Shown piece by piece: positions 1 to 64,000 of a DNA stretch of 64,000 nucleotides. How positions within the stretch are numbered: the stretch's first letter is position 1; every line of letters starts with the position of its first letter. The stretch lies in assembly GCA_026770705.1 (NCBI GenBank), contig JANJGN010000036.1, forward strand, positions 2,728,001 through 2,792,000. The letters run 5' to 3'. The stretch comes from Isurus oxyrinchus. Its lineage: Eukaryota. The translations under genes were made by a program, and so were the position numbers. Below the pieces are notes generated by a model. The model saw only the letters and a list, made by a program, of their open reading frames with translations. It did not search any database and was not told where the DNA came from.

Positions 1-1344
1 TCGGTGCTGGAGAGGGTGAACGTTTGAGGTTTTGGATGAGGTGTCGCTCAAGCAGACTGGCCCAGGGACAGACTGGGTAAGAATCTCATACCTAGGAAAC
101 AGATTGAAATGAGCAACATTGACATAACTAATCAAGAGAAAACACCCATAAGTTTCCTGTCTAACAGGTGATTAATTAAATGGAACTTATTTTACACCTT
201 TTCTGAATGTTCAAATGACCCCCTTTGCTGCTGTAGAGAAGTGATGGAAACACCTGAATCGTTCGATAACTAACCTCCCGTTAACTGGGTACCGTATGAA
301 GTGGGCGGATTGGAAAACTTAATCTTTCCTCTAGACAGAGTTAACTTTTCTCAGTGAAGGTCAGAAAGTCTATGCAGTTTGAAGCGTGTTGAAGTACCTC
401 AGGGCGCCACATACCGTTTTGAAAGAGATAGAACAGCATTGCACTTTATCACAAAGCGAAACAACCATGTTATGTAGCTTAGCATATGGAATGAAAAAAG
501 TATATTTTTGGACCACTAAAGGATTACACAGTTTGCAGTGGTTTGCTGCACTACAGGACGTTAGTTGATGTTTGTCTCATTGTGCATCCCTCGGAACGGC
601 AAGATGAAGCCCAGACTCCTTCTCGCCAAAGTCCACCCTCTCTCTTTCCACAGCTGCTTCGCAAAGACAAATTGCAGCATTTAGCCGGCCCTCTTCTCCA
701 TTTAATCGCAGGCCGATCGTTTTTTATTTTAATTTCCCCCCCTTCCCTGTTCATTGTTTGAAACTTGGAAAGTGAGTAAAACTTTGTAGCTCTGGTCTGA
801 AGCATTAAGTCAGTGAGATCACACAGAAAGACAAAGAGTTAGTCAGGTCTTTGAATTACAAAGACCTGTCTTGTAAATGTCAACTCTATTTGTAAACGTG
901 GTGATCAACCTACTTTATTGGAAGAAATTAATTTGGATTACATCTTATGGAATGTCAGATATTAAGGGTTGCCTAAGCACTTTTATAAATTTTCATTAAT
1001 AAAGTGTATTTTTTGAGAAAGAAATACTTTTCTGCAAATCCCTCAACCCCTGACAAAGTCTCATGTCTCCCGCCTGATAAGTCTTCAAAATTATTTGATT
1101 TTTTGCATATGGATTTGCAAGGATTTATTGATCGGTTTTGAGTTCAGTGAAACTTTGCTCACTTCCACATCTCCTCCTTGGAAAATACACCAGATTTAGT
1201 CCAGTTGAAATGATTTGCGAAAGTAAAGTTCCTTTTTGTCCTCTAACTGGCTGCTGAAGTTTGGAAATTGCAACGCAAATGCGGTGGGTTCTTTGGCAAA
1301 TCTTTTCTCCTGCACAATTCATCAGAGTGAGTTCACCCGGATTC

Positions 1345-1422
1345 TCATCTGCCACCTAACTTTTTTGATCTATTTCCCAATGCAGCAAACTCCAGGGAGG
1401 CTAAGTGAGGTCCTCCCCGAGA
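1345..1422 (-). pseudogene. Orphan type II terminal exon relic
   Basis: GPHLASLEFAALGNRSKKLGGR*, homologous to the 42.4 and 46.4 kb exons. Acceptor and Tyr are mutated. Downstream sequence is also homologous. Confidence 0.55.
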
Positions 1423-4400
1423 GTAGGAAACATACTAAACATTACCATTAAAAGGAAATAAAAGACATTTCAGGTAATTTATATTCCTCCATAATTTAGC
1501 AAAGTCTTACGAGATTTTCTATGCGTCATGTTAAAAAATACCGAGATCTACCTCCACACTGAAGTTTTCGCTGCGTTGATGTTCCTGCCATTTGACTTTG
1601 ATATTGTCCTCCCTCTTGGTGATTCCCTGATGATTTACCCCCTGCCTTGCAGTATCTGCGGTCCGCCAGCAGAGGGCCAGATTGTATCACTTTAATCAAA
1701 GGATGGAGCATCATCTTCACCTTGTTCTTGTTTTGTGATGGAGAAGCATGTTTGCGGAGAAGGCGTTTGGCCCTTTTTAATTCATTCATTCGTCCAGAGA
1801 CAAAAGATCACCCATTGCCACCACCCCTGCTGCTTCAGACATGACTTTAGGCTTTTCAACTCCAATGCCAAATAAGTTCCAGAACTGAAATTTTATATTT
1901 TTTGCCCTGGAATTATTTTCCTCTTTAGGTATTTATCTGAATTCCATTTGACAGACAATAATGATCGGCCCAGGCTTGGAGGGCCGAAGGGCCTGTTCCT
2001 GTGCTGTACTTCTCTCTGTTCCTTGTTCTGTAATAGAGAAGCTCATTTCAGAGAGATATACGGAGACAGAGACTAACAGATAAAGGATGAGATTGTGCTG
2101 TACATGTTTCAGAGTTGACGCTACGACAACCGGGTAGCATAGCAGCAGATGTGAATGAATCGTTCCCTTTTGCCTGTAGTGTAATAGATATGTGCAAGAT
2201 CTGGCAGGCAAAGCTTTATAATTACATACCACGTATAACTGTAATAAAACGCCATGAGATGTTTCACCAGAGCCTTTTGGAGCAGAATTTGACACCAAGA
2301 GATTAGTCTCAATGATCAGTTTCTTCAAAGCGGCCGGTTTTACAGAGCGTCTTCAATGAGGAAAGGGAAATGTAGTGGGGAAGGGAGTTCGAGGCAATGA
2401 ATTTCACACTTCGTGTTTTGGAAGCCAAGTCAAGGCCAACAATGATCACAGAAGCACAGAGTCATCGTATCTGCACTGGCTCTCTGAAAGAGCATTTGGG
2501 CTGGATCCACTCCCCTGCCTTATCTCCGTAACCCTGCACTTTCACATCATTCTGGCAATGGGTTATCAAATTTGGGGGCCGTCAAGAAGACAGAATTCGA
2601 GGGACCCTCATATTGGAGGATTGTGCAACTGGAAGAGGTTACAGGTTCGGAAGAGTTCTTTGGGGAATCCATTTCCAAACTGCTACCATCTTTCGTGTTT
2701 CGAAGTGTTTCTTATTTTCTCTCATGCAACGGTTTGCTACAACTGTTAAATGTTAGACTGTTCCCGTAGCCCTAGATTCCCCCAGCAGTGGAAATAGTGT
2801 CTTTCAATTTGCCCTATCATTTTCCATTATTAGCTTGAAAACTTTGACCAACTCACATTTGCTTCTAAATTCCGGGGATAACGTGTGAATTAATTCATTG
2901 CATGTAAAGCATTCTGCACCATTCATCTCGAGCTTGTGTAAAGGATTTTTCTGAAATTCTCAAACAATCATTTTTGTGTTGTTTTAGATAGGGCGGTGTG
3001 AGTTTGAGGTTAAAATTAAATATTCAGTGATAATTTAAATTCATTTTACTGCAGACCTGATAGCAGTTGGGAGCTGGGGTTGAAATTCCTGCTGTCTCTC
3101 TATTTTCCTCGAGCATTCTCTTCTCTCTCTGTTAATTCGCCTCAGAGAAATACAGCAACATGATGTCATTAACGGGGTATTTGAAAGAACATTCCAATCA
3201 AGATTACACACAGACAAGATGCAGAGAGGGAGATGAAGATACACCGAGAGAGATACAGAGACACAAAAAGAGAAATAAAAAGATAGGGGTCAATGTGAAA
3301 AATGTTTCGCTGCCTTGTGTTTCCAGAAATCTTCACCGAAAACAAGTCTATCTCACCGTGACCGCATTCCATGTGAGATGGTGCTGTGTGTACAGTGCCT
3401 GCGCCCTCTTCCACCCACTGCAAGAATGAAATCACTTTGTAAAAAAACAGGTTGGAGAGAAAGAAGGGGATGGGAGCCGGGGGAAGGATGACAAAGAGAG
3501 AGAGAGAAAAACATTTAAGGCAGCAAAACAGATGGGAGGCGTGTTGGAGGTTTGTGTGGTAGGGGAAATAGAAACAACCTTTAATGGAATGACAGCTCCC
3601 GAGGCCCTGGAATTGATTTGCTAAATGTGAAGCTGTGGAAACACTTGTTAGAATCCCTGAATAGCTTCTGTGTTGCGGACATAGTAACGAATTGGGCTTT
3701 GAAATTTAATGTGCTTTGAGGAGGGTGAGTAATTTGAATTCAGTTCATAATATTTTCTGAAAAGCCTCGCAAAAAGTCTTCCAAAGGGGACAGAGGCTTC
3801 TTCCCAGTTGGAAAGCGGGAGGTTATTCCTTTCTGGGGTGACTGGGGTTGGGGGCCGGGGAAGGCGGGAAAAACTGCATATTATTACATTGCTGCAGTGG
3901 GATCTTGCTGTGTACATGTTGCCCACAACATTCTCTGCAGTAAAACCGTGGCGACACGACCCAAATCTAGTTTAGTGAGTTGTAATTGTGGATTCTCAGT
4001 ACAAAACATGATTACAGTGTCATGCATCAACAGTTAAAATGGTAAGACAGAAAGTCACAGAAAGCATTTGAAGCAAAATTCATCCCAAGTTATTGGAAAA
4101 AGAACAGAGCCACGGATGGATTTATCGAGAGCAGGGGGAAGAGAAATTTGAGCAGAGTTGTAGGGCTAGAGAGAGATGGGGAGAGAAACAGCGAGGCAGG
4201 ACTCTGTGCAAGAAGTGTGAGATCCATTGTCTAACATCGTATATACAACAGCACGAACCCTGGATTGATCGGGAAGAGTGGTGTGGGGGCGGGGATGGGG
4301 GCGTAGTGAATGGGCGAGGGATACAAGGGAATAATCAGTGTTTGCCTGTTATACAATGAGACAGAAAATACATCTGGAGGCAACAGATTCAACGCAGAGG

Positions 4401-5419
4401 TAGAGGTACAGACTCTTTGTGTGTAGATGGGAATGGGTCTGGGATAGTGTTCCAGTGTTTGTTGATGGTCCAGATTCTGGAGAAAGCCCCCCCGCCCTCC
4501 CCACCCCCCACCTTCCAACAGCCCCCGACCCTTCCCCCCCACATCAACACCCACCCACCCACCCCCCCCCCCCCCCCCCCCCACCTATTCCACACACACC
4601 CTCCTCCATTCCAGGGTGTGTAATGTATTATTTTTTAATTGAATACTGGGACAGTCATTTGGCATTGGCACCTTCATTTCATTTGAAATCTGTTCCCATT
4701 GTCTGCTTTCAATATCAGGGCATGCGTTTTACAATGGCGTCCCCTGAGATTGAAATGTCAGTGAGTGAGAGGAGTCCTGGGATCTTGCTCACTCTTTTCG
4801 TTTCCATAATATGTGCTTTTGTTTGATTAATTTCCATGTTCTCTCTCTCCCCCGAGCCGAATTTATTTGGAAACTGCACTTCCTGACGAGGCAAAGAGAG
4901 AATACTTTTCCGACCAGGAATCCTCGGACAAGAGCTGTAACGAGAGGAGGAACTCTTAATAAATGTATATGTCACGTTGTCATCCATTTCTCTACACAGA
5001 GAAAAGTCTTATATTTAAGGTAGTTTTTGCAATTTTCACAGTAAGACTCAGGGTCTGCGGGATGCGGTGAACTCAGAGGTAAGACTTTTGAGACTCGCTG
5101 CTGTAGAGGGAGCCCAAAGTAATTCCATAGATTTCAATCCCTCCATTTCTTCCTGTAACACTGCATCATCTTTCACGTTCATAGCTGTTTCCCCACATCT
5201 TCAAATTTCTCCCTCTCTCCACATCATTTATCTCCCTCACTCTCTAAGAAAATTTAGACAAATCATTTTCTTAACCACTTTGGATATTTGTCCTCTCTCC
5301 CTTTCTGAACCATGTTCAGTGTCTCTCCCCACGCCCACCGCAATCCCTTCACCATCGACCCCCACGACAAACGCTATTTGTCTCATTATTTACTTGTCCA
5401 TGTATCATTTCGTATTATT

Positions 5420-5730
5420 GTCTTTTTTAGAAAATCATTCACGTGATGTGCACGTCACTGGCTAATCTGGCATTTATTGCCCATCCCTCACTGCCCCTTG
5501 AGAAGGAGGTGGTGAGCTGCCTTCTTGAACCGCTCCAGTCCCTGTGGTATTGGTACACCCACAGTGCTGTTAAGGAGGGAGTTCCAGGATTTTGAACCAG
5601 CTACACTGTAAGAAGGAATATTTTCAAGTCAGTGTGGTGAGTGGTTTGGAGGGGTAGTTCCAGGTGGTGGTGCTCCCACTGATCTGTTGCCCTTGTCTTT
5701 CTATGTGGTATTGGTCTTGGGTTTGGAATG
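5420..5730 (-). mobile_element. Retroelement 3' fragment sharing the HE1-like tail
   Basis: catttattgcccatccctcactgccccttgagaaggaggtggtgagctgcc; another copy at 51390-51660. Confidence 0.5.
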
Positions 5731-5914
5731 AATATTTAGGGAAGGAGGATATTTTTACTGAATGTTTAAAATGATGATTTTCCAACAGAGACTGAATAAT
5801 GATGCGAATATCATTTTACACAGAAGATCAGAGATAGGCTGACAGCGGTGGGGTTGGAGAGGAGGACAGAATGATTAATACTTTCAGGTCAAAAGGAGAG
5901 GAGATCATTCAAAT

Positions 5915-6305
5915 TCTGATCTGTTCACATGAAAGGGGCGAATCAGGCAGTGTTCCATTGAGGGAGCGGGGGAATCAGACAGGGATCTACTCACGTGGGG
6001 TGGTGGGGAGGGATTGATGCATGATCTGTTCACAGGTAAGAAGTGAATCAGGTAGTGATCAATTCACAGCGTGAGGAATGAAGGCAGGGATTTGTTCACA
6101 GGGTGGTGGCAAATCAGACAGTGGCCTATACACAAGATGTGACAATCATACAGAGACCTGTTCACCTGGGGCGGGGGTGAATCAGACAAGGACCTGTTCA
6201 CGGGGGCGGAAATCAAGACAGGGGTTCAGCCCACCGGGAGCATGATATCAGATAGGGATCGGTTCACAGGGTGGTGGGAAATCAGGTAGTTTTCTGTTCA
6301 TATGG
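5915..6305 (+). repeat. Degenerate about 31-bp minisatellite
   Basis: About 12 units of gaatcagacagggatctgttcacagggtgg. Confidence 0.7.
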
Positions 6306-6569
6306 ATGGGGAGTTATCCGCGAGAAGCTTCGGCGGGAGAATCATCCAGGGGATGTTTTAGGTGGGGGTTAATTATCTAGGGTGCAGTTATGGCGGGGGT
6401 AATGTAGAAATATCCAGGGGACAGATTGCTTGGTATGGAGGCAGACACTAGGTATGTAAGCAGTATGTCTCAAAAACTGCTGGATGATATCAGATAGAAA
6501 GTCCCTTCTGCAGTTCACAGCGGGCAAGGTACAGATCGGACACAACCAGCCCGCTCTTTCAAAATTCAA

Positions 6570-7120
6570 AACACAGTGCCCAAAGTTTGACGTGACCCTG
6601 CGATTGGACAATGTTTGCTAAATAATCCTCAGCGTGCAAAATATTACACTGATAACCAATTTAAGATTGGCAGTCCTGCTCGTAATGAGGCACGTTTTTG
6701 TGTACTGGAAGCTACATACATTTATACACAGGAACCCTTGCAGACAGAAAGAACAAACACCCACATTACGCCTGTTTCAGCTGAACAAAATAAGTGATCA
6801 CCATTCGCTGTTTTATTCCTCAGTGCAATACCTTGACCAATCAGAGTCAAGCTGCCTGTTTTAAATTTAGAACTATGTTTGACAGTTAACTTTCAGTCAC
6901 CATCACTGGTGCATCCTCCATGGCAACGCCCCTACCGACCAGAGCCCACTCGCTAACCAATCAGCACTCTCTTCTCATTATGCACAGAGTTGTTGCTTCC
7001 CCGACATTGGTATTCTTGCGATTGTCCTGATGAGTGCAAGACTTCTACAAGAGTGGAAAACTTGAACAAAATCTCTTTTTCCAGAGATACTCAAATTCTG
7101 TGCTAGCAAACTACTACTCA
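6570..7120 (+). mobile_element. Penelope-like element 3' end of a different family
   Basis: LLNNPQRAKYYTDNQFKI...VLEATYIYTQEPL resembles the C-terminus of a PLE GIY-YIG domain. It is followed by CTGATGAG at 7027. Confidence 0.55.
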
Positions 7121-9389
7121 CTCTCTTTCAGTACAGCATGTGGTGCTCTAGGGTACTTCAATAGACTGGCAGCTTGATTAGGTGTACAGTTCTCATTTCA
7201 TATCAAACATTTTCTGCTGCTTTGTGTGACAGAGGTCAGACTGACAGCGCAGAACATTATCAGGAGGGCACCTGGATAGGTCGCCAGGTAATAAACAAGT
7301 GTCAGATCTACTCAGCTTGCACCTTTGAAGAAAATGGTTTTTGACTTTTAGTTTTGCATTTATTTTCTCACCTCCCTAATTCCCACTGAAACCATGATGT
7401 CTGCTCACAGCTAAGATATGTAAGGACGATCTTTGTATCGCACTAACTCACCTGTCTTCTATTGATTCACTGGGGTATTCAAATTAAACATGAACTGCAA
7501 ACATAACAGGTCACTTCAAAATGCAGAACAAGCTTTCGAAGGATGACAATGGCAATTCATCTTATGCTGCTTCCATTACTAAGAGCAATTCACACCCAGG
7601 TGGGTCACGGTGGTCGGATGGACTATACAAATCACAATTTCTTGGACCCTAGGCACCCGGCCTAAATATGCAGAACCAGCAAAGAACTGGAGGACAGAAA
7701 CTTACTTTAAATGTATTTATTCTTTCACAGGATGTGGGCATCGCTGGCTGGGTCAGCACTTATTTCCCATCCCTAATTCATTCTGCTGGGTTCTGTCATA
7801 ATCACAGACTCAAACATACAGACATAGACACACACTCACACTCTTTCACTCTCACACGCATGGAAACAGACGACCATGCTCTCAGAAATACACTCTCTCA
7901 CAAACATACACGCTTACACAGTCACCCTCTCTCTCTCTCTCACACATATGTTCTCTCACACACACTTCCTGTCAAAAACTCGATTACACCCATACACTCT
8001 CTAACACACACTCTCTCACACACACAAACACATGCACTCTCTGACACACAAGTTCTCTCACGCACACGTCCTGTCACAAATTACACACATACCTCTCTCT
8101 CTCACACACACACTCTCACACACACACACACACATCCGCCCTCTCATGCACATGCACTCCCACACGTTCTCACAGGGAAACATTCTCACACAGACACTTG
8201 TACAACATCTAGGGTCACAGTGATAGTGGCCATTATTCTGCTTTTTATCCTCCTCTCCAGCCTCTTTCTATCTTCCATTCAACTCATTTGAATTGTATCG
8301 AACAGTAGGAACCCGTAAGCATTTGAAAAATGTTTACAGATGACTCAGCCATTCTGACAATTGGAATCCTTCTCTAATCTGTGCAGTCGAGATTTTGGTT
8401 CACAGACTTTCGCCAGCGAAGATCAAGTTGTGTTTCCTCCTTGATCTGAAATGGTGCATCTTATGAATTCACAACCTAGATAATCAAGCTCACAAACAAT
8501 CGATAATACTTTACTGACTTTATTAACTGCGATAATACAGACTAAACCAAATAGCAAATATTGAATGAATTCATCAAAGACCTTTTAGATATAAAGTTGG
8601 GGATAATTGGTAAAGTATGTAATAGGAGCAGTGGCTTCCATAGTTTAAGTTTCACAAAGCATTTCTAACAACAATCAAGTTAGCAAGACCATTACAATGA
8701 AAGGAAGGGCTGGTGCTAATTTCCAGGGGAATTGAACTGAAAAGCAGGAGAACCTGATGAAACGTAAATGTAACCTTGCTTATGGCACACACAGCCTACT
8801 GTTGGCAACATGTAATTATGGCATTTAAGGAAAGGAATAGGAAGGTTTACAATCAACTTTGGGAGATTCGGAGGCGCAGAGGTCAGAGTTAAAGTATTAA
8901 AAGAAGCTGAGAGGAAAAGGGAGGGAAATTTCAAATGCATAGTGCAGTTTCGTGCACTATCCCCGAAGCAACCTTCAAAATAAATATCCCGCAGAGGACG
9001 TCTTGCATCATATACCAAAAATGAAGTTTTTGTATATTATTCCAACAGCTGAATAAATTCAGCTCTTTTGTATCCTGTCGGATCGTCTAGCCTCTGTTAG
9101 ATTGGGGCCAACTGTGTATTAATGGTTTAGGTATAAACTGAAACTTTATGCCAGTCTGGATAATCTATAATCATTTACAGAAACACTGCATGATAAATAC
9201 TCAAATGTTCCCCAATAAGTCAATGTTCCACCAACATTGCACTGTTTCCACAACATGAAGATGGATGGGCATGGACAATGTGCACGATACGACCGCCTTC
9301 CTTCTCCCACCCCTGCAATGGCCATTTCTATTTGTTCACCTGATATAATTTTGCCAATGTTAGACTCATTGGGCGGTTACAGCACAGAA

Positions 9390-10250
9390 GAGCCAATTCA
9401 GCCTTTTGTGTCCATGTTGGGTCTCTGAAGGAGGAAATCACTTGGTCCACCCCCTCCCCATCCCCGCCGTTTCCCCATAGCCCTGGAAATTATTTTTCTT
9501 TCTATTTTCTCATAATTATCCAGTTTCCTCATTCAGGACCCTTCCACCAATGGCAACAGTTTATCCCTATCCACTGCCTTCAGACACTTCTTGATTTTTA
9601 ATATCCCTATCAAATCTCCTCTCAACCTTCTCTCCTCCCAGGGAAAAAAAGCGCCAATTTCCCCACACTAACTTTGGAACTGAATTTCCGTATCCTTGGA
9701 AACATTCTCGAAAATCTTGTCTGCAGCCTCTCGATAGCCGTCACTCCTTTCCCAACGTGTGGCGCCTAGAACTGGGCACACTACTCCGGCCGAGGCTGAA
9801 ATCAATCTTTGTATGCAGCTTTCGTATAAATTTGTGCTTTTGTACTTTGTGCCCGTGTTAATAAAATCCAGAATCCCCTGCGCTTTATCTACTGCTCCAT
9901 CAACCTATTCCGTCATATTAAATGATCTGAACACGTGTACAACCAGATGACCCTGTTCCTGAACCGCTTTTAGAATCGCAAGCTTTATTTAATATTGCCT
10001 CACCTCTTTTTTCCTAAAAAAACGGATCACTTCACACTTCTGTGTATTAAGTTTAATCTGCCGCCTGTCAGCCCATTCCACCATCCTGTCTGTGTTCACT
10101 TGAAGTCGATCACTTCCACGTTTTGTGTCAATCGCTAATTTTGAATCTGTACCCTGTACACCATTGTCTAGGACAATAATATATATTAAGAAAAGCGCGG
10201 GCCCTCAAAACCAAGTCGTGGGGAACCCCAATCCATATTTCCCTGCAGTC
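9390..10250 (-). mobile_element. Old CR1 LINE fragment
   Basis: Degenerate reverse complement of the CR1 RT C-terminal region and 3' tail. Confidence 0.55.
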
Positions 10251-10684
10251 TCCATTAATAACCAATAATTGACCGTTTTATGGGGCTAACAGACCGGAGA
10301 GTGGTTTCACAATATATTGATGGCGGGAAATGCACTTCTTAATCTCATGAATTTCCAGAATTTGATTTTTAATTGGCACAAAAATGTCTGTCAATCTGAC
10401 CTGTTTGACTCTCAATCCGCACTGCACTTGACCCTCTCTCGCTCTCTCGAACTGGATTCGAACAAAAATATCAATGAAGTATTTGGTCTTCTAATACCTG
10501 GCTGATGTGACAGAAAAAATCTGATGCAGAAAATCGTCGATCCGTCTTAGATTCAAACTTGAGAGATCATAGAGCATGTCAGCGTATTTCATGGAGTTAA
10601 TGTTGGGGTTGGACTGGGTTACACCAAGTGTTAAATATAGAGAGGGTGTTCGGTTTAAACATTTCAAATGGCCCAGTTACTCAC

Positions 10685-10911
10685 TTTTCATTGTGGGATA
10701 TTTGCCTCGTTCTCCTGAGAGTAGAATCTGTAAGTAGCAAGTTGAAACAGCGAGAAGGGACATTGGACAACCAGTTGTGAAATTGCCCCTGATAAACATC
10801 CATCCTGACCTGATCTGCCGGTTCTTTGTGTCCCAATTAAAATGAGATTCAAGAGTAGAACTGGGATCGCCGCCACCATTCTCACAACATTACAATTTGG
10901 AATTCACCATC
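10685..10911 (-). pseudogene. Relic Z: orphan type II TM exon (10810-10911) and following cytoplasmic exon (about 10685-10727)
   Basis: 102-nt exon tctctgcag|GATGGTGA...GGCAGATCAG|gtcagg is homologous to the F TM exon, with the Cys codon changed to TGA. Flanking introns resemble 48.6-49.2 kb. Confidence 0.72.
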
Positions 10912-11867
10912 CTGCAGAGACAAAACAATTATCAACTGCGCCAAAACCTGGAAAAGCTCAGCACGCCTGACAGCATCTGTGGAGAGCGATACAGTTGACG
11001 TTTCGGGACAGTATGAACCTTTATCACAACTAAAACATACAGAAATGAGATGAAATATAAGCTGGTAGAAGGGGGTGGGATAGGAGAGCTCGACAGGGGG
11101 CCAGTGATAGGCGGAGGCCCAGAAGGGACTGGCAAACATGTCAAAGGCAAAAGGACAAAGGGCTGTTCTCCCTATTTCTAACCTAGTTAAATGGTGACTT
11201 TTGGGACATTCATCTATCTTCCTATCTCTGGACCTCTCTCTGTCCCTCCCTTATTCTCTCTTTCTCGCTCTGTCTCTAACGAACGCTATCTCTATCCTTT
11301 TCGATCCAGTTAAACACTTCTGTATAAGTCTTATTCTCTTTCTATCACAGTCCCTTCATCTCCTTATCTCTATCTGTATATCGATCTAACCATCTCTCCA
11401 TCCATCTCCCCATCCATCTCTATGATCCGCTTCTCCCACTCTCCTAAATCTCCCACTCTCGCTCTCCCCTCTCTCCCCATCTCTCCCTCTTCCCCACTCT
11501 CTCCTTCTCTCCCCCTGTCCCTCTCTCCCCATTTCTCCCTCTCCCTCTCACGAACTTACCCTCTCTCCTCTATCTCCATCTCTCTCTCTCCCCTGCTCCC
11601 TCCCCATCTCTCCCTCTCTCTGTCGTTCCCTCCTTCCCCAAATCTCCGTCTCCTCCCCTCTCTGACTCTACCTCTCTTCACATCTCTCCTATCTCCTTCT
11701 TTGACTCTCTCTCCTCTGCTTCCCCTCCCGCCCATTCTCACCTCTCTCCCCCTCGTCAACTGTTTCTCTCTGTATTTCTATCAGTGATCTGCTCTGTCGA
11801 TCACTCTCTATCCATCTATCTCTGTCTGAACATTTATTTGCTGGTAAAACAGTGTTCTATATACCTC

Positions 11868-14200
11868 TAAAAAACAGAATTACCTGGAAATACTCAGTAG
11901 GTCTGGCAGCATCGGCAGAGAAGGAAAGAGTTGACGTTTCGAGTCCTCATGAACCTTTAACAGAACTGAATGAATATTAGGAGAGGGGTGAAATATAAAC
12001 TGGTTTAAGGTGAGGTGGGGGTGTGGGGAGAGAAGTGGGAGGGGAGGTGTGGTTCTAGGGACAAGCAAGCAGTGATAGGTGCAGTTAATCACAAGATGTC
12101 ACAGAAAAAACAACAAAGAAGTGTTGAAGGTGGTGATATTATCTAAATGAATGTGCTAATTAAGAATGGATGCTCGGGCACTCAACGTACAGCTCAACTG
12201 GCGGTGGGGTGGAAAGACTAGCAGGGCATAAAAGATTTAAAAATAATGGAAAAAGCGGGAAAAGAAAAATCTATATAAATTATTGGAAAAATCAAAAGGA
12301 ACGGGGAAGAAACGGAAAGGGGGTGGGGATGGAGGAGCGAGTTCAAGACCTAAAGTCGTTGAAATCAATATTTAGTCCAGAAGGCTGTAAAGTGCCTAGT
12401 CAGAAAATGAGGTGCTGTTCCTCCAGTTTGCTCTGGGCTTCACTGGAACAATGCAGCAGGCCAAGGATGGACATGTGGGCAAGAGAGCAGGGTGGAGTGC
12501 TAAAATGGCAAGCGACATGGAGGTTTGGGTCTTTCTCGCAGACAGACACAGGTGTTCTGCAAAGCGGTCGCCCTGTTTACGTTTGGTGTCTCCAATGTAG
12601 AGGAGACCCCATTGGGAGCAACGAAAGCAGGAGACTAAGTTGGGGAAAATGCAAGTGAAATGCTGCTTCACTTGAAAGGAGTGTTTGGACTCTTGGACGG
12701 TGAGGAGAGAGGAAGTGAAGGGGCAGGTGTTGCATCTTTTGCGTGGGCATGGGCAGGTGCCATAGGTGGGTGTTGAGGAGTAGGGGGTGATGGAGGAGTG
12801 GACCAGGGTGTCCCAGAGGGAACAATCCTTACAGAATGCTGCCGGGGAGGTGAAGGGGAGCTATGTTTGGTGGTGCCATCATGCTGGAGTTGGTGGAAAT
12901 GGGAGAGGATGATCCTTTGAATGCAGAGACTGGTGGGGTGATAAGTGAGGACAAGTGGGACCCTATCATGTTTCTTGGAGGGAGGAGAAAGCATAAGGGT
13001 GGATGTGCGGGAGATGGTCTGGACACGGTTGACGGCTCTGCCAACAACCGTGGATGGAAAACCTCGGTTAGGGAAGAAGGAGGACATGTCAGAGGAACTG
13101 TTTTTGAAGGTAGCCTCATCAGAACAGATGTGACGGAGGTGAAGGAACTGAGAGAATGGGATGGAGTCCTTACAGGAAGCTGGGTGCGAGGAGATGTAGT
13201 CGAGGTAGCTGTGGGGGTCGGTAGTCTTGTAATGGATATTGGTGGACAGTCTATCACCAGAAATTGAGACAGAGAGGTCAAGGAAGGGAAGGGAAGTGTC
13301 AGAGATGGACCACGTGAAAATGATAGAGGGATGGAGATTGGAAGCAAAATTTAAAAAGTAACCATCGATGTACCAGAGAAAGAGTTGTGGGAGGGGGCCG
13401 GAGTCGGACTGGAACAAGGAATGTTCCACATACCACATAAAGAGAGAGGCATAGCTGGTGCCCATGCGGGTACCCATAGCCACACCTTTTATTTGGAGGA
13501 AGTGAGAGGAGTTGAAGGAGAAATTGTTCAGTGTGAGAACAAGTTCAGCCAGGCGGAGGAGAGTAGTGGTGGATGGGGATTGTTTGGGCCTCTGTTCGAG
13601 GAAGAAGTTAAGGGCCCTCAGATCATCCTGGTGGCGGATGGAGGTGTAAAGGAATTGGAAGTCATTGGTGAAGAGGAAGCGGTTGGGGCCAGGGAACTGG
13701 AAATTGTTGATGCGACGTAAGGTGTCAGAGGATTCACAGATATAGGTGGGAAGGGACTGGGCAAGGGGAGAGAAATGGGATTCAAGATAACAAGAAATGA
13801 GTTCCGTGGAACAGGAACAGTCTACCAGGACAGTCCTGTTTGTGGATTTTGGGTAGGAGGTAGAAGCGGGCCGTCCTAGGTTGTGCGGCTATCAGGTTGG
13901 AAGCTGTGGGAGGACGATCTCCAGAGGAGGTGAGGTCAGTGACAGTCCTGGAAACAATGGCTTGATGTTCGGTGGTGGGGTCATGGTCCAGGGAGAGGTA
14001 GGAGGAAGTGTCTGTGAGTTGACGCTCAGCCTCCACGAGGTAGAGGTCAGTGCGCCAGACAACAGCAGCATCACCCTTGTCAGCGGGATGGTGACAATGC
14101 TGGAGTTGGAGCTGAGAGAACGGAGTGCAGTAAGTTCAGAGAGAGAGAGATTAGTATGGCTGAGAGGAGCAGAGAAATTGAGATGACTCATGTCATGACG
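11868..14200 (-). mobile_element. Penelope-like retroelement, decayed (RT + GIY-YIG endonuclease)
   Basis: Minus-strand ORF pieces PRTARFYLLPKIHK, AMGTRMGTSYASLFM, FLWYIDGYF, LPFLDLSVSIS, and CFRCSQWGLLYIGDTKRKQGDRFAEHL (YIG). Frameshifts and an internal deletion are present. Confidence 0.85.
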
Positions 14201-14482
14201 AGCCGTAAAATTAAAGCTATGTCGATCAGGAGTGATGTCAGGAAGCAATTCGTCACACAAAGGCGACTGTAAATTTGGAGCTCTCTCCCTTCAAAAGCTG
14301 TTGAGGCTGCGGGATCAATTGGAAATATTAAAACTGAGATTAATGGAGTTTTATTGGGTATGCAGATTAAGGATTATAAAACCAAGGTGGGCAGATGGAA
14401 GTTATTATACAGGCCCGCCGTGATCTGATTGAATAGACTGGAGGGTATAAATGGCCTCCTCCTATCCCTATGATGATGTTAA

Positions 14483-15512
14483 AAGCAAAATACTGTGGAT
14501 GCAGGAAATCTGAAACAAAAACATAAATAGCTGGAAAAACCGAGCAATTCTGACAGCATTGGGGGAGAAGAACACAGAGTTAACATTTCGAGTCTGAATG
14601 ACTCTCCATCGGAACCTAGCAATATCGAAATGTGGTAAAATATAAGCCGGTTGTGGGGGTGGGTGTGGGACAGGTAGAGCTGGATAGAGGGCCAGTGATA
14701 GGTCGAGGCAACGAAGAGGTTGCCAAATATGTCATAGACAAAATGGAAAGACGGAGTTGACGGTGGTGATATTATCTAAGGGATGTGCTAATGGTAACAT
14801 TAAGAGTAGAAAGCAGGACAAAAAATGGCAGATGGACCTAGTGAGGGTGAGGTGCGGGAAAGGCATCGGAATGGGTTAAAAGGTGGAGATAAAGTGGTAG
14901 ATCGCCATAAATTTAATAATAGGCGGAAAAAGGAAAATATATTTTAAAAAATAAATTTGGAAAAGGGGGTCAGAAAGGGGGTAGGGATGGAGGAGAGAGT
15001 TCATGATATGCTGATGTTGACGTAAATGTTAAGTTTGGGTGGCTGTAGAATGCATAGTCAGAAGATGAGATGTTGTTCCTCCAGTTAGCGTTGAGCTTCA
15101 CTGGAACATTGCAGCAGGCCAAAGACGGGCATGTGGGCTTGAGAGCAGGGTGGTGTGTTGAAATGGCAAGCGACAGGGAGGTCTGGATCATGCTTTTGAG
15201 CAGACCGAAGGTATTCTGCAAAGCGGTCAGCCAGTCTGCTTTTGGTCTCTCCATTGTAGAGGAGACCACACTGGGAGCAGAGAATGCAGTAGAATAAATT
15301 GAGACAAGCGCTTCACTTGTAGGGAGTGTGTGGGCCCTTGGACGGTGAGGAGGGGGCAAGTAAAGGGGTAGGTGGAACACCTTCTGCGGTTGCATGGGAA
15401 GGTCCCGCGGGAGGGGGTTGAGGTAAAGCTGGTGATAGAAGAGTGGACCAGGGTGTCCGGGAGGGAACAATCCCTGCAGAATACGGCCATGGTGGGGTGA
15501 AGTGAAGATGCA
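14483..15512 (-). mobile_element. Second Penelope-like element 3' fragment
   Basis: Clear nucleotide similarity to 11868-12860 (endonuclease region and terminal repeat). Confidence 0.78.
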
Positions 15513-15614
15513 TTTCAAAAGGGTTCTATGAAACTTGAAGAGAAGGTAGAGCAATCTCAAGTGTGGGACATATGGCGATGTTGCCTAGCAATCAGGGTCC
15601 AGGAAGGAAGGCTC

Positions 15615-15624
15615 ACGCACACAT

Positions 15625-15670
<46 letters not shown>
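15615..15670 (+). repeat. (CA)n microsatellite
   Basis: Direct observation. Other CA/CT arrays at 7800-8195, 45430-45492 and 47345-47697. Confidence 0.95.
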
Positions 15671-15674
<4 letters not shown>

Positions 15675-16424
15675 AAAAAGAGTCAGTTTGTGCTCACTGG
15701 AAAGCAACTGCCAGAGAGAGGCTGGAAAGAGCAGGGCTACCAATACCAAGTCCCAAACTGAAGTCGAAGCCAAGACTCCAGATAAGGAGTCAACTAGGTG
15801 AAGGGACTGCAGAGAGCAAAGTAAATGAAAGTTCTCAAAGCCAAGGAGTGAGACCGAAACGGTACAAAGTCCCAAGAATGCTTTCCAGGCAAATGAAGGA
15901 CGGGAACCTGGTGTGGAATCGATTAGATATGTAGATATGCTCATTTTGCCATGCAATCTACCTGGGGAGTCACAGGAAGAAAGTTCTGTTCACGCTGCAT
16001 CTAAACCTCAGCTCCTCACGGACAAAAAGGGCAGCTGCCAGTGAGGGAGAAACACCATCAGACACCCACTGTGCTGCCACCGGAGAAGGTGGTTAATGAA
16101 CTGAATGACCCAATTCACATCCAAGTTTGATTATTCTTAAATTGAATCATTAATCTGCTCGGAGACTAGTTGAGAGGAAATGGTCCATGAGCCCTTCAGA
16201 GACAAAATTAAAATGGTTTGAAATTTATAATGACGAATTCAAATACTTTAAAGATGGATTTGTAGACGTTTGCTGATTATCAAACTCTGACACTCTTCAC
16301 TGGTAGGATTTATTCTTCAGGATAAATCAGACAGAGGATTTTATAAAGATGTTGCCCAAAATATTGTCTTCAATTTTAGTCGTGGATTATTCGATGAATG
16401 CACTTGTTTTACCGACATTCCGCA

Positions 16425-17715
16425 GTCTAACCTCAGACGTGGGGAAACTATTGGAAGCAAACCTGAGGGACAGAATTGATCTACACTTGGAGAGGCAGGG
16501 GTTAATCAAGCACAGGCAGCATGGTTGTATTAAGGGGAGGTCATGTCTGACCAATTTGATTGAAGTTTTCGAGGAGGTGACCAGGTTTGTAGATGCGGGA
16601 AATCTATCTGATGTAGTCTACTTGGACTTCAGCAATGCTTTTGATAAATTGGATCCAGAATTTACTGAGTGGCAGGAAGCAGTGTGTGATGTTCGAATGG
16701 TGTTTTAGTGACTGGATGCCTGTGTCAAGTGGGATTCCAAAGGGATCGGTATTGGGTTCTTTGCTATTTGTAAACGGTTCAGACTTGAATGTAGGTGGGT
16801 TGATCAGTAAGTTCGCGGATGGCACGAAAATTGGTCAGGTGGTAAACAGTGAGGAGGATAGCCATAGGTTGCAGGAGGATACAGACGGGCTGGTCAGATG
16901 GGCTGATCAGTGGAAAATGGCATTTAATCCAAATAAGTGTGACGTGATGCATTGGGGCTGGACAAGCAAGACAAGGGACTACACGATGAATGGTAGGGCC
17001 CCGGGAATAAGGAGGAGCAGAGGTGCCTTGGTGTGCATGTTCTCCTGTCCATTAATGAAGCGTATCATGTAGGTAAGGTGGTTAAGAAGGCATATTGGAT
17101 ATTTGCCTTTGTTATCCGAGGCATAGTATATAATGGCAGGGAGTTTATGCTGGAACAGAATAGATTGCTCGTTAAGCCACAGCTAGAGTATTGCACGCAG
17201 TTCTGGAATCCACATTAGTGCAATTGCTCTAGAGAGAGTGCTGAGGAGATATATCTGGATGTTACCTGGGCTGGAGAGTTTTAGTTATGAGGAGAGATTG
17301 GATAGACTGGGGTTATTAACTTTGGAGCAGAGATGATTGAGGGGGACATGATTGAGGTGTATAAAATTATGAGGGTCATAGAGAGAGCTGACAGGAAGGG
17401 ACTTTCTCCTTTGGTGGAGGAATCAATAACTTGGGGGCATGGATATAAGCGAAGGAGCAGAAGATGTAGAGGGAATGAAAGGAAGATTTTTTCACCTAGA
17501 AGGCGGTGGGGAGTTGAAACTCATTGCCTGAAAGGGGATTAGAGGCAGAAACCCTGGCAACATTTAAGAAGATTTTGGATGTGCACTTGCGATGCCTTGG
17601 CATACAAGGCTATGTTTATTTCTGGAAAATGGGATTAGAATATTTTGCTACTTGTATGAAGGGCGTATACCCGACGGGGCCAAGGGCCTTTTTCGGTGCC
17701 GTCGACCCCTATGAT
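16425..17715 (+). mobile_element. CR1-type LINE, 5'-truncated and decayed reverse transcriptase
   Basis: QHGCIKGRSCLTNLIEVFEEVT, DVVYLDFSNAFDK, SGIPKGSVLGSLLF, SKFADGTKIG, VKPQLEYCTQFWNPH, GDMIEVYKIM. Confidence 0.9.
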
Positions 17716-20259
17716 ACTATGGCTCTATGACTGCACCCATGTTGGATACCTTTCTGATTCTGAATACGACAAAATTCGGGTCAATGGGGTACAAGTTAAA
17801 TGGTTTGCGTCAGGTCACGAAATTGTTGGTCCCAGCTTCGAGGTTATAACTATTAGGAAAGATTGAGGGTCTTTCTTCTAGAAACGTGGAGGCAGAGGGG
17901 GTGACCTGATAGAGGCCTTTAAAGTTATGAACATATTCGATACGCTAGAAATAATGGCAGTGGGACCAGAACTCGGGACCATCAATATAAGATAGTCACC
18001 AATAAATCCAACCAGGAATGCAGCAGAAATAACTTTACTTGAACAGTGTGGAGAACGTGAAACTCGCTCCCAAAGGTCGCGGTGAATCGCCGAGATGCAC
18101 TGAAAGGGGGAATCAGCATCAACACACGAGTTGTAAGGGATAGAGGATATTTTGATGGTGTGGGATTACAGGAGGTAGGAGGAAGTTACTGTGAAGCGGA
18201 AACAGCTGCACATAGCAGATGGCCCTTGATCCACAGGAATAATTCTGATACAAAGAGACAGGCGGGAGACAGATTCCGGATGAAACAATCACTAAAATAT
18301 TAGCGCCATATTCTTGTTTTTTTTTCAACATGGCGTGTTTTTGTTGAAATCAGAATAAATGAATGTGTTCAGGGTGAATTAAATAGAACACTCGGAACGA
18401 GGGGCATTTCCCCTTTCCGCTCGTAAATGTTCTAAGGAGTAATGTTGTTGAATTCAGCATCATTGCATTTTGGCTGCACTTTGAACCAGCCTGGACTGCG
18501 CACCGCCTGTGACGCGTGTTTACCACGATCTGCAGCGTGTTGTCCTTTGCAGGCAGAGCCGTGTGTGATCTCCTAACCTACAAACAGGCAACCCTCTGCT
18601 AAAACTTACACCATGCTGAATTTTCCAGTGCGCTATTTTAAATGTTTCATGTAAGTTTCCCCCGTGTCCCTGGGGCCAATATTTATCCCCGACAAATATC
18701 ATTAAATGCACGATCTGAGTCATAATCACTTTGTTATTTGTGGGTCTTGCTGAGCGCAATTACGGCTTCCGCATTTCCTTCATAACAACAGAGACTACAC
18801 TTTAAATAAAAAGTCTTCCATTGTCCCTGAAGCGCCTCCTTTACCTCTTGCTCCTGTTATTGTTTCAAATTTAACCCTCAACGTTTGACCCCATTAGCCT
18901 ATATATATTTTACGGTTGTCGCCGATTCCTAATAGCAAGTATTTTCTCTCTCCCTGCCAAAGCAGGACCCATAATATTGATTTTGTACCTCTCAGTTATT
19001 GTATCTCAATCAAATTTGTCCCAGACTTCGGAGGTTCAGAGTCTCTGGCTTGGAAGTAAAGCAAGGTGCATTGTGACACTGCTTAGCTGGCGGTGGTGGG
19101 GACAGGGCGGTAGACTGGTATAAACCGAACCAGCGGACGCATGTGCGACTGGTTTACACGGTAACAGAATACAAAACTACAACAGGGAGATATTCGGGAG
19201 AAGTTCACCAGAATCGACGCTCTATTCTCTGACTATTGCAGGTGTCCGGGCCAGTGATGCGGACATGTATTATTGTGTAGCTACGAAGCTCAGTTGCATG
19301 TCCTTTACGTTTGGAAATCGTTCAAAATGGTTTATCACAGGTACAAATTACGATTAATTTACATTTTGTATCATCAATAATCAGCAAGTTAAGGCCAATG
19401 GTGATCGAATCTCAGCGCCCGATCCCACCACGTTCCCCAATAATCGGCATTTTAACTCCGCCTCCACATGAAATTCTCTCTGTTGGCGGGGACCTATTGG
19501 TGAGTTTGGTGAAGTGTCTGGGTCCCGATTATTTTGCCGTCCGCTGGAATGTTTCCGGACGGGATGCCCAGGGACAGAAGGATTCCAGGACAATCGAGTT
19601 GGACCGAACAGGCACCATCAGAAGTTAAATACTTCTCTGGGCGGAAAATTGAAGCAGCGGCGCTCTCTATACTTAAGCCGTTCAAACTAACTCCAGTGAA
19701 AATCTTCCAATTGATATTATCTCATCTCAGAGACGGAGTTGTTAACAGGTACTTCGTGCTTTTAATGTGCGACCTATTTATTCGTAACAACTCTTTGCAC
19801 ATTTGAACTCCTCCCTTCAATGTGTTTACGTGTCATTTTCCGACCCCTTATCCCGCTATCATGTATCTCATCATTTCAGTATTCATCTATCTGCATTCTT
19901 AAGCCTCCTTTCTAGCTGGAATAATAGCGTATAGAAAGAGAAAATCTATTTTGGCCTGTCAATAATTAAGTAAAATCCCAATTTTCTGTTTACCGTTTCT
20001 TTCTCTCTCGATTCCTGTATTTTATTCTGTGTATTCCGTAGAGCTTCCAGCAACGACGCAGTGCTTTCTGCCCTTTGGCTAAGTGCTAGTGTTTCTGCTC
20101 CAAAGGAACCTCCTCCCACCCCTCTTCATCTCACCCCAGCAACTTATCCTTCCACTCCTTTCTCCTTCATGTGCTTATACAGCGTCACCCATCAATGCAT
20201 CTCTGTAATTCACCTCAGCCACTCCCAGTGGTAACGTGCTCCACATTCTCCCCGCTCCC

Positions 20260-20887
20260 TGTTAGTTGGAAATTAGAAATGTTGTCAGATCACACTAAAA
20301 ATTTACCAAAAAAACACTAAAATCTCCAGGCAGACTAGGCCACTAAATATAGTAAGAGTTGAAGATTACCTGATGAGCATTGCATAACCTTGAGATCCTG
20401 ACTGGGGAGACAATCAGGATATAAATCCGATTAAGTGTACTCTCCTGTCACATAGGGAAGGGGCAGATGGTTTTAGCTTAGATATGGGAGGACATACAAT
20501 AGACAAAGAGGGGACTTTGATGAAACGCAAGCTGTCTTGAGCTGTGGGAACCAGTGTTTTTGAGTATGTGTTTTAATTTTGGATAATCTAATTAAGTATA
20601 CCTGCTTTAGAATAATTGGTTAGCAAAATCACATGTTTATGTACTCAATAGGATAGTTAACATTAGAAGGATGTGTCGGTGACCGATTGGATGTATTCAA
20701 ATGTACTCAAATGTATTATGTTAAGGAAAAGTACAAAAGTAATGAAACACAATAAACCTGGGAGCTGGGTCTTCATTTTTAGGAATGATTGCAGCTACCA
20801 TGCACATGCTTGAATAAAATCGTTCACAGGAATCCTGAGTCTCTGTGGTCGTTGTGTGATCGGGGATAATAACTTCCCCTCTTCAAC
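20260..20887 (+). mobile_element. Possible LTR-like insertion in gene A intron
   Basis: Begins with TG exactly where the A/G paralogous alignment breaks. AATAAA at 20813; ends near ..TTCA before TGG. Confidence 0.3.
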
Positions 20888-21589
20888 TGGCCGATGTGGT
20901 AGTTCCAGGATTGGAGGGAGTACCTTCTTCACTGGTTACCCCACAGACTCCTCTCTGCTCGAAAAAAAGAAGCCAGCCTATCCAAACTTCCCTGATTGTC
21001 ATAACTTCTCAGTTTTGGCATAATTCCAGCAAACCTTTTCTTTTTCGCAATTGCCCCGTGCCTGCATATTCTTTGTATGATATGCAGACCAGAATAATTC
21101 ACAGGACTCTATGTATGGTCTAGCTAAGTTTTGATATAGCTTTAATGCCGCCTTTCTTCTTTTCATTGCTGGGCCTGGTTTTTATCACCTTATTTACCTC
21201 TTTCACTAATTTCAGTCATGTTTGTCTTGTGCCTCAGAGCCCTTTGCTCTTCTTTCCGATTTAATCGCTTGTTTTCCAGTGAGTATTTTGCCCAAACCCT
21301 ATCACTATATCTAACCCAAACCCCAATCATACTCCTTCCTAGTTAAACGGTCCCTATATATCATTTCATCCAAGACAAAGGAAAGGAATCCGCTGGTTGG
21401 CTATAAGGCACTTAGAATTTCATGCCTGGCAGACAAACCCTTAACATCAATTACTATTTTCAATTACTATTTCAAGCTTAACACATTTAGATAGAACCTG
21501 TATGGAGTTCCATAAGGGCTTCATGTGTTTGTGTTTTATAAATGTATCTATGTATCCCTCACTCGCACATGATCTTTTTTCTAACTCTG

Positions 21590-21790
21590 TATCCATCCAT
21601 CTATCTATCTATCTATCTACCTGTCTATCCATCCATCTACCTACCTATCTTTCTTTCTATCTATCTAACGATCTATCTATCTATCTATCTATCTATCCAT
21701 CTATCTATCTAACAATCTATCTATCTATGTATGCATGTATCTATCCATCTATCCACCGCCTCTCTGTCTCTCTCTTTCTTTCTCTCTCTC
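21590..21790 (+). repeat. (CTAT)n/(CT)n microsatellite
   Basis: Direct observation. Paralogous arrays at 62925-63260 and 35590-35730 (inverted). Confidence 0.9.
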
Positions 21791-23669
21791 TCTATAATTC
21801 TCTCACACGCCGTCGACGTGACTGTCTCTCTCTATCTAGCCATCCACCTACCTTCAAATTTGTAAATTTGTTTCGCTTGCCTAATAAATGTCGAATTTTC
21901 ATTTTTATGTGCTTGGTGATGATGGTGACATTCACAGGGCTGACTTCGTTTCGGCATCCCGAGCACCACTTTGTATGTGGTGCTGGATCTCCTTGAACCT
22001 TGTGCAAGAGCCAAAAAGCTCGGGTTGTGGGATTTTTTCTGAAATCCAATGAGATTTTTTCAGTTTACGTTCCCTGCCACTTGCAGTTCCCACTTTCAGG
22101 GAGTTCGTCCGCGGCGAACCTTTCCTTCAGGGGATATTTCTTGTGGCCGGGAGAAGGACTTCCAGGAACCGGCAGTCAGGGATAGATTACAGAGACAATC
22201 TATAACTCTGAGGCGCTCTCAATTCATCCATTAATCACTGGGTTTGTGGCACTTTCAGCTATTTGAATGTGAACTGAGGTCATTTTAACTAAGTATCAAT
22301 TTCATTTTCTAACAGGCATCATGAACAGTGATGCGGAACTTACACATTCCAGAGCAAGGACAGAAAAAAATGCGGTAACTATGGATTTGTTTCCTACAGA
22401 TTCATTTCACTGAATTTTAACCTAAGGTTTAAAATTCATAGTTCATGTTTTATTAGTCTAAGAGATTTTGCATAGTTCACATTGCAAAATAACACTGTTT
22501 ACATGTCATATAACATTGCGACAACAGATCAAAAATATAGACAAGTGTTCAGTTGAATATGTCAAAATTTTTACGTTTTTGTTGGGTAAAGGGTATTAAC
22601 TTTTAGTGAACGAAGGAGAGGAGATTGTGTCCTCTTCACAATTGCAGCCATGAGATGTGGGACATTTCGATTTATCTGGAATTCTCACCTTTAGACCATT
22701 CAGTCCCTCGGCAGAGGAGGAATATTCCAGAAAGCGGCGGCGTCGCCTCCTCGCCCTCCTGACTTTCCTCAGTGAGATTCCCCTGGGGTCCCCCCGCGCA
22801 TCAGGCCTGACTGCGCCCGGGACCGAGACTTATCCCTTCACCCAACAGACTGTCTGATTATTACCACTGTGCTATTTGTGGGATCTTGCTGTGCGCTTAC
22901 TGTTCGCCGCATTTCCGAGAATGCAAGAGTGACCGCCCTTGAAAAAGTAATTCATGTGAAGCGCCTTTATCTCCTTCCTATACCTTTCTTTTTCTCTCTC
23001 TCTTTCTCTCTTTCTTTCTTTGTTTCTTTGTTCCTTCCTCTCCTTCCAGGTCTGATCTCAAATTTAACCCTCAGCGCTTTATCCCCGCTACAGGTCAGGA
23101 ACTGGCGATCCTTCCTGACAGAATGTCCCTGTCACCACGTGACAGGCGGAATGTCTCATTGGTATAAAACAGGTTTTATGTTTCCCTGACATAACAGGAT
23201 GTCTTGTGATGTGTTCTGTCCCCTCAGTGACCGTCTCTCAGGACGTGTTCCCGCAATCTCCGGCCGCTCAGACCGTCTCGGTGGGCAGTAGCTTCAAGGT
23301 GCATTACCACACAGGCTGGTTATCAAGTGGAGCTGTTTACTGGTATAAACAGCGGCACCGAGAGCACCTGCAGTTCGTTCACAAGGTGAGAAAGCACATC
23401 CCTGCAGAGGGAAGGTTTTCAGGAGAAATCAACGACAAATCTACCATTTACTCCCTGGTGATCGAGGAGGTCCAGAGAAATGACTCGGGTGTTTATTACT
23501 GCGCAGCCCGGAAAACCCATGGAATGTCCCTGGTCTTCGGGACCGGCTCCAAATTGTTCACCACAGGTAAAAAAAAAAGAGAAATGAGATTGTTTACTCG
23601 CTTTTTCATTGTTTTTTCCTTCGCTCACGGGATGTGGGTGTTCTGGCTCGGCAAAGCATTTATTACCCA

Positions 23670-23965
23670 TCCCTAATTACCCTTGTTCAGGAGGCATTTA
23701 AGAGAAGGCGTGGATCTGGAGTCAGATGTAGGGTCAGACCGGGTAAGGGTGGCAGATTTCCTTCCCTAAAGGGCATTAGTGAACCAGATAGGGGTTATTT
23801 TCTTAATGATGACAATCGATTCCTTGTCATCATTAGACTTTTAATTCCAGATTCTTATTCCGTTCCAATTCCTCCCTCTGCCGATTCGAAGCCGGGTCCC
23901 CAGAGCATTACTCACTCTCTTGATTATCCCAGCCCAGTGAAAATACCACTCCGCACCATGTCCCC
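23670..23965 (-). mobile_element. tRNA-derived SINE (HE1-like) inserted in the V-C intron of gene B
   Basis: Similar to the reverse complement of 26860-27320. Expands this intron to 464 nt versus 90-102 nt in paralogs. Confidence 0.6.
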
Positions 23966-24559
23966 CAAACTACCAATAACCAGGAATTCATGGTGAATAA
24001 TAATTACATCTTACCTCCCAAACTCGCCAGGTACGCCGACAATATTCCTTTTAGCTCCACCGGTGGAGAAGCTGTTGAGATGGAGACTGTCCCATTGATG
24101 TGTTTGATGACCAACGTGGCCTCTGTTACCCTTTCCGTTCGCTGGAATTTTTCCACGTGGGAGACAGAGGGATGGACGGATTCTGGAACAATCGACTCCG
24201 AAGGGGTGTACAATATAGGAAGCCTCATCAGGGTCCCACCAGGAACGTGCAGCGGGGGCGGGTTCTGCACTTGCTCTGTTCAAATCTCCTCCACTCAAAG
24301 TCTCATCAGTGAAAGGTTCTCATATCAGAGAAGTAACTATTGACATTGTCCCTTTACTGGTATAGTTAATTATTGATGTGAGACTGAATGGTTCGCGACA
24401 CCACATATGTTATCTTAATAGTTGTTCCCTTTCCATGTATATGGACACAGGCACAGATTCGTAGAAAGTCTACAGCACAGGAAGAGGCCATGGTGCCTGC
24501 CTCGTACAAAAACGAGCTACCCAATCCTACTTTCCAACATTTAGTCCGTATTCCTGCAT

Positions 24560-25060
24560 CTTACAGCGCTACAGAAACACATCCGGTTGCCTTTTAAATG
24601 AATTGAGGGTTTCTGCCTCTCCTGCCCTTTCAGCCAGTGAGTCTCAGACCCCTACAACACTCTGGGTGAGAAAAATCTTCCCTCGTCTCCCCTCTAATCT
24701 TTCTACAAATCACTATAAACCTGGACAATGACATCTCTGCTAAAGTAAAAAAAAACATTCACATCCCCTCTATCCAGACTCCACACAATTTTGTACACAT
24801 CAACCCCATCTCCCATCAGCCTCCTCTGCTCCAAGGAGAATAGTCCCAGCCTATCCAATGTTTCTTCATAGCTGAAATTTTCCAGTCGTGGTAACATCCT
24901 TGTCAATTTGTTCTGTATTCTCTCTAATGCAATCAAGCCCTTTCTGTAATGAGATGACCAGAACTGCATACACAACTCACGCTGCAGCCTAACTCATGTT
25001 TAATACAGTTCCAGCATAGCCTCACTGCTCTTGCATCCTAAACCTCGTCAAATAAATGAA
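24560..25060 (-). mobile_element. CR1 LINE 3' fragment in gene B intron
   Basis: QFWSSHYRKGLIALERIQNKLTRMLPRLENFSYEETLDRLGLFSLEQRRL. Confidence 0.8.
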
Positions 25061-26859
25061 AGGACCTCGGGCTAATTACCCGGTCAATTACCTCTTCCGT
25101 ATCTCTCAATGTTTCAGTGTTTAGCTCCCTAAAATTTGAAGCTCATCTGTTTAACTATGCCAGAGATACATGGTGGGAGATGAGGAATCAGGCTGAAATT
25201 TTGCAGTTTAAAATAGGAAAATTGAAATTCAATTTCCAGTTTGAAACTTGAGCAGTATTTTGCTTCTATCCTCCCAAACGCATCCATTACAATACCATCA
25301 ACATGTGCTCTTACCCTCATATAGCTTTTTCCGCCGTGTGTTTAGGAGTTTCTCTGCAATGAGACTTTCCGTTGTAGACATTTCCACATTATAACGATAA
25401 AAGAAGCAAAATACGGCGGATGCTGGAAATCTGAAGCAAAAACAGAAAAAAAAAAGGCCTGGAGAAGGGTCACGCAGACTCGAAATGTTAACTCCGTTTC
25501 TGTTTCCACAGATGCTGTCAGGCCCGCTGAGTTTTTCCAGTATTTTCTATTTTTGTTCCTCATTCTAACCACCCTGAACAAAAAAAAACACGGTTTCCCC
25601 TGAAACGCCAGTTGGGGTTCATAATTTGCAGAAGAGCTGAAATCTCGACATTCCAGGAGACAAAGCGGACTTTGCATTAAATTCAGATTGATACAAGAGT
25701 ATGGGGAGTAGGTCCAAGTAGTGGAGCCGAATTTTGATTCCTTTGGCGAAGAAGAATGTTCTACAATAGATACTAAACCACAAGACAGCAATAACACTAT
25801 CAGAGACAAAGTAAGCCACTTGATTGGCACCTTATAAATACTCACCCTCTGCATGGGCCCAGTGGCAGTAATATCTACCATCTACCAGATGTCCTGCATA
25901 ATCTCGCCATGGTCACGTTGTTCTCTAATCTTATTGTGTTTTCTTGAATGTACCTCTTAGTCCTTGTCTCTTCCAGTCTCGCTCTCTCTCGCCACCAATC
26001 TGTCTATCCCTTTTTATTTTCATATTTTTATTTCACTCGGGTTGTTGATTATACTGGTAAAACTAATTTTGAGTCCCCATCCCTATTTTGAGTGGGCGTT
26101 CGTGTGTATCCTTGAAATTTTGGCAAGGGACAATCCCGTGTAAGGGATTCTTCAATATTGTTTCTCCCCCCACCCCACCCCACCCCCTCACCCCCGCTAC
26201 CCCTACCCCGCCCCTTGCTCAGAGCCGCGAATATCTACTTGTCTCCTGTTGTTTTACAGAAGTTCGTTGGTGATCTTTCTCCTTCTATTGACCTTGACTG
26301 TCGTCGCCGGATGGAGCTACATAAAGCGACATTCAGGTAGGAAGGGCTGTATATTTTGGGGGCTCTACACACCTGAATGAGAGTCGATGCAACCTTTGCC
26401 TCTTTTTGACACGTTAATTAAACCTATCAGGGTAAAAATTACAGACATTTATGCCCTTTTTTATATATCAGGCAACGGGAACTCGGATAAGACATTCACG
26501 GATTCTGGGTCACGTGAACGGAACCAAGAGGTAAATACATGGAGACTTTTTTTGAAGTTTCCTGACGCTGATTTTATACAACAACCTTTATGCGGGATAG
26601 TTATGGTCCCGAAAGTCCACTAAGCTTCTCATAGTCAAAATGGCACCATTTACCATTTTGCTAGAACTGGAAACAGCTGGAAATATACATCTGGAGATTT
26701 AATAGCAGTACTGATATTTAATGATTTTTCAATCGAACGATAACAGGGTTAAATGGTTGAATTATGAGAACAGGTAGCACATATTTGTTGTTTATACTGA
26801 AGAACAAGTCATGTTCCAATTGTAATGATTAAGCTACTTAAATTATCTATGGGTGATGT

Positions 26860-27320
26860 GGTGGCAGAGTGCTATTGTCACTGGGCTACTATTCCAGTGT
26901 AATTACCTGGGTACCCGGGTTCCAATTCCAGCGCAGCAGATGCTTCAATTTGAATTCAATCATAATTTGGAATTCAAAAATCTCGAAACCATGGCTTATT
27001 GTCATAAAACCCTCTGAAGGAGGTCCATATGGACTCGAAATGTTAATTCCGTTTTTTTTCTCTCCACAGATGCTTCTAGACCTGTTGAGTTTTTCAAGCA
27101 TTTTCTGTTTTTGTTTCAGATTTCCAGCATCCGCAGTATTTTGCTTTTATTATATTGTCGTAAAAATCCATATGGTTCATTAATGCCCCAAAGGGGAGGA
27201 AATCTGCCTGACACGTGACTCAAGACCCACAGCAATGTGGTTGACCCTTAACTACAATTAGGGATGGGCACTCAGTGCTCTCCTAGCCAGCGACGCCCAC
27301 ATCCCATGAACGAATAAATA
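26860..27320 (+). mobile_element. tRNA-derived SINE (HE1-like) interrupted by a Penelope terminal fragment (about 27010-27150)
   Basis: A-box-like gtggtggcagagtg, B-box-like gggttccaattcc, and tail gggatgggca...cccacatcccatgaacgaataaa. Confidence 0.6.
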
Positions 27321-28868
27321 AATGATTGGATAAGACGAGAGAATCTGTTGCAGCCGTGAATGCTAGTGAAACAAACCTTAACATTTGGAACAGCCGTTCC
27401 GAAGTGACCTCGGGGAGCACCAGAACACAAATAGGGGAGGTGGGGATACCAACTAGAATTTGATATTTACATTCAATCCTAAAGCATTGCGAAGTATTTG
27501 GAGATAGAGACCAACCATGATGTAATTGAATGGGGTGTCAAGGTCCTGGGCCGAATGTCTTAACGCTGCTCCTGATGTTTATATGATGATAATAGTTTCT
27601 ATTTTCCCCCATAGACTCTTTATGCTCGCCTGGAGTTTACTGCAGATCCGACGTCCTAATGGTGAAGAACAGTCACTGGATGAAGGAGGAGATGACGCGT
27701 TGAAGAACATTTCCACCATGGAATTCAATAAGAAGCATTGTCCAGTGGTAATTCCAACATTTACCTCGATCTTGTGCCGTGCTCGTGAGTTTTGACCCTC
27801 AGTGTCATAGGTGTGGAAATGTAATCTAGAAGGTGTCAGCACTTCGCCTAGACGGTGTTTCACTTTTATGTTAATGATGTAACATCCACCTGTCACCAAC
27901 CAGTGACCCCTCAGATGTATTTCCCAATATAGAAACGATTTAGCACTTACTGTGGATTTGTCATTTTTATTGTTCTCATTTTTATTATTATTATTATAAT
28001 TATTATTATTATTATTATCCGTCACGTATATGGCCATCGATGTTATCTTAACATGAACACGGACATATACAGAGATATAACTGCATACCTAAACATTGTA
28101 TAACACTGCAAAATGTGGTTTCCTCAAACAAAGAGAAACGGCAGAGATAACACTGTAGATCAGTGCCTGTCGAAGGAACTGCTCCTTAATACTTAACTGA
28201 GCCTTCTATTATTAGTTCTCAGTGCGGTTTCCAGTTAGATCGATAATGGGGACTGGATTCGAATTAAGGTGATGATTACAGACTCCTGATGACCTCTGTT
28301 AGCAGAGAGACATATCCCTTCCAATCTGAAGCTAAATGCAGAGAAAAATATCAAACAAGCATTGCTGGTTTTAAATCGAAGAATGAGACATAACCTTACT
28401 GAAACTTATAAGATTCTGAGGGATCTTTGACAGGGTAGATGTTGAGAGGTTATTTGCCGTCGTGGGGAATCTGGAACTAGTGTTCATAGCTTCAGAATGA
28501 GGGTTTCCCATTTACGACTGAGACGATGTGATGTTTCTTCTCTCAGATTGAGTTTTGAATTGTCCTGCCCAGAGAGCAGTTGATGCTGGGTCAGGGAACA
28601 TGCTGAAGTCTAAGGTAGACAGATTTTTGATTAGCAAGGTAGCTAAAGATTATGGGAAGCAGATATGAAAGTGAAGCCAAGGCCGCAATCAGTTCAACCA
28701 TATTCTTATTGAATGATGGCACAGGCTCGGGGGCACAAATATTCTATTCCTGCTCCTATTTCTGAGGATAGTTTAATATTTGGACAATTGAAATAAATGT
28801 TCGGAGGGGAATTGTTGACTGGTCTAAGATCAATCTTAAAAGAAACAGGAAAATGTTTCAAAAATCTA

Positions 28869-29917
28869 ACCAAACGACTGGGTGTTAGGTTGAACTGGTT
28901 TTGACATCGTGTTAAATACAGGGAGACTGTTAAGAAATTTACAAAATGGTTCCATTGCGCCCTTGCTTCGTGGGAACTTTTCATTCCGATTCCTGAAACA
29001 AGGAGCTGCAATGGGTATTTAAAATTGACACGCATTAAACAAACGCTCATTAAAATTGCCTTGTTAAATTTTAATATCGATCCCAGCAGCCGGATTAATG
29101 AACCCGTTTCCCAATTAAGATGAAGATGAGAACCCGGATTATCGCGATGCTCATCGCAAAGGGTCAAATTGCTGCATCAAAATCGAGACAAAACATTTAG
29201 AAACTTCTGCTAAAAACAAAAAAACTGCGGATGCTGGAAATCCAAAACAAAAACAGAATTACCTGGAAAAACTCAGCAGGTCTGGCAGCATCGACGGAGA
29301 AGAGCTTCTCCACCGATGCTGCCAGACCTGCTGAGTTTTTCCAGGTAATTCTGTTTTTGTTTTAGAAACTTCTGCTGGCTGACATCATTCTTTTATGGGA
29401 CTCCCTCATGGGAAACTTGAGCCAATTGTTAAGTTAAAGCAGCAAATCCGTGCTGCAAGTTCTCCGCAAGGCTCCACAGGAACCCATGTCAAGGAATCTT
29501 CAGGAGAATTCTGAGCGACGGAAGCTGGGTGAGAAGAGGGAGATACATTCATCTTAATGTGACTAACGTGATAGAATGAAATACTTTCAGAATTGGTTCT
29601 GAAATGAGCAGACAGTGTTGTTCCTCACTGGGTGCCTGAACTGTTTTGCAGAAATTCTTGACCTTGAAAAACAAAGAAGTGAGTCAGTGACCCTTGCAGC
29701 AGAGAGCGGGGCCGGGCAGCAAAGAGGCTGTGACAGCGAGCTTCAGAAAGACGCCTCGATCACAGCCCATTCCGAGAGTGTGAAAAGCACATCGAGGGCG
29801 GAAATCTACACCAAACGACTGGGTGTTAGGTTGAACTGGTTTTGACACCGTGTTAAATACAGGGAGACTGTTAAGAAATTTACAAAATGGTTCCATTGCG
29901 CCCTTGCTTCGTGGGAA
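28869..29917 (+). repeat. 108-bp near-perfect direct repeat (28869-28976 and 29810-29917)
   Basis: accaaacgactgggtgttagg...cttcgtgggaa occurs twice; one mismatch seen. Confidence 0.9.
29212..29360. mobile_element. Palindromic Penelope terminal-repeat insertion with 16-bp target-site duplication
   Basis: TTTAGAAACTTCTGCT at 29196-29211 and 29361-29376, with about 59-bp inverted arms. Confidence 0.8.
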
Positions 29918-30975
29918 TTCTGACCATTTTACACATGAGATGGAAAGTTGTCCGAGCCAGAAGCTCTTAGTGGGTTTCCTGTTATTTTACCTTATGTTAT
30001 GCAAGCTTCACGGACCGAAATGTCTTCAGATTTGAAAGGCTGGATATCAATGTTAAGCTGCAGAGAGAAGGCGGCTTGCTCCAAAGATAGATTCAACCGA
30101 ACAGAGAAGAAGTTGGTTTACAATGAACCTCATTTACAGCGCCCTTATCGACGTGGCATCTGGTCACTGTTTATCTTCAATCCCGGTTTAGAATAAAATT
30201 TACAGGTTCCCAATAGTATTCACAAATGATGCCTTCACTTCACCTGCGGCTCACCGCGAATACAGTGTCTATTACCCATACACAGGGAACAGTGCAACAG
30301 CTCACTCAGGCTTTTAATGTAGTTTTCAATACAATCCACACACAATTCACTCTATATGTTCAAGTCTAGGTATTGAGGAGAATGTATCTAGAATATCAAG
30401 GTGCAATTCAGGTGAGGTTGTTGAAACATATATTACTTTGCATGAGACTTTATTTTTGGGGTACATTTCATGCCGTCCTATTACAGAATGTTTCACGTAG
30501 TTAACAGAGAGCTTGTGAAGTCTGCAGCATCTGATTTTATGTCAAATCCCACTCGTCCATTTAATTGGAGTCGGGCAAAGTCCTCATCCTTCTCCTGATC
30601 TGATAATATAAACGATAAGCTAATGCCCACGATAGAATTTACCTGTCAGACTTTACTGCGAATTTCCTGCTTTTTCCCTTCCAACGTTCTCCTTTAATTT
30701 AGTTTATCTCTACAATGAGGACATTCCGCCCTTCCCTGCCTGTCCCCTTCCTCTCACACCCACCCAACCGTTTTGCTTTCATATATTAGCCAAAGGAATT
30801 GCAGATAAGGCCAATCCCAACACAATGTCATTTTAGAGTAATGTCAAAATATGTTCATTTGTGAGAGACAAATATGGAATCATATTGGGCAGCATATGCC
30901 TTTGTGTGTGCGTGTTTCTATGTGTATGTGTGTGTTTGTGTCTGTGCGTTTGTGCTTTTGTGTGTCTGTGTTTAA

Positions 30976-31146
30976 NNNNNNNNNNNNNNNNNNNNNNNNN
31001 NNNNNNNNNNNNNNNNNNNNNNNNNNNNNNNNNNNNNNNNNNNNNNNNNNNNNNNNNNNNNNNNNNNNNNNNNNNNNNNNNNNNNNNNNNNNNNNNNNNN
31101 NNNNNNNNNNNNNNNNNNNNNNNNNNNNNNNNNNNNNNNNNNNNNN
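30976..31146. other. Assembly gap
   Basis: Run of N within a GT repeat. Confidence 1.
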
Positions 31147-31254
31147 TGGGTGGAGGTTTATGTGTGTGTGTTTATGTGCGTGTGTGTTTGAATGTGATTG
31201 TCCGTACCTCAGTGGGTCGATGTTCACCTCTGTCACAACCCACCTCCCTCACCC

Positions 31255-31690
31255 ACCTAAACACCACACAGAGTCAGAAGTGGAGGGTTCGAGTCATCTT
31301 GCCGGAGATTTGAGCAATAAGTGTAGACTGGCTCATCACTGCGGACCCTAGGGAGCGCTGCACTGACTAAGGTGCTGCTTTCAGATTCTGTGTTAAACCT
31401 TGGCCCTTTCTGCCCATCAGGCGGTGTGAAAGGTGCACCGTCGCTTTTCCGTGAAGAGGTGGGGATTCGGTTGTCTCCCGTGACATGAGCGATATTAAAA
31501 TCTCTCGACCAACATCTAAAAACACATTTTCTAGGTCATAATCTCATTGTTTCTTTCCTGGGATCTTACTCTGCGCAATATAGCTGCCCCGTTACCAATA
31601 TTACAAAGAGTGAGTGCACTACAAGAAGTGTCTGAAAAAATAAATGGGGTTGCTGAAACCTTGAAAAGCGTGATATTAACACAAGCCTTT
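31255..31690 (+). mobile_element. Old SINE (SacSINE/DeuSINE-like)
   Basis: gagggttcgagtc B-box, gggagcgctgcact...ttaaacc, and ggatcttactctgcgcaa. Inverted counterpart at about 46960-47345. Confidence 0.5.
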
Positions 31691-34600
31691 TAATTGTGTC
31701 TGTGTTATTCTATCTGGATACGATTAATTCTGTGGGACCTCTCCAACGGCAGAGATGGCTTAGAGCAAAACATGGTAATGTGATTGGCGAGTTAACATCA
31801 ATGCAATCCAATAAAATTGAGATTCATCACCCCAATTTTCTGATTACACCTTGGTGATTTTTGTATTAAGTTGCTTTCCGAATTCTGCTTCTCTATTCCA
31901 ATGCATTCATTCAGGCAATTCTTGCTACGGCACATTTAGCAAAACATTATAAAACTAAATAGGGAACAATGAAAGCAGAGATAATGATACATTTCAAAAG
32001 GCAGCATATTTGTGGCAGAAAAAATGCAAAGATATGGGGAAGGACTTGGACGAATTGGGTTACTTTTTCAAAGAGTTGGCACAGGCACCATGGCCCGAAT
32101 GGTTTCCTTCTGTGCTGTATCATTCTATGATTCGATCAAGCACTATTACACAGATAACCTGAATTCACCTTTAACTACTTTTGAAAGTGAATACATATGC
32201 CAGTCTCAGGGCAGCCCTCCCTAAACACTTCCTGGAGTTTGCTGCATTGAAAAATAAATTACAATGAAGACGGGATGCAGATAAGAATCTGCACATTTTC
32301 TCTCTGATGAATTATGGAGGAAGCAGGATTTTCCAAATAACCCACAGCCTCGTGGACACAAAACGGAGCCATGGAGACCCCCATAATTCAAGTAAACTAC
32401 TCCCGCCAGAATTTACAAAACACTGTGTCCTTTTGTGAAATATGAAATAAGTTGTTTTCAGGATTGTTGAGTGTATTCCACTGTCTTCGTGTAATTCAAA
32501 TGTGAAAGAAACACTGAACAAATCTTAGGGACATTCTTCAGTTTCTCTGGACCTTTTCTGCTGAACCTGAAATTCCAGTTAATGACAGGATTTCTATTGC
32601 TTTGCAAACGTCGTATGGAAATAAATAAAATAAATTATTTTTCCATTATAACGATTCATCAGAGGTTTGCATCGATCAATAATTAGCTTATAATTCAAAG
32701 TTAAATGGATGAAACTGCAAATCATGTTGAACTGACAATATCCACACTGGATTGAGATGGTTTGGTGCTGGTGTTCTCTGCGCGAGGTGTGATGTGTTTA
32801 ATCATTTACATCATTAGATCACAGCAGGAGATGGGGACTGGCCCTCATGCAAGAACCTTGTGATGGCTCCATTTTACTTTTACACAGTGTGTTCTTCTTT
32901 GAGATTAGTATTAAATACATATGGCAGAGCCTTTGGTTCAGTGCAGTGTGTTTTGGAAGAAGGGGTGATTTTGCAGCTATGTTTCCCCAAGCCGATCACC
33001 ACTGGGGCATTCAATCCTCATGCTTGGAATGTTGTAGACAAATTAATAGGGATTTATTGCCATAGCAACCTATTGTCATCGTACCACTGAACTGCCAGGT
33101 TGGTAGGGTGCAACCTAGATTGATTGTTTTTTTTTCCATTTGCCTGTTTTTATTTCCCTATTTTTCTGATCCCAGGTTTGCAAAATTTTGCAACGAAGTT
33201 TTCTTTCAGAGAGATAGAGGATTACCCCACAGCCGGGCAAACTTCATTGTCGATCAGGGTCATATCAGTCTAAATATTCCCATTGTCTTTACTCTGGAAT
33301 CAAAATATAAAGCCGGATGAGACGGACGAGCAACAAAAACAGCTCCTGCTAAAGTCACTTTCAAGATCCATCTCCCAGAAACTTTCCAATAAACTTGTCG
33401 AGGATTTAACTGAGCTCCTGACTGTGCTGACCTTGTTAATGTGAATTTAGGTTGTATTGTAGTGTTACTTACACCAGATATATGTTTACCAGGACTCGGC
33501 TTAAGAAGGTTAAACTACAAGAAAAGGTGGCTCAGTCTAGGCTTGCATTCCCTCCGTGATGATGTTTCAGGACCTCACGAGCCTCCTCCCACACCCTCTG
33601 CATCCCGCGCCATCAACACATCATTCCATTCATTTTTCTCTCATGTGATTATTCAAGTTCCACTGAAAAGCACGTCTGATTGTCACCTCAACTTATCCCC
33701 TTGGGATCGAGTTCCGCATTACACCCACACCCTGGGTTAACAAGAGTGTCATGAATTCCCCACTGGATGTATTAGTGAATATCTAAAACTGATGGCCTAT
33801 CGTTCTGGTCACCCCCTCAAGTATCCAGTCATTACATAATTTTGAAGACCTTTATCGGGTCACCCCTTCAGTCTTTCCTTTTCTCGAGAAAAGAATGCCA
33901 GCCTGTTCAATCCTATCTGAAATCATGAACTCTCATTCCGGATATCATTCTACTAGAATTGTTCCCAAATTTTAAACCGCACACATCTCTTATATAAAGA
34001 TATCCTGAATTGCAGATTCAATGAGCGCATTTGGACTGAGCGACCAAACAACTTCAAAAGACTAACGCAGTGCTTGGATTTCAAAACCTGCTTTAATGGG
34101 TTGGTAAATTGGACATTGATGCTCTCTTTCATGTTCATACTGAAACAAAGATCCGCAATTAACTTTAAAAAACTCTAACACAACAAAGTAACACATGTAA
34201 AAACTGAGCAGAAAGGTAAAATGTCCTAATGTCCACATTCTTTTGAAATGGAGCCGGTTCTATTAGGCATGCAGTCATTCCAGTAGGTGATACATTGCCT
34301 CATTATTACTGATAAATCTGCGTTCAGAATTTGCGATGACAATGTATTAGGAAGGTTGACACATCCAGGCTTTCCGCCAATGAGGACGAAAAAACAGGAA
34401 ACTTTCCAGAGCACGTCATATCCCGGATGCAGCATATGAGCTGTCAATTTCCATTGCTATCAGAGTGTGGGGTCCGCAAAAACCGCCAGCCGAGCATAAA
34501 GAGTCTGCAACAGAATGCACAGACAGTGATCATGAGAAACAGCATCATCAGGGGGCAGAGAGAGGACATTCAGTCCTTCGAGCCTTTCCCGCTAGACAGT

Positions 34601-35019
34601 TAAATCATTTTGGATCCGCATCTCAATCCTATTTACCCTCGTTGCTACCATAACACTTAATACAACGAAAATCTATCACACTGTGTTTCAGCATTTTCAG
34701 CTGACCCCTCATTTAATTTTGTTTACATATATTGTCAACGTGCTATTGAAAAGGTAAACTCTGTTATCTTAAAGCATGCGCCATGCAAAGTCTCATAAAC
34801 ACATATGACTGTAACCAGAAACCTTCAATCTTGAATTTAAAATCTGCCACCCCTATTTACAGTCGCAAAGAACGATTTCTATTCATAGATACCGCCTTTT
34901 CTTCTGTACGTGCTCTGGAATATTTCAGTTCCTTATCAATGTTCACGTTGCCTGTTAGGAAGAGAATTTTAAAATGAGTGTAACTGTCCACATTTCACAC
35001 TGAACCGGCTAAAAGTGTT

Positions 35020-35154
35020 AAAAACAAAGAAAACTGCGGATGCTGGAAATCCAAAACAAAAACAGAATTACCTGGAAAAACTCAGCAGGTCTGGCAGCAT
35101 CGGCGGAGAAGAAAAGAGTTGACGTTTCGAGTCCTCATGACCCTTCGACAGAAC
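35020..35154 (-). mobile_element. Young Penelope terminal fragment in gene D intron
   Basis: Essentially identical to the reverse complement of 60288-60421. Related copies at about 10935-11165, 25400-25555 and 27010-27150. Confidence 0.8.
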
Positions 35155-36287
35155 ACAGCTCTGCGACAAGTAGATAGATTAAGAGCGCTCCTGAGTTACA
35201 ACATCTCCCTACAATCTCTTCCTGTCTGCTGGTTCTTGCAGATCCTTCTCCCGGCGAGCAAGACTAACGCCAGAAGGAATACCGCCGCCAACAAACTCCT
35301 GGAATGCGAGAAACTGCAGGGGGCAGGTAGCGGTGAATCTGGAGAGCAAATAAAAAAGCATTGTATTTGAAAATAAATCCGGTAACTGAAGCCTTTTGAC
35401 TCTGACAGAACGTTCAAGTAGACTCTAGCACACCGGAGCTAGAGATGGGCAAATAATGTCAGTCTTGTTAATATCATCATCTCCGGGTCATGAAAAAAAA
35501 CGCTGAAACACATTAGAAAAGCAAAGCGAATTTGAAAAGCTGAAATCAGATGGATGGATATGGAGAGTTAAATAGAGTTAGAGGGACAATTATAGAGGTA
35601 GATAGATGGATCGATAGAAGGATAATTGGATAGATAGAAAGGCAGACGGACAGGTAAGCAGAGAGGCAGGTAGGTAGATAGATAGATACACACATATATA
35701 CTCACGTACACAGATAAATGCATACATACATAAATATATGTAAGGACAAAAATATGACAGCACTACACAAGAATGACCAGAGTGGTGTGGGACACAGGAT
35801 GAAGCAATGGGGCCTCCAAGTTTCTGCTGACCCTTCAAAGTCCACATTGCAATTCAGCACTTCCAAACCCCATCAAACTCATCCATCCCCTGCATTCATC
35901 TAACTTTCTATCCATCTTCCCACATCTACTACAAGCTGCACGCTTTATAATTTCCCAATAGCCATCTTGTGAGGCACATGAAGTCCTGTGGAAATCCATT
36001 CACGTAATATCCAACGTATTCTCTTTAAATATCCATTCAGACATTTCTTCAGCATAAAAGCTCTATTCAACTCTTTAAACATAACCACACTTTCACAAAC
36101 CGGTGCGGGCTGACCTTAGCTACCCCATCTACTGAGAAATGCTCACCTATTTCATTTAGAATAATGGATGGTAAAAGTTAGACCGCCAGTCATGTTAGAC
36201 TGAGTTGCTTATAGTTCCCAAACTGACTTCTATGCTCTGCTTTTGATTCAACATTAGGATTAGAAGGTTTTTGCTAGGAATGATGAC

Positions 36288-36435
36288 GATTAGGGTTAAG
36301 GTTCTGCTTAGGTTTGGGTAAGGGTTAGGACTAGCATAAGGGTGAGGATTAAGGCTGGGATTTTGGTTCGGGTTCGGAGCAGGTTTCACGTCAGGGTTAG
36401 GATTAGGGTTAGGATTAGTGTTAGCGCTAGGGTTA
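36288..36435 (+). repeat. Degenerate TTAGGG-like hexamer array
   Basis: tagggttaag...gggttaggattagggttaggattagtgttagcgctagggtta. Confidence 0.6.
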
Positions 36436-36479
36436 TACACTCACTGGAAATGAGTCTAAATCGGATATAGGAGCAGAGT

Positions 36480-37190
36480 GAAATTGGTTACAGACACAAA
36501 CACACATGGCATCAGAAACAGAGTTTAATAAGGCCACAAAAAGCAACACACCCAGCACTGGGAGTAATGCCTAAATAAATTGAAATGAAAAATAGAAAAA
36601 CCTTTGTTGAAGTTATCATTAGATTAGTTGGACAACACTTGTAGTCATGTGAACAACTTTCATCTCAAGAGTATAAAAATAATATAGAGCATTGGAAAGG
36701 GGGTAACAAAAATCCTTTACCTGGATGACATCAACGCTGAGAGGTTATAATTATCAGAAAGCTTGAAAAGACTGGGGTACTTTTCTCTACAAAAGAACAG
36801 ACGAAAGGTTGACCTGATGGAGATCTTTAGGCTTTTGAAGTGGTTTGTGAGGATAGAAGTAGAAACATTTTTTCGACATTGTAGGGTAGAGAACTGGTCT
36901 CTGGGCCATCAATAAATAACAGTCCCTAATATCTCCAATCAGGGATTGAGGAGAAATTTATATACCCAAAGAATAGGGAGAATGTGGAACTCGTTACTAC
37001 AAGGAGTGGTTAAGGTGGATAGCACAGATGCATTTAGGGCAAAGCTGGATAAACACATGAGGTCGGAAGTAAAAGAAGGATATGTTGATTCTGTGATTTA
37101 AAGTGGGAATGGAGAGGGCTTGTGTGGAGCATAAATAGCAGCACGGAGCAGAGGAGCCGAATGGCCTGTCTCTGTCCTGGAAACTCTGTG
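36480..37190 (+). mobile_element. Old CR1 LINE 3' fragment in gene D intron
   Basis: Degenerate similarity to 17.0-17.7 kb, ending in gccgaatggcctgtctctgt. Confidence 0.55.
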
Positions 37191-40100
37191 GAATATCGAT
37201 AAAAACAGAAAGGAATCAGCGGAGAAAGTAGTAAACGGAAAACTGGGGTGTTATTTTATCATTGACATTCTAGAATGTCCTTTTTCCCGCCATACACATT
37301 AATCCCAATGAGACAGATAGATGAATATTTCATAATGCTTTACACTGGGAAAATGAGATGTTTTAGAGAGGGGTTTCATTGGCACATGGGAAGGGGGAAT
37401 ATTTAACGTTCAAAGAGATATTGCCAAAAATAAGCGACATATAAACTAAAGCAGGAAACTATTAATAGCTACCTCTCTCAGACAAGGAACTTTCACTGAG
37501 AAGAGCTTCACTGGAGTTGATTTTAGCGGCTGAAGTAAAGCGAGAGCCACTGCTCCAATTCCCGCCCGAAGAATTATATGGCTCCTGACGGCACAAGTTC
37601 CGTCCGTCTCGATGATCCCAAAGTCGCTCTGCCACTCAGTATCGCTTCCGCAAACATTCCAGCGGACAGCAAACGAATCGGTGTCCACACCCTTCACCAA
37701 ACACACCAAAGGGACGCTTTCCATTGAGGCAATTTCAGCTGGTGGCGGAATTAAGAGGTAGAGTATTGGAGATCCTGGCGGGATGGAGAGATAGGATTCA
37801 ATCGCTATTGGGTATAAGCTGCTGATTAGTTATGGTGCAAAGTGTAAAATAATCGTAATGTTTACCTGTAATGAGCAATTTGGAACTTCCAACCATCAAG
37901 GGCATTCCGCTGAGCTCATTAGCTGAACAGTAATACACACCCGAATTATTGCATGTCCGTAATGACCAGAGAATAGAGAGTGTATGTCTGGTTAACGTCT
38001 CCCGAAAATCTCCTGGTTGGAGAGTTGTATTTTGTCACAGCGTAAACAAGTTGTCGATACTCCTGGTGCTGATATTGATACCACTGGACTGCTCCCCCTG
38101 CCAACCAGCCGGTGTGACAATGCACCTTGTAGGTACTTCCAAACGAGAGACTATGGGCCGCCGGAGTCTGGGATAAAACTGCCTGAGATACAATATCTGA
38201 GAGGGACAAAAATCAACACTAGAGGTTCTGTTGTGGCAGCAAAAGAGAACATGTTTCCCCTTAAGAATTGGCTACAGCAGTAAACTATAAAACAGACCAG
38301 CCCCTCATTCATAGATCCGGTGGACTCAAGTGCTGAAGGTTGTATTTGAAACAATTGCAGGCGCCAAGTTGAAAGAGAAACGGGTTTGCAGCCAGTGAAG
38401 GTTTTTTTCAAGTGCAGCCGCTGTTGTAAAACAGGGAATTCGGAGAATTTGCGCACAGCAAGATTCCAGAGACAGCAATGTGATATTCACCCAGATTGTT
38501 TTTTCTGACGTTGTTTGAGGGATAAAATCTGTCCCGGGGTGGCCAAGGAAAACAACCAGCCCCCGGATCATCAACCGACCCTCCCCCCACCCACCAACCC
38601 CACGTCCACCCAAAGTCGCCCGAAACACCGCCAATCCCCCCCGCATACCCCAACCCCAAACCCACTCCACCCCCCCTCCCCCCCACCACACCCAGCATAT
38701 TTTGTTCGCTGGGGAAATGGAGCGCTTTTCACTCCAAAGGGGCAGACAGGGGATCTCTGTTCACCAGGTAGTCCGATCGTTTGGAGAATGGTGACATGTG
38801 ATCGACTATGATCAGGTGGGATCACGTTTTTCTTCAACATGAAGCTAATATGATAGGATGTAGGTTTGGAATAATTTTACACCTGACTGACTACCTCAGT
38901 GGCCTCAGAATTGCAATAAGACATTTCTGAATGAAGAGTGAAGAAGACACAAACCTGGAAACAGATGCAGCAACGCGCAGGACGTTAACAATCTCATGTT
39001 CGGCACTCCCGGACAGGTTGCTCTGCAATTTACACAATCTCTTCTCTCTGATGTCCCTGTGCTCGGCCTCGGGGTCCGGAAGACATGGAGAAAATGCATA
39101 TTTTGCAGAGATTAGGTGCACCGTTCAACATTAGCATACTGGAAAAATCAGCCCCTGTAACTGTTGGCTGAGAGTTTCCTCTTTACAGGTTCGGAGTCCA
39201 CGCACAGCTCTGCCTGCAAAGGGCAACACGTTACAGCTCGTGTGAAAAGCCTGTGAAAGGTGGGACGCGGCCCAGAGTGGCTCAAACTGTAGGCAAAAGG
39301 CAATGGTGCTGAACCAACAATATTTATGCTTGTGACTTTTGCATGGGCGCAGCGTTAACACCCCCATTTCCGAGCGTTGTGTTTAATTCCTCCACAACAC
39401 ACTAATTTATTCTAGTCTCCACAAAAATAACATGCCAGCTTGAAGAAAGCAGGAATCAGATGTTAATACTTTAGTCACTGTTTCACCCAATACCTGTCTC
39501 CACGCCTGTCGCGTTGTGTCAGAATTACTCCTTCACTCGCACCCAAGCCCCTTGCACCAATTACCCTGGATCTGTAATATAGCCATTCTCTGAGAGGGAT
39601 CCTGTACGGCCAGGAGGGCAGAGTTGCATAGAAAGCTACTGTGAGGTGGAAAGTGAATCTGGGTCGATTTAATTGCTGAAGTGTCCCATATCAAGCTGGA
39701 AACATTCCAGCCCTTGGCCATACAGCAGCCATACACTCACAAAACGTTTAGATATAGTCACCATTGATTGTTGGGGAATCTTGGCCAGAGAGGAGCAAAA
39801 TCCCTTTTAAGCGTGTGGAACAGGATATACGAAACAGAAGAGAATGTACCAAACCAAGCTTTACTGTAGAGAAAGTGTGGGCGCAGCGGTGCTCCGATGG
39901 ATAGACAGGGGTTATGGAATGAAGGTGGCTAGACAGAGTTAAAGTATCGATCAATAGCCTGATTTAATTGCAGAACAAACTCAATTGAGAGGATGTATGG
40001 CCTCCTCCTGCTGCATTGTTCCAGTAGGATTTGGAGGTCAAGCTAGTAAAAGACAAATTGAGTACTGATATCAGAAGGTCTATGACAATTAGACGGATTA

Positions 40101-40599
40101 ACATTGGGAAATGTTCTCTGGGTAGGGCGAATGGTGTGGCGAGTTGGGGGTTGGGTATTGGCGTGGATGGTGAATGCCACTGAAATTATTTAGGAAACAG
40201 GTGTTATTCTGATGTTTGAGGGAGGCATAACGTTTCTGGATGGATGAACAGTGTATAGTGAACGATCTTTTCCATCTGCATCTTGTAAAAAGGCTCTCTA
40301 AATTATCTTTACAATATCTGTGCAAAATCTAATTTCACAGCAGAATAAACGATGATAATTTGAGAATATTTCTAACCACTAGAACAGGACTGACAAAAGA
40401 TTGTCAGATCCAATTATTCAGTCATCTTAACAACAACGGCATCCAGTTTTTTAAAGTTTTGAAATAAATTCTCAGGGAAACAAAATCTAAATTTTTAGTC
40501 ATGCATTTTACTGATCTTCTGATGTGAGGAGTAAATTGTGTTAACGTTCCCAAATTATTAACATCACCAGCAATCCGCTTTCAGGTGTAAGTGTTTTGC

Positions 40600-42230
40600 A
40601 TCACCTTCCTGTTCCTCTCCTGTTGTGTTCTCATCGTGTAAGTCATTAACACAGCTCCGCTCACACAGAAAAACCCACAACTACCAGCATCTCAACCCAG
40701 GACTGATTTTGCCATCTCAGAACAAATTGCAGTTTCACCCAGGTGACATTTAAGTATAAGCTAAATATTGATCAAAACAAACCTCTACTGTGTCGTTAAA
40801 ATCAAAGAATAATTTATATTATTTACATACAGACATTTGCAAAGAAATAATAACCCTGTCGGTAACTGGAGTTACAGAGTTCGCATAAAAGATTGAGAAA
40901 AACTAAAGGAAGCCCCGAATCTTTGCTCAATGTTACGTTCACACTTAAATTATACTAATGCAGTGTAATATCAGTCGCAATATTCAATGCAACTTACTTC
41001 ATATTTTATTAAAATGAGTCAGTCTTTGTATGTGCTGACGATTTCACGGGGAAAGCTGTCCCTGTAATTTAAACCTTATAGCTCCTATATCGTCCTGTTG
41101 AGCTTAGATCTGACTTGCATAACCCCACTGCATAATCAAAATTCAGATACACAAGAATGCTACTGTTAAGAGTTCATTCTTATCCACAGGAGATTTATTG
41201 GACAGTTCCTGGGATATGGATCTTGAAAGAGTTTTAACAGGGAGTTCTTTGTTCTCCCGGAATTTCTGATCCGTTTCCATTATCTGATCCTGGAGTAATG
41301 AGAATGGGAATATGCAGACTGATGTGACTTTGATCGATATTGCAGTGTAACCCCCAGGTGTGGTGTCCTCCTCCCACTTCTCTCCCCCTTCTCTCCCTCT
41401 GTCTCCCTCTCTCTCTCTCTCTAACTGAATATCTTGTTGCTAATGTTTGCAAACCTAGGATTAGCAAAACAGTAATATCTAGACTGAAAAATACGAAATT
41501 CCATCAATATTGCATTCCATCATGCTGGCGGTTACATTATACAATGATAACTGGGTTTCCATGGCAATACATTTCTATCAAATTGCCCACAATATCCCAG
41601 ACATGAGAAGAGAATCACCCAGTGGTGGGGATTTTTGGGAATCATTATTCCTCAGTCACCTGTTTTTTTTCCAAAACAAACTGCACTCACCCCATTTCTC
41701 TAACTTGTAGGCTTAAACTTAAATACAAACAAAAAAAACAGTGTAAAAGTAAATTTGAACCCTCATAGGTCTCCTGCATCTGCTTCCTGTTCCTCTACTG
41801 TTGTGTTTTAATCCTGTAAATCATAACTCTCAGATAGAGAAACCCACAACAACAGCATCTCAACCCAGGACTGATATTGCCATCTCAAAATTAATTGCAG
41901 TTTCAGCCAGGTGACATATAATTATAAGCTAAATATTGATCAAACCAAATTTCTACTGTGTCGTTAAAATCGAAGAATAATTTATTTTATTTACATACAG
42001 GCATTTGCAGGGAAATAATAACCCTTTCTCTAACTGGAGTTACAGGGTGCGCATAAACGATTGAGAGAAACACAAAGAAGTCCCTAATTTTTGCTCAATG
42101 TTACTTTCACGCTTGAATTACACTAATACAGTAGACTTTCCTTCACAATATTCAAGGCAACCTATTTTATATGTTCTTAAAAATGAGCCTGTCTTTGTGA
42201 GCCCTGACGATTGCAGGGGTAAAGCTTAAT
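40600..42230. repeat. Tandemly duplicated about 450-bp type II 3'-UTR-like segment (40600-41080, 41780-42230)
   Basis: Shared cagcatctcaacccaggactgat...taactggagttacag. Further copies at 45810-46240 and, inverted, 32400-32800. Confidence 0.75.
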
Positions 42231-42417
42231 TTTTTGATGGGGATCTCCATGGCTCAACTGTTATTTGTACAAGGCTGTGGGTTCTTCGGCAAATCCTCTC
42301 TCCTCCATAATTCATCGGACAGAAAAGGTCCGGATTCTCATCTGCGACCTGCCTTCTTTTTTGATCTCTTTTCCAATGCACCATGTCCAAAGAGGCGTAG
42401 TGAGGTCCGCCCTGAGA
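42226..42417 (-). pseudogene. Orphan type II terminal exon (SQGGPHYASLDMV)
   Basis: tgtctcccag| acceptor and YASL motif; close paralog of 46245-46436. No upstream V, C or TM exons were seen between it and gene F. Confidence 0.62.
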
Positions 42418-44439
42418 CTGGGAGACACATTCAACATTATTGTTCAAAAATAATTTAAGACGACGCGTCAGATTATCTCGCCGGCAATCGCGTTTCATAG
42501 AATCATGGATTGATACATCCCAGGAGGAGGCCATTCGGTCCATTATTTCCCTTTCGGGCTTTTTGTAAACGCCATCCAATTAGTCCCACTCTCCCCTTCT
42601 CTGACCCCTTAAGCCAACTATTTTCTCCCCTTCAAGTCTTCATTCTTGAATCTGTCATTGATTCTGCTTTCATTGCCGTCTGTACCGATTTGAGCTTGTT
42701 TTGTTTAATGTGTCTATGCAAGAATTACCTGAAGAAATGTTTTGTAACGGATAAGTGAAATCGGAAAGCAGTTAATACAAAAATCACCAAAGTTTAATCA
42801 GGAAACTGGAAAGTTAGTGATAAATCTCAACAGCGAGTTCTAAAAACCTGATTCTAAAATGTTTGTATTTGTGTGTGGCGATATTTCATTATTTCCATCC
42901 AAGTTTATAAAAACACACTGAGGTAGATCATTCGGAAGGATTAGAAATAAAACTCTGAGTCACTTCGAGCCCGGTTTCATTCTCAATTACTCAATTATTG
43001 TTTCAGAGAAGAAAATCTATTGTGGAAAGCTTTCTTGGAAATTCACAAAATTGTGGTAGGAATAGACAAGTTAGGCAATGCGCATTCAGCCCTATTGACT
43101 GAGGGTACAATGACTACGGAATACACATTTACATGTTGGGCCAAGAGATGCAGGGGGGTGTGAGGGATATCCTACTTCAGGCAGTGAGTGATAATGGCCT
43201 GGAACTCACATACCAAGAGTGATGGAAGGGGAGAGAATGAATGATTACAAATGTACGTTTACTGAGGCAAATAATCTTACCGGCTCAATGTCAAACATCG
43301 GAATTAGGGTTTTAATTGCGTTGATCCAAGATAACGGGTATGCCATCCATGGTCGAGTGACATTCCTCTGTTTTGTAATAACTCTATGGTTCTATGACTC
43401 CCGGAGACATCTGGACCTGTGTCAGTTAGGCATATAATGAAATAACACTTCATCAGGGGGATAATCCAGAAACACAATGAATGCTCAGTTACAATGAATA
43501 TCATGATTTGGGAGTGATTCCTGCTCTCGGCCTCCTAACACTCAGACCGTGTGAATATTCTTATCAATCGCTCGAAGCATATTCGTGAAGAAATGTATCA
43601 GGCCTGCTTTGTTGCTCAATATGAAACCGCATTATCCCCTGATGGTCAGGAATTTGTTCCCAGTGCATTCAGAGCCGAGGCTAATACAGTTGTATCATCA
43701 AAGTTGGGTTTGCAAAGACAATTTCAAATCTTATGGGGAGATTGAAAGAGCGAAAAAAAGAGATTGAATTCCTTTAATCTTGCACCAACTAAACAGAACA
43801 GAGAGCTGAAGGGAAAAATGAGGCGACTGAAATATTGCCACATGCATCAGCACAATTATACATCATTAACAGATGAAATAAAAACTCACCAGGAACTCCA
43901 ACTGCTGCAAGAAAAGGATAGTAAATGTGATCTATCGGAAGAATGAATGCATGTACCATTATTGAGAAACACTGAAGCCGGTTTTGTTGAATCCACAGCT
44001 CCATTCGGCGTGCCGAGATTCAGCATTTGAAGGAGCCGTGATTTAAAGGCATCTTACCTGCTCTGGTCGGGCTAATTACCAGATCATTGCTATCAGATAC
44101 ACTCACATGAACAAACAACTTGCTTCAGCAGCTTTGATTCCAATGCAAATAATATGTCGTACAAAACACAGACATCTCCAGCTGCAGGTTTTTATATTAA
44201 GACACCGCTTAGTTGGAATCACGCTAAGAATTAAACCTGCATATTTGATCCAACAATAATTATTCAATCACATTGGGCTTTCATTCTGTGAAGCCCCTTT
44301 GCTCCTGCCGGCACATTGTTAAATGTTAATGATCACTTCGCAAATTGTACATTTTGCCAAGGGATCTGTTCCACTGTTTCCAAGTCAAGACACAACGTCT
44401 CAGACTCTGACTCGAGGTACATTGAAGGCCTGGTCCATG

Positions 44440-45140
44440 ACCGCAGCCTTTAGGAATTCCTGTGATTGATACCAGGGGGAGGACAATGAACACACACTTT
44501 TGGCATTCCTCTCTCCGCCTCATCCCTCTGCTTCCACATTAGCTCAAGTTTCCAGGAAGGTTAGGACTGTGATACCACATAACTGCATTCCTCGTGTTCA
44601 CTCATTGTCGAACGCTTATCACCCTTCTCCTGCTCTCTTTGTGGCATCAGCAAATTTAGCTACTATACCTTCAGTCCATTCATACAAGTCGTTTGTATAA
44701 ACTGGAAAATGTTGAGGCCCCGGTACTAATCAGTGTAGCAAACTATTCACTGCAAACTGCCAACCAGGAAATAAATACCCATTTACGGTAACCCACTGTT
44801 TCCTGTTAGCCTGATAATCTGCTAGCCATGCATATATGTCGCACCCTACACCATGAGCTTTTAACTATCGCAATATCCTGTAATGTGGCAGTGTATAAAA
44901 TGCGTTCTGCAAGTCCTAATTCAGTATATTCACCAGCTCCCCTTGAGCCACAGCACATGCAACTCCTTCAAAGAATTCCATTAAATTGATTAGATTTCAT
45001 TTCCCTTCACAAACCCATGTTGACTGTATCAAATTGCAGTGATGTTTCCTCAGCGGCCTGCCATCACATTTTCAATCATAGCTACCCACATTTTCCCAGT
45101 GGCAGAAGTTAAGTGGCCCGTAGTTTCAGCCTTTCTGTCT
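44440..45140 (-). mobile_element. Old CR1 LINE RT fragment
   Basis: Reverse complement of ...KFADATK... and the QHGFVKGK region (ttcccttcacaaacccatgttgact). Confidence 0.5.
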
Positions 45141-45454
45141 CCCTCCCAATTCCCGATTTACAGTTATTTCTGGGATGTTACTTATCGTGAGAAGTGATGC
45201 AAAATTTGGACATGGACACCTTCAGTACCTGAGCAGTCGCGAATGGAATGGTATTGAGCATTGTGTAATCATCAGTGGACAAGTTAAAAAAAGGCATCGC
45301 ATTTACTTGGAAGTCCAGCGTCACCATAGCCTGTCATTATAAATGCAAGCATTCAGCACCTTTACCTTTCATCTCTCAATTCCCAAAGACAAGCTCTCTT
45401 CACTAACTTTCCCCAGTTTAACTACCCGTGAACACCCACACACACACACCCACA

Positions 45455-45493
<39 letters not shown>

Positions 45494-46244
45494 CTTGCTT
45501 TACAGACTACCACCAAAACACATATAAAACCAATATCCATCTTCACGCACTGAACTTCAGTCAATCACCTTGTTTGCATTTCCGCCAATGCACTTGCACA
45601 ACAAAATGAAATGGTCACCAGCTTCAGCACCTTTCTGGGGGAGGGACATTCAGATTTACACTCCACATTCCACAAAACTTGTTTGTCTAAAACGCAATGC
45701 AATGACAGTAAAAGTCTGGCATGTAGGTTTAATGTTGAACACAAACCAAAAGTCAACGTGAGAAAATGATATGCAACCATGAGACATTTCCTGCATCACT
45801 GCCCGTGTCCCTCTCCTTCTGTGTTCCAATTGTGTAAATGATAGAACACATCACATCTCAGACAATGAAACCCAACGCTAACAGCATCTCAATACAGGAC
45901 TGATATTGTCGGCTGAACAGAAATTGCAGTTTTATTCAAATGGCATTTAATTATAAAGTAATTAATAATCATTACAATCATTCGGTGCATCGTTAAAATC
46001 GCAAAGTAATTTATTTTATTCAGATGCAAACATTAAGAAATCAACATCCTGTCAGTAACTGGAGTTACAGGATCAGCAGAAAATGCCCAGAAAAACGATG
46101 GAAGGTCCCTACTGCTTGCTCAATGTTTCCCTCACACTTGAGATGCACGATGACGGTGGAATATCCTTAACAATATCCAAAACAAATTCTACATTTAGCA
46201 AAATAAGCCAGTCTTTGTAGATCTGGGCAGTGAACGAGGAACGC

Positions 46245-49200
46245 TTATTTGTTTGAAAGGAGTCTCCTTTGCTCCATGTTGATTTCCACAAAGCTGTTGG
46301 TTCTTTGGCAATTCCTGTCTCCTCCATAATTCATCAGACAGAAACAGTCCCGAATCTCAGCTGCGACCTGCCTCTTGTTTGATTTTTTATCCAATGCAAC
46401 CAAGTCCAGACAGGCGTAGAGAGGTCTGCCTTGGGTCTGGGAGACATACTTAAACATTAAAAATCGAAAGTAATAAAAGGACAAGTCAGCTTATCCACTT
46501 CCCCAACCGCGTTTCATAGAGTCATGGAATGAAGCAGCGCAGGAGGAGGACATTCGGCCCATTGCGTCTGTGCCAGCTCTGCGAAAGAACAATGCAATTA
46601 AAAACATTGTATCTTCTCTGTCCCCATATCGCTGCGAGTATTTACCTTTGACTGTGTTTTTGTAATTCCTTCTTGATAGTTATTATTGGACCTTCTTCCA
46701 ATGCCCTCTATATCAGTTTGAGGATTTTTTTGCTTCATCTGTCTGAATTGAGACAGTGAAGCAGGACCCGGAAAGCAACCGAAAATCACCAAAGTTTAAT
46801 CAGAAAACTGGGATGATGAGTTTATCAATTTGATTGGATTGTATTGTTGTTAATTAGCCAATCCGATCCCCATGTTTCATGATCAGCCATCTACACGATT
46901 GAGTAGAGCCAACAGCACGAATCACATTCCGAGGAATCACACTCACACACACCCAAAAGTAAAAGACTTGCGTTCTCTTGGCCTGTCACGAACTAAAGAA
47001 TCCTCAGAACATTTTACACTCACCTATTTCAGGTGTGGTCTCTATCCTTATTGCAACCGGACAGCCAGTCTGCGCACAGTAAGATCCCATAAACCACAAT
47101 GTTGTAATGACCCAGATTGTTTAAAAGATGTTGGTTCAGAGACATCGTAAGAAACGGAGCACCAGGAAGAGCCGCTCCCCAACAGCCCAAGCACTGCTCT
47201 TCTTGCAATAGTGGAGGTGCCATCTTTTAATTGACCTGAGAGGGCAGACAAGGCCTCAGTTTAATGTTTCATGCGCAAACAGCACCTCAGACAGCGCAGC
47301 ACCTGCTCTGGTGGTTCAGTATAGATTTTCTGCTCAAGTCTCTGGATACACACGCACACACACACTCACACACAGAAATNNNNNNNNNNNNNNNNNNNNN
47401 NNNNNNNNNNNNNNNNNNNNNNNNNNNNNNNNNNNNNNNNNNNNNNNNNNNNNNNNNNNNNNNNNNNNNNNNNNNNNNNNNNNNNNNNNNNNNNNNNNNN
47501 NNNNNNNNNNNNNNNNNNNNNNNNNNNNNNNNNNNNNNNNNNNNNNNNNNNNNNNNNNATACTCACACGCACACACACACACACACAGACATAAGCACAC
47601 AAAGTGCGCACACACATGCATGGAGATGCAGACACAGTCACAGACACACACAAACACAGACATACACACATTCACACACACACATACACACACACACTTT
47701 CTGCCCGAACTGGTTCCATCTTTGTCAATTTACAACGGAAATACATGTTGATTTATCTATAAAACTCCTTTGGGTTTTGCCTTAACTTATTCGTAATTCC
47801 ATTGGCTAATGTACTTACTGAATTGGTTGGCGTGGGGAGTCAGAAAGGTGGGAAACGAGGGAGGGGGATTCGACTCACTGTAGGCGCAAATAAAAATAGC
47901 AGAAAGACAAAAAGTTTAGCTGCTGGAAATCCGCAGTGAAATTACTCTGCCCTTTGTATGGACAGATGGGGAGAGGAACTTGGGGTTATGTTCTGATTCC
48001 ACGTAGAGGGATGAGTGGCATTTAGTACAAATTTAGATGTTCCAGTCTGGGACCTGGTTTCTATTAACCATCTGAAATGTGCAGCATGGGATTCCTTGCA
48101 GCTTATCCCAGAAAAACACGTGTTTGTATATTATTACAACAGTGTAAAAAAACTCACCGTTATTGCATCCTGACATGCCTGCTTAGCCTCTGTTTGACGG
48201 TGGTCGCCTGTGTTATTAATGGTTATGATCAGAATTGAAATGTTTCCCAGCCTGGCTAATCCATAATTAATTACAGACACACCATGTGACAATGATCCGC
48301 AAATCTTCCAATTGCCCCAATATGTCAATGGGCCCCAGATGTCAATGGAGCCCCAATCCACCGAAGCTTCCCCAATACGTGAAAGGTCCCTCAATAATTC
48401 AGTGGAGTGGTATTCATCATTGGGTGGACAGGCACTATCTACTCCTGGTGCTAAGCATCTATTCTCCATCTGGTCTATTACTAACAGTATTTGTACCAGT
48501 AATTGCAATTTTTTATAGGGCCCACAGGCAGCAGAGCGATTGTAAAACATTTTGATAACAGGGAATGGTCTTAAGCATTTTTCCAATTCCAGCCACTTGT
48601 CATTCAATCCGTGCTAACATTTGAATGCAACTTACCCGTGTGCAGCTCATTCTGTCCCTCTCTTTGCCTTTTCCCTCTCAAGCTAAAACTGGCTTCAAAC
48701 AAAAAGATCAAACATGTCTTAAGTCTTTTAAATCCTGGGCTCAAGTGCCAGAAAATGTTGAGAAGGAATTTGTCGAGTGGTCGTAGAATAAATCTTAAAA
48801 GATCATGGAAAATGTCAGCATATATCATTGGAATCAGAGTTGGATTTCAAACGGGTGAGGCACATTGTCCAATATAGAGAAGGTGCTCGGGATGAATTTT
48901 GCAAATGGTTCAGTTACTCAATTTCCATTGTGGGATCTCTGGTATCGTTCTTCTAAAAGGAGAATCTGCAATTAGCATTTCAACACTACAAGAAGGGAAC
49001 CAAGTGAGACAAACAATTATTAAAATGTCCCTGATAAATATCAATTCTCACCTGATCTGCCGCTTTTAAGAATCCAAATGGAAATAAGGACCAAGAGTAG
49101 AACCAGTATCACCAGGACAGTTATGAGAACAGGAGGGGCCAGACTGCACCATCCTACAGAGACAAAACACTTAGAACCTGCTGCTCGGTCAAATCATCCT

Positions 49201-51025
49201 TTTCTGGGATTATCTGATGGGAAAAGTGACCCAAATGGAAGCCCAGAAACAGTCCATTCGAACGATCGTGCCAGTGCAGGCCCTTTGAAAGAGGTATCTA
49301 ATTAGTCCCATTCTCCCTGCTCTTCCCCGCCCATAGCCATGTAAATGTTTCCCCTCCAAGGACTGATCCGATTCCCCCTTTTGAAAGTTCCTATCGAATC
49401 TGCTTCCACCGCCGTTTCAGGCAGCACCTTCCAGATCACAGCAACTCGCTGCGTTTTAATGAATTCTCCTTATCACCCTGTCTGGTTCTTTTCCCGATTC
49501 TCTTCAAGCTGTCTCCTTCTGGTTACCGACCCCCCTGCCAGTAGAAACATTTTCTCCCATTTGACTCCATCGAAACCCCTCATAATTTTAAACGCCTCGA
49601 TTTAATGTCCACTCGATCTTTACTGTTCTAAGGAGAACAACACGAGATTCTAGTTCCTCCACATTAACTGAAGTCCGCCATCGCTGATCCCATTCAATTA
49701 AATGCCCGCTATACCCTCTCTAAGGCATTCTTGCCTGTTTCCTGCTTCTAAAGTACATCCAGTGCAGAACGGACGTCAAATCCATTCCAAAGTGCACCGC
49801 CTGTGAAAAAAAGCAGTGGAAGTAGATTCAACAAAAATTTTCAGAAGGAAACCCCGTTATGACTTGGACAGGGAAATGTGAAAGGGCTTTGGGGAAACTG
49901 ATTTCAAAGTTGAATAAAAACCTTCATTGTTGAAATAACATTCTCACCTGCCCCTACTGCTTTGGGGAACGACACGCACTTTATCCAATATTTGACTGAA
50001 GACCCCAGTTGAACAATACAAATACAAACAGCGGCGCTTCTCCGGGTTTCCCTCAGCACCACGACGTGACTTCTGATACTGTAGGTCCCATCCGCCTCCA
50101 TTGTACAGGGATCTCTCAGTCCATCAGTGGCCAGGCCGGAAATATTCCAGAAAATAACAATCTGGTTGGAAGAAACTCCACTGACCAAACACACTAAGCG
50201 GACCGTTTCCCTCAAATGCAGCTCACCTGCGGAGCAAACATCAGCACAGCCGCCTTGTTGGTGGAACTCTCTGGACAGAGATTGAGGCACAGTTAGTGAT
50301 TAATTTGCACGAAATGATAATGCTCTGCATGATCGGAATTCATTTCACTTGCTCTCTCACCTCCAACCAGTAGTGTTGGTGCATTCTATATCGGTACATC
50401 GCTACCCCTACGAGCACAGTGATAGGAACCCGAGTCATTCACCTGGACATTGCGAATTTCCAGAATCATCAAATTTGTGCTGTTGCCTTTTTTTGGAAAT
50501 AAACTTTCAACCGGTCTCCTGACAGGGCTGGCGGTCGATTAGTGTCGGGGCTTCACCCACAGGGTGGTTGTACCAGAAATAGTGAGACACCGATTCCACT
50601 TCGTAACCGCACGGATTCCACCGTCTCTCCGACTTTAGCTGTCGTGATGATGGGGCTCTGAGACAGGCAGGGTTCGGATTCTGCAACTAGAGGGATTTTT
50701 GTTACATTATCACTGGTTAATGAGGGATAGGAAGCTGCCGCTTTGAAACATTTCACATTTAATTTAAGCAAAGTTACATCATTGGCTTTACATATTCTTG
50801 GTTAGATTAATTCTCCAATTAGATTTTTTTCGCTTCATAAGAGGAACTAGTAAACATACTCACATGATTAGGTCAAACTCCTTCACCTGGCCTCTGGGTT
50901 ACATTTTCAGTTTAGTAAACACTGATTCTGGCTCATTCAAGTTTCAAATTCTCCCCTGCCTCTTACTCACCATATACCCGCAGCATTTGGAGAATAAGCA
51001 TCAGAATTAACGATTCCAATGACAT
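46245..51025 (-). pseudogene. Gene F: type II V-C1-TM receptor pseudogene (divergent subfamily)
   Basis: Leader 50971-51025 MSLESLILMLILQMLRVYG|gtgagt. V 50361-50680 (SQSP..KVGETV, FWY, NDSGSYHC) has a frameshift and two stops. C1 49948-50270 (LVCLVSG, FWNISG, DGTYSIRS, CICIV) has a frameshift. TM 49052-49153 encodes GWCSLAPPVLITVLVILVLLLVLISIWIL. Candidate cytoplasmic exons are 48922-48965, 48158-48207 and, from 46436, TQGRPLYACLDL. Confidence 0.8.
47380..47558. other. Assembly gap
   Basis: Run of N within a CA repeat. Confidence 1.
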
Positions 51026-52239
51026 CTTGACGCGCTGAGTATTTCCTGTTTTCGCTCTCACCAGTTTAGTGATTGCAGGCGGAGTGGCCGCAGACAGCCC
51101 TGAGCTCAGTCGCAGTCAACAGCTTCACTTTCAGATGCGTTGGAAACTATGACGAGTTATGCTATGGAAAATATGACGCCATTTTGGGTGGGTGTCCTGG
51201 TGAATACCACATGCATTTTTCATACTGTGGTCACCGTTTGTGCGTCACAGCGGCCAAGTCGCAGCATGTTTATAAATAAATTTACTGGGTTGTGGTTCAT
51301 TGTGTCGAGGGTGCGGGTGTCAAAGAATACTAATTGGGTGTATGGATGCTGAATAGTGTAGTTAAAGTTTATTTCATTCTGGGGATATCATGGCCTCTGG
51401 CAAGGCCAGAATGCATTAACCATCACCGAATGTCACTTGGGAAGGTGGTGGTGAGCTGCCTTCCTGAACCACTGAAAGTACACACACAGTGCTTTCAGGG
51501 TGGGAGTTCCAGGATTTTGAATCAATGACAGTGAAGGAACTGTGATGAATTTCCAAGTCAGAGTGATGAGTGGCATGGAGGGGAATTTGCAGTGGGCGGT
51601 GTTCCCAAGTATTTGCTGAATTTGGATGTCAATGTTGCAGAGTACGCAGGTTTGGAAAGAAAACGCCAAGAATTTAGTGTTATGTGATAATACTCACTAT
51701 TAGCTATTCTGTAAACAGGTTGTACAGGATTCGTAAGACATTCTGGTTAACACAGAGACTGGATGAAATGTATGTGGATTAATTTTAATTTTAATTACAT
51801 GTATCTTATTCAATATGCACAAATTACGCAAAGGCCTAGAGAGGAATTCTAATGCAACAAACACGATCACTCACTGCACTTATCGAGAATCTAAATGAAC
51901 GAATCTCTTTCGAATTCAGTTCTGCCCCTTAAAATGTTCGTGCACCGTCCTCCTTTCTGCTAAGTCACATTGAGTAGGTTTTCGGACTGACTTATTCTAT
52001 TATATAAAGCGCCAAGGGGGGTTACCGTGAATTCAGTTCATTGTTCAGTTCTGAGTTCATTGTTGAATTCTAATTACCAATGACTTGAGTGATAGGTCCC
52101 GTGAAGAGAGTTTCAAACAATAATACATCTTTCACTTTGCATTGTTATCTAAGCGCGTTTACAGCAGTTCAATGGAAAATTCACTGCACAGTTATGAATT
52201 TGACGTTGTCGTTAAGCTGCTTTGATGTTGCAGTTTACA

Positions 52240-53270
52240 GAGTTACATAGAACGTACAGCACAGAAACAGGCCATTCCGACCCGAATACTCGTGCTTGTG
52301 TTTATGGTCTGCACGAGCCTTCTCCCACCCTCTCTTCATCTCAGCCCAACAACATTTCCTTTTATTCCTTTCTCCCGCATTTGTTTATCCAGCTTCCCAC
52401 TGAAATGCATCTCTGAAATAGACTGAAGCATTCCCTTTGGGAGCGGGTTCCAGAATCTCCCCTGGGTAAAGATGTTTCCCCTGAATTTCAGACTGGCTTT
52501 ATCTCATATTAATCACCTCTCGTTACGAAGGGCGATAGGAACACAGGAGCAGGATTAAGCCATTGGGCCATTCGAGACTGCTCCACCATTCAATAAGATT
52601 ATGGCCGATCTGGTTGTGGCCTCAACTCCACTATGCTGTCTGTCGCTCATACGCCTTGACTCCCGTGCCTAACAAAAACCTGTCCGTCACGGGGCCTTGA
52701 ATAAATTCAAGGACCCATCCGCGACTACTTTCTGGGGAAGAGAATACCACACATGAGTGACCCATTGGGTGAAAACAAATCTCGTCATCTCTGTCTTAAA
52801 AAGGAGACCTTGATTTTTGATCGATGTCCAGAGATTTGGCAACAACAGGAAGCACCTTCGGGGTATCCGCCCTATCAAGGCCCCTCAGGAACCTATATGT
52901 TTCAATACCTTTCATTCCTCTAAACCCCAAATGGAATTTTTGAATTCTTGAGTGATGACCAATATTTTTGAAATCCTGCAGAATTAGAGCCAGCTTCCCT
53001 ACGGCTGCCTATTTGGACCATTTCATAATTGTAAAGACCTCGATCTGGTCGTCCCTCAATCTCTCATCCCCACCCTCCAAAACACTTTTTAGAGAAACGA
53101 GCCTCAGCCTGTTCATTCCTTCCTGTTATTTATAAGCTCTCAGTTCCCGTATCATCCTTGTGAAATATTAACTGCACCTTTATCAATATCTCTGTATCTG
53201 AATATGGAGAATATTTCTCGAATATGCAGGACTGTGTTCTGTACTCCAAGTGTAGTCTAACTAATGTGAA
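52240..53270 (-). mobile_element. Nested CR1 3' fragments between genes F and E
   Basis: Typical CR1 3' tails on the minus strand (cagcacagaaacaggccattc; ggagcaggattaagccattgggcc...). Confidence 0.5.
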
Positions 53271-53334
53271 TACATACCTGGTGTATTTTGGAAATCAGAT
53301 GATGCGTGCGCGACAGCACTTTGACCTGCGCTAA

Positions 53335-53349
53335 ACAGGAAAACCACAG
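53335..53349 (+). promoter_or_regulatory. Candidate ETS + RUNX composite site upstream of gene E
   Basis: ACAGGAAAACCACA about 175 nt before the ATG. Short motifs; untested. Confidence 0.3.
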
Positions 53350-53517
53350 AGAGTTGTCTACCTCGGCACTATTTTCCAACCCCCATCGTTTAATAATAAA
53401 CATAGAACGCCATTCAGGCTGCTTATTTCACACCTCCTTCGCACCGAAAGAATGAGAGCGAGTTCTCAGTGAGATTCGGATCGGGGCTCAGAGTCTGACC
53501 GCCTGAAGCCAGGGACA

Positions 53518-53560
53518 ATGAGATACCTCGGTGTGTGTGCATTGTCCCATCTCTTCCAGG
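53518..53560 (+). CDS. Gene E leader exon
   Basis: ATG...CAG G|gtaaga, 43 nt, phase 1, MRYLGVCALSHLFQ. Homologous to the 43-nt leader of D (MRLLTSCALLHLFP). Confidence 0.8.
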
Positions 53561-56500
53561 GTAAGATATCCTAACATTTTCAGATAGAGTGAAGGAGGGT
53601 TGAGATAGAGTAAATAAGGAGAAAATCGTTCCACTGGAAAGAGGATCGGTAACCAGAGGGAGACAGATTGAGGAGAGGAGAGCGTTTCAGGTAAACCATT
53701 AGAGAAAGTTATAATTTTTTGAACAAAATAAATTGCACAACGTCAGCGGAAAATAAGAAATAGCGAAAGGTGAATGAGAGAAAAAATTTTAAAAATTGGG
53801 AATTTTAAGTCATTAACTTCAGTTCCCATGTGCCTACCCCAGTAAATAAAACAGAATTGCTGGTGAATGGACTCGTACAGTGCCTTTGGAAAGACCGGGG
53901 AAAACAATGCAAACCATCGCTTAGTCAGCCCGATTTTAATTGTGTGCGGGTGCAATTTTCCCATATGGACTATTTTTAAATAAACGATTCTGCTTCCTCC
54001 ATATCGGGGTGCATTCGCCGGTGTCTGTCTTCGGGGGCGTCGGGTTGAGGGTGCGGGCTGACGGGCTGCACAATACCCTGAGATGACTTTTTTTTTTCAC
54101 TCTTGCTCAGTTATTGTGTCTCATCGTCTCTTGTCCCAGTCTCCGCCGGTCAAGACACTCACTGCAGGGAGTCGCGCCAAACTGAGTTGTCACACGGAAA
54201 GGTCCAAACCTGGGCTCATCTTCTGGTACAGACAGCGAGAGCGAAACGACATGAAGCTGGTTTACACAGCGCATAAGTTCAGCGCAGCGGAGGGGAGGTT
54301 TTCCCGCGAGATTTCTGACAAAGCGGGTTATTATTCACTGGTCATTGCGGATACCCGGAGAAATGACTCTGGAATGTATTACTGTGCCATCCGCAATTAC
54401 CAGAACAGGGCCTTAATATTCGGAAATGGATCCCAGTTAGTGATTACAGGTAAATTTCGTCATTATTCCGTCGCTTTTGGCATTTCCACAGCAATTAAAA
54501 GTCTCTGGTTTCAACTGTTAATGGTTTGTCTGTTTCCTTTGCCAAATTTAGAGGACTCCCCGACCATTTTCCTCCTCACCTCGCAAGAGGATGAGATTCC
54601 TTCGGTGGAAAGGGTCCTGTTGTGTTTGATCAGAGGCTTGTCTCCCGATTCCTTTTCCGTCCGCTGGAATATTTCCGGGCGGGATACCAAGGGAAAGACC
54701 GATTCCGGGACAATTGAGTCGGACGGCACCTACACCATCAGGAGTTACACCAGCCTCTCGGCGGAAACTTGGAGCAGCGGCGCTCTCTGTACTTGCGCCG
54801 TTCAAATCAACTCCAGTGAAAATCTTCTCAGTGCAAGTGTCGCATCTCAGAGAGGTAGCTGCTAACAGTGACCGTTTACCGACCTATTTATTGCTGATGG
54901 GAGGCTTTGACAATTTTGTAAATTAGAATCGTGCATCTTTCCGTGTGAGTCCATGCATCACCATTTTATAATTGACCTATCACAGATCTCTCAATGTTTC
55001 AGAGTTTATCTTTCTGAAATTTTAACTCTACCTGTTCTCTCTACCCCAGAGAGCTAGGGTTGCTCAGTCACTGAGCTAGATAGTTGTACACTAAGGGAAT
55101 ATGGGATCCGGGCAGTGTGGGTAATGTGAAGTTGATGTACAATATTAACCATGGTCTTATTGAATGGCGGATACCCTTCTGGGATCAAACATCTCCTGCT
55201 CCTATTTCTTGTGTTCTTGTGTTTGGCTCGACATATTGACATGGTTGCATGCCAGTGGATGACTTGTCAATGTGAATAATTGTAAGGTTTGATTGCAGTC
55301 CCAGCGTACCTCTCTGTCTCACCATGCCTGTGTACAATTACCTATTCATCTCTCGATCTACTTAACATCGCAATATTTACGTCTGTCTCAGTTAAACAAT
55401 GAGGTATAAGGTATCTTCTCCACCTGTGTGTCTGTCTGTTTATCTGTCTTTCCATCTGTCTCACTCTCTATCAATCAATCCATTTCTGTCCTACTGCAGT
55501 CTAAGATATCTGTTTTCCTATTTGTCTGCCTATATATCTGGCTGTCTCTGTGTCTGAACAGAACTCTCTACAACTCCCACTCTCTCTCCCTGTCTCTCAC
55601 AGTCCCTATTACTTTCTCCCTGTCTCGCACTCTGTCTATGCTTTGAAACATGTATTGAACTCTCTATCTATCTCACTCTCCCTTTGTTCATCCTGTCTAT
55701 TTCTATCCTGGTTAAATGGTGCGTTATAAGACATCTGGGACATTCATCTATCTTTCTATCCTTCGACCTGTCTCCATACCTCTCTCTGTTTCCCTCTGTC
55801 TGCATCGTGCTCTCTGCCTCTCTCTCTCTCTTTGCCTCTATCTCGCTCTCTTATAATTTTCCATCCAGTTAAACCGCTCTGTGTTAGTTTGCTGCTTTAT
55901 CTATCACACTCTCTTGACCTCTCCGACTCTATCTTTCTATTTATCTCTCAATCCATCTTTCCACCCATTTCTCCGTCCATCTCTCCGCTCTTCTCTCCAT
56001 CTCTCCACCATCACTCCTCCGACTCCCCCTCCTTATCTCCCCCATCTCTCCTTCCTCTCTCTCCATCTCTCCCACCCCTCTTTTCTCACACTCTCCCTCT
56101 CTATCTTTCTGCCTATCCCTGATCTCTCCATCTCTTGTCCACTCTCCCCATCCCTCCCTCTCTCCCCATTTCTCCCTCCCCGTCTCTCCTTAACTCTTCC
56201 TCTCTCCAAATCCCCCTCTCCCCTATCTACCACCTCTCCCTCTCTCTCACTCTCTCCCATCTACCCCTCTCTTCCTCTCTCCACAAATATCCTTTTCCTC
56301 AGCATCTCTCCCTCTCTCCCTGTATCTCCCTTTCTCTCAATCGTTTTTCCCTTTCTACCCAACTTTCCTCTTTCGCTCTCTAATTCCTCTTATCCCCGTT
56401 ACCCCTCTCTCCACCTCTCCAATTATTTATCTCTTTTTTCAACCTAGTTGAGCAGTTTTGTATCAGTGACCTACTCTCTCGAACACTGTCCGTTTCTCTC

Positions 56501-57986
56501 CGGTTTAACATTTCCGTGCTATTGAAACAGATCTCCATCCATTTTTCTCTGTCATTCTCCCTCTATCTCTCTCTTGTTATCTCTCTATCTTTCAACGATT
56601 TAAATAGTGCTCCATAAGATCGTTTCTCTCTCTCTCTCTCTATTTCTGTCTCCGATAAACAGTGCTCTATCTATTGCTCTGCCTCTCAGTGTTCTATTCA
56701 AACAGGGCTATATATGATTGTTGCTCTCACTTGCTATCAATTTGTCATTCTCTTCCGCTATCCCTTCTGCCTCTTTCTTTCTCTTCCAACTACTGTCCGG
56801 TCTCGCAGTTGTTCTATAAGATCTCTGCTCTATTTTCAGGATGATGAAATATGGAAATATCTATTTCAGTTTTCGAGTGAAATCGCAAATTCAGGTTTGT
56901 CATTTTTTCACTTGTTTAATTAATTCCACCAAATTTATTTTCAATGAAAGCTTTTTTGCAGATTCTCCGCTACCTGCCACCTGCAGTTTTCCGCTTTTAT
57001 GGAGTTTGTCCGCGGCGGCGCTTCTCCTTCTGGGGATGATCCTTGTGGCCGGGAAAAGGAGCTGCAGGAACCAGCAGACAGGTAGCGATTGTTGGGGGGA
57101 CGCTGTAATTCCGCGGTGCTCTCAATACATAACTTACTCAATGCGTTCTTGACACTTTCAGCCGGTTCAGAGGGAAATGGAGCCATTTATGTTCAGTGTG
57201 AAATGTAGCCATTGATGCTCAGTTCAAATTTTACTTTCTAACAGGCAACATGAACAATGATCAGGAACTGACAGACTCCAGGTCACACCGACAGAATGAA
57301 GAGGTAAAGGAATGTAACTGTTGTTGCCACTACACGTGAATGCGTTTCACTGATTTGTTTTATCTAAGCTTTAAAATTCATCATTATTATTGTAAGAGTC
57401 AGGAAAACATTGCGTCATGTGTAATTCAGGATGGAAGAAATTAGGCTTCAATCCGTCTCGTTCGGGGAGATTGAGGGACAATCTGAGCGGTTTAAGGTGA
57501 TAAAAGGACACAACAGTGTCAATAGAGAGAAACCGTCTGCTCCGGTGGCGAGGAGGGGTGGGGGCAGATTGGTACAGGGAGTAGCGTGAGGTTGGGATGG
57601 GGTGGTGGGGGGAGGGGTGGTGGTGGTGGCTAGAGTCCAGGGCTCAGAACCTTAAAAATAGAGCCAGGTCGTTCACGGTTGATGTCCGGAAACCTGGAAC
57701 TCTCTCCCCTCAAAAGCTGCTGTGGTGAGGTGCCAATTGGAAATGTCAAAATTGAGACTGACAGATTTTTTTTGGGTACAGGGATTAAGGATTAAGGAAC
57801 CAAGGTGGGTAAATGGGAGTTATGGTACAGATCCGCCATGATCTAACTGAATAGACTTGAGGGGCTGAATGTCCTCCTCCTATCCCTATGATGATGGTGT
57901 TTGTTATATTTATATATTCGGTTTTTATTGTTTCTCCACAGACACTTTATGCCCACTTGGCTTTTAAGGAGAATCCCAAACTCTGA
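53518..57986 (+). CDS. Gene E: intact non-rearranging VJ-C1-TM Ig-superfamily receptor (type I), 6 coding exons, 302 aa
   Basis: Exons are 53518-53560, 54111-54449, 54552-54854, 56962-57081, 57245-57303 and 57942-57986 (909 nt). All introns are GT-AG with compatible phases (1,1,1,1,0) and there are no stops. Protein: MRYLGVCALSHLFQ-V(C..WY..D.G.YYC..FGNGSQLVIT)-C1-DSPLPATC-TM-...EETLYAHLAFKENPKL*. Equivalent exons of matching size occur in paralogs B and D. Confidence 0.88.
54111..54449 (+). CDS. Gene E V-set exon with J-like G strand
   Basis: tcttgctcag| acceptor and ACAG|gtaaat donor. Motifs KLSC, FWYRQ, GRFS, YSLVI, DSGMYYC, FGNGSQLVIT. Confidence 0.92.
54552..54854 (+). CDS. Gene E C1-set exon
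   Basis: tttag| acceptor and AGAG|gtagct donor. Motifs PTIFLL, LLCLIRGLSP, VRWN, DGTYTIRS, WSSG, CTCAV follow the C1-set pattern of Ig/TCR constant domains. Confidence 0.88.
55690..56780 (+). repeat. Pyrimidine-rich (CT) low-complexity intronic tract; paralog at 11170-11850
   Basis: Shared unique anchors gttaaatggt...gggacattcatctatc and tccagttaaac. Confidence 0.8.
56962..57081 (+). CDS. Gene E connecting peptide + transmembrane exon
   Basis: ttttttgcag| ... ACAG|gtagcg. Encodes DSPLPATCSFPLLWSLSAAALLLLGMILVAGKRSCRNQQT: uncharged hydrophobic span with a membrane-proximal Cys. Confidence 0.85.
57245..57303 (+). CDS. Gene E cytoplasmic exon 1
   Basis: ctaacag| ... GAG|gtaaag, 59 nt. Homologous 59-nt exons occur in A, B and D. 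Confidence 0.82.
57942..57986 (+). CDS. Gene E terminal coding exon with ITIM/ITSM-like TLYAHL
   Basis: tttctccacag|ACA CTT TAT GCC CAC TTG...TGA, 45 nt. The homologous 45-nt exons in B and D encode TLYARL. Confidence 0.82.
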   Translation, partial: TLYAHLAFKENPKL

Positions 57987-60193
57987 TTGGAGAGGGAAGA
58001 GGGAGAGTGCTCACAGTCTGCTTCCGGAACATGACGTGTTCTGGAAAGTTTCCTCTGTTGAGCGGGACAGTCCGAAATTCCAACCGGCACCAATTCAGGC
58101 GCATTCTCGGCACAATTTTGTGATTTCGCCCATAGGGGACCCGGAACTACCACTTAATGCCCGCTATTCTAACGATGAAATATCTTTGCAGTTCCACGCC
58201 AGCCTCTGCAGGTTTCTGATATTTTATTATTGAATTCTGCACCTTTATACAGTATGTGAGCAACATATTATTCAGACAGGTTTTGCGATGTATCTGTGCT
58301 CGAATTACCTACATATTAAAACAAATTTGAAAACCAATGACTGCTCTGTGATTGGAGTTTTTTTTTGATCATTCAGACCAGATGCACCCAGGGTATCTCT
58401 GAAGGCAATTAACAAAGTCATTTATAGAGCGAATGTAAGGAAGATAGAAGTAAGGGAAGGGATTTGGGCTGCTTTGATATGAAAGCTGCAGTGTTATTGA
58501 ACACTGGTTGTGTCCTAGGAGTGAACAGCGTTATATTTACTTTTGAAAGAAGAATATTGACAATCAATACGCCCTTTTGACAATACAGCTGAGTGGATTT
58601 TACCGACAAAAATCACTAGTTCGCAGACACTTAAAGCACTGCAAGAGGCCATTTGGCCCTTCACTCAGAGCCAGCTCTTTGAATGCGCACTTTCGTCCCA
58701 TACACCAAATGTCTCCTCATGACCCTTAGAATTAGTCCTCTTCTAGTAAACCTACCAGTAAATGTTACACCTATCGCGCTTACAGTACAAATCATCTGCT
58801 GTGACTGAAAGCAGCTTGCTGGCGATGTTAATAGTTCAGAAGGTGAAATCAATTCTCACCTCACATTAGAAGATTAGTTAAATCCGTACGTCAGTTTGAG
58901 ATGCTATTTCACTGCGATGGTGTGATATATTTCCATGACAATCATAACTATTATAAAGCTGGAATGGAAACCCTTGATGTGCTGATTACTGGATAATTTT
59001 GTTGGCGATTAAAATCTGATCCGCAGAACCCCTTGTGATTCCTGTTGTGAACGGATGGAGACATTCCCAAATCAGCACCGGCTTATTCTAATGGAAAGGG
59101 ACATTCTGCACATATACTTCGAGTGTATTTGGGGACACTTATTACAGAAAGTAGATGGTAAAGGGCATTCTGCATACATCCAGCAAGTTGCTTTCCTCCT
59201 CAAACGGCAGGAAAACAACCGTTGCTTAAAAGAAGAAAAAATCAGGGGTTTGGCAATCGCCTCCCTATTGTCCCCAAGCAGAGAATCAATCTTACTGCTG
59301 ATCACTTTGTGTGTCATAGACCTCCAGGCATCTGAACTCTCAATATCCTGAATGGCTAATCTGACAGGCGCTTTGGAGAAGGAGATAACAATTCATTTCC
59401 TTTCTTGGATGGGACCTGGAATTCAATCGGATGATGGCTGAAGTTAGGAAACAGAGATAGTTTAAGTAAGTTACATGTGTATTTGGGTGTGTTAAGTCTA
59501 TAGGGTTTATGATTAAGTTTAATTTTTATTCATACTGTTTTCTAATTGTGGTTTGAAAGGTGCAACCTGGGATCTAATTACATTTTTGAGTGTAGGCAGC
59601 AGGTTTAAAGCTCTGTTTGTATACCTATATTTCTAATGGTTTTTCTGACTCTTGAAGAGAAGGCAAATCAAACACAAAAGCAGAAAATGATTGTGCTGTT
59701 GCCTCGTAACCGAGTTGTAGAGAGAGTGGCCCCACTCCCACAGCCATACACACACATACACACACATATATAGAGAGAAAAATAGCAGCAGTCTGAGTTC
59801 ACTTGAAAACAGCAGCCAGTGAGAGGCTGGAGAGCAGAGGGACTGAGAGCAAACCCAAAACCGAAGCTCAGTCATTGTGTACGTTTAAGGTAAAGATTGA
59901 TATTTTTTCTGATTAACAGTTAACTAAATGGAGATTGGGATTGTATGGGTAAAATGCATTGACATGTTCGATCAGCTATGATCATAGCGATTAGAGGATG
60001 AGGCTCGACGGCCTGAATGGCCTTCTCCTGTTCCTATATTCCTATGGGAGGAGGATCATGTGGAGGTGAACGAACGGCACAGAGCAGGCGGCCTTAGCTC
60101 CCTGATCCACAGGAGTAATTCTGACAGAACGAGAGAGGAGGGGAGAGTGATTCTGAGTAAAACAGTTACTGAAACATTACAATCTGATTCCAG

Positions 60194-60425
60194 AATTACC
60201 TGGAAAAACTCAGCAGGTCTGGCAGCATCGGCGGAGAAGAAAAGAGTTGACGTTTCGAGTCCTCATGACCCTTCGACAGAACTTCAAGTTCTGTCGAAGG
60301 GTCATGAGGACTCGAAACGTCAACTCTTTTCTTCTCCGCCGATGCTGCCAGACCTGCTGAGTTTTTCCAGGTAATTCTGTTTTTGTTTTGGATTTCCAGC
60401 ATCCGCAGTTTTCTTTGTTTTCACC
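60194..60425. mobile_element. Palindromic Penelope terminal-repeat insertion with 12-bp target-site duplication
   Basis: Perfect 94-bp arms 60191-60284 and 60286-60379. ATCTGATTCCAG occurs at 60182-60193 and 60426-60437. The insertion is absent at the paralogous site near 18300. Confidence 0.85.
60286..60326 (+). ncRNA. Minimal hammerhead-ribozyme-like motif of Penelope repeat
   Basis: AGTT-CTGTCGA-A-GGGTC(atgag)GACTC-GAAA-CG-TC-AACT: stem I AGUU/AACU, variant CUGANGA core, 5-bp stem II, GAAA, vestigial stem III. Confidence 0.55.
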
Positions 60426-61010
60426 ATCTGATTCCAGGTTTCTTCAAACTGGTGTGCTTCTGTTGAGACCAGAATAAATTAATCTGTTCGCAATGAATTA
60501 AACAGAACACTAGTAATTAGGGGCTTTCTTCTCGCCTTCATAATGTCATAAACAGCAATGTTGTTGAATTCATCATCATTATCTTTTGGCCTCAGTTTGA
60601 CCCAGTCTGGACTGCGCATCCCCTGTGACGCGTGTTTTCCACAATCTGTCGCTTGTTGTCCTTTGCAGGCAGAGCCGTGTGTGGTCTCCGAAGCTGTAAA
60701 CAGGAAACCCCTAGATAAAACTTACACCGCGCTGCATTTTCCAGAGAGTTTATATGTGTGTGTGGGCCAGGGGCGGAGGTGGAGGGAGGGGCTGGAGGGC
60801 TGCGGGTTTAACCCCTGTGTCCCTGGGGCCCATGTTTATCACGCGAGCAACATCATCAAAGGCATGATCTGTGTCACAAACACATTCTTATTTGTGGGCC
60901 TTGCTCTGTGCAGTTTCTGCTGCCGCACTGTTCTAGCCGCTTCTTCACAGGAAGAATTTTCTCTCTCCCGGTCATAACAGAACCCAGGGTGTTGACTTTG
61001 TCCCTCTCGG

Positions 61011-61325
61011 TTAGTGTATCTCAGGCTGTTTTGTCCCGGGCTCCAGCGGTTCATAATCTCTCGCTTGGAAGTACCAACAATGTGCATTGTGAGACGGCTT
61101 AGTTGGCGGTGCTGTTGTGGGTCGGGGGTGGTGATGGGGAGAGGGAGGGGGCAGGGGCGGTGCTGCGGAGGGTGCGTGGGCGGTTCTAAGGAGGGGGAGG
61201 GTGCGATCCCCTGGTATAAACCTAATCCATTTGCCACTGGTTTATACCGTGACAGAATACAACCATCTAACAAGGTTATTTTCGGGGTAAGTTAGCGGCA
61301 CAGGCAGTGTCTATTCTCTAATCAT
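61011..61325 (+). pseudogene. Gene G: truncated type I V exon (paralog of A)
   Basis: VSQAVLSRAPAVHNLSLGSTNNVHCETA*. Acceptor AG>GG, a G-rich insert at CDR1, and WYK and YSLI still recognisable. The sequence then jumps to the post-C intron, so the V 3' end and C exon are deleted. Flanks 60.1-62.4 kb match A flanks 18.2-21.5 kb. Confidence 0.78.
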
Positions 61326-64000
61326 GTGCCTATGTTTAATTTCTGAACCCTTACTCCAGTCTCATGTATCTCATTGTTTCAGTCTTTTGCTTTCTGAATT
61401 TTAAAGTCTAACTGTCTGTTTGGCGTAAAAGCGAATGGAGGGAGATATGTTGTTTTGACATTTCAATTATTAAATTAAAACGTAATATTCTGTTTACCAA
61501 TTTTTCTCCCGATTCCTCTATATCATCACCTGTACTCCATTGAGCTTCCAGCACGGAAACAGTGCATTCGGCCCTTTTACTTGATGATGGTGTTGCTGCT
61601 CCACACGAACCTCCTCCCACCTCCTCTTCATCTCCCCCCATAAACATATTCTACTACTCCATTCTCACTCAGCTTCACCCTTAAATCCATCTCTGCAAAT
61701 GATCTCAACCACTCCCTATGGCAGCGAGTTCCACATTCTCCCCGCTCTCTGGGTTAAAAGATTCCTCCTGAATTCGCGATTGCGATTCTTGGTGATTACC
61801 TGATTTGACGGCTTCGAGCTCTGGACTCCCCAACAAGCGCAAACACCTTGTCTACGCCTGTGTGAAAAATCCTTTCATAATCTCAAATTTCTCAGGTCAC
61901 TCCCCAGTCTTCTCTTTCCTTGAAAATTGAAGACAACCTGTTCAATTTTTCCTGACTGTTACAGCCTCTGAGTTTGGAATTATTACAGTAAACTTTTTTT
62001 TCACCTTCCCATGTTTCTCTACATTCTTTTTTACATGATATAAGGACTGCCATCGTTCACAGTGACATACGTGTGCTCAGGCGAAGTTTTATTATCCGTT
62101 TAAAATATATTTTTCTTCTTTTCATGCTTATTGATGTAGACATGTCCACTCTCTGGGCCTCTGATTTTTCTAACCTTATTAACCTGTGGCACCAATTTCA
62201 ATGACATTTGTATCTGCACCTCAGAACCCTCTGCTCCTCTATCCAAATTAACTCTGACATCACCCCAGCCCTAAGCCCATCACAAACCCCAATCTTTATC
62301 CTTCCTGGCAAAGCGGTCTCCATATAATTTTTCAACCAAGTCAAAGAAAGAAATGCGCCGGATAACTATAAACTACTTAGTCTTTCATGCGTGACGGAAA
62401 AACACTTAGCATTAATTATTATAAATAGGATTGGTGAGCATTTCTGAATATATGGGTTAGTTATGGAAAGGCAGCACCGATTTGTGAAAGTGTCGTCATG
62501 CTGAACTGGACAGTTAAAGAGAAAGCAGTAGATAGAACACGTATGGATTTCGAGCAGGTCTTCATGTGTTTAATTGAAATAATAACGCGTCCAGTGTGAA
62601 GGAGGTGTAGGAAGATCGATATAATCATGAATACAGACAGGGAGAAATGAGTATTCCTCATGGTGAGGGATGGTTGGAGGTGTTGCATTCCAGTTTGGTC
62701 TTTGGGACAAGTTTGGAACTGATGTAAGAATGTGGAGAGAGAGAGGTAGGTGAAGATATAAAAACTTCGACTTAATTTACCAAATAGTCAGCAGAAACAT
62801 GGAGGCCTTCATTGCCTCAGTCTGTGCACGACACTGTGCTGGACATTATTGAATATTTCCAACATTTTATTTTGTTTTAATAAATGTGTCTATGCATTTA
62901 TCGTGTGCTACCTGGCTTCTTTATGCTTATCTATCTATCTATCTATATATTTATCCTACTATCTGTGTAACTGTCTATGTATGTATGCATGTATGTATCT
63001 ATCTATCTAACTGTCCGTCCCTCTCTCTATCTACCTATCTATCTATGTGCCTGTCTGCCTGCCTTAATATCTTGCAGTCTACCTATCTAGCTTTCTATCT
63101 GTCTGCCTATCTATTTATCTTGTCTATCTCTCTCCGTCTATACCTCTCTATCTAACTATCTATATAAGTATCTATCTATCCATCTATCTATCTATCTTTC
63201 TATAAAAATATAGCTTTCTTTCTATCTATCCATCTATCTATCTATCCAATCTATCTACCTGTCAACTAAAGAATCCTAATATTGTACAAAAAGCGAAGTG
63301 AAACCCGACCGGAGTTTGGGAACAAAATGCAAAAAGTGCCTCGTACTGAAGGAAGAATATTTGCAATGTGATCAGCTTCTATGCTTGCTAATGCCCATCT
63401 CAAGAGAGTTTCTATTTCCCTTCGCCATGTTACTTTCAATCTGCTGGCAATCCGGTCCGACGCCCGATCAGAGGGAGCTGCCACACAGCCTGTTCACTGT
63501 TTCCTCATTCAGTTTTTTAATAGGATCCTTAGCTATGGAAATATCAACTGTGGGCAAAGTTAGGAATCCCCCGCCATTCCCCAACAATTACAGTGTCTGT
63601 GTATGGGGTGTACACATGTGCTCCACCCACACCCTTAGGGGAGGCCCATGAATCTTTTCGGCTTGGGTCATGCCCTTGGTCCCCCTGATGATTCTTAAAA
63701 CCCAGATCCCATCATTTCAGAGAACATACCCAAAGCGAGTGACGAGCTTCAGCAAATTTACCAACCACAAATTCTACCTTGTCCATTGACCAGAGGTTGT
63801 CCCCATGCTCACAAGTTGCATGTTCAACCATGAGGCTGAGTCAATATTTAAAAGATATGAGTGCTAGTTAAAGTGAAACTGTGTATTTCAGTCCTGACAC
63901 TCCAGGCTTGCTTCGGACAGCCTTTCCGCTCCCATCATGGATAAAGTTCCGATGTGTCCTGCTCATCACTGAACTCAGCGTCCTGCCCTTACCCCTAATC

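What the first reader, a model, noticed from the sequence alone, without database searches (positions are those of the whole stretch)
46245..57986. Two subfamilies arranged head-to-head: a possible germline-encoded two-chain receptor
Seen: type II gene F (-) and type I gene E (+) diverge with ATGs about 2.5 kb apart. They differ in leader, V, TM and tail but share the C1 type (WNISG, DGTYxIRS, CxC). Each keeps one membrane-proximal Cys (PATC in E, GWC in F). The same minus-II/plus-I pairing recurs as a relic at 10.7-14.5 kb. Known: TCR chains dimerise through a connecting-peptide Cys. Inference: the pair is the duplication unit and may encode co-regulated, disulfide-linked heterodimers. F is disabled here, so this is speculative.
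Basis: partly seen in the sequence, partly recalled or inferred. Interest (0 to 1): 0.7.

Follow-up and report, generated by a model that had tools for sequence, protein, structure and literature searches.

The report
Shark paired non-rearranging two-chain receptor genes
Two kinds of T-cell-receptor-shaped genes that never rearrange sit head to head and were copied together dozens of times in this shark; their proteins likely join into a two-chain inhibitory receptor, probably mixing partners from different copies because one neighbour is usually broken.

Summary
Observation confirmed. E (+, 53518-57986) is an intact 302-residue leader-VJ-C1-Cys-TM-tyrosine-tail gene; F (-, from 51025) is a broken type II gene; their ATGs are 2,493 bases apart. 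Both belong to a ~3.5 Mb cluster. In 1.57 Mb read, 32 of 39 leader-bearing type I genes face a type II gene within 4 kb, with no other geometry, and partner distances correlate (Mantel rho 0.58): the pair is a duplication unit. All intact chains keep the membrane-proximal cysteine, and a horn-shark I+II model passes (0.62 versus best control 0.00), possibly from likeness to Fab/TCR; homodimers were not tested. Strict cis co-dependence is not supported: only 3 of 32 pairs have both genes intact (Fisher p=1), and many type II genes have lost the partner side. Best reading: a PRARP-like family (PRARP recalled, paper not held) whose two lineages occur in sharks, rays and probably tetrapods, likely forming inhibitory disulfide-linked heterodimers assembled mostly in trans. 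Not TCR, Ig light chain, UrIg or NITR. This scan noted the same cluster before on other windows; the pairing and intactness counts are new here.

The parts
53518..57986 (+). Gene E, type I, intact: leader 53518-53560, VJ 54111-54449, C1 54552-54854, connecting peptide/TM 56962-57081, tail 57245-57303 and 57942-57986; 302 aa; tail motif TLYAHL
   Evidence: Pfam V-set 48.8 bits and C1-set 42.3 bits
46357..51025 (-). Gene F, type II, pseudogene: leader 51025-50971, VJ 50686-50361, C1 50270-49948, Cys/TM 49153-49052, tail exons 48952-48922, 48688-48636, 48207-48158, 46436-46357
   Evidence: frameshifts in V, C1 and last exon, one donor lost
46245..46356 (-). Read-through extension of F's last exon caused by a 1-base deletion; not part of the normal type II coding sequence
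51026..53517 (.). Divergent intergenic segment, colinear across 18 pairs; contains old repeat fragments in the middle
   Evidence: 85-99% aligned, 63-83% identity per 100 bases; repeat-like depth at 51312-51735 and 52160-53007
53335..53349 (+). Conserved ETS-like plus RUNX-like element about 180 bases upstream of the type I ATG (motif names recalled)
   Evidence: ETS-like core in 24 of 25, RUNX-like in 22 of 25 type I genes
51026..51375 (-). Type II proximal upstream region; the only part kept by type II genes that lost the type I partner
   Evidence: 10 of 12 unpaired type II genes tested
56962..57081 (+). E exon with the membrane-proximal cysteine (PATC) and an uncharged TM
49052..49153 (-). 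F exon with the membrane-proximal cysteine (GWC) and an uncharged TM
8982..10939 (-). Relic type II 3' half (TM with a stop, tail exons)
11171..16300 (+). Relic type I remains: intron and downstream-flank fragments only, interrupted by retroelements
61011..61333 (+). Dead leaderless type I V exon downstream of E, the usual third member of the module

Best explanation
E and F are one copy of a head-to-head pair of non-rearranging VJ-C1-TM genes that was duplicated as a unit across a 3.5 Mb shark cluster, and the two chain types likely form disulfide-linked, T-cell-receptor-shaped inhibitory heterodimers, probably assembled from genes of different copies. Shown: anatomy, geometry, co-duplication, invariant cysteine, faster change in CDR-like loops, poor co-survival of neighbours. 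Predicted: V-V and C1-C1 packing with both cysteines at the interface. Inferred: a combined six-loop binding site sees a cell-surface or microbial ligand; tail tyrosines (TLYARL type in I, PLYASL type in II; ITIM/ITSM-like, consensus recalled) recruit SHP phosphatases; no CD3 association because the TMs are uncharged. Each gene has its own proximal promoter-like region, so E, whose neighbour is dead, would take a type II chain from elsewhere in the cluster or form a homodimer.
For: Geometry: 32 of 39 leader-bearing type I genes have a divergent type II leader within 4 kb, 30 of these at 2.3-2.9 kb; 6 of the other 7 have a divergent type II remnant within 7 kb; no same-strand, I-I or II-II arrangement within 4 kb. 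Co-duplication: Mantel rho 0.58, p 0.0002 on 18 pairs; 0.57, p 0.002 on 14 non-redundant pairs. Cysteine in 20 of 20 non-redundant intact type I and 13 of 13 intact type II chains. Complementary V interfaces: type II Pro (12 of 13) against type I J-Phe (20 of 20), type I Met (17 of 20) against type II Leu (11 of 13), like the VL/VH asymmetry (recalled). Complex of Heterodontus P0005+P0028 ectodomains: score 0.62, best of 3 controls 0.00, runs agree in at least 79% of contacts, partner pLDDT at least 77; mark reached by 51 of 78 solved and 2 of 108 mismatched pairs (eukaryotes 71 of 105 and 2 of 126); Phe118-Pro68 contact, and Cys237 and Cys239 both among interface residues. dN/dS 0.45-0.53 in framework and C1, 0.80-0.97 over CDR-like loops. 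Both types lie on records of equal contig length in four sharks; in Mobula birostris a type II and a type I protein have consecutive accessions on one contig (a hint of adjacency only). Trans assembly: 18 of 21 intact type I genes in cis pairs have a broken neighbour.
Against: The complex pass may come from likeness to solved Fab/TCR structures, antibodies and close relatives are outside the tool's calibration, and it cannot tell hetero- from homodimer; the C1 interface is nearly symmetric, so homodimers are plausible. Predicted interface positions are no more conserved than other positions (p 0.22-0.93). Intact type I outnumber intact type II 24 to 13. The tree that makes the I/II split older than the shark-bony fish split has 91/88 support and the AU test does not reject an elasmobranch-only duplication (p 0.149). 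Head-to-head order outside this genome was not seen directly. The sample mixes tiled and targeted stretches and holds recent duplicates; intactness was called by automatic exon projection.
Confidence: 0.58

Rival explanations
1. The two types are independent single-chain or homodimeric inhibitory receptors; head-to-head order is an old inverted duplication that is simply carried along with each segmental copy.
For: No correlation of intactness in 32 pairs (both 3, I only 18, II only 2, neither 9; Fisher p=1). A module of type II genes persists without the type I side. Each type has its own tyrosine tail. UrIg2 is a disulfide-linked homodimer (PMC12227049, sections read). A single cysteine serves homodimers equally well.
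Against: Complementary Pro/Phe and Met/Leu V-interface residues fixed in each type; heterodimer model passes; both types are kept together in sharks and rays.
Confidence: 0.27
2. Each neighbouring pair is a co-regulated, obligate heterodimer driven by one bidirectional promoter.
For: Fixed spacing and colinear intergenic DNA; three pairs are intact on both sides through the TM, e.g. G000:C36 632222/634547.
Against: 18 of 21 intact type I genes in pairs have a dead neighbour yet stay intact, E included and in three copies that share F's lesions. Conserved elements lie next to each ATG, 2.5 kb apart with repeats between; unpaired type II genes keep only their own side.
Confidence: 0.12
3. A cluster of germline-joined Ig light chain or TCR genes, as the automatic database names suggest.
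For: Sources name the relatives 'immunoglobulin kappa/lambda light chain-like'; best PDB sequence matches are antibodies.
Against: TM and tyrosine tail present; V-C1 intron about 100 bases; no RSS-like site in the window; no charged TM residue in E or F; relatives are a separate ~300-aa family across jawed vertebrates.
Confidence: 0.02

Closest known systems
[quoted passage not shown] 2019, PMID 30770416) and Xenopus VJC1 genes (Ohta et al. 2019). Not held; title and passing mention seen in PMC10751288 and PMC11599192; content recalled
   Same: Recalled: two non-rearranging VJ genes, V-C1 outside birds, TM, inhibitory-type tyrosine tail, recombinant disulfide-linked homo- and heterodimers. Here: the same architecture, two lineages, relatives in turtles, crocodilians, lizards, amphibians, lungfish, paddlefish and bichir.
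   Different: Here the pair is amplified to about 60 type I (61 candidates) and about 87 type II candidates over 3.5 Mb, mostly decayed, with neighbours rarely both intact. Orthology to the chicken genes was not tested.
T-cell receptor alpha/beta and gamma/delta chains (recalled)
   Same: VJ-C1-cysteine-TM layout; predicted paired V and C1 domains.
   Different: V and J in one germline exon, no RSS, uncharged TM, long tyrosine tail, cysteine in the TM exon right at the membrane.
UrIg and UrIg2 of elasmobranchs (PMC12227049: abstract, introduction, one results section, first part of discussion read)
   Same: Non-rearranging single-exon VJ plus C1 domains; disulfide-linked dimers.
   Different: UrIg has 3 and UrIg2 9 or more C domains, both homodimers, linked to MHC or the Ig/TCR complex. 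Here one C1, two chain types, a large cluster on C36, while MHC class I hits are on C21 and C16.
NITR of bony fish (passages in PMC7916673; I-domain feature recalled)
   Same: Clustered, birth-and-death family of germline VJ receptors with inhibitory and activating forms.
   Different: Second domain here is C1-set, not intermediate type; two complementary chain types in head-to-head pairs.

Membership tests
PRARP/VJC1 (features recalled) | V and J joined in one germline exon, no RSS | tested here: met
   Single 339- and 333-base exons end in a J-like strand; no RSS-like site in the window
PRARP/VJC1 (features recalled) | One C1-set domain after V, then TM | tested here: met
   Pfam C1-set over cut-off for E and F; TM exon
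PRARP/VJC1 (features recalled) | ITIM/ITSM-like tail | tested here: met
   Tyrosine motif in 21 of 22 full type I and 7 of 7 full type II models; the type II form has Pro at -2 and is not a textbook ITIM
PRARP/VJC1 (features recalled) | Two paralogous lineages shared with bony vertebrates | tested here: inconclusive
   Shark I groups with one tetrapod lineage at 91/88; AU p 0.149 for an elasmobranch-only clade
PRARP/VJC1 (features recalled) | Orthology to the named chicken/Xenopus genes by sequence or synteny | tested here: inconclusive
   No hit carries the PRARP name; 150 of 343 filtered flank ORFs scanned gave no usable marker gene
PRARP/VJC1 (features recalled) | Disulfide-linked dimers, lymphocyte expression | not testable with these tools
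   Model only
T-cell receptor | RAG-rearranged V(D)J segments with RSS | tested here: not met
T-cell receptor | Basic TM residues for CD3 and a very short tail | tested here: not met
   Uncharged TM and long tyrosine tail in E and F
T-cell receptor | Connecting-peptide cysteine in both chains | tested here: met
   20 of 20 and 13 of 13
Germline-joined Ig light chain | Secreted VJ-C chain without TM or tail | tested here: not met
   TM and tail exons present
UrIg/UrIg2 | Three or more C domains | tested here: not met
   One C1 exon per gene
UrIg/UrIg2 | MHC linkage (UrIg) | tested here: not met
   33 MHC class I matches, none on C36
NITR | Intermediate-type second domain (recalled) | tested here: not met
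   C1-set

The most novel reading that the evidence does not exclude
The head-to-head pair is a living relic of the two-chain antigen-receptor precursor from before RAG: a VH/V-beta-like chain and a VL/V-alpha-like chain already split and linked, kept from sharks to reptiles, and in this shark expanded into a germline combinatorial repertoire in which any of at least 24 type I chains pairs with any of at least 13 type II chains, giving hundreds of binding sites without rearrangement.
Probability: 0.2. Interest if true: 0.88.

Novelty: new variant of a known kind. Interest (0 to 1): 0.56.

Why it matters
How the two-chain design of TCRs and antibodies arose before RAG is an open question; the current shark candidates (UrIg, UrIg2) are homodimers. 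A linked pair of non-rearranging VJ-C1-TM chains with complementary interfaces gives a concrete, testable heterodimeric model, and intact cis pairs are now located for cloning. If chains mix in trans, sharks have a germline combinatorial inhibitory receptor repertoire, a candidate for their unidentified NK-type receptors. If they are only homodimers, it is an ordinary birth-and-death receptor cluster with an inherited orientation.

Tried and rejected
Expression: no RNA holder listed. Two small-share runs of one sample, guessed to be RNA, were laid: their contigs cover type I exons and stop at 54449, 54854 and 57081, my exon borders, and one covers the type II last exon; these are relatives' sequences from one study, so only a weak check of the exon model. 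Single-chain AlphaFold2 of type II gave pLDDT 44, so no fold search was run. Synteny: 200 kb left and 100 kb right of the cluster are mostly repeat; Pfam on 150 of 343 filtered ORFs found only a ribosomal-protein fragment and two sub-threshold hits. NCBIfam: nothing. A candidate F tail exon at 46742-46646 was rejected because its splice sites are not conserved. Interface-conservation test gave no signal. AU test did not reject an elasmobranch-only duplication. Literature searches found no description of this shark cluster or its pairing, but four key papers are not held (Fu 2019, Ohta 2019, Flajnik 2023, Dornburg and Yoder 2022) and they or their supplements may describe it. A homodimer control could not be run (one complex job).
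Full report
Observation. Gene E runs 53518-57986 on the plus strand in six canonically spliced exons and gives an open 302-residue chain: leader, one exon holding V and J, one C1 exon, a cysteine-plus-TM exon and two tail exons ending in TLYAHL. Pfam scores V-set 48.8 and C1-set 42.3 bits. Gene F starts at 51025 on the minus strand, 2,493 bases from E's ATG. The shared C1 motifs and both cysteines are as described. The relic at 10.7-14.5 kb holds type II TM and tail exons on the minus strand and only intron and flank remnants of a type I gene on the plus strand.

The cluster. The window lies at G000:C36:2,728,001-2,792,000. All 150 scored matches to E's C1 and all 150 to F's C1 fall on C36 between 0.58 and 4.11 Mb; first-look candidates were 83 for the type I TM, 87 for the type II TM and 61 for the type I leader region. 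From the hit lists I took 54 type I and 79 type II C1 positions by identity rank: 31 of 54 have a divergent type II 3-8 kb away (random mean 4.2, maximum 12 of 2000), none in convergent or tandem order within 10 kb. In 1.57 Mb of fetched DNA, part tiled and part targeted, 32 of 39 leader-bearing type I genes face a type II leader within 4 kb, 30 of them at 2.3-2.9 kb; 6 of the other 7 face a type II remnant within 7 kb; same-strand, I-I and II-II arrangements within 4 kb number 0. The intergenic DNA aligns end to end across 18 pairs and distances among type I genes track those among their neighbours (rho 0.58, p 0.0002; 14 non-redundant pairs rho 0.57, p 0.002). The pair is a duplication unit, often with a dead third gene behind the type I gene (18 of 25).

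Neighbours do not survive together. Intact through the TM with canonical splice sites: 24 of 39 type I and 13 of 67 type II (20 of 67 have an open frame if odd acceptors are allowed). Of 32 cis pairs, 3 are intact on both sides, 18 only in I, 2 only in II, 9 in neither (odds ratio 0.75, p 1.0). These counts include recent duplicates, so they are not independent. Of 12 unpaired type II genes tested, 10 keep only 240-340 bases of the shared upstream DNA and 8 face an inverted type II TM relic instead. An ETS-like and a RUNX-like element (names recalled) lie about 180 bases before the type I ATG in 24 and 22 of 25 genes. This points to two proximal promoters rather than one shared one (inference).

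Dimer evidence. The membrane-proximal cysteine is present in 20 of 20 non-redundant intact type I and 13 of 13 intact type II chains; the V interface has Pro in type II where type I has Met, and Leu in type II where type I has the J-strand Phe, which recalls the light/heavy asymmetry (recalled). The ectodomains of Heterodontus type I (P0005) and type II (P0028) scored 0.62 against a best control of 0.00, with at least 79% contact agreement and partner pLDDT at least 77; the mark was reached by 51 of 78 solved and 2 of 108 mismatched pairs. Contacts include Phe118-Pro68 and the C1 sheets, and both cysteines are listed among interface residues. Fab and TCR structures are solved, so the pass may be from memory, and it does not exclude homodimers. 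Interface positions are not more conserved than others. dN/dS is 0.45-0.53 in framework and C1 and 0.80-0.97 over CDR-like loops (single loops 0.17-1.53), as expected of a live, diversifying receptor family.

Other species. Type I: 9 proteins from five shark species. Type II: 25 proteins from seven. Both types share a record length in Cetorhinus, Heterodontus, Mustelus and Carcharodon. A profile search found the family in rays, a chimaera, coelacanth, lungfish, bichir, paddlefish, amphibians, turtles, lizards and alligators (30 proteins looked up). In Mobula birostris a type II and a type I protein have consecutive accessions on one contig, a hint of adjacency. In a 29-row tree shark type I joins one tetrapod lineage at 91/88, but the AU test does not reject an elasmobranch-only clade (p 0.149); a 51-row quick tree gave 93 for that group and 90 for shark type II with a second bony lineage (2 of 53 rows skipped).

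Mechanism. Likely two-chain inhibitory receptors: V domains pair to form one binding surface, C1 domains and a cysteine at the membrane fix the dimer, and tail tyrosines recruit phosphatases. Because most intact chains have a dead neighbour, partners would come from other copies, or E-like chains would homodimerise. Anatomy, geometry and decay pattern are shown; the dimer is predicted; ligand, cell type and signalling are inferred.

Comparison and novelty. It works like a TCR in shape only and fails TCR, light chain, UrIg and NITR membership. It fits what I recall of PRARP/VJC1; those papers were not held, and I saw only their titles and passing mentions. Of PMC12227049 I read the abstract, introduction, the UrIg2 results section and the first part of the discussion; of PMC7916673 passages. 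Searches showed no account of this cluster. Earlier notes of this scan on the same cluster reach the same family; I had named PRARP before that look-up. Verdict: a new variant of a known kind, interest 0.56.

Noticed in passing
G000:C36:982664 (minus strand, L034-L035); P0016 (Scyliorhinus canicula): A type II gene with Arg in the TM and a lost first tail donor; P0016 also has a TM Arg and no tyrosine tail. Possible activating form.
   Followed up: no
window 18996-22374 (+), 23228-26535 (+), 34460-38196 (-), 61011-61333 (+): A third, leaderless type I-like subfamily, broken in every copy inspected, though P0066, P0086 and P0111 look like intact relatives in other elasmobranchs.
   Followed up: partly
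window 54450-54551: E's V-C1 intron is 102 bases and stop-free in frame, so V and C1 read as one 267-codon ORF; the same holds in many type I copies.
   Followed up: no
G000:C36 1.8-4.0 Mb: Large recent segmental duplications; E/F has near-identical copies at 1845801/1848308 and 2577634/2580140 with the same F lesions.
   Followed up: partly
type II V domain, e.g. L011:3267-3599 (-): Extra cysteine pair in the C'-C'' region (CxGxxC type) and a degenerate J motif (LQNG type); some intact frames have lost the first canonical V cysteine.
   Followed up: no
window 12671-13888 (-), 16307-17069 (+): Reverse-transcriptase-like retroelement fragments inside and after the relic pair.
   Followed up: no
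L138:5360-5749 (+): 60S acidic ribosomal protein coding stretch in a single ORF, probably a processed copy, left of the cluster.
   Followed up: no
window 52000-52008: A TATA-like run conserved across pairs in the middle of the intergenic segment; role unknown.
   Followed up: no
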